Position numbers and translations under genes: made by a program. From Takakia lepidozioides (lineage: Eukaryota; Plantae; Bryophyta), in assembly GCA_030704615.1 (NCBI GenBank), contig CM060734.1, positions 31,248,001-31,312,000 on the forward strand: DNA of 64,000 nucleotides, given 5' to 3'. Every line of letters starts with the position of its first letter. The stretch's first letter is position 1. Shown piece after piece: positions 1 through 64,000 of the stretch. The notes below the pieces were generated by a model that did not search any database, was not told the origin of the DNA, and worked only from the letters and a program-made list of their open reading frames with translations.

Positions 1-886
1 TGATTTTTGGCCCAAAATTACATTTGCAACGGAGCTTGTTATATTCCATTACGACGCCATACGAGAGTCCACCGATTTATAAAGGATTCAAGGGTGAATA
101 TGTATCGCGAGAAGAAGTAATTTACATCCAAATTGTTCCTACTAATGAAGGTAGCTGTATGCAGTTAGTAGCAAGCTGCTCAACTCACCGAATCTGACAA
201 GTAGGAAAATAGCCTGAAAAGCTAGGTTATGGAGTTTGGTACGGATTCCCAAAATTGGCAAGTGAACTAGTACAAGACAGGTAGATGGAATATCTCATCC
301 ATACTTACAGATGAAATCTGTAAACAGGATGTAGTTCATACTTCATAGAGTCTAGTTGGTGCATGCTTGATAGGTGAGACTATTCATAGAGACAAGTTTA
401 GGGTTTCATCCAGCATGAGACTTTCTATGAATGAATAAATAAATGACGCTAACCTCCCTTCTCAGCAACCCTACGTGATACTCATTGTGCTCATCGTAGG
501 TGACATTCTCGCATTATCGCCAACCGAAGTCAACACAAGTAAGGGCCCCCTTCTCCAAGGAGGTTGCGTAGCGCAGCTTGTGAGCGAACTCCTGCGAGCA
601 AACTAAAATATTCTATAAATTTCTAAAATATCCTGAGAATATAGTACATCAAAACGAAAATATGCTCCCTGACAAAATTGCAAAACTAATTCAAAATTTG
701 TGCTCACATGAAACTATCGCTTTGATTGTCATTTTTTGGAGTTTGTTTCGCCATCTAAACTCATTGTGCTCATGTGAGTACAAATTTTGAAGTAGTTTCG
801 TTTGCAAAATATCGCATTTTCGTGTTTTTTGTTGGGTTTGTTTCACCACTGAAACTCATTGTGCTGAGCACAAAATTCGCTAGGAA

Positions 887-1008
887 AATATTGTTGTTTA
901 TCATATTTTAATATTGTGTTTCATTATTAAATATTTGCGGTTTATAGAATATTGTTGTTTATCATATTTTAATATTGTGTTTCATTATTAAATATTTGCG
1001 GTTTATAG
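887..1008. repeat. Perfect 2 x 61-bp AT-rich tandem duplication
   Basis: AATATTGTTGTTTATCATATTTTAATATTGTGTTTCATTATTAAATATTTGCGGTTTATAG occurs at 887-947 and 948-1008. Confidence 0.95.
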
Positions 1009-2399
1009 GGTTTTAGCTGAAATATACTCATCGACCATGTAACTGACCCGTGATGGAAGAGTACCATATGTCCGCATATGCCTTGTATTTCTGTTTGCAA
1101 ACATATTGCCCCTATAACCGGGGCTTGTCTCAAGGGAAACCAACCCCCTCCTCAAGCAGGGGTGGGTTCTATGAATTTTCTATACAAAGGTGCAACCTGC
1201 ACAGAACTTGGGATTTTGTCACAGTTAATCACATTACAACCAATTTGTAATTTATACAACAAAGGCAAGGTTTACATGTACTCCATGCATTTGTTTGTAA
1301 CAAAATAGGTAACCATCCTCATATGTTATCAAATTAGGATCGTAGGTTGCTTGGCTACTTTATCATGACATAAAGCTATGTCTATGGAGCCCCCCTTTCC
1401 CTCGCGTCTATCATGTGTCCTCCCCCCCACCTTCTTCCCATCCGCCCCTCCACTTTGTTGTGCCATCTTTCCACTGGCGGACTTTTTATCAAATGAAACC
1501 TGGGCTACATATTTGTACTGGCAAACAACATAATTTCAAGGTGTGGATGGTAAGGTGTTGATGTGCAAATGGACCTCTTTGGTAGACATGAAAGGACTTA
1601 CAAGTTCTGGCAAACTAGTCACTTTGAGGTTTTCATGATTCTTTTCAAATGTAACTCCCGGAATGCCAACAGACTGAAAATCCACATTTCATGAAAAGAA
1701 AAGGAATGTTTGATGCCTGTTGACCACATGGGAAAAAATAGTTGCTTGTGATGTGTTCCTCAGAAATAGCATAAATCTGGTTAAAGAGGGACACCTACAA
1801 TGTTTTGATTCAAGACCTAGAAAAAGTCCAAAACCCAAGAACAGATTCAAAAGGAACCGTGGATTTTTGCATATGGCACAAAAATTGGAAGGTAACTGTG
1901 TAGTGGGGCCTTGCCAATCCATCAACCATGTTTTTGTCCCAACACCCAGAAGAAAGACAACCCGGAAGCGTCAAAAGACTCGTCAATTTTGTCATGTCAA
2001 CGATAGAAAGTAGGTCAGCGATGGTCCACAAGGACCACTTTTTTTTGGAGGGACACAAACGATCCTTTCAACATACTCCAAGAGCAATCATATTGGAGGA
2101 GGGACCCTCAAATCTTTTGTGAGGAAAAGATGCATGGTTTTCCCCAGGGGCCCTTGGACTTTGGTTTTCTTTGGACACTTTCGGGTCTTTGTTTGTGTGT
2201 GGGTGTGGGGGGGGGGGGCTACGTTGGCCGCCAATCTGCTCCCTTCGATTTCAACATTGAGATCCAAAAAACAAAGCACAAAAGAGGATGATGATAGTTC
2301 TGGTGTGGACGGACTGACAGTTTTGTCAGGCAAGTCTCAGTGTAGGCATGGCAATGGTTGTAGATGACTCAAGAGGTGAGGAGTACGCGTGTGTCACGT

Positions 2400-5300
2400 G
2401 GTGCGAGAGAATCCGAGGACGGAATCATCTGCTTCCTGTAGCTCATGCACGACGACAACAGTAAGTTACTTACCAACTCGCTTCGGCATCTACAATTCTT
2501 GTGATGCCTCCCAGCAGCAGCATTGCCTGTCCGTGACTCCAACTGGGCCCAGGCAGCAATTATCAGAGGAACATATGGAAGGCAAAAGCGAGAATACAGA
2601 GAACAATAAAAAGCCACGAATATGGCCCCCATACATGTACTTGCCCCTAGTGCTAAAGGGCGGCGGCTCTTTCTTCATGGACTGCGGAGACTGACCTTTG
2701 TTGAGTGCGAATTCCCAAGCTGATAAAGCATTGCCCAACACCTTCCTAGTTCTTTCTTGGTTCAGAAAGGCGCTAAGGAGTACGTTATGTGAACTCAATG
2801 GGAGCCCAACAAGATTGTAACTGAGGATCCATCTACTGTAGACCCGTAGCTTCCCATTTCAGTCATGGTGTCAGAGGGACTGACACAATGTTTTGGGTTT
2901 TTGGTTTTCTCAGAGCTAGGCGGGCATTTGTGGACTCATCTACGAGCGCACAGAGATGTGTCCGGGATATGTAGGACAGACTGTCTGCGTGGCAGGAAGT
3001 CGCAATCCCAACAGCTTTGCCCTTAAAGCCTGCCACTCCCCTTGCATAGGTCACGGCATCTCTCACCAGGATCTTTCCTTCTTGTTTTCGTAATCAGGCG
3101 TTGCATCAATGGCAAAGCCCCATTGATCAGCCAGAAAAAGAGCTCAGACCTCACGATGACCCCACCACAGACTTGCATGTAGCCTGCCTGCAACAGGTGG
3201 GAGATGGTGAGCAAGAGTGAATCTTACACTGTGATATGGTCAGCCCACTTGGCAAGGTAGGAGGCCACAGTACGAGCCACCTAGCTCAGCGTGGATCCAG
3301 TGAAGTTAAAGCGCGTGTACATCAGCCCATCTGCAGTGCCAGATGGTTCGCCCTCTACTTCCATGTCCTTTTCCTGTTTTGGAGGGAGACAGGAAAGAGA
3401 CCGGACATCTCTTTTCTGCTTCGATTCATGGACTCGATTGCACATACAACATAACTACAGTACTTGCCAACCCCAGAGAGGTGTGCCAGCTGCCCATCAA
3501 AGAGTTAGCACACTATAAGTAAATAACAACTGCAACTTGAACTCATACAGTAACGCCTGCATCCTGAAAGACTTGCGGCCAATGAGTTTCATAACGTGGA
3601 GGATGGAGACACAGAAATCAACATTCTCGTGTAATAATCCTCTTGGGATTATTCAAGCTCTGCAATCTGCTGTTGGATGTCCTTTCTGGAAGAAGGCAAT
3701 GCGGAGACCATTGCTCTCAACAACTCTCAATCATACAAAGTAGGTGAATAGTTATATGAAAACGCTTGACAGAACCACGTGAATTTATCAAAGTGGATAT
3801 TTACAGCCATGGGCAAGGTGCAGGCAGGCGATACTCCTGAGTCCTCCTCTGACTGTACCTACACAGTCCTTTTCGACAGAGAGGCCCACTTATTAGAGGC
3901 TTCATACTTATTCTCAGAAAGTAGGCGTGGGATGCCCATGCAGCTGTCAATTGATCCATTGGCGAATCAGCTAATCAAAGTCCCACCAACTATTTCTACC
4001 CCGGGAATCAACTATCCATGGAAGGGAGTGCAGACATGGTGGCTGGCAGCTTCCGTGGAGTTGTTGCACATATAATATACTCTCACAAACATTTCCTCAG
4101 TTTGAGATTCAGGGTGGGTTCCTTGGAAAAAGATCAAAGCACCCATTTTTCAATAGCGATGGCGAAGGCCGGCCCATTCTGTGTTGGAGACGCTTGTGGG
4201 CAATTATGTGGAGACTTGCCGGGGCCCACAAAGGATAACTTGGCTGTGTGACGCACTTATCATGCAGGTGCGGGCTTGAAAGGTACACCTGCGGCTTCCT
4301 CTTCACTCTGATAACTAACTGCGACCACAAAGATAGGGGGCCCACAGCAATGTGTGGAATTGGATCAGTGATTGGGTTCACAACCCTAAGAAGGAATGCT
4401 TGCACATTGGTACACAGACTAGTGGACAAAAAGATGACGTGTTCAGTGACGAGTACTTACTTGAATTTCAGTTACTCCTTCCTGTTGCCACAGTCCACCC
4501 TCTCTCCTTGGTAATACTTAGCTACCCAATCAGAAAGATGAAGAAAAAGAAGTCAGAAACGCTTAACTCACAAAGTTTTGTAGTTGGGATTCACCATCCA
4601 CAAGGCTCCAGAGTCCCAGATCCATTAGAGTTGTAAGTTGCAGCAACAGTTGGAGAAAGAAAATTTGATTGATGTCTGTTGGGAACGGTTATCGCAAAAT
4701 ATCTTCTCTTTGGATGTAATCAATTTCATGACATCATAAAGTATTTGCCTAATTAGACAAGAAATCTACAGGTGGTTGCAATCTTTCAAGATTTGGGGAA
4801 CCACTGCGCGCAGGGAGGAGTCCTTCTCACCCAACCCTAAACTTTAAGCTGATTTCTATATACAGGTGTCAAGAGTGAGTTAAAGAGGGGGCCGCTTCGA
4901 TAACAAGTAACATACCTGTGTATTTGGAAAAGGGGGTAGCTTTTCTACCGAGAAAGGAAGTGAACAGTTAACGACATGCCATTTCTTGGATTGCCCGATG
5001 CATCGCGTGGCTCTTACACCAGCATCATTGGCCTCTGGGACCCACATTCATTTCTGGGTTTCTTGAACAGCTTTATCGACACAACAGATTCTCTCCCGAG
5101 GTGGGGGCATGCTGACTTTAAAAGCCAACTCGCTTTCCAAATTTGGACAGCAGGTGAGATGGATTTTTAAACGGGAGGTAGCAAAGCTTCCAGATTTGTC
5201 TGGTAAACTGCCAACTCCCACAGTGACGTTGGTGTCACCTCCATCACAGCACACCATCACCGTGATCCACAAATATACCATCCATCTAAAATGCTCAGAA

Positions 5301-5400
5301 GGCATTCACATCTGCTCAGTAGTTTCTTGAGCTGTGGAACCCAGGAGGAAACACATGCAGAGCACAAACCACCACCATGTGGCTCAAATTCCCCATCTTC
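2400..5400 (-). mobile_element. Highly degenerate non-LTR retrotransposon remnant (boundaries approximate)
   Basis: Minus-strand fragments LRSIACL (~3830, like RPIxLLN) and TISHLL (~3200, like SHLLFADD) are about 630 bp apart, the spacing expected in a LINE RT. No long ORF remains. Confidence 0.3.
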
Positions 5401-6208
5401 CAGCACCCGCATCAGTGAAGCTCAAGGAAGAGAGCGTAAGCTGTCCACTATTCCATAATATGCATGTTCAGTAGTGCAAAATGGTCAAGAGATGCTAACA
5501 AGTACGGTGTGTCCAAATCCGTGAATACTTCATTGAACTAGCAATACAGAAAATTGGAACAAATTTCGTCTCTCAATGCTAACCCCAACCTTAGCTACCT
5601 GCCAACCCAGAATATCAAGGCACATGTGAACAAAGCAGATTTGTGTATGCAGGAATTTATTTCGTGATCGGCGCTTGACCACCGTATCTATGTACATCCA
5701 TTACAAATGGAGTGGTAATTTGTTACATGAGCTCATGTGCGAAGAACGCTGGTCTGGGTACAAATATGGAATCAGGTTACGGGATGAGGCGAAATGGAAG
5801 ATATCACCTGTTTTTAAACTTACAGCCCGAGTGGTGGTTTAACTAATGCCTCAACTATACACAGGGTTAAACTTGCTACTATCTCAACCTCTTCCTACAA
5901 CATTTCGCTGTTTGCATTTGCAGACTGGCTGGACAAGAAAATTGAACTTGGGGAAGACATCCTGAAGTGAAAAAGAGTAAGGACCAGCCAGGAAACGAAT
6001 TGACATGAATAGGTCAGCTCGCTCAGCAGGCCATGGAACTCCAGAGAAGAAGGGTGGGGAAGGATGGGAGGCCCCGCGTAGGGCCTCAACAAATGGTTCC
6101 TAACTTGAGCTAAGCTACTCTATTCACGGTGCCAGGCTCCCAATTTATTCACTAAGGAAACGACATCTTCTGCATTAAAATAGTCTAAAGAATGAGGAGT
6201 ACTAGTAC

Positions 6209-9200
6209 CTACACACTAAAGTGGCTGACAGCATGCTCCAGCGTTTGCTGGGTTGGGCCCAGTAACTCTTTCACCTTGAAGCCGTTCTTATAGATCTTGA
6301 ATGTAGGCACAAAATTGACGCTCTCGGCCTTCGCCAGGTAAGGGTTTTCTTCCACATCAACCTGCACACCGAAGACAAACAAAACCATTCATTGGTCTGC
6401 TTTGTTTTGAGACTCTAGTCACTCAAGTAGAGTTCTCTCTGTAGACAGCAATTCTTCCATCTCTGTTAATCTTTCTCCGAGTACATATTGAAATTCTGTC
6501 ACAAGTGTGCAGGGTAAGAATGAAAGGGAGGTACTTACCTTGAGGAAGTTCACCAGAGGGTTTAGTTTGCACAGCTGTTCAACAACGGAAGCCATTTGTC
6601 TGCAGCGCTCACTCCATTTTGTGTTGAATTGCACCACAGATAGTCCTGATATGGAAGGATGCCAGGGTCACAATCTGATTAGATGCAACCAACCCCACGT
6701 TTGTTCCTTTGGCCGAGATATACCACATTATCACTGCAGTTGCATACTTGAATACCACTACAAACAAGTCAAAACTTGCATGAAGAACAGTGATTGAGAT
6801 TGCCCCATACAATTGTGCCTCTCCTGTCATTTGCTATAAATGATGAGTCCTGCACAAGAGGAAGCCAATCAAAGATAAATGCATACCTGGATGCGAAATG
6901 GCCTCTCTTAATTGGTCATTGCTGCAGACTTCTTCAACTTGGCCTGCTGTCCGGATCTGAAAGGGTTCTTCCCCTCTAGCTTTTTTCAACTCCACTTGCA
7001 CCTCAAAGAGTGTCCGTGCAATTTCGACATCCGAAGGCAATTCCCTTCTCAATACCTCATAATCTCTCAAAGCATCCTCCCATCGCTCCATCTGAACCAA
7101 ACAGAGTTGCATGAATTACTCAAACAGTGAACTTGAAAGATAAATCATATTAATCAAAAAGGTAGGCTAATCTGAGCTTAAGGGACAATGCAGTTACCAA
7201 ACGACACTTAGACAGTAGTGAGGCTGTTAAGAAACCTTGAAATTTGATCGAGCACGCCGCAGAAGAGCCTTGGTGTAGTGCGGCTGAGCATCCAGGGCTG
7301 CATTGCAATCCTCAACAGCTTTTTCAAACTGACCAAGTTTTGACCTGCTCACACAATCACAATTTGTATCAATGCATGAAGAACCAACAGATTCAAACTA
7401 CACTTGGTTGTCCTACTTCAGTGCTTCCACAAGCAGGTGTTTGACTATTTGATAGAAGCCACCTGAAAGAAGCCACCTGAAAGGAATTGAATACAAAAGC
7501 CACATAACATTGAGGGAATTGAAATGCCCCAGGCTGACTACTTCCCCTTAATTGAGTGTCATGGAAAAGAGACAACAGATTGCATTGGCATAGAGCATTC
7601 CTCCAGCATTTGAACAACGAAGTCCAACTAACCTGCAGGCTGCCCGATTGCAAAGCAGAATAGCATTGGTTGGATCATATTGTAGGCCTTCACTGTAAGC
7701 CATGGATGCCTCCAAGGTTCTGCCTGCCTTGTATAAATCGTTGCCAGTAGTTCGGGCAGAGGCAACAGCTCGTGCCCTCTTCAACAGGAGGAAAGCCTCA
7801 GAGTTATGTGGATCAAAATGGGCTGCCCTCTCTGCTGCGATCACTGCCCCTTCAAACCTGTTACATGTAAAGAGAGAGGATGAGAAATCCCTTCAACACT
7901 AAACATCCTTCAATCACCTCCTCATAGCCTCAATTTCTCCAGTCAATCTCAGAATCAATCTGAAGTCGCTGTTGCTTACAAAAGAATTACACTTGCGCAT
8001 GACTATAGTAAGCTAAATTCAAGTGCAGGTGTCAATTAAAATCACACTTGGGATAAGGAAAAACGAACTCTACAAGCTGTCTTTACGGGAATTCTGCAAT
8101 AATATATTACTGTTGATTATATTATATGTGCAAAAGTGCTGCAAAATCACCGAGACCTGCCAAGTGCAATATCAATTTGTGCTTGGACAATGAGGGTAGT
8201 GGTGTCCGCAGGTGTGCTTGTTGATCTCCTCAAAGCACCTTCCACTTTTTGAGCTGCTGATAGAACTGTGTCTGCTTCCTCTGGCCTGCGAAGCCTCAGC
8301 AATGCTTCTGCTTTCAGAGCAAAAACCTGCAAGCAAATTCACATGAGTTCCCTGTCCACCTTTCAAAAGTACAAGCTTGCGGGGGAATGAAGAACCAACT
8401 GACAAGAGAATAAACTCCAGGTTTCACCTCCAATCCTGTAAATCCTGGAGGATTACATCCTTTCCAACACTATTGTAGCCCTGAAGTAAGACGGTCAAGA
8501 CAGCTTTGATGCAGCATTCCCATTTGATTTGAGTCTGAGAAGCCTACCTCACGGGCCTGAAAGGAAGGCTAATAGACGAAATATTCAATTGCATTCTGAG
8601 AGATCATGTTTAACAGTAGGGAGCAAAACAGCCAAATCAGGTCACTTAAAGCAATATAAATTAACGAAATCTATGGTCCCAGTGACTCAGACTTGCACAC
8701 TGGACATCAAATCCCTCCAAGATGTTTCAGGCGATTCAATATTTCCAAGATATTCACATCCAAATGACAGCTATCAAAGCTGGTGCCATGGCCTTATTTC
8801 ATCTCCTGGTTGGAGAAGGAGAGGCACCACACCACACACACACAAGACCAAGTGGGCATCGTCATTAGACCTGTGGCGCCGAGTCAGCCCCAGCCACAAC
8901 AGCAGCATCACTTTCTCTGACAACAGTGCTCCAGTCAGACAACCTCCTGGCTTCCAAACATTTCGTTACATGTTTCTCAATTTTTTCCATCCGCAGCATG
9001 TCCCCAAGATCCGCCTGTTGTCCAGAAGACTTAAAATGCTTTTTGGCTTTTTCTACTCGCCCTAGTCTGCATCAGGCCAGAAAACGGGGATCAATCTTAC
9101 CAAACCAACAGAAATTACCTGCTAAACACCTGTCAACTGACATTTAACTAGGAGATCCTCACAATGAAGTATGGGCGTACTCATAGATGAAAGAGACCCA

Positions 9201-11156
9201 CACACCTCATGTACAGTGATGCAAGTCGTTGATGAGCGCGAACATAGGAAGGATCAAGCTTAATTGCGTCCTCACATTCCCGGACGGCTTCAGCCAGGCG
9301 CCCAAGCCCTGTCAATGCGGCTGCTCTGTTACTTCGGTATGGAGCCCGTCCTGGGGCCAATGAAATTGCTCGGTCATAAAGGGAGAGAGCCTCAGCGAAA
9401 TTGCCTTTCTTATACTGATCATTTCCCGCATTTTTCACCTCCTCAGGATCTGTACTAGAGAGCTGCCGCTTGATCAGGAGACTCTCGCCCGCAGCAAAAA
9501 TATTGCCTCGCCCGTAAGTAGAGTCTGCTGCCTTCGCACCCTCTGGTTTGCACCTCCCCTTTAAGGGCCCCGTAACAAGAGAACCTCCGTTCAAGACATT
9601 ACCACTGATGCCAGCGCCACCAAGGCTTCTGGTGGGTGCAACAGTGCCTCCGTTGATTTGCCTCCCTCCGTGACAGATTGGCGTTCTAGGGGTCGCCACT
9701 GCACACGCAACACACACCAAATCTTGTTACCCAGTAGCTCCAATACACTTCCAGCAGCATTCGAGGAAGCCCTTTCACAGCTCCAAATTAACTGTCTTTA
9801 AACCGACAATCTACTCAAACACTATACTCTGAGAACAAATCTTTCACTATCTCTGTCAAAATCCTTTGGACTGGTTACTGGGGTGTAAGAGGCCACCTTG
9901 TCTACACGTTAGGACATACACGTAAGTGACAATGCAACATCAATGTAGGACGGATAACTGAGCAATGATGCCTGTGCGCACATGTCTGTCACCCGCACCA
10001 GCCAACCTGCGAAGCACATCTCAATAACTCTTCCAACCTGTAAAGGAAATTTCGAACAAGCTCAACGCAACAGCAAACCACCTGAAGGGACACTTCCTCC
10101 CGTGTGAAGTCCTGTCCCCTGTGACGCAGGTCCAAGCACGTTCCCGACATTGCCGCCTGAGCTTCTAAAGGTTGCACCTGTTGTTGGGCTCCATGCAGAC
10201 GAACTACCCCCTGTGAGGCTACCACCACTGCTAAACAGACTCTCAGCACTGCTGGTTCGAGCGACAGTTGGACTCCCTGCAACAGAGCTTCCTCGAGAGC
10301 TTCCTCCAGAAGAGCTGGGTGCATTTGCATTGTCCTTAGTCGTACTCTCCCCCACTTTCAGACTTAGCACGGTCGGGCTGGCACCTCCGGAGCTTCCATC
10401 TTTGGAACTGCTTCCGCCAGAAGAATATCGACCACTGTCACTCCCACCCGAGTACCGGCCACTCTCACTCCCTGTGCCGAGAATCTCGCCACTTCGATTC
10501 CCCCCTGACTTGTTCTCCCCATTGAATAAAGCTCCAATCCGTCCATCACCGACGTCGGAGACCCCTCTTCTGTGGCCTGCGTAGTTCTCTTTTCTGAAGC
10601 TTCCTTCCGTGGAACTACTAACAAGCGCAGGAAGGCCTCCGCCGGGTGAACTCCCACCCCTCGCATTAGGACTACTCGCAATGCCGCCTTTGACCGTAAA
10701 TCCTCCAGATGGAGGAACGCCAGATGAGGCACTTCTTGCATGTTTGATCTTAGCGCCATCGGCAGAAGCAGATGCATCTGCTTTGAGATCCCCGGTCGAA
10801 GGACTATCTGTCCCTCCTGGACGATCACTCTGGTCGCCAACCGCAAAACCACCTACCTTCAATCCCACTCCCTTGGTGCTCCCGTTGAGACCGTTCATAA
10901 GATCTGCTCTGCTTGGGGTGTCCAGACCGCCGCTGTGGAAACTTGCACCATAGAGGGATCCCAAATTGAAACTGTCTTCTTTGGAGAAGCTGCCAATGCG
11001 TGTATCGCTGAGGGTGGCTGCATTGTACCTGGACCATCCTTGAAATCGGTCTATCTTGCCATTTGCAGTAGCCCCATACACCTTCCCACTAAACATTCCA
11101 CCGTACGTATCAAATCCGCTTGGGCTCAGCTTTTTCTCTGACTGACATTGTGCCAT
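6209..11156 (-). CDS. TTL: TPR-repeat thioredoxin-like protein (TTL family), 9 coding exons
   Basis: Exon 1 11156-10082 encodes a Gly/Ser-rich disordered N-terminus. Later exons encode the TPR motifs DPEEVKNAGNDQYKKGNFAEALSLYDRAI, AGADSAPQVFALKAEALL, ARTTGNDLYKAG and LLCNRAACRSKLGQFEKAVEDC. The C-terminal thioredoxin-like domain (VNFLKVDVEENPYLAKAESVNFVPTFKIYKNG) lacks WCGPC, as in TTLs. GT-AG junctions; stop TAG at 6209-6211. Confidence 0.93.
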
Positions 11157-12445
11157 TTCGCATCTGACTTCAAAGAACGAAAGGAATCTGCAAATGTCAC
11201 AAAGAGGTCCAGAAAAAACCTTCAATATAAGTCTGGTATTACAAATGCTGGCCTGGCGAGCATGAACAAAAGGTAGACTTCCAAAATCTATCACACAGAC
11301 AAGATGGTTGCAGAGTGGCAACGGGCAGACTGCACATGAGGAGGCTGAACTAACAGATAGATATATTTTGTGAACTCAGAGCGCTGATCCAAGCCGAGCC
11401 TTTACTTTCTCCCTGCAGGAGAGTGAAAGAGGACGCATTGATGAAACTTGCAAAAAGTACCGACTCACGTAATGTTAAACTGCACACCAATGTGTCCTCA
11501 GCAATTGGCCTTGTCTGCCAGCACAAAGACTAGGAAATTGAGGAGAAGAGCGAGTTCCCTGTATATGGCATCAAGGGCCCACAGTGACCAAGGAAACTAC
11601 AGATTCGAATGAAATTTTCAGCAGAGCATGGTAGTTTCGATATCGAAAGAGAGGAGGGGAGAGGGGGGGGCGGGTGTATGTTCTCTCCACACATGTGCAA
11701 GTGAGCAGCCACGCAGCACCAGGAGAGGCTAACAAAACCAACAGTTCTCACACCTCTGCGAAAGAACAGAGCGATCAATAACTGATTGCCAAAACACAGC
11801 GCTCGGGCAGCGACCAGACAGTTTTACAATCATACCAAGAAGTCTGCTGATCCAGTCGCATGGGACGCTTTCCCTTCGCCTGTGCACGTTCACCTACAAG
11901 CCTACATGCACCGAAGAGGAAGACAAAAAGAGCAATCACAAAGAAGTGCTACACTACCAGCTGCACAGAACACCGAGATGGATGGATCCACCCGATGATA
12001 TGCGCAATGCACAGCACGCAAATGCTCAATTGGATCGGGAACAGTCCGTTCCAAACTACCAGGCTAATAAAGCAGGGCAGGCAGGTGCTGGAGCACCTTG
12101 CACTCTCCCCGATCCTCACAGAGATGCGAGGAGAAAGAGAGGAGGGGGAGAAGAGAGAAATGCCGTCAAACACTGCCTGCTCTCTAGGGCATGAGGCAGC
12201 GCTGAATGCTTGAATGCAGCGACATGTGTGGCCCACCAGCGCTGCAGGGCGGACGCAGGCAGGCAGTAATGGAGGCAGGCAGGCAAGGCCTCTGCCTTCC
12301 TTCCTTCCTTCCTTCCTCGCCAGCGCGGCCCTCGCTCTGCCTCGTCTCCCTCGCTCGCCAGCCCACGATCCATAGCCACTCCCTCCTGCCTGTATTTTGT
12401 ATTCTAATGGGCTGGCGAAACCGGGGCGAATAAGGCGCAAACGAT

Positions 12446-12478
12446 ATGGGATAATTGGGATAATTGGGATAATTGGGA
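12446..12478. repeat. Short 9-bp tandem repeat (TGGGATAAT)x3+ upstream of TTL
   Basis: tgggataattgggataattgggataattggg. Confidence 0.8.
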
Positions 12479-15400
12479 AGGGGGGGGGTGAGCAGCGTAC
12501 GAGGTTAGGCTAAAAGTGGCAGAGTATTAAATGCGGCGTGCGTTTGAGATGAGATGCTTCGACGGCACTGTGCCAACTGGCTCGTTGGCGTCTTAGAATT
12601 ACTTTAACTAATTGATTAATTAATTAATCAATGCTAGGTAGTTGACTACTGCATTTATGAGGAATGGATGGATGAGGGGGTACGTTATTCATCCTTAAGC
12701 ATGCTCTTGCATCCTCTGTAATGGATGAACGTCGTCGGTGTCGTCCAGTTTCCTCTGCAAGGAGAGGTGTGCAACCACCATCGACCCAAAGAGTGTTCGT
12801 AAATAAGAGCCTCATCTATCCGGCTCCATTTTTATTTTTTTTAAAGCCTCTTCTCCATACGCGCATTCCGCGACAAATCCCCAACTCAATTGAAGAAAAG
12901 TTTGCACATTGAGTCTTTTTCTGCTTCTTCTTCTTGAATCAGGTGATGGTTAGTGGGCACAGCTTTTCCCCCCATGTTTTGAGCATTAATGGAGAGGGGG
13001 AGGGAGAGTGCCTGCCTGTCTTCTGCTGCTGCACAGCGCCTGCCTCACGTCTCCTCTCCTCCCTCTCTGCTGTCTCTCCCTTGCAAACTGCAGAGTTGAG
13101 TCAACCCAACTCGTCTGCACTGCCAGTTCACCATGCACTCTTCATTGTCTACCACCTCCATCGCCAAACTTAGCCCTCGCCACACTCCTCACTTGCACCC
13201 CATTAATGCCCAACCATACTGTACAACCAATGTTGTGCCAGGATAACTCCCATATTCTTGATGCCAATGGTAACGTCCAACTAGTCTCTTTTCATTCATT
13301 AATTTACACACATTCATTCACATATACACAAATTTTATGATTCCCGCATTCATAATTAGTCGTTATATCGGCAACATTGTGGAAATATGCAAGTGCCATC
13401 CACATTCTATTGTTCAGTCGCACCCATAACTCAGTTGTCACCACGATTGTTATTGCGAGAATTGTTATCCTTATGCCGCAGCAATGATCAAGAACTATTT
13501 TACAATCCGGGGTCTCTTTAGCCCATATTCTTTATTTTACCGCTTCCGATTCGGCAGTCTAGTTTTGCGGTCCCTAATTTGCAGTTATCTACATGATGGG
13601 TGTGTAGGGTAAGCAAACCACGCCAGGTGGTTCACAGGCCACGTGGCAGAGGGCGAGAATTTTCTTAAAATATCCTTTATGCAGGGTTCGAACGAATTGC
13701 AGTTGGTACGTTCGTAAGTACCTCCTTTCTCCTGCAAGGAATAAAAATTGGTACCTCATTTCATCCATTCAGCCATTGACAACCTATCATTCATTAATCC
13801 ACGATTAGTCTAATTAACAATCCACGAACACTAACCCATCCGTACAGCTGGTCGTCCGTTTTGTCAACTGATTTATGACCAGGCTTGCTTAGCTTAATCA
13901 CACTAATTAGTGACTCTAACTACGAGTAGCCAACGTGCCCCCTTCTCACTAACTCACTAATAACTATGCCGCGCGCCCGCTCTTAACCTACCTCGTTCCT
14001 CAATAACTATAAATTAATTCCCATATTAATATCATATCTATTTACTTTTCCACGGATGAGGAATCATGTCATCCCAACACAGGTCTTTTTCATTCGTAAG
14101 CACGTTGTTTGTTGGACGATTAGCCAGCTGTCATCGAATTTTACTTTCCCCCGCATTTGCACTCCATGCGCGGTAAACGGCCCCTGTCAAATCCAGCCAG
14201 ACGTGAAACTTTGTTTGATTGGGGTGTTGTCAAGTTTTACAGGCTGTGCTGTGCAAAGTAGACGTGTAGATTTGTGGTTTGGAGTTTTTATTTATCATTT
14301 GCTGCAGGGTTCACGCCTCGTGTAGATTTGTGGTTCCGTTCACATTTGTTTTCATCTAGTTTCTGGTGCTTTTATGCTATGACATTTATGCCAACCAACA
14401 TTGATTAGTTAGTCGCGCTCGAGCTTGTTTTGAATAATTCACCAATTGCATCATTAAATATATGGATAAGTTTCGAAGCCCGGAATCTTGGCTTTATTTT
14501 CAAAGTAGACCGAGCATTAGAATAGTGGGTTATAATTTGACGAAAATGGAATGATAAAAAATAAAATTGTATCACCAACAATATCCGCCACGGGACGCGT
14601 GGATATGAGGCTAAATGAATGCTAGAAGATGGACCCCTTCTAAATATACCTACACACATTGCTATAAAATACTTGTGAGCTAGGAAATTCCAACCACATT
14701 CACAGCTAAGGAATGAAGTATTATGCGGTAAGGGGAGACTTGTATCCAAGTCAACCAACTTATTACATAAGGAGGAGAGGAATACTTGCGGCACTTGTTT
14801 TTTTTTTTTTTTTGCAGCATTATGTTAGTAGTTAGTGCATTAATACATTTGAAATTGCTTGTTGGATTTAGCATCATGGAATCCTTAGCACCCACCGTCT
14901 AAAGGAGAGAACAAATACAGCCTGGGTTTCCTAGTTATATTTCCTCTACCGGACGGGAAGCTGGAGAATTTGGGTGGGAGCTTGTCTTGTCGGCCTTATG
15001 CGCAAAACATGAAACAAACGTGTTGGAAATAGATTATGACATGCAAGAAAACTGGGGAGGGGGGGTCAAAAGTGCGAGAAGGTTGGTAGGTAGGTAGTGA
15101 GCCTTGTTCTTGCACCCACAAACACACAGTCAACACTGGACCACCATCGCCAGCCTGCTCACCCCTTACCTACAGACCTCTTGTCCAGATTGCAATCCTT
15201 ACTACTCATCACTGTCCCATGTACCTTGTCCTGCAGCGGTGCAAAATGGGAGAGAGGCAGTTTCAAGAGAGGACTGGGTGAGGAAGCAAATCAACCCAAC
15301 ATCTCTCTCTAAGCCGCTAACGCCAATTAGCTAACCTAATTGACTTCCTAACTGGCAGGTGCGGCTGGGGCCTAACAGAGAAAGATGATGCCAAGAGGAG

Positions 15401-16144
15401 TTAGTTTTGCTCTTCTGGGCTTTAGGCTTTCGTCATGTGAGGATTTGAGATGTTTACGCCGGTATATATGAATTGGATTAGTTAGGTTTGCGAACTCAAA
15501 ACCCCTCGCACTTGTAACTAACCGCCATTATGGGCAATCCAATAGCCCAAATGTCACTATTGCGCAACATTGATGATGTTTGGAACGCAATTGTTTTCAT
15601 GCGAATATTACCAACCGGGCTCAACAAGAACTGCCCGGCACAAAGTCTTATATAACCTAAAGAATAAAAATAACAAATCAACTGATTGGCTCAACAATAG
15701 CCTCTAACTTTGAAATTCATTGTTTCAATGCTCTCTTTCTCTACACTCTCCTGTTTCCCACACTACTCACCCGGCTCTAGGAATTGGTTTCCAGTTTCCA
15801 CACTGGCACTCATCCAGCACAACACACACACTCACATGAGAGGGATGCGTTTCTAAGACAGGGAAGCGTACCAACAGAGCATCATCTGATTTACAGTCTG
15901 CAAGATTGTTCCAATCTCTTTCACTGGATTATAGCAACCCATAATGATCAAGTGTGTGTAGATTATCATTCTTTAATGGAAGCCAGCCATGAACTGGCTG
16001 TGGTTCCCCCCTTTGGGAGAGCGGTCAAACCACATGCCAGTCATGAGCTCCAATTATTATATGGAAGATGAGTTCTCACAGCCGGTCGTGAATGAAGACA
16101 CATGCTCACCTTTGCATGTTTGGAAAGGGAACACTCACAGTCTA

Positions 16145-16166
16145 ACACACACACACACACACACAC
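16145..16166. repeat. (AC)n microsatellite
   Basis: Run of AC dinucleotides. Confidence 0.9.
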
Positions 16167-18999
16167 GTTTGGAAAAGTGAGGGAGGAAGGAGAGAGGAAG
16201 AAGGGGGGAAGAGGGTTTGAATGGGAGGGTGACGTGCCAAAAGGCAAAGGCCAGTGCGGTTGACTGCGGCTCCACTCACAACTGCTTTGGTATTTTGTTT
16301 TTTGTGGGTTCTCAAGCTGTCTATTTTTGCTTGCTTGTTGGTGGGTTCTCTTTCTTTTTTACCTGATTCTATGCATTATTGAGGAATGTGGCCACCATAG
16401 TTGAATTGGGGGAGTCAAACCCCCGGAACAGGCCATGTCTTCTCACACATGTGTCATGTGTCTCTTGGCATGTTTCAAGTATCATTCATGTTCAAAAGTA
16501 AAGTGTTGATGAACTAAAATTGTTCCAAAAATGGTAAACCTAATGGACAACCGGATAATTAGAGTAAGAATGTAACAAAGGCAACCCTAATGTAACATAG
16601 GCAACCCTAATCGAGTGAGTTGTGGAATGGTGAACCATGGTACACATGATTGACAGAGAAAAAATATCACATCACAACTTTCAACTGATCAGTTCTCAAA
16701 CTGAGGCTCAAAATGGAAAGCAATCTGGGGGAGTCCAATTAGGTGCACAGCTAGAAGCAGCACAGAGGGGGCCACATGAGTGAATTAGGGTAAATATAGT
16801 TGGCCACATACTGAGCTTGCTTGCTGCTGCAAATCCTTTTCAAGGACAGAGAGAGGAAGACAGAGCAGGTACTTGGGGGGGAGAGAGAAGAGCATTGTCA
16901 AGAGTATATAGCACTATGGTAGAAGTACTGGGAGGAAGGCTATAATAAAAGGCAGTGGGGCAGGTACAAGGGAAGTTAAGTTACATACATAGTGTCCTGC
17001 ACTGCACTGCAACACACCACAGATTTGTTTGTATGGCCAATAGTGCAATATTAGCTGCAGATTTCCATGCCCTTGTTTGTCTGTCACCCCCACCCACCTT
17101 CTGTTGGTTGGCCTACTCTACAAGTCTGAGGAGCAGAGTTTCTCAAAGTTGAGTCTCTTTTCAAGAATGGAATAATGAAGTGATGGAATCCAGTTGTTGG
17201 CCAAGCTTGCTGGATAGAGTGACAGACCTATGATGTGTAATGCCAGAGCATTGTATGCTTTATATATGGTCAGCCCTCCCTAACTGTAATAAGCACCAAA
17301 AGAACAAAGTAACTAAAAGCGACGCGGTTTTCACACTTTAACAGTAAATCTAGTAAAGATAACAACTAAAATGTATAATTTGTATGGTTTATAGATCTAT
17401 AAAGGCTACTTATGGGTCTTTATGTCTAGGTTGGGTTAACATTTACATGGATTTATTTCATGAAGAAAGTGTTTGTTTTTCAAACTCTTGCCGACACATA
17501 TACATTTGTAAATTTGTATGGAGCGAGATTTCTGAATGCATAGTCATTTTAAAGGCTAGAACCTCGACTATAGTCTATGTTATTGCAAGAAATGCCTGGG
17601 GCCAGGCCCATCCGCCATTGGGACAATCAATAAGTAGTTTGGTAATCATTCCGTCGAATAATGTAACCTTTTCCTTCAGAGAAGAGCTGTAACCCACTTT
17701 TACAGCTTAAGAAAATAACTACTTGGAATTGATGCCAGATTTGATGATGTAAATTTTCTGCGTTGACGGGCATTGTTCCCTTTCCATTTAAAAAAAAGAA
17801 ATCAATGCCCATTTGAATCAATTTCTAAGTTAGGTAGTGATTGGTTTGACAATGCCGCATTCATAATTTCATGGGAGACTCAATAGACACTTCAACTGCC
17901 AATCTTACTCTAAACTAACATCGTCCGGTACGGAGCTGTAGTGGGGGTGTATGAAATGTCAAGGAAGAGTGGGGGCACCAAACATGCTTAGTTGCCTTCT
18001 ACTATGCAGCACATGGCAGGTCAGGCATGGTGGGCACCATGCCATGTTGGTGGGTTCTACAGGCCAACTTCCTGCTTCTGCACTTGTGACCATGTAAGTG
18101 AGCATATTGTCAACCCACCATATCTTCTTTGATCTTCCACACCGTCCTTTGAGAATTACCTACCCTTGCAGATGACTTAAAACAGCTTTACAGTGGGGGT
18201 AGGTTCCTCCCTCTTACCTATTTGTTTGACACAAGACGACATCGGCCGAAGCTAGCATAGATAGGTCCGGTGCTAGACGGAAAACTCCAAGTGACCATCC
18301 GACATGCACCTAAATTACAACAATTAGTGAATGGGTTGGACGGAAAATCATACAAAAGTTAGTCTTTCCAGTAAGATCATCATATCAGTGAGGACCATAA
18401 ATGTTGTCAATTTAGACTTGAAAAAGACTCAGCTGATGCTCTAATGAGAGTTATTGGTCCAAATCCTATAGATTATAACAGGAGGACATTACTCTAACAT
18501 TTGTAGGAATTTGACTTCCAAAGGGACTTGACCCATGTTATGGGAGAGTAGACAAGTGAAATGATCTCAGTGAATGAAGGCACAATTTCATTCCTCCAGT
18601 CAATCATTCTGTTTGGACTATTTGTTCTCCACCAGCTATCCCCAAATTGGCGGCATGTTTCCTTCACTAGGGGTAGAGCTAAAATGGGCTACGGTGGATC
18701 GCAGTCGAAACTTGTTTACACTATTCCAATTCATATATATATATATATAACCCTGCATAGCTTTATAAAAACTTCCGAATTTCTCAACAACTTTTTAAGT
18801 TGCAATTCTCAGAGAATTTGAGAATCTGTAAGCCACCTCTCTAGGTTATTTTTCCTGGGCTATTTTAATCTGATCTGGCCTGGGTCCGGTTTCCAGACCC
18901 TTTTCCAAAATATAAAGAATAAAAATTGTTACATCCATTTAGGGTCTCCAAGAATGAAAAATGTGCATGCTTTGCAGATTCCTACCTTCACTGTTAGGG

Positions 19000-21900
19000 A
19001 ACCCAAATGAATATCTTGACTAGCTAAAGTTGGGAAGGAATTGGGGTGTGGTTGTCTCTGCCAGCTGCCCAAAAAACTCCAAATCTGGTTTGGGTTCATT
19101 TGTCTTGTGAGTGGTGGAGAGAGGAAGGGGGACAGAATTGTCCAAAGACATTTTGGATCAAGTGAGTCAAAATTGCCAGCGTAGAAAGGATATGAAAGCA
19201 CAAAAGGCAGGTTGCAATGACAAAGAGACACAACTTTGTAGGTCATGCAGGCTGGTCCAGCTCATGTTTTGCATGAGGGTGTTTCTGCATGTGATCGATG
19301 CTTCCCAGGATGCAGCCTGTAGAGTTTAGTACCCTTCACAGGTAGATCTGGTAGATCCTTTTTCCTTTTTATGGCAATGAAGGAGTTTGGCTCAATGATC
19401 CCTATGGGAATGTGAGTGTTGTGGAACCTTTGCAGGGTAAATGCCTCAAGGGTACGGACTTAAGACAGATTGATTGACAGGATTTCATAGCTAAATACAT
19501 GTGATACCTGAAGCCTTAAGGCTGTTTTCTCCGATACAAAGTTCAAACTCTCTGTGAGAGTACCTACAGATTTGGATTCCTTGCAGATTGAACAATCACC
19601 CAGCCAGCTTTTAAGACAAACCCCCTTGTGGCGGAAACCATCAACCCACTGCACGTGTGCTGGCCTGGTCAGGCAAGTTTGACCAGTGATTAGATATCCA
19701 CAGCTCCAACTGGTAAACTCAGAAAGATGGAATAGAGAGAGATGGCATAAACATCATTAGTCAAGCCTGGTGTCAGACAGATACCTGGGCAAAAGTTTTT
19801 AGGTGGGAAAAACTGCAAATTAGCAGCACTGGTGATGACAGCAAGCCTGCGTCCTGCCTTTAATTCTTCTACCAGGTAGGCGGCAAAAGTTCATACTGGG
19901 CATTAGATGATCCTTGTCATATCTCCACCTGTTGCCATCGGACCTTCTTCGAAATCCTTTGATTCCTTGAGTGTTCACTGTTCCATAGCAAGTGGGAGGC
20001 TTGAAAGAGACAAGCTCAAACAGCAATAGCTGGCTCCAATATATTCGACAGGACACTGTGATGGCACTGGTGAAAGTTCATTGCCTTCTGTAATTTCACT
20101 CCAAGTATGTGGAATGGCGATAGCGGCAGCCAACTGTAGTTGAGTTGATCGGAGGGAGTGCGTGGTAACTTAGAAACTAGAAACAGGCAGGGTGCTCTGT
20201 GAGAAGGCTGTGTTCATTCACATTTTTACTATAACACTGCCCACCTTAAAGCGTCTTAAAGATATGCTTTAAAGTCGTTTTGGCAGCACAACGTGCATGC
20301 GTGATGTCTGCGAGCATGGCCCCCGGTTCCTTCATCTTCTGGCTGCCTCGTGTCTCTGCCCAGAAGGATTACATAGCCTGCATGGAAGCAGCAGGGCTGT
20401 AGATCAGGACATGGGGCTGGCAGGCTGGCACATGTATGGCCATTGCCATTCTCACTATATTGCTGCCTGGATTAGCCGAGGGGATATTTGGTCGGGCCCA
20501 TATTACGGATCTATGCTTGCTAACAGTTACTTCCGTCAGCAGCCAAGTGTCCTGAAGCGCAACCACTCATGCACCTGGCCACATGTCCTTGAGGTCGCTT
20601 CTCTCAAGCTATATACACAATGGGTAGTTCGTTCCTTGTACAGCTCTTGCATCTCCTACCCACCAAAGGGCTGCCTCGATTTTGTTCAATCGGCTCCGTC
20701 AGCAATTAAGCCCAAAAGTGAGATTTGGGCGATTTAGGAATTAGATTATTCCAAAAGCACGGTACTAGAGCTTCTGAAATCTCCGAGGGGCTAGTGTTTG
20801 AAGGTCCCCTACTTAGTAAGTAGTCCACAAGAGCTTTTCCTTGTTAATGTGAAGCTTGTGAAAATTGTTAGAACTCACAAAAAACTGAATACAAAGATTT
20901 GGAAGTGTGAGGGTCATTGCCACGTGAATGGGAGGAGTCCTGCGCAAGGTCGCCCATTCCTGGCAGGCTCTACGTCACATGCCGGCCTGAACATCCACGT
21001 AAGCGAACTGAGTGCTGCCCCGCTTCATTGAGCACCCTACTCTGTGGATCCAATCCAACAACAGAAAGCTAGAAAGGAATATTTCAAGGCATTTCTTGTA
21101 TCACACATCAGTCATGTCAAACCGTTAGCCGAAGATGGGCTGGAAGCTGCCGCCTTTCACCAGGTTTCTGTACCCAAATCTACTTCACTTGAATATTCCA
21201 GTTATCCTGGCACTACTCGATCTTCCTCTAAATTATCCCTAGCCATACGGAGATTATTGAATGCTCGACGCCATACTGAAAAATCATTGTGCGCATTTCC
21301 CAAGCTCTGACCGATAGAGGAGACGATAGACTACACCTAAGTTATGTAGTTGTCTGGGATGGCTTTGCCGGAATGCAAGCCCTGCTGCGTAGCATACAGA
21401 ATCCAGATGCAGGTACTGTTCCCATCTTCGTTCGATCGCTGGAAAATTGGACGTGTCCTTCTGTCAAATCTCGGGCGTTGTGCACAATTATTTCATGAAT
21501 ATGCAATGTAGCGACGCAATGCAAACTACCGCTTTGATTATTTTAAGAGTTACCCTTGATGGAGTAGAATACAAGCCAGATTGGCATGCTGTGGAAGTTG
21601 CTTATTCGGATTCCTGGCAGCACGCAACCAGACTTTAGCGCACGTTTTTGGAGTGAGGGGGGCCACCCTTCCTGTTCACCAAAGCCCAATCATTCCTTTG
21701 CTCTGCTATTCCAGCTCACGAGGATCTACTCGAGATTGGGGAACTTAAGCCCTGGGCAAGTACATGTTTTATTAAGCAGCTTGGGAAGGAAGAACAAATA
21801 CACCACATTATCATGTGGGTAACTTAATTCTCCTCGCTCGGCGGCAAACGGTAAGTACACTGAAACCGTCCAGATGTTGCGCATTCCACCTTCCTATGAT

Positions 21901-23021
21901 CATGCTGGATAGGCCATTGCAACAGCTGCATTTGCGTTCATGACATTGGGCCCCCAAAAGTTTCCATACTGCCTCCAAATCTTCCAGCAGCTATTCTGTA
22001 CCAACATCCGAAATGTTGGCAATAAATTATGTGATGGGTTCATTGGCTGCATCTGTGTGATGTGTTCTTCACACTTATCTCACACTAATCAGCCGCAAAG
22101 TAATGACCAGCGGTTAACAGGTGTTGAAGGGCTGGCGAGCCATATCGACAACATTCCAACTCTTATTCTGGGCTCTTATTCTTCTTCTTCCCCTAAATTG
22201 AGGTGATCGGTTTGGAGGGCCCACGTCAGACTCAACGGACTAATTCCGAAGAACTAGCCGGGCGAGGAAGACGCTTTGGTAGCTGCCAAACGTGTTGAGA
22301 CAGCAGTTTCTGATGATAGAGATCGCAATGACAGCCGAGCCAACATATGCATGGAGGTGGGTGGCCCACACTCCGATGGCCAACGACGTACCTAGTAACA
22401 AGAATAGCAGCGAGCCTCTTGATGCACACGTGGTGTGATGCAAGCCTTTGAATGCAGAGCTGGAAGGCTGTACTGCGGGAGTGATCATGTATCTCTGGCG
22501 GCTTGCTGTAATATCCACGCTGTTTTTGCGCTTCTTCAGGACTTTTGGTCTGAAATTTAGGAAAGTGCTCAACAACCCAAAGCCCACCTCTATTTGGAGC
22601 CGAGTCTTGGACACAACATACAACACCTGTTCCTCTATCTTCTCATACTTCCAACCGCTCGAAATTCTCTTTGCAAATATAGTGATTTCCCCACCAACAG
22701 ACCTGTTGTTTAGTTTTCTTTCTCAGTATTCTTGGGAGTACACTGTTTCATGCCATCTCACACGACAATTGAGACACTACTACTCTTAAATCCAGGAAAG
22801 TCCCCGGGTAAGAATTTTCCACCCACCTAAACCTTTGACCTTGCCAAGAACCCAGATGTTTACAGAGACCACTTTTGGAATGGAGCAGAATTCTCATAAA
22901 AACATTCATGGCTTGTAAATAACATGTTCCACGGAATCCCAATTCAGGAGTTTGTCCTGGGCATCTAGTGGCTTTGATGCCCAGCTACAGATTAGGTGGA
23001 AGATGTTGCTCTTGCGTCATA
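19000..23021 (-). mobile_element. Degenerate non-LTR retrotransposon (RT remnant); probably the target of the MULE insertion
   Basis: Minus-strand motif relics lie in LINE RT order and spacing: ITGIFK (~21200), FQPI (~21140), TQFAY (~21005), INKEKLLW (~20820), TEPIEQNRG (~20690), HLAADG (~20540). Many stops and frameshifts. Confidence 0.4.
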
Positions 23022-23030
23022 CTCGCAGCG
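23022..23030 (+). repeat. Target-site duplication, left copy (CTCGCAGCG)
   Basis: Identical to 37444-37452; 9 bp is typical of Mutator elements. Confidence 0.93.
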
Positions 23031-23098
23031 GGCAAGTAATAGAAGAGGCCCTGGAGTTTAATGCGCCATCAGCGGGGCTGCCTACGTGGCCCTCCCCT
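23031..23098 (+). repeat. Left TIR (68 bp perfect; imperfect similarity extends to ~23150)
   Basis: Exact reverse complement of 37376-37443. After a poly-C insertion the match resumes at CCCCCATGGCGGC and GTCGCCGCGA. Confidence 0.97.
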
Positions 23099-23586
23099 TC
23101 CCCCCCCCCTCACCCCCATGGCGGCTCCTGCGTTGGTCACGGTCGCCGCGACGGGTCGCTCCCCATCCGCCCGCCCGCCGCCCTCGCCCGCCCGCCTCCA
23201 TTGCTGCTTCAAACCCGTCGTACATGAATCATGTCACACAGCCATGCATGTTGAACATGTTCTATGTCACACAGCCATCATCCCGGAGATCCACATCACT
23301 CATGTAACACAGGCATCCATCATCACCAAGATATGACACCTCCACATAGATGCATGGATCGTCACACATCGATTCAAAATTCAAATTTGAACTTCTAAAT
23401 AAATATTTTAATCCATTGCACCGGATGATTTCTGTCATGTACCGGATGATTACTTTCGTACGGGCAATTGTCCACCTGTCTCCATCTTCCTCCTCCTCAT
23501 CATCGTCCTCAAAATTCTCCGGTCACCATTGTAGCAGCGTTTCACACTCGTGCATGCAGTGTGAACCCGACTGCTGCTGAAACGAC

Positions 23587-26424
23587 ATGTCTGTACATGA
23601 CAGAAGTGAAGAGTTTATCCTCCAAGCTGTCCCCCATCTTGTTTCGAATCTGCGAAATCAAGTGCAATCTCCGAACACAGGTGCTTTCAATCACAATGTT
23701 TTACAATGGCGCTATCAATGGCATGGTATCCCTCCCGGTGAAGACAACGCTTCAGTGGCCTACATTCCATGGAGTCGTGTGAATGATTTCATAACTGGGG
23801 AATCATCCCACCCCGATGGGCCATGCACTTTCCGCAAACATCGCCAAAGAGGTTGTCCACATGGATCACTCCTCCCTCCACGCACTAATAGTGCCTTAAG
23901 TCTAACAAGGTAAGACTATGTCAACTCCATGTAATACAGTACTATTTCGTGTCATCATTGGGGGCCCCTTGCTGTATGAGTCTTGGAGTCGCTCCATTGC
24001 AGTATGAGTAATGTACCATGGTTTCTTTCGTAGGTATCACTGCTCATATGGGCCAGAGGACAAGACGACTACCCTCTTGGAGGTAACCTCCGCCATGGCT
24101 GCCAGGAAATGGAAACCACGACCTCCCAAGAAGAAGGGGAGAAAGCCAAGACTTGTGGGATCTGCCAGCGAGCAAAAACCAAAACAAATGAGGACCACGA
24201 AAACGAAATCTGGGGAGGGCATAAAGAGGGGATGTGTATGTCGGTTTGTAGTGAAGCAATGCTATGTTGACCCTGAAATTGCAGAGTTGGTATATTACGA
24301 GAAGAGACACGTCAATGGAGCTGGAGAGATATGTCATGGGTTTGCACATGAAATTGGACGTGCTGCATTAGCTCCCCACGTCAGTGAAGACATGAAAGCA
24401 TGGGTAATGCACAACTTGCGGTTAGGGCTAAGCATCAACAAAATAATGGCGAAGTACATGCAGCGGGTAAAGGAGATGATGGATGCTGGATTGGAGGTCA
24501 ACCGTGATACTTTCCTCCTTTCATGGGACATCCGGAATATTGCCAACAAATGTGATGAAGAAACATTCAAAAAACACTCAAATGATGCACGTAGTGTCAG
24601 CATGTGGGTGGAGGCCAACCCACATAGTATTTTCTACTACCAGGAAGAATCGAACCACCCTGCATGGACTTCCAATGACAGAAAACTCGACCTCCCATTT
24701 GTGCTGGGCATACAAACTGAATGGCAGAAAAAATAGATGGTGAACCATGGACATTCGCGAATAGTGGCGTGCGATGCAACTTTCGGGACAAATGAAAAAA
24801 AGGTGAACATCATTCTGATGCAATGTGTATTAGAAGACCTGCAAATGTGCATTACATCATAACATGTACATTCCATATGCATGAAAGAATTTGTAACATC
24901 TGTTTTACATGATTGTTGCTGCAGTATCCATTGTACACCATGATGGTGTTTGATGAGTGGCTGAATGGAATTCCAGTCGCGTACATTATCATGGCTAGGT
25001 GCAAAACCAAATATTTGCAACCTTGGATGGAGGCACTGAACGACCAAATGAAAGCCAGGAAAGTCGACTGGCGCCCCAATGCGTTTATTGTCGACGATGC
25101 AGATGCAGATGCAGAAATTGCAGCCATTAGGTACCTGCAACTTTACAAAACAATTGCTTGGTCATTGCTTGCATGTAAATGTGTTTTATACTACTTGAAT
25201 CTGATAAGGAGCAGATGTGTGTGGGGGGATTGTGCAATTTTCCTGTGTTTGTGGCATGTGAGGCGAGCTTGGCAAAAGAATGTAGTCAGCAAGGTCAAAG
25301 ATGCAGCAGTACGGGCGGCTGTGTTATAGGACCTTACACAAATCATGTATGACAGACGAGACACCTCCGGGGATGCAGGTGAGGCATGGGCAGTATACAA
25401 GATAATTTCATTGCGGGAGAAGTATCCTTCTGAGACTGATTTCTGCAACTACATGGAGACCAAGTGGCTTCCCAAAGCTAAAATGTGGATCACCGGAACA
25501 CGGAACATTCCCCATGCCTCTCAAGATACTAATGTTGCCATTGAAGCTTATCATGGGATCCTTAAAGCGCAACTGAAGTGTACCAAAAGTGTCCTTACTA
25601 GTAGGCGGGTTGACTGGCTCATCTCAGAATTGACAGGTGATGTCCTTACCCATTATTGGTACATGTCTCATGCGAAGGCTTATGGATTTGTTCGAAACAA
25701 GCGGCAAGAGGGATTTATTTGTAGTTCCATATTGCTTGCCAAACACATTCCTGATGAGAACGTGACTCTGCCCGATACACCCGGAGGCCCCGCAAAAGTT
25801 GAATGTCATCGACATTTGGGTGACACGTTCATAGTTCACAATCCCGACTCAAAGTGGGCTTGCTGTGATTGCCCATGGGCCCTGAAAGGCAATATGTGTG
25901 CACACCAAGTCAAGGTTTTGAAGATGTTGCACCCTCATCTCGAAGATGGGCTCATTGCAAAGTTCTGTGGATCTCTCATGGGCACATCAAAAGGTGGCCT
26001 TCAGAATTTGGTGACAGGTTCACAATCCCCCTCCCCTCCATGTGCTCTAACTCCTCCAAATTTGAAATCCCCTTCTATGTCTGTAAAAAGCCCTCTTCAT
26101 CGAAGTCCTTTGCATATTAACCTCATGGCCTCAATTTCTACAGAATGGCAGAGTATTCTTGAATTGACACAGAAAAATGTCTTCCTCCAGCAACATCTGC
26201 TTGCCCTCGTGAGAGCTGCAAAGGGAAAGATTTTGGACTTGACTGCCATGATGGAGGAGGGCCTTCAATACCCTGGTGAAGAGCCAGTTATGACTGTTGT
26301 TGATGATGGGAAGGGAAAGTCCCTCGTACGCTTCAAAGACTTTTTGGAGAGGCATGGGCACAATCACAATGGCAGACCTGCACCCGCAGATTGTAGGACG
26401 AGGAAGAGGCTATACACAGGGTGA
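23587..26424 (+). pseudogene. MULE DDE transposase with C-terminal SWIM finger (~835 codons, 4 exons, two premature TAG stops)
   Basis: Exons 23587-23909, 24034-24802, 24925-25130 and 25215-26424 join in frame at GT-AG sites. Motifs: YHCSYGPED and KRGCVCRFVVK..H (WRKY/GCM1-like finger); ACDATFGTN (D); FIVDD (D); CLWH (CxxH); AIEAYH (E); CDCPWALKGNMCAH (SWIM). Stops at 24734-24736 and 25327-25329. Confidence 0.92.
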
Positions 26425-26675
26425 AAGGCATGAAGGTACTGCCCTACACTTCCTCAAATTCGGTTTGTAAAGTACAAACCTGATGCAGATCCACTGACAG
26501 CATGAGTTCGACCATTTCACTGTGCAGGGACAATGATGCCACCTCTCAGCAGGGGAGATAGAAGCTGTTGGATGCGTGCGCACATATATGCCTTGTCCTG
26601 GCATGTGAGCTCTCATATAGTTCCGTAGTTTTGAAATTATGTGTTAGGTACTCTCCCTACAATCACAATTTGTAT

Positions 26676-26819
26676 TGACTGATGCCTCTGCTGTTTTGAA
26701 GGGATTATACTCCCCGCTCTTCAATCCACATGCTATGGACTATGCTCTGACTGATGCCTCTGCTATTTTGAAGGGATTATACTCCCCGCTCTTCAATCCA
26801 CATGCTATGGACTATGCTC
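26676..26819. repeat. 2 x 72-bp tandem duplication inside the MULE
   Basis: TGACTGATGCCTCTGCT..ATGGACTATGCTC repeated with one mismatch. Confidence 0.93.
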
Positions 26820-27577
26820 TGGACGGCAGGGTTTACATGTTCAACGTCTTTGTTAGCAACATAATGTGGACCTCTTTCATCTCAGTTCAGAGTTTGTTTT
26901 CAAACATGCACCGGCACTCCATCGTAAACGTACATTATAATGTACAATTTCAATTACCAAGTAAGCCTTTGTTTCACATTCGACCAGATTTCATGTCAGT
27001 CGAGGATCAGTTTGTAACGTGCACTGGCACTCCCCTATAAACTGAAACAAATTAATGGACATCTTCAGTCATCAAGTAATATCCTCTTCCCTTATCATGC
27101 ACAGGTCCGTGCACCCCATGCACAACAACAATTGCTATGTATCCACAACGTGGTCATATTTGAACATGACACTTTTACATCAACACTAATTGGAAGTCAA
27201 CACCATGTTTTCAGCACACTGTAATTGCCATAAAATGTGGGATAAGCAACATATGTACACAAAGATCATTCTTCTACCACGTCAACCTGCTAAGGAAATG
27301 TTTGGCCCTCCGCTGGAATGTGTTTTTTCCCGCTCCCTATCATGTACTACATTCAGAATGACCTGACTCGAACTGACACAATATCATGAACCATGTAACA
27401 CATACATACATACAATTGATACATACATCGCAGCTCCATAAGTGGCACTAAGGAGTCCTGGATTCTAGGTCGTTTCTCATTTGCTTCTTTCCATCGCCCT
27501 CTCATTTCTTACTCCTTTGAGCTGCCCATCACATTGTGCTTCTGACTTCCCTCTCCTTGCAGTCCGCTTCCTTTTCA

Positions 27578-28305
27578 ATGGCCGACTTTACCAGTTCTTC
27601 CTCCATTCCGTGGCTACAGGAGCAAGCTGAGGTTGATGAAGACACAATGAAGGAGCTGTTGGGTGACCTTGGCGGCATGGGGTCCCGCATTTCCGTTCTC
27701 GAAGCTTTGGTGGACTGGTCACAACCAACAACAGGGGACATTATTCTCAAGGGACACGACTCTGCAGGTAGAGTGGCTTGGTGTGGTTTCTATGATGAAA
27801 GTACTATTGACTGTTCAAAGCTTCCAAACACGATGGTTCTGAGGTCCAAATTCTTGTGTGCCCCCAATGAGGAGTGGGGTCCATATCAACTAGGTTTGGA
27901 TCCAGACAAGGAGAATGAATGCTTTCATGTTCTCACTGTATTCCAGTGGATGGGCGGAGGTTGGGACTCCATCAAGCTGATTGACGCTCTTCCCTCCCCT
28001 ATTTGGAGGATGCTTCAGCGAAGGCATACACCAGATAGGCCATCGACTGCTGCTGGAGTGTCACCCTTGAGGGTGACACAATGCATGTGATGTTTGCATC
28101 ACATATGCACATGCCAAAGAATGGCTCGTCAGTTTTCCTGCGTGTTGTACCTGACTGGGGGGGCAACCATTTCCATCACTCTGTTTATTTCTTTCGTTGG
28201 GATGGGCGAGTTTGCGTATGGAAGGAGCGAATGGTTAGGCTGCAGGTGGATGTTCCTTCATATGACTGGAACTTCAAGGAGGTGGACTGGCTAGAGGCAG
28301 CATGA
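27578..28305 (+). pseudogene. MULE cargo ORF A, unknown protein (~240 aa, one frameshift)
   Basis: Protein-like reading MADFTSSSSIPWLQEQ..GRVAWCGFYDE..FQWMGGGWDS continues in another frame as HVMFASH..YFFRWDGRVCVW..DWLEAA*. Preceded by a pyrimidine tract and TTGCAG. Confidence 0.6.
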
Positions 28306-29042
28306 ACGTAAAAGCATTGCAGGACTGGAGTTTGACGTGTTTTGCATTGGGCCCGGGTTTGAAGTAGCACATGTGCATGGCCTAGGGGTCTGATTTCGGA
28401 TGTGCATGTGGATTGTCAAGTGTGAATAAAAATTCATGTTCAATTTCAGAAGATGAATTCAGGTGTGTAATCTACATGAAGTTTTGGTAAACATTGCCCG
28501 GCTGCATGTGTATCTGCATTATCACAGTTTGTTTTTGCCTTCAGTTTCAGTTTCGTTACTGTTAAACTCATGGGTGATACAATGTACCACCAATGTGAAA
28601 GTGAAAGGCAGTATGTATTTCCATGGTTTGGTTGTGAATATGCATATGGATGAAAAATGCATGTACATGTGAGACAGATGGAAAACGGTTGGTGACAGTG
28701 CCATTATGTAACGCACTTGTAACGCCTACACTGTCGGTGGCATGTCCCCGTCATTGTCTCGCCCAGGTTGTTGTCACTCTGGCCGAGGGTTCATGTAACA
28801 CAGGTTGTGCATCATTGGGAGGATATAAACGGTTCTAGAATAGACAGCTCTCGCACTTCTCCATTTCATTGTCTTCACTTTTTCTTTGTGTTGCAGGTGT
28901 TAGGGTCTTCTTGTACATCTCATATTATCAGTTTGCACTCTTGTTACTACTTCTGAATTTAGGCTGAGTTTGTGTTGCAAGTTCGAGGGTTGTCATCTTT
29001 GCAGTTTCCCTCACACTTTGCACAGTTCAGCTTCCATTGTCC

Positions 29043-29479
29043 ATGGATTCCACCCCAACATCCACTTTTCGCGCCAAGGTCTCTGAAATATTGTACAAAG
29101 CCCTCATTGCTGTTTCTGCCATGCCTTCTCACACATTCTTCAGAAGATTGAAACCGAAGCGGGGCAGGACAAAGTCTGGAATTACCACACTGTGGACTCA
29201 GTGCGCTGCATGACAGTTGACTTGGGGGCTTTGGAGTGCGTCTATACTATGGACGAGGAGGAGCAGTCAGGTGTTTTCCTTTGCCATGTTCTTATGGGAT
29301 TTGTGGACAAGCTCATTTTCAAGACATTCAAGTACTGCACCTCTTTGTTTGATGGGGAGGCCCCAGTAGATTGGGGTTATCATATCTCCCTGGATGCGGA
29401 TTGGGTGCAGGACCTGCTGGCACTCATCCCAGCCTCCATGCAAGGCATGATAGTTGTGGATCCAAGTTCAGATGTGTAG
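29043..29479 (+). pseudogene. MULE cargo ORF B, unknown small acidic protein (one frameshift)
   Basis: ATG at 29043 (MDSTPTSTFRAKVSEILYKAL) shifts to HILQKIETEAGQDKVWNYHTVDSVRC..DWVQDLLALIP..DPSSDV*. Confidence 0.45.
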
Positions 29480-30759
29480 TGTTTGAACATGCGGCTGTTT
29501 TTTCTGGCAGTTCTAAAGTCAGGCCATATTCTCACAGCAATGTGTAGGTGCTGTAGCTATTCTGTAACTCAGAAATGATGTACATGTTGTTTTGTCGGTA
29601 GAGAATGATTCATGTGGCACCCACTTTTCATTGAGGGTTTTCATATCACGCGCACATGTAATTGACGCTTCTCATGAGTTTCATACATGCACCTTTATGC
29701 TAAAATGATCAATAATCATTCTTCTCACTTGAACGTTGAAATACTTAATGAATCCTGGCCACGAATTTGCCCTCAAGGATTGTTTGTTTACATGCATATG
29801 ACCCTGTGTCTTTCCATGGCTCCACAAACCATGTACACCTGAAAGGGTGGTTTCCAGCAGTGAAGGAAATGGAGAAGCCATGCAACCTTTGTCCCCTGTG
29901 TCTTTGAACTGAAATTGAAATGACTTATCTCTCGTGCCTTTCATGTATTGCACATGGTATTACATACTTCTTCTGTGGCCAGTGCACATGTATAGCAGAT
30001 GGTCAAGGATTCTAATTCTGGTGCCAGTCCACACCCATCTTGAATTAGAGCATCAGGTCATTGCAGGTTTCACCAACTGTCATGTTTTTTACATACCACA
30101 GTGACGTATGAATTTTCGTATCAGCCTGCTGCCCTCCACAGTATGGAGAATTGTTTTTTGGCCACGTACAGGGATAGCATGATGACCACAATATCAGGTG
30201 GGATTGATGCCAACACATACAGATGCTTCAGATTTAGCACATATGCAGCCTTCCAAATGTTGCTGCTGCTCTTGGCTCCCAAACATGATGACTTCCACTT
30301 TCGTTTTAAAGTCCTTGAAAAAGCAAGTATGAATGGAAAATAAATAAAATAAACTTACACAGGTAAATGTACATAAGTGGAAGTATTTGGACAGCACCGT
30401 GGTCTGCTATATGGCCAAGTAGTCTACGAAAGTGCTCTCATATGTAATGCAGTGCATAAACTAGTCTGTCATGTATATAATTGAAGTACGGGAGCAGGTT
30501 TTTCAGTGCCAGGGTTTTGAAACGTGACATGTATTACATGTTATATTGGCGGGAAATCCCATTCGTTCGCTTCATGTAAAGAATCATGCAAACAACATTA
30601 TTTGTCTGCAGATCCCACCATTGAGGGACTCCGTCCTTTCAGTTCATTGCATTTTTTCTTGTCTGAGACGTTCTCCTCCTCATTGCATTCTGTGGTGTCT
30701 GAGACGTTATCCTCCTCATTTTCATTTACAGCCGTCATTTTCGTCGTTCTGTCTTTGCT

Positions 30760-31590
30760 ATGGCGTACACATCTGCCGCCACTGCTTCAGAGTTGAAGGT
30801 GGGTGTACAGGATGCACGAGACATTTCGGAATCCCTCCCGCATTCTTCCACAGGGACACCGACTGTTGTAAGCAACATTGTTTTTGGGGCTGGGATGCTG
30901 AAGCACATCTTGATTGAGGGCGTCATCCTAATGTACAAGCCGAATGCCCCGAAAACATATGGGGTCGAGTATGTCACAATGGGCATCCATGTGGGCATTT
31001 GGGATGTCATTGCCATGGCAGCAGAAGACAACGATTACCGTCTGGACAACACTATGAAGGCTCGCAAATCCGGGGACCATGTCTGGATGGAGGTCAACAT
31101 TCGGAGTGAGGACAACATATTCTGGATGGTGGAGGCTGATACATCTGGGGTGCTGGCCAAAATTCCAGTTTTGGATCTGAGAAGGCAATGTGCATTAGAC
31201 ATGGGGGTTGGAGAGACATGTGTCTTGGAATACGTTGCGCGAACCTTTGAGTGGTATGGTCCACAGACACTTGCACGTTGGGTGAACATGCACAGGCGGT
31301 GGGCTGCTTTTTTTGAGAGGAACCATGCTGCATGGGAATTCATCATAAGACCCCATGCACGCTGCCCTGTATGCATGTATCACTACACAAATCCTAATGG
31401 CAGCCATCGGGGACCTTACGATACATTGATCCACCATTGTGCAACATATCGCAGGTGTTGGAGGGTGGAGCACAAAACTTTGGCATGCATTATATTTAAT
31501 ATCCTAACAGAAGATGACATTCGAGCGGTGTATCCGTTTTTACCGTCAATGGACTATGCATATGAGTACGACTGGCTTGTCAATGGGTAG
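30760..31590 (+). CDS. MULE cargo ORF C, intact 276-aa protein with C-terminal zf-XS-like C2H2 finger
   Basis: Uninterrupted ATG-to-TAG ORF. RRWAAFFE..RCPVC-x17-HHCAT..RVEHKTLACII resembles the SGS3 finger pattern KWFKKFF..CPAC..LLAHART..KLHRELAEVL. Confidence 0.7.
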   Translation: MAYTSAATASELKVGVQDARDISESLPHSSTGTPTVVSNIVFGAGMLKHILIEGVILMYKPNAPKTYGVEYVTMGIHVGIWDVIAMAAEDNDYRLDNTMKARKSGDHVWMEVNIRSEDNIFWMVEADTSGVLAKIPVLDLRRQCALDMGVGETCVLEYVARTFEWYGPQTLARWVNMHRRWAAFFERNHAAWEFIIRPHARCPVCMYHYTNPNGSHRGPYDTLIHHCATYRRCWRVEHKTLACIIFNILTEDDIRAVYPFLPSMDYAYEYDWLVNG

Positions 31591-31751
31591 TTCTTATGTG
31601 AGTGAGAAGGCAATGCAAGAAAACATTGTTGTGTTGTTTGCTTCAGTTAAGAAGCACATGAAGAAATTTTCACAATGATGCACATCATTGTAGGCATGTC
31701 AGGATAGTGTGTATAATGAAATTGAGCATTGCAATGACAACACAAAACTTT

Positions 31752-33300
31752 TCATTTCAGTTTGCTGCGACAACTGTACCGAGTTCTGGTCCTAGGCTGC
31801 GAAAGGTGGGTAGCAAGGACAGCAGGTTGCACAGGGTCTTTAGGAACTCTAAGATATGGTGGTCGTGCATATGGGAGGCCATGTCCTCCTCCACCCTCCA
31901 ATTCTGCCATAACCAAATTGCGAATGTTCCCTCTCTTTTTCAAAGCAGCCTCAACGGGGAACCATTGCAGGTTCAGCTACAAACAAGTTCCTACACTGAG
32001 AAACTGCACCGCAAAACTATAGTAGGGGAAGCACGTTGAAAGCAATGGCCATGAGCACTTCAGCAAGCAAAGCATCCGTATTACAGTATTGGAGAGTGTG
32101 CTTACCGGGCCTGCGCCACCTGGTTTTGGGTTCACAAATGTTTCTTCCAAGTACACATCAATGTAATGAGCAGTAAACATGCCACACTCCCAGTTAGAGA
32201 CTTGTTGGGGCACAGGGGGGGTCATCCACCGCTTTGGGTGTGTGGCCTCTGTCCACTTTGGGTTTGGAGGGTATAATCCTCGCAGTACAGCCCACACTCT
32301 TGCAAACAAAGGCTTCAACATCTTGTGTTCATGCAGGCTTTTAATGCTATTGTAGTGAAGGTAGCGCTCGTGTTCCAAAATAAGAACACTCCAGTGGTTG
32401 CTACACAAAACATCACACCTTCAGCTTAGTCCTCATCAGGATGTGCATGAAATAGAACCCATATACACGAAAGTGATAGGAACAGAGGCAGGTTAAATGG
32501 AGAAAACTCACTTAAATGTAACAGGGACAACGAGCACTTCGACACCAATACAGTCAAGGGTAGGGAACCTTGTGTCCACCCAAGCATGTATGGAGCTGAC
32601 TCCGTTTCCAAATTTCTTGCAATGGGTGTGAAGACACATCCAGGCGAACATGTCTAGCACACGAATTTTACTGTACACATTATGTGGAAGGGACAATTTT
32701 TTGCAACACACCCAAAAGTCCATCACACGGTCACTTGTCCAGCCCCTTTCATCCACCAGATCATCTGCATCTTCTAGTCTAAGAGGGATCTGAGGGGACA
32801 ACGAATCTTGGAAGAACCAGACGTCCGTAGTCTTGCTCACCACTGCACCACAACAAATCCTGAACAGACCCCACAGAGCATGTCAAGTGGCTGCATGGAC
32901 AATGTAAGCAGACACTGCAGTTTCAAACAGGATTGAAGGTATACCATAAGATTTACGATAAAGAAGGGTGCACGGGCGTTGAACTCACATCACGTTTTCC
33001 ATCGCCTCATGAATTCTGCGCATCCACGAACACAGTGCATTATGAAAACAGCACAATGTGCATGACAGTTACATTGTATGGGCCAAAGAAACATGTGCAT
33101 GTGCAACGAATGCAAATGCATACCTGGACAATGATTTTTTCCCACGGGCTGCAACTACTTGATTATCGGTGGATGGAAGTTGATATAGCGGAGGATTGTC
33201 TGCGCTGGCAGGTGGAGTGGTATGGGTGGCAATGGGATTGGCAAAGGTAACAGAGCGAGAGCGTTTAGGTCCTTTGTGCACACTCCCATGCACATCACCA
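31752..33300 (-). pseudogene. Ulp1/C48-family SUMO-protease-like gene carried by the MULE (5' end uncertain)
   Basis: Spliced exons ~32842-32511 (GWTSDRVMDFW..VLVVPV) and ~32402-32106 (NHWSVLIL..YNSI..PQQVSNWECGMF). Catalytic His and Cys are present; the expected Asp reads Asn. Confidence 0.8.
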
Positions 33301-33319
33301 TCAAATCGTGCCGTGGCAT

Positions 33320-35946
33320 ATGTGCTGTCAGTTGATCAAGTCTGCTTTGCTTCAATCCACGACTAGAGAAGAGGCCAAACAAGCCTTTGTGGCAGCTTCT
33401 CTGATACTGAAATATGACATTGTCGTGCCCCCCAAACCTGCACCTGTTGCACGCCCAGGTCTCAGCTACCTCATGGACTACAATTTGTTGCCTGATGGGT
33501 TCCCTTCACCTGACAATCCCTGCTTTTTAGAAAGTCTTGTTGCACTTGTGGGGAGCGCGGAATTTGCTAATAGTATGATGGGTAAAGCGTATGGTCAATG
33601 GTTCGTCCGACGCATGGTAATACCTCTTCTAATCCTCTCCTGCACTGACCGCCCTCTTTTTTCTGTCATACATGTTTTTCCATCTGTGAGCACGCATTTA
33701 AGTCGTGGAATGGTCACGTTCTCCTGCATTTGTATTCCAACATCTATATTGTAAGGTTGTTCTTCTTGGAGGCACATGTATACGCATGTAGCTGAAGCCC
33801 GTGGCGTTTTCTTCACCATGCACATTGGTGTGAGAATATTGTCATTTACAACTCAAGATCTGCAGCACCATTGTCTTATATGCATTTGAATTTGAACAGA
33901 TTGTTTTGCATGGGTTTTGTTTTCATGCATTGTAATGTGCCTGTTTGGATTGCTTTTCTGTCCATGACCTTCATTATGGGAGGGGTCTGTTCTAATGTCA
34001 GTACAAATCTGTTTCATGGTGTGGTAGCAGCATGATGCACCACCGCAGGAGGAGGCACTTCTTCGCAAGACATTGGCGTGCTTTTCAATACGTCCTGGTT
34101 TTACTCCTGACCATGCAGCTCAATACGCTGAGTGCAATGATGTTGTCAAATACCACAAGTGCAGGGCTGCCATCATGGACTGTGACATGAAGGAGGTTGT
34201 TGCTCAGGCTGCATTGGAGAGTACAAGAACTCAGTTTGTGGAGGCTGGATTGCATAAATGGGACAGACAGGTCAATGACGAAATACATGAGAGTAAATGG
34301 GGCTGGTCCCCACTTTTCAAAATTATCAAGGCGGGTGACATCCCAGAGCTCTCAAATAATATGTTCACACATTCGCAGGAGGAAGCCCACATGTTCATGG
34401 CCATTTTGGCAGGAAGTCGAAACACAACACCACCTCCGAAAACACCGCAGTTCATGCGGGTTTTGCGTCTCATTTGGATGTGTCACGTTCAGAAGACAAT
34501 TCCCCTGTCCACACCAAGGAACTCTGTGTTGCGCGACCTCCTCCACCAACTTCTAGACACACCCGAGGGTCACGTGGCCATTACAAATGCAGCCAATAAT
34601 TTTCTTGAGATTGGATACTTTCTATATGGTTGCATGGCACCATACGAGCAGGCTCGAAGGGAGCTGCTGGACTCTGTGGCAGACCTTCTGGAGAGACAGA
34701 AAGACGACCAAGACCGCGCCATACAGTTGCTGCAGACTTTTATGCAGCAAGTCAGATGCAGGACTATCCGTGACCATGCCATTGTTAATCGTACAGCTTT
34801 TGAGGTCTTGTGGTGTGGAGGGGGACAACCAGGAATGGGGGTTGATAAAGCCATCCTTGAATTTACTGAAATGTTGAGGTATCGCGAGGACTTGGACATG
34901 GGGTGGCTTCCTTGCCCACCAGGTATGTCATTACAATGCTTTCGAATGTCCACGCTGCAAGATTTCATTGAATTAGAAAATAATATTGTCCACCATGTTC
35001 TCATGTGCTGAATCCATCCTTAACCCGGCCTCATGTGCAACATCTGCTTTGGATGTGTGCAGGCAGCTTCGACTATGGTGAATCCCCAGTGTTGCAAGCT
35101 TTGAAAAATTTGAAACACAATGCAGATGCTCTCATCACGGCCAGGCAGGGGGTGGCTGAAGCACGTTTTGCAAAAGCGGGTGGTGATGTTGGCAAGTGGG
35201 TTGTCATCCACCGACCGCATACACCACCCATCACAGCAAAAACCGCACACCTTGTAGACATCCAAGAGAATGCAAATATCGCGACACTGTGCAATGCTGC
35301 TGAGCTTGCCACCAAATCCATGCCTCAGTCAGAAAATGAAGAACATGAGGTGCAGCAGGCGGCGGAAACAGGTCCTCTCTGTCCCAGGACTGCAGGCATG
35401 CCCTCAGAGGGCAATATTGATGACCTTGCATCCACAACCAACGGTGGGAAAGCGATTGTGTGCCGGTCTGATGATGAGGCATCACGACTTCTGAGCCACC
35501 TCCCCGAACACCATGTGCCATTTGCTGAAGTCTGTGCCGACCTTCTTTGTCCGGAAACAGGTCCCCTGACTCAACTTGAAATGGACTTGTCTTGCAGTCT
35601 GGTATTCCCTGACTTTGATAGACCGCCTCCCCCTATGGGGTCTTTCACTTCATCACATAACTTTGTGAGTCCTCCCCCCATTTCTGTCTGAGATCCCACT
35701 GATGAGGGTGTAATTGTGCCTGCGGTAACCAATGTCGGGTCGTCTAGAACCCTTCATGGTGAACTGCTTGAACAGTATGATACGCAGCATTGGCACATTA
35801 TGGCCTTGCCCTCCCCCCTTCGTCGTTTCAAGCTGATTTTTTATGGTCTGAATACTCCGTCTAGAGTTGGTGCCTCTGTATGTGTCCTCGTTGGTGGGTT
35901 TGGTAGCATGGTAGTTTCCTTGTCCATTGCCAAGTCCCCCGCCTGA
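33320..35946 (+). pseudogene. MULE cargo gene D, large unknown mostly helical protein (one or more introns, one frameshift)
   Basis: Exon ~33320-33616 ends at a GTAATA donor. A 312-codon open frame at 34073-35011 shifts into a 228-codon frame at 35005-35691, which continues past a TGA to 35946. Confidence 0.6.
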
Positions 35947-37130
35947 AGAGGTACATGGGAGTCCTTAGCTGGTAGCCGCAAATGCCTCCTCCGCTTCATT
36001 TGTGGCTGAAATTGGTCTTCACCCCCACTGTCCTCCCGGCCCACCTTCGCCCGCGAGTTTTTGCGCGGCAGATGCCCATGGTCCTTCAGAATAGTCTCCA
36101 TCAACGCCCTCTGACCGGCTTCAAACACAGGGTACATTTTTAGTTTAGCCCCACCTTTCCCAACAGCAGCACACCCATTTATCCTGTGAACGTTTAATTT
36201 TTTTTGTCTTTATACACTGTTTACAGTAGATACATATGAACGGCTTCCTGTTATATCCCCGGGTTCATCAAGCCTTGCCTCGTGTGAGCCTCGCAAATCA
36301 GTGCTTCCCACTCATCAGTATCATATTCCTCATGGTATACCCGACGCGCTTCGAGCATGGTGGATTTTTTCACCATTTCGGAAGTACAGGTAGACAGCGT
36401 AGACCACTCCTGCCCTGAAGAAGCCGACGTTCATGTTAAGGCACAAACTGAGAGTGCGAATGGGTACTAACATGGGCCCTCACAACGAAGTATAAGCCAT
36501 TTCCATTCTGGTCGCCACCATCTTGTATAACCGAAAGAAGCCATGCATTTGGCACACGAAGAATGCATTGGAGGGAAGAGCAAGACATTGGCAACACAAT
36601 GCCAATGGGAACACAATGCGACGACGTAAAAAAAATCCACAAAACTCACATTAATCTCTGAACCCTAAAGACAGACTTATGGAGGCCTTCTAGCTTCACC
36701 TGCAACACGAGAATGATATAGGCAGATCAACAAAAGCTCCCGAGCATGAGAAAATGAAAAGGAAGGCGTTTCGGTATACGTACACTTCCTTCCGAATCGT
36801 GTTGCACAAGATCCAAGCGCTACTTACATGAAAAAAGCGGGCGAAGGGTGTGTAACCAAAGCAAATGAGAAACATGAAACAGGAAAGACTGACGCTGCTG
36901 AGAACCTCCTCCGAAAGCGCTTTCCTACGGGGCATATTTTTCACGGCACTGAACTTGCCACAACGTCTGCACATGATGTTTCCAAAACACGCACTACGAC
37001 ATCGATAGAGACGGTGGCATGGTTCAAGTGACGTGGTTGAGGAGAGACGTTCCCTTGCATATGAAGCGTCGCCTTCAGCGTGTCTGTAAGCAGCTGACAA
37101 TCACTTCCGCAAATCACGATCACGTCCTAA
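35841..37130 (-). pseudogene. MULE cargo gene E, unknown spliced gene read inward from the right TIR
   Basis: Minus-strand protein-like segments MLEARRVYHEEYDTDEWEALICEAHTRQG (~36360-36270) and KMYPVFEAGQRALMETILKDHG..KRRRH (36140-35841) are separated by T-rich introns with CAG acceptors. Confidence 0.4.
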
Positions 37131-37375
37131 TCTGTATGCAATTATGAACAATGCATGTATGAGCATGTATGAGCAGACATGCATACATGTGGGACGATGC
37201 ATGCATGTATGACAACCTTCACATATGGATGCATGCATGGTGGTAATACAGTTGAAGTAAAACCGTTTCATGTATTATGTGGGTGACGGCCTCACCGGGG
37301 ACGAAGGCCGGGCGGGGGAGACAGGAAGCCCAATCGCGGCGACTGCGGGCCCGCGGCGTTGCCGCCATGGGGGCG

Positions 37376-37443
37376 AGGGGAGGGCCACGTAGGCAGCCCC
37401 GCTGATGGCGCATTAAACTCCAGGGCCTCTTCTATTACTTGCC
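37376..37443 (-). repeat. Right TIR (68 bp perfect; imperfect similarity extends to ~37330)
   Basis: Exact reverse complement of 23031-23098. Confidence 0.97.
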
Positions 37444-37452
37444 CTCGCAGCG
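37444..37452 (+). repeat. Target-site duplication, right copy (CTCGCAGCG)
   Basis: Identical to 23022-23030. Confidence 0.93.
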
Positions 37453-40400
37453 TAGCAACATCCAGGATTCGGATGCCGCAAGCATTGGTACCATGCCTGC
37501 AGGCAGGCTTAATTAGTTTGCAATCTTGCAGGGCTTGGTGTGATCTGGTAGGCTGGGTTGGTGAAGTGAAGAGGGAGAGGGAAGCCGGCAAGGGTGTAGT
37601 TGTCAGAGCTCTCTGTCAAGAACGTGTAGAGAAGGGAGGGAGTCAGGCTACAAGTCAGCAGCACCCTTACTCATCACGTTTACCAACACTGTCTGCCCTC
37701 GTTACACCAGCTACTCCTGCATCAGGGTTACCTTACTCTGATCATCATAACGACGGCATTTCGGGTGTCTTTAGTGATCTGAACTCAATCGTGGTCATTG
37801 AAGGTGCTATCAAATTGAGCCTTTGTTGATAAGGTGGATTCTCACATTAGGATCCTTGATTCTTCATAACACAGTATTTCACGTGGAATAGATAGACTCC
37901 AAATTGGATTCAAACCCAAATCTATACGTCTTCGTTTTCTAAGGTTTTTGTACACACCATCAAGCCTCCGTATTTTCTATGGCAGCATCAATATGTTGAG
38001 AGTATTCATCCCAGACACCCAAGGCAGGCCCACAGTAGCTTTCGAGCTTCTCGAACGGGCCGAAACGACTAGACGCTGCAGAAACACAATGTGTTTGATG
38101 TTTTCTCTAAGAGGGCCACTCGTTGAGTAGTCCCACTACAACGCATCCCCACCAGATGCACAAATGTACCTTATTGCCTTCTACCGGCCAGCTGGGTCAA
38201 GTGGCCTACCGTGAGATAGGCAGACTCTTGCAGGCGTGTTGTAGCCTAGCCTGGGACTACTCTTTCAGTTGTCGAGTTCATGTGTCGCGCATTCTACAAG
38301 TCACTCTCGCTTATTATCCAGTACTCGGGTGGCTTAGATCAGGCTGGCGGAAAGTGAATCAGGAATAAAGATTACGCACTGAAGTGAAGCGAAGTTTGTT
38401 TGCAGGGCGGACGCCCTTCCGCGCCTAAAACACGAAACACTATTGAAGAAAGAAGTAGAGAAAATACAGAATTGCTGGCATGTCGCACACCACTCTTGGT
38501 GGGTTCCGGCTGGAGAGTTTCTTGCTAACAAAAGAATCACAAGAACGGTCTCAAGTTCAGAACGCGAGGAGGTATGCAAGCGAGCAAGCAGGATTGCGGA
38601 TGAGCCAGTACAGCTCCCGCTCGTGTTTTGTAAGCATTTTCACGGAAGCACTTCAGTTTTTGAACAATGTATGGATTGAAGAAAGGCATCAGACTGTACT
38701 GAGATACAGATCCATTGACAACATTTGACGCAAGTCCAGGCGATGACCACAGGTCCCGAAGCCATTTATTCTGGAAATGTGTGATTTCAAGATTTGTAGA
38801 GACGAATCTCCTCCGGCATATCCATGCTCCAAAGTGTTTAGCAGAGCAGAATACGAGAGTGATCGAGGGAGTGATCGAGAGCGTGCACCAATATTCTGCC
38901 AGTTAGACCTTTAAACAGGATGGCCTCCATAGATTGTGTGATTCCCGTCCAACCATACTTGTAGATTCAATTTGCAAGCTTCCAATATCATCTCCACATG
39001 AAATTCTGTTTACTCTTTGCAATCTCTGCAAACAAAAGTAGGTCCACATGCGACATACCAATTCTCCAGTAACACTACGTGAGAAGACGGATTGAGATTC
39101 ATATAATTCCGAGAGAAGAAGTTCCCCATCAGTAGTTCGGTGCTGCTTGCTAAGCAGGAGGACACTTGCTTCTTGCACAGCACTTGCTTCTTGGCTTGCC
39201 ATGGCTGGCTGGTGAGTGATCCTCTCCTCTTCTCTGCTATATTACTTTGTCTCCAGAGGTGAAGGCGCTGAAGGATGCATGAGAGAAGAGCACAGGTTGT
39301 CACTGCCATTGATGAGGTACACCTAGTTGCAGAGAGACCTGCTCCATATTCCACTATCACCCATCTCCATTCTATGGCTACAATGCATGGAGTTTTGTTC
39401 AATTGCAATCCAGTATTCGGTCTAAAACGACTGGGTAGATCCACTATGGCTTTGAGATTGTTCAACCTATACTCTGCTGCAGATAATTGCATCTCCAGAT
39501 TCTAGGCCAACAATCCAGGATGGCCCCAGTGTAAGCAAGTAAGAATGATGCTAAAGTAGGACAACTTCTTACAATGAGATATGGCTCCTGATCTTTGAGA
39601 ATGAGGGTCCATAAGTGTCGTACAGCAACTGTAACATCAACTGGGGTGATCTCTGGGGGTGGGTGGCCTGGTCAAAAATGCTTACTAGAGGCCATACGGG
39701 AGAAGCACAAGACCTGGTCCCATATTGTAGGACGTGAAAGAAACATTCGTGGTGGTTTTGAGATGATGAACTCCGGGATTTTCTCAAATGCCCGGGCTTT
39801 CTGCCTCAGTTGTGTTTGTTGGATCAACATGCTCTAAAATTGATACGGAGAAGAAGGTAAGTGGGCCACATGCCCACTGTGGGCGAGTACCTAAACAACA
39901 TTCCTGGAGTCAAACCCACTGGATAGTAAGCACAATGACCTGGCCCCTTATCATCAATAAATCATCAGACCTCAGCAAGAAAATTCCTGCCTTCCATAAT
40001 ACTCCACCAAAAAGAAAGATGGAGGGAAATCAATTTTTGAGAGATTTGGAGACATTATATGGGACTATCCACACCTTTTGAATCCGGCACTGTGGTGGCA
40101 CATACAAGCAAACACGCCAAATGTACATCAATTCAAGTAAGACTTTCTTACAGTAGTTTGATCATTGGACCCGGTCCTAAGGGAGTTTTCTCTGCCTTGG
40201 AGGGTCCGGAACGAGTACATCAATACTGATCCCAAGAATGGATATCACACACCTTTGTCATCAGGATGTGATGTCAAACAATCTTACAGCAACACCACTC
40301 TCTCACAAGCTAACAAACCCAAGTAGGAGAGAAACCGAAAAAAAAACATTCATTGAAAAGAGAAAGAAAAATTCAGCAGCTCTAGGATGTCAATGCGTGT

Positions 40401-41146
40401 CTATGAGAACAGTCCATATATCTGTATGATGCATCACAGCAGTGTAGGATGAAGCCCCATGAGCCTGATTAGGATGGCTGTCATTACCATACTGCATGCA
40501 CTCAGCTGCCAATGATTTATTATTACATACATGCTTTCAACATTGTTATGTTGCAATGTCCTGCTGAGAAAGCCTGTATCATGACCATGCCTGCTGTTCC
40601 CCCAAGATTTCCTGCCAAATGCAGTCCTGGTATTGCCTGTGCACTGGCTCTCACACAACATTGCTGGCAGTTTGACTCAGATTACACTATCCAACCTTCC
40701 TGGTAGACTCTTTACATACTTCAAGTTGAGAGCAGCCCTTCGAAGACCATTCAACTGAGACGCCTAATACTACAATAGGATAGTTCAAGGTTGTTGGTGA
40801 GAATCAATGTAGCCATTGTGAGCCACCACCTTCTCACACCTTGCTTGCAAGTCACCCTCAACCCTCATAGCCACTAACTTCTTGAATGTAACTTTTGGTC
40901 TCCACCTAAGAATGTCCTCGGCTTCTTAGCTAAGTCTCTGAGATCTGTCAACCTCTGCAGGCCGGAAGTACCTGCCAAAAAGCAGAAAAAGTTGCATAAC
41001 AAGTAGGGATATCGAAGATGTATCATAGCTTATGATGTTTCCCATGCTCTCCATCAACGCCAATTCTTGCTAAGGGCGATGTTGTTGTGGTCAGTCCATG
41101 ATTACACACTTAATTATATGGGTACCTGTTACCCGCCAAACATATT

Positions 41147-44100
41147 TCAGAACTGGCGCTCATAGACACTCCGTACACCATCCAGGAGAGGGCCAGGATT
41201 CAAGAACCTATCATTGCACTTCCCCTTGACATCCCAGAGCATGCTGGTAGCCCTCTGCAGCAGTAGTGTGGTCAAAACCTAGTTTCGAAAGCCACTCCTT
41301 TCGTGTTGATGAATCATGCATTTTGGTCTCTTCCTGTGTGTCCGCAGCAACCAGACGGTAAACTACAACCCTTTTCTGCTGTCCGATGCGGAAAGCTCGG
41401 CTGATTGCCTGCCGAGAAACCGCTGGATTCCAGGGAACTTCTAGCAGCACCACTCTGGAGGCCCCAATCAGTGAAATTCCCTCCCCACATGCCTTTATAG
41501 AAGCGCACAGAACCCGGGCTTCAGAGCCCGAATTGAAACGATCCATCCTTTCCTCCCTTTCTTCTAGCTGGAGTTGCCCATCCAGCCTTATAATCTGCAC
41601 ATCTCTGCTCCAGCCCATGCGTCGACTGATCATATGTTCAATTAACTTAAGGCAGTAGAGATATTCGCTAAAAATAAGTAGCTTCTCCCCTGCGGCCTTA
41701 CACAAGCCCACCAGATCAAGGACCCACCGTAGTTTCGCGCCATCTCTGATGTTAATGTCACTATTCAACCTCGGATCATCCTGGGTCCTTCTGCTATTCT
41801 CAACTTCTTTCTCCAAAATCGGGTGTACATAGATTGCCGCAGCTCGCTTTTGCACATAGTCCTTGTTTTCGTTCTTTTCTGACAAAGCAAGCAAATGCTG
41901 CTGTATAGGGGTGAGATGAATCATAATGGTGAAGTCTGCAATGCCTGTCAAGGAGCTCGAGACTTGGCCTTTGTGCCACGACACAAAAGGAGAAATCATC
42001 GCCCGTAGCTGCAGCACAGTTTTCATGACAACTTCTGGATTCTTACTCTCAATCCTTTCCGCAGTTACGTGATTAAAAGCTTGCCTCCCGACATCTCCCC
42101 CCTGCTTTTTGGAGTGGGGTGTACTCATCTGGGGGGCAGCTTGCTGCATGAAATCAGGTCTCACCAGCTCCAGGGTATTGTAGAATTCCTCAAAGTTGTT
42201 ATTGAAAGGTGTGCCAGACAATAGCACCTTTCGCTTGGTGCGTACATCCGTAAGGGCTTTCAAAATTTTCGTATCACTCGTTCTTGCCAAGTGTCCTTCA
42301 TCAAGGATAAGCAACCCAGGGCCCTCTGTAAGCAGCTTGCGAACCTCACCACCCATATTTGTGAATTGGGAGTAACCTACTAGGAGGACACTTTTGGTCT
42401 GCTGCCATTTCTGAAGCATGTTCAACTGGTCTACAGAAGTATCTGCTTCATACAAGACAAAGGTGGGTATGTGCTCTACTTCCCATTTCTTGAACTCTCG
42501 AACCCATGGGAAAAGCATTCCCTGTGTGCCACTATCATGGGCTTTGCATCTGTTTCTTAGTCAGAAACTTTGAAGAAAGCTAATGATCAGAAAACTCTTA
42601 CCAGTTCCTGGTGCAAATGCAAGCATGCAACCACCTGCATCCTGTTCTACCAGATTTCTAGACAGGAACCTAAACCCTTCTCTCTGATGGGGGTGCATGA
42701 ACTGTTCCAATGTAGGGTGCACCTTCAACTCAGGTGTCCCTTCTAATCTCTCTTCTGGTTCCTCACCCCAATCACGCCCCAATGGTCCTGTGCGCCGACT
42801 TTCGTTCCCACTCTGAAGCTGCAGCATCCAAGAACACAATGTTGATTTATTGCATGTACAAAAGGACTTACTTCTAGACAGATATCGTTGACCACCTGGA
42901 GTAGGTACCATAATCTCTCTTCAATCTCCAATAAGCATTAGACCTCTCTCACATGAATACTTGGACCGAGCTAAGGGGCAGAGGCGACTTAAGAAGAACG
43001 AAACAGGGCTTGTTTTCGCTGTCTCCAAACACCCTGGAGCTTTGGATGGTACCACTTACAGGAAGACCTGCTCCAGGTGAGAATAATGTTGATGGCCTTG
43101 CCTATGACATGTCTCAAACAAGCCTGTAGTGCCGCGGTTAGATGTCTACTTTCTTCTATGTTCTCCACCTCCAAGCTATGACTGGTACAACCCAAGTTAC
43201 TTTTCTTCCACTGATGTGTGCTGGGGAGGTCAGGTGCTACTGTATTAGTAGTTTTGCTGAGAGCTCTTAGAGCTCTGCAGCATCCCCAGACCCTAGCCAC
43301 CAGAAACTATTGGACAAAAAGAAACTTAAATAATTGGAAACCCTGTCCCACCTCTCTTCTCAGTAACAAACAACAAGTATGAGCAGGTGTGAGGGACATA
43401 CAGGCTTGTGCCAAAGAAGTGACATGTGCTCAATTTGTTCGCCAATGAGACCACAGCGAGTACACGCCCTGCCCACCTCTGGTATCAGCACAAAGCTGTG
43501 TGTGCACCCTTCATTCCTTTGTTCCTCCACTACATGTTTGTTGTCCTGTGTCCATCAGACTACCACTTCGTGAGGAGGACAAGAACAAGGAAGGAAGAAA
43601 AGAAGAAGGCAAATGGGAAGGAGGAAATGCCTAGCCCCCATGGGAGGCCCAGAGGTCCTACGGACACAGTAGAACTACAAGACAAAAGGAAGAGAGCCTC
43701 AGTAAAAACCAGAGAGAGAGAGAGAGAAAGAGCAATCATTTAGGTAAGTGGATACATTTCTGAAGAACCTTAGAAGGAAGCATTCCAGAATTGGTGTTTT
43801 CCCAGAACACTTTGAAGAGAATGAGAGCTGATGTGTGCACCTCAAACACTTGCGAGATTGCCAATTCTTTCCACATATCCTCCAGGGGGTCCACCTGGAG
43901 ACCTTTGTCCACTGGGAGACCTTTGTCTACATTGCAGACTGCGTGATCCGTTTCATACGACAATATGTTTCCGAGTAAATCCAATGCTCTTTGACAGTCC
44001 GCCACAGAATTTTGGGCTGCAATCAAGGCTTTTGCGATAGTACTCTCCATTGAACCGTACTGACCTTGGTCCACAGGCGTCCGCGTTCGCTTCGGGCGGG

Positions 44101-44421
44101 GAGAAGCTGTGCAAAGCGCCAACCAGTTAGAATACATTGAATCCTCTTGCAGTTCATGTTCATGATCGGATTTTTCCTACGGGCATTGACCTTGGCCACC
44201 ATCATCTTTTTCAGCTCTGTTAATACTTCATACATACCCACCATATATATACTTTGGTGACACTTTCAGAAGGCTCAAGACCTCATTTGCTTACCAGCAT
44301 CTTCCATGCTTGGAACATTGCAGGGAACAGGCTCTTGAGCTGTGTTAATGAAGAGTTTACAAGCCACAAGAGCTCCTCGTTCGGTCTTTCCTTTCTTGCG
44401 TTTCCTGCCTCTGACCGTCAT
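41147..44421 (-). CDS. DRD1/CLASSY-type SNF2 chromatin remodeller (RdDM-associated family); frameshifted as assembled
   Basis: N-terminal motifs [19 protein letters not shown] and [19 protein letters not shown]. Helicase motifs [64 protein letters not shown] and [18 protein letters not shown]. Single-base indels near 42520-42565 and ~41250. Confidence 0.85.
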
Positions 44422-44734
44422 CTGCCACCATTCCTCGAAGGAAATTGTCAGGAATTAGAAAGTCTCCCTGGCTTGCGAAGGAACACAGATGACTCCACAG
44501 CATCACATTTCCAGCCAATTCATCAGCAAATCCAACATTGTCTCCAAGATTATGCAAAGTCTATCGCTACCTCAACAAGATTGAAATTCAGCTTCAGAGT
44601 TCCAAATAATCCGTCCATTCAAGATTAAAGACGCTTACCGCTCCCTTTAGAACGTGCAGACTCCCAAGAATTGAAGTCTGGGGCACGACCAGAATAAATA
44701 GTCACAATACCGCCTCTCCCCCCACCCCCCACCC

Positions 44735-44975
44735 CTCCTCCTTCCCTCCCCTCCAAAGAATGACCCGAATCGGAGACCCTCCGAGATACTGCCTCCCTTC
44801 GTCCTTCCTTCCCTTCCTCTCAATCAAATAACCCGTAAACAGATTATCAACCAGCGTCGACAATCACAATTACGCCTCTCTGTTTCCTCTTCCTCCTCCA
44901 AAGAATGACCTGCAGCACAGACCCTCGACGACATTGCCTTCCTACCTCCCTCCCTCCGTTCCTCTCAATCAATCG
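44735..44975. repeat. Diverged ~145-bp direct duplication in the SNF2/BTB intergenic region
   Basis: CTCCAAAGAATGACC at 44751 and 44896; TTCCTCTCAATCAA at 44814 and 44960. Confidence 0.7.
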
Positions 44976-45277
44976 GCCAGTAGACACACGTCCTCTCGAT
45001 TCCTTTGTATGCATGTCTGAATCCGAGGCCAGAGGATTACAGGTCCCGACGTCAAACATCCGCGGGCACAGCATGAACATTCCAACGCTACCAAGGGGAG
45101 GGGGTGGCTTTGTCGGTAAAGGTCCATTTGGATCCTTGTGGGAGCATAAACGAAAATATTGCATGATCTGTAGTGAGCCCCAGCAATGCGAGCAGCCTAC
45201 AGTACGCAGGGTGAACTTTGATCGGTGTTGTAGTTCCTGCTATAATGCCCTTGGCATAGAGCTGGACGTGGTGCTTA

Positions 45278-45470
45278 GAGCTCAGACGAATCCCAACTAT
45301 GCACAGGAGGTTGGGGAAGATATCAAGAAGTTGCCAGAGGCTAAGTTTATATACTTGATAGAGTATACAACTTGGTTGTCACCTATTGTGATAGTTCTAA
45401 AGAAGAATATAAACTGAGAGTTTGTGTGAACTATAAGAAGTTGAATGCTTGTACCAAGAAAGATTCTGTA
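45278..45470 (+). mobile_element. Ty3/gypsy reverse transcriptase fragment, N-terminal part
   Basis: TNPNYAQEVGEDIKKL..FIYLIEYTTWLSPIVIVLKKN, then LRVCVNYKKLNACTKKD. Confidence 0.85.
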
Positions 45471-45494
45471 TAACTGGTTTGTCCAAGGAATCTC

Positions 45495-45830
45495 TTTAGA
45501 CTCTATATGGGATCCACAAGAAGTCCCCTCTTAGACACAATGTGTCCCAAAAGCACCCCCCAGTTCACACAGAAAGTACACTTTTCTGGATTCAGGCCCA
45601 TACCTCTCATCCTACATCTGGCCAAACATAACTCCAATTTATGCAAGTGCTCATTCTTAGAGCTACACACACTGAAATCATCCAAGAACACCTACATGAA
45701 TACTCATGAAAAAATTCACTTATCACTCTATGAAAGGTTGCTGGTGCATTACAAAGTCCAAAAGACACGACTTTGTATGGAGGTTCTTTTCAAGCTGGTT
45801 TTTGCAATTCAATTGAATTGCACACTTTTA
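45495..45830 (-). mobile_element. Ty3/gypsy reverse transcriptase fragment, C-terminal part, inverted
   Basis: FGLCNAPATF followed by VFLDDFSV..EHLHKL..LNPEKCTF..LLGHIVSKRGLLVDP. Confidence 0.88.
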
Positions 45831-46959
45831 GGGGGGTGATCAAGTGAATTGCGATGCATTTCACATGAAGGCCTATTTGGAATTCCCTACCGGGGGCAAT
45901 GCCCCCCCCCCATGCACACAACGTGACTTCATGTCCAGGTGGCGGGATAGATACATACATACGGAAGTATTTTGTCAAAAAATCCGACCAAGGATAATTT
46001 TTTGCACATGTCACAAGGCATTTGACATGCAAAAAAAGGCAAAAAAAAAAAATATATGCCCGTCAAAAGAAAGGCAATGAGAAAAAATTGCCTGTAACAA
46101 AAAAGGCAGAAATTTCTGATAATTAGGGGTAATTTTATTTCTAAGTCCACCTAGGAGAGGCTCACAAAGCCTAAAAGATACAAATTATGCCAGAGATTAC
46201 TGATAGCTATTAGTAATTTTATTAGTAAGTCTACCTAGGGGAGCCTCACCGAAGCTCTACCAGCTGCCCTTCTTTGTGTTTCAAGCTTTAAACCTCTAGG
46301 CTCTCCCTCTTTGTTTTTTGTGCGTGCTCCAGCCTCCATTCTTAGTTTTTTTTTTTTTTTTGACAAGGGTGTTGAGTAGACGGATATTTGGCTCGAGTCC
46401 ATTTTGGATAATGTAGGCATGCACTTGCTTTCCCGTTTCTAGGTCTTTACTCTTGATACACCCTTAAATGCACAAGTACTGGAGTTGGTGGCCAAAATGA
46501 ATTGCTGGTTCAAAATGTGCAGTGCCTATTTGATTAGTTCTCCCTTACACGGTGTACCTACAGCCACAACAATGCCAGAATAATTCTTCTTGAGTCGCTC
46601 TCCCGATCGTTTTTCAAAAGCATTTGTTGTGGAGGAGGTGCCATATTCAAACAACTGCACCTAATTCGACACGGCCATCCTACATGACTCAAAATCTTTA
46701 CTTACAAAGTACAATCAACTGGCATATTGTATTTCCTAGCTCATTGATAAGCAAGAAAATCTCTCTCAAAGAAGAGAGGCTCAGTGGGGCTACGTATGAA
46801 GAGGTTCAAAATGCTAAAGTCTTATGTGGTACGAATGCTACATGTTTGGGTTGGAACCCATGAAAATAGTAAAGACAATACCATATGTATTCACAGACTG
46901 GAGCTTCACTAATTGTAATTGTAAGAAGTTCACACTTCTTTTCATTTTTTGTTTTAATT

Positions 46960-48990
46960 TCATATGGCTTCCGGCCTGAAGATAAACTGGGGCAAATCTA
47001 TCGGCCTTCTCAGCCAGCTGCCAGCAAATGCCATTTTGAAACATTGTGATCCATGGGGAGATGACTTGGGGTTAAAGTGGCTTGCTGAGGGCCAGACCCA
47101 CGAATCTCTGGGACATCAGATTGGGATTGACATCTCAAATGACAGCAGGGTAGAAGCTGTTCTAATTAAGCTGAAAAGAAGATTTGCATACTGGAGTTCA
47201 CTTCACCTTACGGTGGTTGGGAGAGCATTGGTGGCCAATCAAATACTGTTGGGTTCCTCTTGGTTCACCTCCTCTGTATGGTCACCAGGGGCGTCCTTCA
47301 TCAAGAAGCTCAAATCTCTGACTCGGAATTTTATCTGGGGTGCCTGGAATGTTGCATCTAATAAAAGAGCACTTGTTAGTTGGGCTTAGATCTGCCAGGG
47401 AAAAAAACATGGTGGTCTTGGAGTGCTTGATCCAGAGTCACAGATAACAACATTGCTGGCTAAATGGGTGCCGAGGGTTTTCACCAACTTATCCAGTCCC
47501 TGGAGTCAATTGGTGAGGCACCATTTGATGGCAGCGGTGCCTAAAACAAGCCCGTGTTGGCCTCCATCCCTAAGATGGATTGTGCAAGGAGGAAAACGAA
47601 CGCCAGACCTGCTGTTGGATCCAAAGCTTGGCAATCGATATGGATTCCCTGGTGTAGGCTCCATGACTCCCTCTATCAGCTGCAACCCACCTCTTATGAT
47701 GAAGTAATCAGACAGCCTCTTTTCGGAAACTTCAACAGGGACTCTGAAACCTTGGTGTACTGTTCTGAAAGATGGTCTCATTAGGAAGTAGCAGGTTTGT
47801 CGTATATGCTGCATTTTTGGAACCAAGATTATGGTTTGCCTATTTCCATGGAAGAAGCAACACCAGGGTTCTCCCATAGAAGAGTGGCTTCTGGTTGGGG
47901 CACAATTTTGGAAGACCCCCCCCCCCCCATCTGGACTTAGTTGTTGGCAAATCGACACTTGAGATATGTTCCTAGATGGTTGGGATTCTCCCAGGCTTCG
48001 GAGAAATTTACGCTATATGCCACATCCATTGATCCTAACCACATTTTTGGTACAAGATTCAGTGTGGCAAGTGATGGTCTTCTCCTTAATCCCCAGCCTT
48101 TCAAGCTTCCTGCCAGGTCGGACTACTATGACATTAGAGTATTCTGCTCAATTTCTGGTAAAGCTGATCCCACCCCCCTGCTTGAGCTCCATCTTTATAG
48201 TGGCTTCTTCGTTTGGTTCCTATCGGCTCCTGTCGGTCAATTGCAGTTTGACCCAGGAGAGTGGGATTGGATGAGCAAAAACAAGGATCACTTCTTCTCT
48301 TACACGATTAAGATAGGATATTCTCTACTGATGCCCAATCAAACCTTTGATAGGAAATGGTCAAACAAATGGGCTCACCTTGGCGGACAACCGATTCAAT
48401 GGAAACGGGTATGGGCAGACATATGGAGAAAGCAGAGATCTTCCAAAGCGTCTGCTTTTCTTTGGAAAATCGCCAATCGTATAATTCCAGTTGGACACCT
48501 CCGTTGAAATGTGCCACATGCAATAGAAATGCCCCTGAGGATCTGGAACATTGCCTAGTGTCCTGCCCATTTGCTAGTTCAGTTTGGGCTCGTGCTATCT
48601 CCCTTTATTCTTCTTGGGACATGGATCTCATATACCCCATTTCTGCTCTTCTTCTCAATATCAAGGATGGCAGATCCTTTTGCTCTTGCCCTGTTTGGGT
48701 TGCTCTTAGAGGCATCACTCTCTGGCATATCTGGAAAATGAGATGCTCTACCCTATTCCAAAACTCAATTCCCTGTTTGCAGAAACTTTTGTTCTTAGTT
48801 CACTCAGACATGTTGTCTGAGGCTCGCAAGGCATGGGATGTTTTGGTGGCAGCTCTTTCCAGCTGTAATAACAGAAGGAGAAACTAGCTCGTTGCAGCAT
48901 TTGACAGCTCGTGGGGGAGGGGGAGGGTTCTTCTGCAGACGGATTTCAGAGTCAAGAGTTCAGTGGTTCGAAGACCTCCCACCCTGCTGG
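46960..48990 (+). mobile_element. 5'-truncated L1/Tx1-like LINE (RT C-terminus plus zf-RVT), decayed
   Basis: ASGLKINWGKS, LTVVGRALVANQIL, RNFIWG, LVSWA*IC..GGLGV, AFLWKI and CATC..EDLEHCLVSCPFASSVW. Confidence 0.9.
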
Positions 48991-49045
48991 TAGCTCCATA
49001 GGAGCCAAACGGTCCCCCCTCTAATCTGAAGAATGAGAGTAAATT

Positions 49046-49886
49046 GGAGGCACAAAAGAAGTCTTAGAACGGCAAAATCTAAGGCGCAGTTATCATTTGA
49101 GAATCCCAAAAGGATGCAGGGTTCCTCTTGATTACGAGAGACGGGCACAATTCTTGCTCACGTGGGAAGAACGTCCCCCCCGCCGACGTCTCTTTGAAGG
49201 CTCCTGACGGGTCTCATATCGGGGCCTGCAAATTACTCCTCGTGACTCTCTCTCTCTCTCTCTCTCTCTCCCAACGAGCAGCCGACTGTTTCAATTGCAA
49301 TTTTGCTCCAATATAACATATACAGATAACTTTTCCTACTTTGGGAGAGAGTTCTATGCCTGTACACATGTGCACATAAAATTCTATACGTTGCCGTTGT
49401 TTCCTGCAGGCAAGCAGATCGCCTGTATTCAAAGCCATCTTCAATGCTAACATGAGGGAAGCCCGGAGTAGCCTCGTGAAAGTCGATGACATCTCGCATG
49501 AGGAGCTGAAGCTCTTGGTGGATTACTTCTACACAGCCATAATCAGCCCCGAGATGCTTGCGAAGCACGCCACTTCTCTTGTGTGCGTCGCGGAGAAGTA
49601 TGACGTGCCGTCCTTGAAAGCTGAGTGCGAGGAGTTCATCTCATGCAACGTGACAAAAGACATTGCAATTAGCAGCTTTGATCTCTCCAGGAGGTGTGAT
49701 TCCCCTGCTATCAAGAAAGCCGCGCTAAAGGTTATGAAGAACTGCAGTAAAGAGATTTCCACACTTCCAGAATACAAAGACTATCTGGAGAAACAACCCG
49801 AATTGCTAATGGAGTTCTATGATGGGGTCCTTCGTCAAGTGACACGTAAACTGCAGCGGCGATTGTCTGGTGCGTGCCCCAGCTGA
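49046..49886 (+). CDS. BTB/POZ domain protein (At4g08455/At1g01640-like), 3' exons; 5' part disrupted
   Basis: ADVSLKAPDGSHIGACKLLL, intron 49242-49409, then ASRSPVFKAIF..DISHEELKLLVDYFYT..AEKYDVPSLKAECE. Apparent +1 shift in a C7 run at ~49175. Confidence 0.8.
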
Positions 49887-51025
49887 TGAGCTTACAGTCA
49901 ATCACGTCAGCACTCGGATGTTACGTACATGTGCATCCCAGATCTATATCGTACATTAATTAACATGCAACTTCTTCGCAGTACGTGCATCCGGCCAGAA
50001 ATTTGTGGCGCGATTGACTGATGTCATGCTACATCACTTGTTGTCTAACAATCTGAAGTGTTGCTTGAAAACCCTCAGCTAGTTTCCATGCCTGTCTTTA
50101 GCCTTTTTCCCTCTTTGTAGATCTGTCTCTCTCCTTCTACCTAGCCTCCTCACGGTGTCTTGGATGTCCACATTAAATATCTAATAATTCGAGCTTTCAG
50201 ATTACAGAGGAAATTTCACCAATGTATAAGCAGATTGCGTGGAATAAAATTGAAGAAAGGGACAAGTTGGAAGAGCTCAAGAAAGATCTCGAAAGGATAA
50301 CTTGGAAGGTTAACGGTTATGGTGCATACATTTTATCCAGGAAAAGTGAAGGTAAGGGGCAGCTTATCGTCATCCTCAAGTGAAGAGGAGGGAGAGCCGT
50401 CTGAAGACTTGGACGCAAGAACTTCTCAGGCGTCTGAACCAGTGGAGCGGATGAGCTGTAGCGTTTCGCCTTTACTTTGACCTCCATGAAGATGGACAGA
50501 CCAAACCATTGGCCAACTCCGCTGCCACTGTGCTAGTTGGTTGCACTATAGTAGGAAAGCATTGCAAACGAGCACTTGTAGTGGTTTGTGTGAGTTGTCC
50601 AAATGACCTGCATTCTAAGCTGAAAGTATGGTTCTGATGCATTCTAGTGGTTTTAGTGGTTCACCCATATGCAGGGGGAATTGAGAAGCAATGATACTGG
50701 GCGAGACTCAGAACACAGACCACGATGCATGCGCAACATCATGCTAATGAACCAAATAGACGTAGTCCAGGGAGACCAAAGACCATCACACATACACATA
50801 GAAGGTGGATGGACACGACGACAAGTCAGGAAAATGTGATATTACATTCAAATAAGAGACCGTCACGGCACACCTGCGTATGAGCAAGACAAAATGCCAA
50901 CATACATGGTTGCCGAACATCACATAAATTGTCATGGCCCAAATGTTCAAAACTGGTAACGTGAGTATCATACACACTTCTATGAGTATCATTACACACC
51001 CAACAGGGACTACAAACATGAAATC

Positions 51026-51307
51026 TCACTTGATACTTTCACCTTTCCTCATACTCTTCTCTGGCCACAGAGTCACCGTGCCTTTCACGTGCGCTAGTGT
51101 GGTCTAGGGGGGGGCATCGTCCACATTTGGGCAAGGCAATGTAACACTTGGAAGCATGATCTCGTGGACTTTCACCTTGTACCACCCGGAACGAATGTCC
51201 TTGCAGTGGAACTTGTCAACCCTGGCTATTCCCACCACTTCCGCCTTTGCGGCGGCTGTCTTTGACCGCTTGTCATTGGGGTTCAGGAGAAACATAGGAT
51301 CTGATAT
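51026..51307 (-). mobile_element. CACTA/En-Spm-associated (Tnp1/DUF8039-like) protein fragment with internal stop
   Basis: AKAEVVG..FHCKDIRSGWYKVKVHEI..VTLPCPN..PP*TTLAHVKGTVTLWP matches the H..KVxV..LPxP..TL..G..xWP pattern. Confidence 0.6.
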
Positions 51308-52494
51308 CTGCAGACACCAACATCAGGGTCCACTCAGCAACAAACATAGCAATGACAGGGTGAAAGTCAAGCGTAGCTGGGCATGGAAACGATCTTGGTT
51401 GCCACGATACTGAATCAGCAGCAAATTCACGGTGTACCAATGTACCTTGAAGCGAGGCTCGTCGCTGAGGGTGGCAACTGAGGAAAGCTGCCCACGTGTC
51501 TTCAACTGCAACAGCAAAAAGAGGTTTAGTCAGACGGATAAGAATAACATGAACTCTGGTGGCTGCAATGGTCTAAACACACCTCCACGGAGCAAGCTAA
51601 CAAACACCCTGCTCAGACCCTGCACACTACAACTTCCTGGCAAAAATAACCCTACTAGAAACCAGGCAAAGCAAGGAGCCATGAATTCATGCCTGGGGAA
51701 CCACGTCCTGCTGTGATGATGGTGCCGGGGACAGCCCACTCCTCTTGCTCACTTGCAATGAATACACATTGCAACGCTTGGAAGTGTATCCATAAAGGAA
51801 ACCAACCAAGTAAGTTTGCGGAGAGGGGCTGGGAACAACCATACCTTGGGCGCTGCCTGACCAGAACCATCGTGGACTTTTAAGACTCCATGAACTCTTA
51901 GGGAAGTAGTAATGACTTTTTCCTTGCCGCTGTCGGTTCCTCGCATCATTCTGGAGCTCTTGCTCGGTCTATCGAACTGCATTGCAAGCATGTCAACCAC
52001 AAGTCAGTCGATCACTCAGAAATTAGGAATTGCATAAAAAAGCTTGGATCTCGACTCCCTCTAGGCTGATCTGGGCAGCTACAGTTATTAGTGCTTCTCT
52101 AAAACCAATGTATTAAGCTCTCTTGTTTAGGTCGTTGCAGCGTCAATGAACGAGTTTGAGTTATGGATGAGAACGTTCGTGAAGAAAACAGTAGCCGGCA
52201 GGCATTTCTCCCTCTCCCCTGTCTGCAGTCTGCACTGCTCGAGTGATGCCTCCATCGGATCTCTTCTCTTGTGTCATCTAATTTCCTCTCATTTGGAAAC
52301 TAGCTAGGGATGCCTTCTGCGTCCTTCTTATCTCTCACAATCTCGGATTTGATGCGCCATTTTATGGCTACTGGCTCTTTTATTACGATTTCGTGTGTGT
52401 GAGTCCGTCTCTCTCTCATCTAGTCCACTAGCTTGGCGGAGAATAGGCTGCCATCTACAGGTTTTCTACATTCCTTCTTCGAAAGGTGTAAAAG

Positions 52495-55400
52495 ATGGCA
52501 GGAGACGAGATAAGCAGTGCACCAGCAAAGAAGGGTGGTAAACAGGAATCCGCCAGGTGTGGCCTTCGTCCCAGCCCAGCTTCTGGCGCAAGTGTTCAAG
52601 GTGTGTGAATGGAAATCTCCAAAAACTTCCAACTTCACTCGTCGCTGTTTTGATCCTGTGCAGGAAAAAGAGGGAATTCGGTCCGGGAGGCCTGATGAAG
52701 GCAGTCGTGAAACAGGGTGAGGGAACTAAAACTCCAAAAGAAGGTGATCAGGTACGTGTCAAAATTGTTGTGGCGAGTTCTTGAGTTTCATCGGATGGAT
52801 TATGCAATGTGAATAGAAAAACCTTCGACATCCCAAGTTTTATGGATTCTTTTCTGGGACATACGTGGTGGTGGATCATTGTTACCTCTTGTTTGTGATC
52901 AACAGCTGTGATTCTCTGTTCGATTGTGAAATTGAAAACCCCATGTATTTCAATGGACCCCATTACCTCCAGCAGCAGCTATCTGCTCACTGTCCTCAAA
53001 ATCTCCGCATTCGAAATGATTACTATTGACCGTAAAGAGATTGAAGGGCTTTCCTAAATACATCAGTGGACACACAGGGTCATATTTCTCCTCAATCCAT
53101 TTTTTAAGTCCGCTACCCAAAGCAAAAACGCTCATTCTATCTTATTGGGTCACTTAGAAGTCAAGTGGGTGCTACTTACTGCAAGGCCATTTCATCCCAG
53201 GGCACTGTGGAGTTGGGTTGCACCACAATGCCTTTCATTCAAAGCAAATATCCCCCATGCGCCCAGTGGTCACAATGGAAGTGCACTGGGTAGTCCAACT
53301 GTGTGTAAGTTGGGTATCTAGCCACCCTCAGCATGTCAACGCACCAAAGGACCATATAACTGGCAGCCTGTTTGACAAGGGAAAATTTTTCCTTCTCTGC
53401 TTTTCAAATTTTTCTCGCAGATCATCTTTCACTACATTACTCGAACAACAGAGGGAGTTGTTGTGGAATCATCACGAGCAGATTTTGGAGGTACCACCCT
53501 GTGTCCCCCTTTTTCTTGCATTCTCTGTCTGTTTCTCAGTGCTTGCAGTGTGCTTTCCTTTCCCTCTCTTGAAGTGGTCATAAAACACACTGTCCGAATC
53601 ATAGCTAGCTGCTACAACTTCACAACCAAATCACATGCCTTCTCCCCACTTGCCAAAAGAGACAGAGCAACCAAGGTGACTGTTCACAACTGTATTTGCA
53701 AAACACTTTAATGAGGCTGTCAGAGGTGCAGGAAAGGGAGTCCCGCTCCGATTGGTGCTGGGAAAGAGCAAGATGATTGCGGGGTGGGAGGAAGGCCTTC
53801 CAACAATGTTGAAAGGTGAAATAGCCATGGTAATAGATGCACTTTCACTCAGAAGCTTCTGAGCCCTTGGATGTCTTCACAAAAGAATGTACTCATAAGA
53901 TGACGTTTGCCGTAGCCTTGTGGCAAAAGACCCCGTGCCCCAGTTTGGGCGAAACAAGAGGGCACAGACACTACCTTTGTGAGAGGCTCACTCCAGCAGT
54001 TCAAAATAGACACTCTCGAAACATGACTTTAACGTAGGTTCAGGTTAGCAGGGGTTCATGTAGTACATGGCCTTACACAATGGGACATAAGCCAGGGGGC
54101 ATGCTCAGATCTTCTTCCCGTGCTATGGTCTTGGAACAATCTATTCTGTCAAAAAGCGTGTTGAAATTGGCACTGATTGCTGAGTTTTAACCTTTTTGCA
54201 GCTCAAAGTCAGACCAGATATGCATTATGGTGATACAGAGTGCCCTGTCACTGTTGCGGATGACTTTCCAAAGAGTGGCGAACTTCTTTTTGAAATTGAG
54301 TTGTTCGACTTTCATAAGGCAAAGGTGATGCTGGTGCAAGACCAGTCCAGGACAGTACTAAGCTAACTTAAGAGACCATGCTAATCAGGAAATAGTCTCT
54401 ACATGGAAGTTAGAGGACTCTACTTAATACCTTGGAAGGGTTTCAAGGTTTTTATCTGTTGGTGAGAAGAAACCCATGGCAGATTCCAATTTTAACATTC
54501 ATGTCTCGGGGGGTGGCAGGCTATTACAGATGACTTTGGTGTAATGAAACAGGTGATACTCTTTTCCTTCTTCCCAAGTGGACCTTCAATAATTAAGTAT
54601 ATGAGCCTTTCCTTTGTGTTTCTTCTGTCATATGTAGAGAGGTGCTATTAGTTGCATATGAACCTGACTCTGCATTGTCAAGAGACCTCTGCTTGCACAT
54701 GTACCAGGTTTTGGTGGAGGGGGAGGGCTGGGAAACTCCTAGGGCACCTTACGAAGTGAAAATCTGGTAAGCATTGATGCCACGTTTCATGCTACATGTA
54801 GTACTTGAAATTGGGATATTGTTACCAACAGTGGAAGGATGCCATGACAAATGAACGCCTGTGGATAATGGAGCATGCAACAAGCAAGACCTATCTAATC
54901 AGTGGGTTTGTCCTAAGCTTGAAAATGAGACAGATTGCTAACCCATGGCATGTTCATTGCCCAGGATAACAGGGCGAGTACTGGGAGGCGGAATTTTTTT
55001 TTCTCATACAGAGGGAGATCCCATTCATTTTGCATTTGGAAAGGAGAAGGTGTGTGTGTAACATCTTTAATGCATTGCCTTTTCTTGGGCAGGGACCCCT
55101 TACATCCCATTTTGGAACAAGTCAATAGCTAGTTCTAACAAATGAGGCTAAAGAGCCCTGTGATTCCTTTTTGATAGAGAATATTCAGCTGAATACCTTA
55201 CTACAGTGAGAAGAGTAGCTATTTACTTACAAGAGGGGTGTACAAACCCTTTATGCTTAAGAAGTCAGAAGTAAAAACTTCTCACAGGTTAGGTTTCCTC
55301 TCTTGTGCAGGTTCCGGAAGGGCTTGAGAAGGCAATAGGAACCATGACCAGAAAAGAGAAGGCTGTTATCTACATTTCCCATTCATATTGCACTGGATCT

Positions 55401-58400
55401 CGGGCAATGCTAAATGTGCCCTCACAGGCTGACGAGCTGGAATTTGAGGTGGAGTTGGTCCAGCTTATCCAGGTGAGCTTGACATATAATACTCAGAACA
55501 CAGATGGCTTTTATCATATCATTTTGACAGTTCCAGAAATTCGGCTCCTAGATGTGAGTTTCTCATGAACTACTTTTGTATGCGTGGCAGGTACGGGATA
55601 TGTATGGTGATGGTGGCCTGATGAAGCGCCGTGTTCGAGATGGCATAGGTTGGTTGTCCTCAGCTTGAGTTTTTCTGTCCCACTCAGCAGTTTGCAATGT
55701 TCTGTAAGACTGAAACTCAATAAATTGACAGCAATTGGAGCCCAATAGAAGGTTGGTGCAGGGTCAGTAGTGCAAATTGGGCAGCCAGTACCAACCTTTA
55801 TCCGAAGTGATATGTGCCAATTTGGTCAAATGGATAATAACACCAGAGTGGTCGTCTCTCTTGTCAGGGGAGTTTCCTGTTGACTGCCCTCTTCAAGACA
55901 GCATAATGCGCATCCACTATAAGGGTATGCTGCAAGATGGAGGCAAAGTCTTCTACGACACACGGGTTGATAATGATGGTGGTCAACCGCTAGAGTTTGC
56001 ATCTGGAGAGGGCATGGTAGGTGATCACTCTTCCCATTCTGATGTGATGCATTAACTTCTATGGTGACATCAAAAGAGCTCGCTGGTTTCATGTAATTGA
56101 TGGTGTGATGGATGAAATTTGGAACATCTACTGACTTGAAATGCTGTATTGCGATAGACTATTTTCAAGAGTAGTACTATATATGGTGCGAGGAACCTAT
56201 GCCATAAAGGACAAGCATTGGATGATTGTGAAGATGAGGACTACTTCATCCTTAGCAATCCAGTCATATAAGCATTGGCAAGTGTTACAGGATTGCAACC
56301 CTACAGTTTCTCTCTCTTTGCTGTAGATGCTGTGACCATTGTGGACATTGAATTGATTGATGTACTTCTTCTGTGGATGACCTGTTGTCTGTATGCAGGT
56401 ACCTGAGGGACTTGAAACGAGTCTCCGACTGATGCTTCCAGGGGAGCTTGCTCTTATCAACAGTGTCTCTAAGTACGCCTATGACAAGTTTCCCAGGTAT
56501 TCTTCTGGGAAGACTTTCTATGTGGCTGACTTTCAAATCATTGCAAACAAATGCCCAACTCAACGCTGGTGTCCAATCCAGCTCGTGATTTCTAATTGCG
56601 GTTGACATCCTTTACAAAGTTGAAGGTCAATTTTTAAAAATTTAGTGAGTGGGATCTCTCATGCTATCTTTTGCTCCATGATTGCATCTGAAAACAAATT
56701 GATTGGGTGCAGGCCAGAAGTTGTTCCAGAAGGGGCTTCAGTGCAATGGGAGGTGGAATTGTTAGGATTTGAAACAGCCAAGGTCATCCATTTACATCAG
56801 TGCATTTACTGTTTATACATGTGTACCTGTTCTGGAGTCTGTGGGCCAGGGTTTCCTTTCACAACTCAGACCACAGTCTGTCTATGCTTGAATAATCTAT
56901 GCAATTTTCGGTGGTCTTTTGGCTTATCAACCCTTTCGGCCACACTCAATTCTTCTGCAAGTTGGCCTTATCCAGTTGATGCTGGAAAGATTGCTTCCTG
57001 TTATCAATGATAAACAATGAGCGGAATTTTAAGATAACTCTTTGTGTTGGCAGGATTGGACAGGCCTCAATTTCAAAGAAATAATGGCTGAAGTGGATAC
57101 AATCAGATCCACGGTATGCCTTTACTCTCACTTTAGTACTTTCTTGTATGAAGTAGGAGCCAGTGTATAGATCTGATTTAGGCCGTCTGCAGTGATGGTG
57201 CAGGGAAACCAACATACTAATTGCTGGAGATGTTCTGTGCATGAATGAGATTGATATTATGCTGTATGTGATGCTCTGCAATTGTGTGTGCAGGGAAACC
57301 GGCTATTCAAGGAAGCCAAGTTTGAGCTAGCCAAGGCCAAGTATGATAAGGTAGTCACTGACCAGTTTAGTGACCTGCTTTACCTGTGTGAAACTTCTAC
57401 ACAACAATTTTCCACACCTGGTCTTTGAAGTGTAGTCTGAAGGTGGACACCTTCTGATGGCCGTAACCGGGGCAACATGGTTGCCCAAACCTCCCCCAAG
57501 AACTCGGAGTCCCCAGGTACCCACACATAAAATAACTGGTTGACCCAGTTACCCCTTTTTATAGCTGGGTTGGCGATAAGGGGTGGCATTCAACATACAC
57601 CTATGTGGCTCTGCACCCATGACCACATACTGGTACCTAGATGAGATGGCTCCATAAGGCAAATTTCTCTTCCCTCTCTTTCCATGGCGACCATGAGAAC
57701 TCTTGTGAAGGCTTATCTGATATGGATGGCAGGTGCTTAGGGATCTCAAGCATGTAAATCCACAAAATGATGAGGAAGGCGAGGAGCTTGAAAAGAGCCA
57801 GGTGATTGTTGCTGGTTTCTAGGATTGTTCCCTTTGTTAATAAAGATGTATGTCCCAATTGGTTATGCGTGTGTATTCAAGAAAACTGGGAGATGTTTGG
57901 CTAGTTGCATTTAGCAATTCAAGCGATCACCGTTATGCAAATATGAGTGGCTTGCTGCTTTTTGGCAGAGTTCATTGCTTCTCAATGTCGCTGCGTGTTA
58001 CCAGAAGCTTGGGGAGTACATAAAATCCATTGAAATGTGCAATAAGGCAGGTCACTGGTTTCTGTCAATTGGACATTTGTTCTCTGTCTTATGGATATGG
58101 CTTCATGTCGTTTGCTGTAGTTTATCTGCTTAGACCTATCTGTAGGGCTCTCCTAAGATGATCCTTGGAACGTACATCCTAGGGTTGAGGGGAAGAGCTC
58201 AGTGATTTGCATCTGCTCTGTCTTGTTCGTTTGTGACACCTTGCAATTAGATGATGTGGTCCGTAAGATGTGTTAGTGGTTTGGTATTTTTGTATACCAG
58301 CAGCTAGCCGAGTTCCAACACATGAAAAATAAACATTTTGTACACGAGTTTCAAATTTACCGTGAAAAATCAAATGGATCTGTAAAGTAATAGTGAAAAA

Positions 58401-59387
58401 CAGGTTTTGTGCGGATTGACTCAGTGAGCAAATTTGCAGGTGCTGGAGGGAAATCCTCATCATGTGAAAGGCTTGTATCGCCGTGGCATGGCTTATACTG
58501 AAACTGGTGACTTTGATGAAGCTCGAAGTGACTTCAAGCAGGTGGTCCTGCTGCTTGAGACCTTCCTTGATATAAGTAATTGCACACTGAATGAGCGAAT
58601 ATGTACTGGTAAAAGTTGGGCTATTGCTAAGTGGGACCATGTACCTGCAGATGATGAAGATTGACAAGTCGTCCTCTCCTGATGCAAATGCAGCACTGGT
58701 CAAGCTCAAAAAGAAAGAGCAGGTTTGTAGAATCCTCAATCTTCCTCGAGCACAGTTCATTGGTTCTTTTAAGTGTTGGATTCAAACTTTTGAGTGTAGC
58801 CTTGATATCACTTTCAGTATTAGTAAGGTTTGTGGAATATCAATTTAAAAATCAGCGCGTGTTGCCTTTGGTAAAATCTGGCTCACCAATTGACCATTGC
58901 TTGCTACCTTGAATTCATATCAATTAAACTGAGGCAGAAACAGCCTCAGGCATTGTATTTGAGGAGGGAAAATTCACGAATGTGAGCACATCATCGTGAG
59001 CATCATATTTGCTTGAGAGAAGACAGGTGCGCAAGGGACAGAGAGTATGCTGCATTTTCTATGTAACAAACCCTTGGGAATCCTTAGTACTGATATATTT
59101 GTGATACCTATTGGCAGGATGCTGAGCTAAGGGCAAGGAAGCAGTTTAAAGGCCTCTTTGACAAACGGCCAGGAGAATTGTCACAGACAGGGGAAGAGGC
59201 AACCGCAACACAAGATAAAATTGCAGACAATTCCTTATTAGACAATGAGAATCACCTAGAGACAAATGAAACTTCAGAAGAGGAAGAGGGCACCACTGTG
59301 CAGGAGGTGGCAAGCTCTTCTAGACTTTACAAGGGAGGACTCAGCTTTTTGAGACACATGACGAGGGGCAAATGTGTGATTCTTTAA
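52495..59387 (+). CDS. PAS1: PASTICCINO1 / FKBP72 peptidyl-prolyl isomerase (3 FKBP domains + TPR), about 20 exons
   Basis: PGGLMKAVV, LVLGKSKMI, GEGWETPRAPYEVK, VPEGLEKAIGTM, GEFPVDCPLQDS, DWTGLNF, GNRLFKE.KFELAKAKY, HVKGLYRRGMAY and ARKQFKGLFDK; C-terminal CaaX CVIL*. GT-AG junctions plus one GC-AG. Confidence 0.95.
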
Positions 59388-60140
59388 TGTTACCAGCAGC
59401 TATAGTTTTAAAGCACAAAAAGGTGACGTGGTAGTTACGAAATGACTGGCAGTGGGTTTGAAGATGAAGAAAACCAAGTCTCACTTGTTGATGACTAGAA
59501 CATGATTCAACAGTAGTTTGTACTTCGGAAAATGTAATGATGATGGGTTCACATTCTTCTACCCAGGTGCATGGGGTATTAAATTTTCCCATTTATGCTG
59601 CGTGATATTCCATAAGCTTTCCCATTGGCAACTTGCAGCAAAGTTGCATTAAAAGAGGGTAGTTTTCCCTCTCACCATAATCGAAGGGGAACCAAACAAT
59701 AAACCTCCCCCTTGGGAAAAATAAAACAATGAATAGTATGTGTGGGTTGGACACACTGGAGGTGATGAAACTAGGATTTTTCTAGCTGTCATATTAAAGA
59801 GGAAACAGCCGAATAGAAGAAAGTCTCTCTCTCTCCCTCTCTATTGAAGCAAAAGATGAAAGCTTCCTAGACGGTCTCTGAAAGACAATCAATAGTTTAA
59901 TGGTTAGTTCCTGGAAGTGTGGTGTCCCTCTTCATCCCTCCTTCACGGGATCTATCAGTACAGGGCTAGGGCAATCCATGCATCCACATTGACATCCTCA
60001 ATGCAAGTATCTTCCACATTTGACTAATTGAGAAGACATCAATCAGATGTAGGCCGTGTACGGTGATGCAACCCCCTTGTGGCACCTCACAATATCATTA
60101 TCTAGTAGAACCTAATGGCTGGAAAAACATGACTGATGAT

Positions 60141-61808
60141 TTAAGACCCTAATGTCTGCTTCATCACTGTCTTTTGGGATTCTGTCAAGGCAGAAGGAAA
60201 CTCCACCTCGAACGCAACAACAAGATCACCCTTCTTGTTACTCTCGAACACTGGCATGCCCTCCTTTGGAAAGCGCCTAACCTCCTTTGGTTTTGTAACT
60301 TTCTGTGTTCCAATAGACACTGCGTGTCCATCAAGGTGTTTGATTTCTTTTTGAAACCCAACTAGGGCATCCAACAGTGAGATCGTGACAGTTATGCGAA
60401 GATTGTCGCCATCTCTTTCAAACCGACTATGAGGCTGTGTCCGAATGATAAATTTAAGATCGCCAGGTTCTCCATCAATGATTGGTTCTCCATCCTCGTA
60501 GAAAACAATCTCATGGCCATCCCGCATGCCTTTTTCAATGTCAACATTGATAGTCAAACCCTCGCGCTCAAATTTCACATTGGGACACTCCTCACAGACC
60601 TGCTGTGTATACTGCTGGAACATCCCTGGTCCTATCTGTCGGTGGGACACCTTGTTCTTACAGTTGCATTTACGTTTCCCAGAGGCTGGCTTCAATACAT
60701 TTTTCTCCCGCCAGACCTGAAAATCACAATCACCACGAGCACTTTAGAGCTGGAGGCTCCCCTCAAAGACATCAGTGCAGTCATTGTGAATATGGATTAT
60801 GCTTACACAGCAAACTTGTCCTTACAAATGCAACAAGCTCCATTTGTGAGGTGTGGTCCAAAGAAAAGTCCAGCATTCTTCCTGAGCCTCAGATTAAGTT
60901 CCATCCTTCAAAGGTTGCACTACCTTGGAAAGCTCACAGCACCTCATAGTTGTGCAGCTTTGGTGGACATCTGAAAGAATATCTCATGTCTGAGGAACAC
61001 AACAAAAGAAATTGTGCTTACTGCACATTGGTCTGGGATGGTTAGGCGGACGTTATGGTGCAGATATGTATGGGCATTCTGAGGGTTTTAGGATGCCAGG
61101 AGTGTAGAAGGCACCTAGAAGAATCAATGCAGACTGACTCCTAATCCGACACAGCCAAAAAATAGAGACAACGCCAGAGTTCCGACTACGATCTATAAAT
61201 CTCACACTACTACATCAAGAAATGTCCTACCTCGAAACCATGAATCTAACCTGTCTTCCCACAATCGAGTGTGTAGCAATTCTACGCAAAATATGAGGAG
61301 ATCAACAGATTAATCACACCTTGTAAGAGTTCCCCATGTAGAGATCCTCAAGAGTCGCATATAACTCAACAAAAACGTCATCCCCCTTAGGAGTCCTATC
61401 TTCCTCCTCTTCATCGCCGAACCTCACACCTCCACCAAAGAACTGAGAGAAGATATCGTTCGCGAAATTGCCCCCACCTCTGCCTCCATTGGCTGCATTT
61501 TGCTTCAAGCCTTCCTCACCATACTGGTCATAGATTCCTCTTTTCTCTTTATCTACCAAAACCTCATAAGCATTATTGATTTCTGCAAATTTTTTGGTGG
61601 CATCCTCGTTGCCCGGATTTTTGTCAGGATGAAACTTCAACGCCAGCTTGCGGTACGCACGCTTAATCTGGTCATCTGTGGCCGCTTTCGAAATCTGTAG
61701 AATATCATAGTAGTTTTTCCCGGCAGCGGCGTTGTAGATGGCCGAAGCGGAAAATACGAGTAAAAGCAACACTACATTGACGATCCTCATTGGAGGCTTA
61801 ATACTCAT
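60141..61808 (-). CDS. ERDJ3B: ER-luminal DnaJ, ERdj3B/DNAJB11 type; 2 coding exons (61808-61320, 60716-60141)
   Basis: Signal peptide; J domain [18 protein letters not shown]; [19 protein letters not shown]; QIGPGMFQQ; CEECPNVK; [14 protein letters not shown]. Confidence 0.93.
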
Positions 61809-62279
61809 ACCATTTGCAAACAAAATGCTATGTCGAAATACACAACTAATCAGCCTGCCACTTAGTGATCGGACCTTCGATCACCCCGATACGCTGCATC
61901 AAACCTCCCTGTCCCACAATCCTTGCATCACATAAGTATCCCGCATCCCGACCTCCAGACACTTACAACACACATATATACGTCCAGAATTTCGCCAAGC
62001 TCACCCCGCCTGCAGAAAAAGCAATGCGATCCTTCAGTCTCACAACGTTGCTAACCCCTCCTATCTCTCCATCCGGCTCGGAGCACAAGAAACACTTCAC
62101 ATGCGCATGAATCCGCATTCAAGCGATACAAATATCACAGCAACCATTCTCCTCTCCGTCTCCTCTTCTCCCTCTTCTCCCTCTTCTTCCTCCTCTTCTT
62201 CGTCGGAAGCGCCTCGCACATCCTGCTACCGCACGGTTTACCACAGCTCCGACACGGCTGCCCATCGACATAGCCGCGG

Positions 62280-62960
62280 CAAGTAGGGCGCCGTCATCGT
62301 CCTCACTACCAACCAATAGAAACGCTCAGATTTATGTGCCCCTGCATCCCATTGGCCCTCCCCGTCATACCCAATGTTTTTGGTGGCAGCAGCGCCTCCC
62401 ATTGGCCGTATTCCATACCACAATTTCGGCCCAGCTTCAACCGATCTGTTTTTTGGCCCTAATGTTTCTAATTTTAAATTTAGAAAGAAAACTAAATAAA
62501 TAAATAATATTAAAAGAAAAATAGTCCATGTGCGTGGTCTCGGGCTCGAATCCGCATACTCATCAACCCGTTTTGGTGGGGGAACGTGAGACACAACGAC
62601 TTGTATTGACTGGTGTCATCCTCGAGATTATCAATTTCCAGGGTAACTCTGGATTTTATTTTTATTGTTTTTTATTTTTTATAAACGGAAGCACCTGGGA
62701 ACTCTGAAGTATTCCAAAAAATAAAATAAAATAAAATAAAATAAGAAAATAAATGCTTTTTGTTTTCGTCCATTTAATACTATATTGTTTGGGTTTAGGG
62801 TAGCGCGACGCGTGGCGTTTCTTCAGTGGAGATAGTACGTGGACGTCGAAGGCAAACTGGAATTTTCTCTGAGTCCTGTTTCTTCACATGATTTTCAGAG
62901 ATGGTGCGGGAGAGAGTGTCTGTATGGATCGATCCCTGCGACTGATGACGCACAGCGGAA
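62280..62960. promoter_or_regulatory. Putative bidirectional promoter with CCAAT boxes and UPR-like elements
   Basis: CCAAT/ATTGG at ~62313, 62351, 62372 and 62401; TCATCG at 62294; ATTGG..CCCCGTCAT at 62351; GATGACGC at 62944; lies between two divergent DnaJ genes. Confidence 0.4.
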
Positions 62961-63183
62961 TGTAGGATTCGCTTCGCTCGTCTCTTCTGTTTCACTTGTT
63001 GCATTAATTGCAGCAATTTTGTTGTTCTTTGAGCAGACATTGTTTGTAGGAGGACCGATACTGAGTTTCTCCAATTTCTCCTGTTTCTCGATCTGCGAGA
63101 CGATCAGCAGCATCGACAAAAGCTGAAAAAATATATTAGATTGTTTGAATTTCTCTGAAAGGGTCTCGCATGCGGTGCCGCGA

Positions 63184-64000
63184 ATGGTGGTAGCTATGGC
63201 GGAGGGACCTCCGTTACACTCGCCTGCTTGGAGCCTGCGGGTGTTTGTGGTGGTCATTCTTCTCTTCTTCTCTGCTGTGGATGCCAAGGATCTGTACAAG
63301 GCAAGCACTTTCTTTTGATCGTTCCTTGATCTTTCCTTTTAAACGCAATTCGCTTTGAATCGTAACATCTCGGCGCTAGGTTTGCTAAGAAATTCACTAG
63401 AGTGCATGAACGTCGATGGGTAGCCGACAGGATCGCCCACAAGGCTGACTGAATCTGGTTTTTGGCCGTGACTGGGGTCGTTAGTGAAAAAATGGATTGG
63501 ATGGGGGAGTAAAGTATCGCTGATAGTTTTTCCTGATCAAGCCCAACATCGCCGTTTATTTTGGGTTCCCTATAAGTTCTTATGTATCTAAGAGGACTTT
63601 GTTATCCAACCTTATCCTGCGCTCCATACAATTTCTGTTTTGGGTAAATGTAGTAGTTGCAGGACTCTCAACAGTTTTCAAGAGCTTGCTAAATGATTGA
63701 AAAGTCCAAAGTAACTTGAATTGTCATCGTTAGTCATTAGCTGGACGTCCAAGCGTGAGCTGATTGCCACCTTGTATGTACTTTATGGGATATATTTAGC
63801 ATGGTATCAGCAAATCCTTCAATGCGGTCTAGTTCTTGAATCTGACAATGAGAAGTGGTTCACTTAGAGATCCTCGTGGGGGTAATTTCTTTACATGGGT
63901 GGAGAGCAGATCCCACTAGATAAAGCCGACTCACTGATCCTGTTCTGGTTTTGGTCACAGATATTGGGTGTGGACAAGGGTGCAAGTGAGCGCGACATCC
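63184..64000 (+). CDS. Signal-peptide DnaJ protein, 5' end only (ERdj3A/TMS1-like)
   Basis: Exon 63184-63300 MVVAM..VFVVVILLFFSAVDAKDLYK, GC-AG intron 63301-63960, then ILGVDKGASERDI; runs off the window. Confidence 0.7.

Follow-up and report, generated by a model that had tools for sequence, protein, structure and literature searches.

Introduction

How many genes does a single Mutator element (MULE) in a moss carry, and what would those beyond the transposase be doing? This question is raised by a locus of Takakia lepidozioides lying in a stretch of 64,000 nucleotides which was analysed here as a whole (the window). An initial annotation had described it as a complete 14.4-kb unit with perfect TIRs and TSD, holding a transposase plus about six other genes which looked like a dedicated set rather than Pack-MULE scraps. 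The present analysis arrives at five genes instead of seven: the helical, Ulp1 and right-end reading frames are one gene broken by an inversion. We hold this anatomy, that is the ends, the transposase, the single-gene helper and its inversion relative to all relatives, to be highly probable. The helper gene, which joins a zinc finger to a SUMO protease domain, appears to be undescribed, and three extra genes have no known relatives in the databases searched.

Ends and state of the element

Between the flanking 9-bp TSD copies the element measures 14,413 bp (Table 1), and its ends are those of a Mutator element or MULE, for which TIRs and a TSD of 9–11 bp are characteristic. All 77 of the 77 pairs in TIRs and TSD are identical, corresponding to a divergence below 3.8%, and chance would place an exact 9-bp repeat directly outside both TIRs with a probability of about 4e-6. 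The left subterminal region contains three imperfect 29-bp repeats at 23217–23316, and a search of the element against Rfam yielded no match. Completeness holds for the ends but not for the genes: the transposase contains stops, a frameshift disrupts each of ORFs A and B, and the zinc finger exon is damaged. The element is genuine and belongs to a bryophyte Mutator family, but as a copy that is no longer functional.

Table 1. Features of the element, with positions in the window.
Feature	Position	Strand	Description
Left TSD	23022–23030	none	9 bp, identical to 37444–37452
Left TIR	23031–23098	+	68 bp, perfect, starts GGCAAG
Left subterminal region	23099–23586	none	CATGYA-rich (14/kb)
Mutator transposase	23587–26424	+	four exons, 835 codons, DDE, CxxH, SWIM
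72-bp tandem duplication	26676–26819	+	99% identity between units
ORF A	27578–28306	+	about 240 aa; one frameshift near 28030–28040
ORF B	29046–29479	+	about 145 aa; one frameshift near 29145–29165
ORF C	30760–31590	+	276 aa, intact
Helper 3' part	31752–33320	-	linker exon 33320–33124; Ulp1/C48 exons 32859–32512, 32400–32106, 31976–31752
Inverted helper middle	33320–35798	+	H0 exon 33320–33616; H1 helical domain 34031–34922; H2 + linker 35063–35798
Helper 5' part	35799–36376	-	C2HC zinc finger + low-complexity linker
Right subterminal region	37100–37375	none	richest in CATGYA (33/kb)
Right TIR	37376–37443	-	68 bp, perfect
Right TSD	37444–37452	none	9 bp

Transposase

The presence of a transposase was confirmed. 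Its exons (23587–23909, 24034–24802, 24925–25130 and 25215–26424) are separated by GT-AG introns, and D354, a D at about 420–421, CxxH at 444 and E543 are readable in the spliced frame, with a SWIM finger (C-x-C-x10-C-x-H) at codon 650 after the catalytic domain. The Pfam match to MULE is weak (E 0.021), that to SWIM has an E of 0.048, and identity to collinear relatives is 39–55%. The frame is not the intact one of an autonomous MULE, being interrupted by premature TAG codons at 24734–6 and 25327–9 (codons 342 and 471). The motif order is presumably that of At1g60560 and At4g13970, and the protein may be a mobile relative of these angiosperm SWIM genes, which are host genes without TIRs; a literature search turned up nothing on the resemblance.

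One helper gene in three pieces

One convergent gene of ~1,200 amino acids accounts for the right-end gene, the helical protein and the Ulp1 protease, which are its three pieces; its middle 2.5 kb is inverted in this copy. The 6-bp microhomology ATGTGC is present at both breakpoints, the low-complexity linker of the 5' part reads through the right breakpoint and joins H0 without a change of frame, and an in-silico flip at ATGTGC brings the minus-strand finger part and H0 into one frame. In the relative L074 a single ORF (6532–7917) matches the minus-strand finger of the window with its start (z 12.6) and the plus-strand H0 with its end (z 6.5), none of 1000 shuffles being as good in either case. 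Profiles built without the window recover H1 (E 7.5e-10), Ulp1 (E 1.5e-14) and the zinc finger (32 bits, 0 of 1000 shuffles); the first exon (N1) and H2 of the relatives gave no above-chance match in the window. For database searches the spliced models were used exon by exon, joined or X-bridged versions serving for frame checks and comparisons only.

The large helical protein of the initial annotation is thus the inverted middle of the helper and the inward-reading gene at the right end its 5' part; the outermost ORF there (37100–36699) does not score as coding and was rejected. The Ulp1 protease was correctly recognised (Pfam Peptidase_C48, E 3.5e-6 in the window and 9.4e-5 in L074). Its part of the gene is open over 354 codons and has retained the His and Cys, with Asn at the site of the catalytic Asp of the relatives. 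A TGA interrupts the H2/linker exon at 35689, and the zinc finger exon has acquired two frameshifts and one stop. For the helical domain the predicted fold is a weak model (pTM 0.33) with a best Z of 6 and no usable match.

In 14 of 14 distinct relatives the helical domain beside the transposase lies on the minus strand, and in eight relatives from a moss metagenome the order Ulp1-H-zf is complete and directed back toward the transposase; one of these eight has long open frames, L074 being the intact-looking relative. Between L074 and L001 dN/dS is 0.13 for the finger, 0.38 for H0, 0.25 for H1, 0.43 for H2 and 0.25 for the transposase. Conserved gene order and dN/dS below 1, proposed earlier as a check on the cargo, were both obtained for the helper (0.13–0.43), and the core of transposase and helper is under purifying selection across divergent moss elements. 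Because order and strand are conserved beside related transposases and selection is purifying, the helper appears to be a dedicated, old gene and not a host scrap. The family core would consist of two genes: the DDE/SWIM transposase and, convergent with it, a helper of several exons and about 1,200–1,500 amino acids in which a C2HC zinc finger, the helical domain and the Ulp1 SUMO protease domain follow one another, each separated from the next by a linker.

Three orphan genes between the core genes

The three tandem single-exon ORFs of the initial annotation (ORFs A, B and C) were borne out, all of them having coding-like scores on the plus strand. A 94-nt GT-AG leader intron (27469–27562) precedes ORF A, a TATA-like word and a GT-AG leader intron lie upstream of ORF B, and ORF C likewise has a GT-AG leader intron. 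A further ORF (30044–30340) was rejected by its coding score. No match was found for ORF A in Pfam, PHROGs, NCBIfam, PDB, IMG/VR and GTDB, for ORF B in Pfam, PHROGs, NCBIfam, PDB and IMG/VR, or for ORF C in ESM Atlas, PDB, phages, IMG/VR, GTDB, Pfam, PHROGs and NCBIfam. The C-terminal third of ORF C contains a finger-like motif (C-x2-C ... H ... H/C) resembling zf-XS at the motif level only, Pfam zf-XS (SGS3/IDN2) and solved XS protein structures giving no match at E up to 10; a single-sequence AlphaFold model (pLDDT 35) was too low for use. A viral origin of the three genes found no support, and their being tandem paralogues was rejected.

This lineage would have inserted the three intronless-CDS genes as a 5-kb block between the two 3' ends of the core genes, and they would be resident accessory genes, perhaps added counter-silencing factors. 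A plausible but doubtful alternative is that they are passengers which one sub-lineage acquired and which are now decaying, with only the two-gene core functional; they would then be a nested element, or fast-evolving genes of host or foreign origin that arrived by retro-copying or capture. The block is missing from all relatives found, in which 1.2–2.5 kb separate SWIM from Ulp1 vs 6.1 kb here, two of its ORFs are frameshifted, and its members are mutually unrelated (pairwise z at most 1.2). Against this, ORF C has no homologue, host-like or other, in 1.84 billion proteins (HMMER), the three resemble whole genes with leader introns rather than exon scraps, their spacers hold the word of the element (see below) at core-intron density, and an inner TIR or TSD flanking the block was looked for and not found, which led us to reject the nested element. 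The idea of a dedicated gene set is supported for the helper and not shown for ORFs A–C, absent from every relative found and without a homologue in the databases searched.

A word enriched in non-coding DNA

CATGYA is enriched (z 9.9 and 6.0), though less strongly than the motifs of VANC-type arrays, and occurs at about 11/kb in the non-coding parts of the element vs 3 in its coding parts and 1.7 in the flanks; CATGTA is present 33 times where dinucleotide shuffles give 6.6 (z 9.9, the largest null value being 3.8). The enrichment is visible only when non-coding DNA is analysed separately, a motif test on the whole element having missed it. The word is 6 bp long, alternates purines and pyrimidines, and is found in both orientations and free of tandem arrays. 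Decayed Sphagnum-type relatives showed no clear word.

Comparison with known systems

VANDAL elements (PMC5735166, PMC10398659) are likewise multi-gene MULEs whose non-coding compartments are rich in a short word. VANC motifs are, however, dense, oriented and tandemly repeated (PMC5735166) and VANDAL TIRs are degenerate (PMC10398659), whereas here the word is short, two-directional and array-free and the 68-bp TIRs are perfect. No sequence match to VANC, DUF1985, DUF287 or PMD was obtained, either in Pfam with the pieces from the window and the intact exons of L074 or in PDB, and fold comparison with the weak model (pTM 0.33) gave no usable match. A transposase beside a separate large gene ending in Ulp1/C48 is shared with the Kaonashi (KIU) MULEs of Arabidopsis and the Ulp1 MULEs of melon, rice and grapevine (PMC13317346). 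KIU elements are, in contrast, three-gene, non-TIR elements, and KIU is a eudicot VANC derived from MAIN/PMD (PMC13547354); the moss element has perfect TIRs, and a C2HC finger and an unclassified helical domain, with VANC homology not detected, take the place of the VANC fused to Ulp1.

Maize MuDR (mudrA/mudrB) resembles the element as a TIR element with a 9-bp TSD, a transposase and a second gene convergent from the other end, but here that gene has about 1,200–1,500 amino acids with finger and protease, and the two 3' ends are separated by three further genes. Pack-MULEs also hold extra genes within Mutator TIRs; unlike them the element keeps a full-length transposase gene, its core cargo is conserved under selection, and ORFs A–C resemble whole genes matching no known host gene in the databases searched. 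Ulp1 cargo is presumably also present in Rehavkus elements. These MuDR-like elements (PMC6446971) share the 9-bp TSD and large size and are set apart, by description only, by animal hosts, a PHD finger and minisatellite ends.

Possible role of the helper

Three features are circumstantial support for anti-silencing: the moderately enriched non-coding word, the C2HC finger, and a SUMO protease domain as in KIU-type VANC, the genes of which bear Ulp1 and demethylate motif-bearing relatives (PMC13317346). The helper may be an anti-silencing factor and a convergent counterpart of KIU-type VANC, which we regard as possible; the proposal is an analogy because homology to VANC/DUF1985 was not found. 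Its zinc finger would bind the non-coding word of the element itself, CATGYA here and GCAGAACA in L074, the Ulp1 domain would then strip SUMO from chromatin or silencing factors, and SUMO removal would keep the transposon family expressed.

It is somewhat unlikely that the helper instead acts in transposition itself, as a MURB-like or target-choice factor whose Ulp1 domain de-SUMOylates transposase or repair factors, with CATGYA unrelated to silencing and being a subterminal transposase-binding word or a result of RY-alternating bias. The word is indeed densest directly beneath both TIRs (14 and 33/kb), the MURA-MURB interaction shows that accessory proteins can act on transposase (PMC12973397), and VANC homology is not detected. 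CATGYA is nevertheless also spread through introns and internal spacers, those of A–C included, at distances of several kb from the ends, and other RY-alternating 6-mers, CACACA and TATATA among them, are not enriched.

The reading that explains the whole best, held tentatively and at slightly less than even confidence, is that of a dead copy with a two-gene core, the A–C block and a word-reading, de-SUMOylating helper. It is unlikely that bryophyte MULEs evolved a VANC-independent, sequence-specific anti-silencing system of their own, in which an ancient protein with finger, helical domain and SUMO protease reads a family-specific word, and that in this lineage a modular cassette of three novel, mutually unrelated genes joined it; the SGS3-like finger of one cassette gene could then serve as an RNA silencing decoy.

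Inversion and decay of this copy

The 2.5-kb inversion and several stops and frameshifts have killed both core genes in this copy. Errors of assembly or of long reads could account for the inversion and part of the frameshifts, the real copy then being less damaged; one finger frameshift does sit in a run of eight A, and the ends are flawless. This is improbable, since the in-frame TAG and TGA of the two core genes are substitutions of the kind that methylated plant repeats accumulate and not indel errors, and two stops per 835 codons are compatible with up to about 2% neutral decay. Seven separate genes, with a helical gene that normally lies on the plus strand in this family, are very improbable, as the helical block, despite intact GT-AG introns of its own and a plus-strand frame open over 605 codons, starts at the breakpoint without promoter space and overlaps the Ulp1 5' exon, finger and H0 form one exon in L074, and no relative has this orientation.

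Significance

Being dead and rearranged, this copy is a poor reagent, and its own contribution is the orphan three-gene block A–C. Published work places anti-silencing of the VANC type in eudicots only (PMC13547354) and calls it unknown what Ulp1 domains do in plant transposons (PMC13317346). The moss family appears to have kept a helper with finger and Ulp1 under selection, in elements that have diverged deeply and of which each has a non-coding word of its own. With L074 apparently intact, this family opens both questions, the range of VANC and the role of Ulp1, to tests in Physcomitrium or Marchantia.

Structure and state of the element

The perfect 68-bp terminal inverted repeats (TIRs) and 9-bp target site duplication (TSD) of the initial annotation were confirmed, the 9-bp direct repeat lying directly outside the inverted repeats of an element of 14,413 bp. 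The transposase, likewise borne out, was read as 835 codons in four exons with GT-AG introns, the host being a plant with spliced genes. In the transposase frame the three catalytic residues (D, D, and E) can be read, as can CxxH and a SWIM finger. Pfam matches to MULE and SWIM are weak, and the protein presumably resembles At1g60560/At4g13970. TAG stops interrupt it at codons 342 and 471, and the copy in the window cannot move autonomously. The flawless ends bound divergence since insertion to less than 3.8%, which would fit either a fairly young insertion that has since decayed or a copy mobilised late in trans.

Features of the window and of related metagenome loci (L handles)
Feature	Position	Strand	Remark
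Short hairpin (29-bp arms) and exact 61-bp tandem duplication	683-798, 887-1008		AT-rich DNA; possibly end of another element
TPR-repeat host gene	9181-11321	-	First exon long, Gly/Ser-rich
Element flanks	20000-23021, 37453-39500		Decayed ORF-like DNA, no Pfam match; perhaps an older retroelement, insertion target of the MULE
TSD	23022-23030, 37444-37452		9-bp direct repeat, adjoins both TIRs
TIRs	23031-23098, 37376-37443		68 bp, perfect inverted repeats
72-bp tandem duplication	26676-26819		Very recent (one difference), just 3' of transposase
ORF A	27578..28306	+	One frameshift
ORF B	29046..29479	+	One frameshift
ORF C	30760..31590	+	Intact
Peptidase_C48 match	32420-31980	-	Clear (Pfam)
Hexamer ATGTGC	33320-33325		Switch point
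Complement of ATGTGC	35793-35798		Switch point
Finger region	36376-36090	-	X at two frameshifts
SNF2/Helicase_C ORF	41211-42518	-	435 aa, Pfam E 5e-18, about 4 kb from element; DRD1/CLASSY-like by eye
LINE-like fragments	47941-48887	+	zf-RVT E 1e-4
DnaJ (ERdj3-like) gene	60141-61823	-	Introns few or none; possible retrocopy
Apparently intact relative	L074:1-9402		Transposase and finger-helical-Ulp1 exons open
Inverted duplication of zinc-finger exon	L001:13106-14037		309 bp, 91%
Closest transposase found	L004:395-1576		52% identity, Logan run SRR15431198

Relatives in metagenomes

A search with the C-terminal ORF of the transposase yielded five proteins of 43-55% identity, and a profile scan of metagenomes, which we take to be moss-associated, yielded 68 loci used for comparison of the cargo. 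Among these only the Ulp1 and the helical ORF of the element were matched. All relatives found sit on eukaryote-type contigs, and several loci form TIR-bounded units of 10-14 kb. When gene order was mapped with profiles made from the relatives alone, it proved constant, with the transposase on the plus strand and, on the minus strand pointing back at it, a first exon, the zinc finger, H0, the helical domain H1, H2, and the Ulp1 exons. Loci with the transposase plus H1 or Ulp1 form 20 clusters at 95% DNA identity (8 at 78%), and H1 is on the plus strand in none of the 20.

Reading frames in the ENA contig L074 (coverage 31x) are long and open throughout; the contig is apparently an intact relative and the best candidate for experiments. 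In locus L001 the zinc-finger exon is doubled, an ATGTTCT word forms 14- and 23-bp tandem arrays, and no Ulp1 part was found. In six loci (L016, L017, L058, L059, L064, and L069) nothing is left but the transposase and the first helper exons with the finger; they are internal deletion derivatives. The L004 transposase came out as sister to that of the window in a quick tree; its contig ends before any cargo could show.

One helper gene, probably split by an inversion

The initial annotation had listed a right-end gene, a large helical protein, and a Ulp1 protease. The protease domain stands, by its clear Pfam match; the division into three genes does not, as L074 holds one ORF of 462 codons whose beginning matches the minus-strand finger (z 12.6) and whose end matches the plus-strand H0 (z 6.5) of the window. 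With the relatives-only profiles H1 of the window was found on the plus strand (E 7.5e-10) and Ulp1 on the minus strand (E 1.5e-14), as was the finger, which scored 32 bits, a value reached by 0 of 1000 shuffles; for H2 and the first exon no match between window and relatives rose above chance. When the segment between the two ATGTGC hexamers is reversed, the linker following the finger joins H0 in frame, and the inverted segment can be read as three exons with GT-AG introns, giving 641 codons with one stop, besides 354 open codons in the Ulp1 exons. The second junction requires one more frameshift, somewhere in the low-complexity linker. The L074 ORF, the switch points, the in-frame join, and the exon structure together argue for a single convergent gene of at least 1,190 codons in place of the three, probably disrupted in the window copy by a 2.5-kb inversion.

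Selection acts on this gene. Its dN/dS lies below one in every part compared (finger 0.13, H0 0.38, H1 0.25, H2 0.43), next to 0.25 for a piece of the transposase, all from the single pair L074 and L001, synonymous sites being saturated against the window. The finger has the spacing C-x2-C-x12-H-x5-C, and its best PDB match, a C2H2 finger, is below significance (E 0.51). The L074 protease is nearest to the Ulp1-like SUMO protease 6dg4 (E 0.004); the catalytic Asp of the relatives is replaced by Asn in the window. The helical domain had no match in Pfam, PDB, or Atlas, and AlphaFold with a 30-row alignment gave a weak, all-helical model (pLDDT 60, pTM 0.33) which yielded no usable structural match.

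Orphan reading frames and a non-coding word

The gap between SWIM and Ulp1 measures 6.1 kb in the window, where it contains ORFs A, B, and C, versus 1.2-2.5 kb in the relatives. That these three tandem ORFs are coding-like was upheld by a codon-position model, in which each is positive per codon in its own frame (A +0.21/+0.09, B +0.18, C +0.07; known genes +0.06 to +0.20, off-frames mostly negative). A pyrimidine-rich GT-AG stretch which looks like a leader intron precedes each ATG. Mutual comparison ruled out that the three are relatives of one another. ORF A resembles an F-box-associated propeller piece by eye, supported by none of the tools used. ORF C had no relatives among 1.84 billion proteins or in the other libraries tried; its C-terminal Cys/His motif resembles zf-XS, with neither a Pfam nor a PDB match.

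In the non-coding DNA of the element, counted separately against dinucleotide-preserving shuffles, CATGTA occurs 33 times versus 6.6 (z 9.9, null maximum 3.8) and CATGCA 34 times versus 12, their joint density being about 11 per kb (coding DNA 3, flanks 1.7). CATGYA peaks beneath the TIRs, and copies also lie in introns and in the spacers of A to C. L074 has a different and sharper word, GCAGAACA, abundant in its non-coding DNA (26 versus 1), and decayed AT-rich relatives have no clear word. VANC targets are tandemly repeated, oriented, and dense (PMC5735166), whereas CATGYA has neither orientation nor arrays, and its enrichment therefore supports a VANC-like word only partially.

Possible function and relation to known systems

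Ulp1-bearing MULEs are already known, and a literature search found no paper on a bryophyte family with a finger-helical-Ulp1 gene. Membership in VANDAL or KIU was rejected because VANC, a derivative of MAIN, is confined to eudicots (PMC13547354), because VANDAL elements have degenerate TIRs (PMC10398659), and because VANC homology was looked for in the element and not found. The closest working analogy to the helper is the KIU-type VANC proteins, in which recognition of a motif is paired with a Ulp1 domain whose function is unknown (PMC13317346).

The element has Mutator ends, a transposase of the cut-and-paste type, and a conserved second gene. The finger would tether the helper protein to the element, where it might act via de-SUMOylation. 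An anti-silencing function may tentatively be proposed on this analysis, and a role as transposition helper is somewhat less likely.

The apparent crowd of genes at this locus is in part an artefact of the inversion, and the locus also contributes a helper gene conserved across species and an orphan block of three genes.
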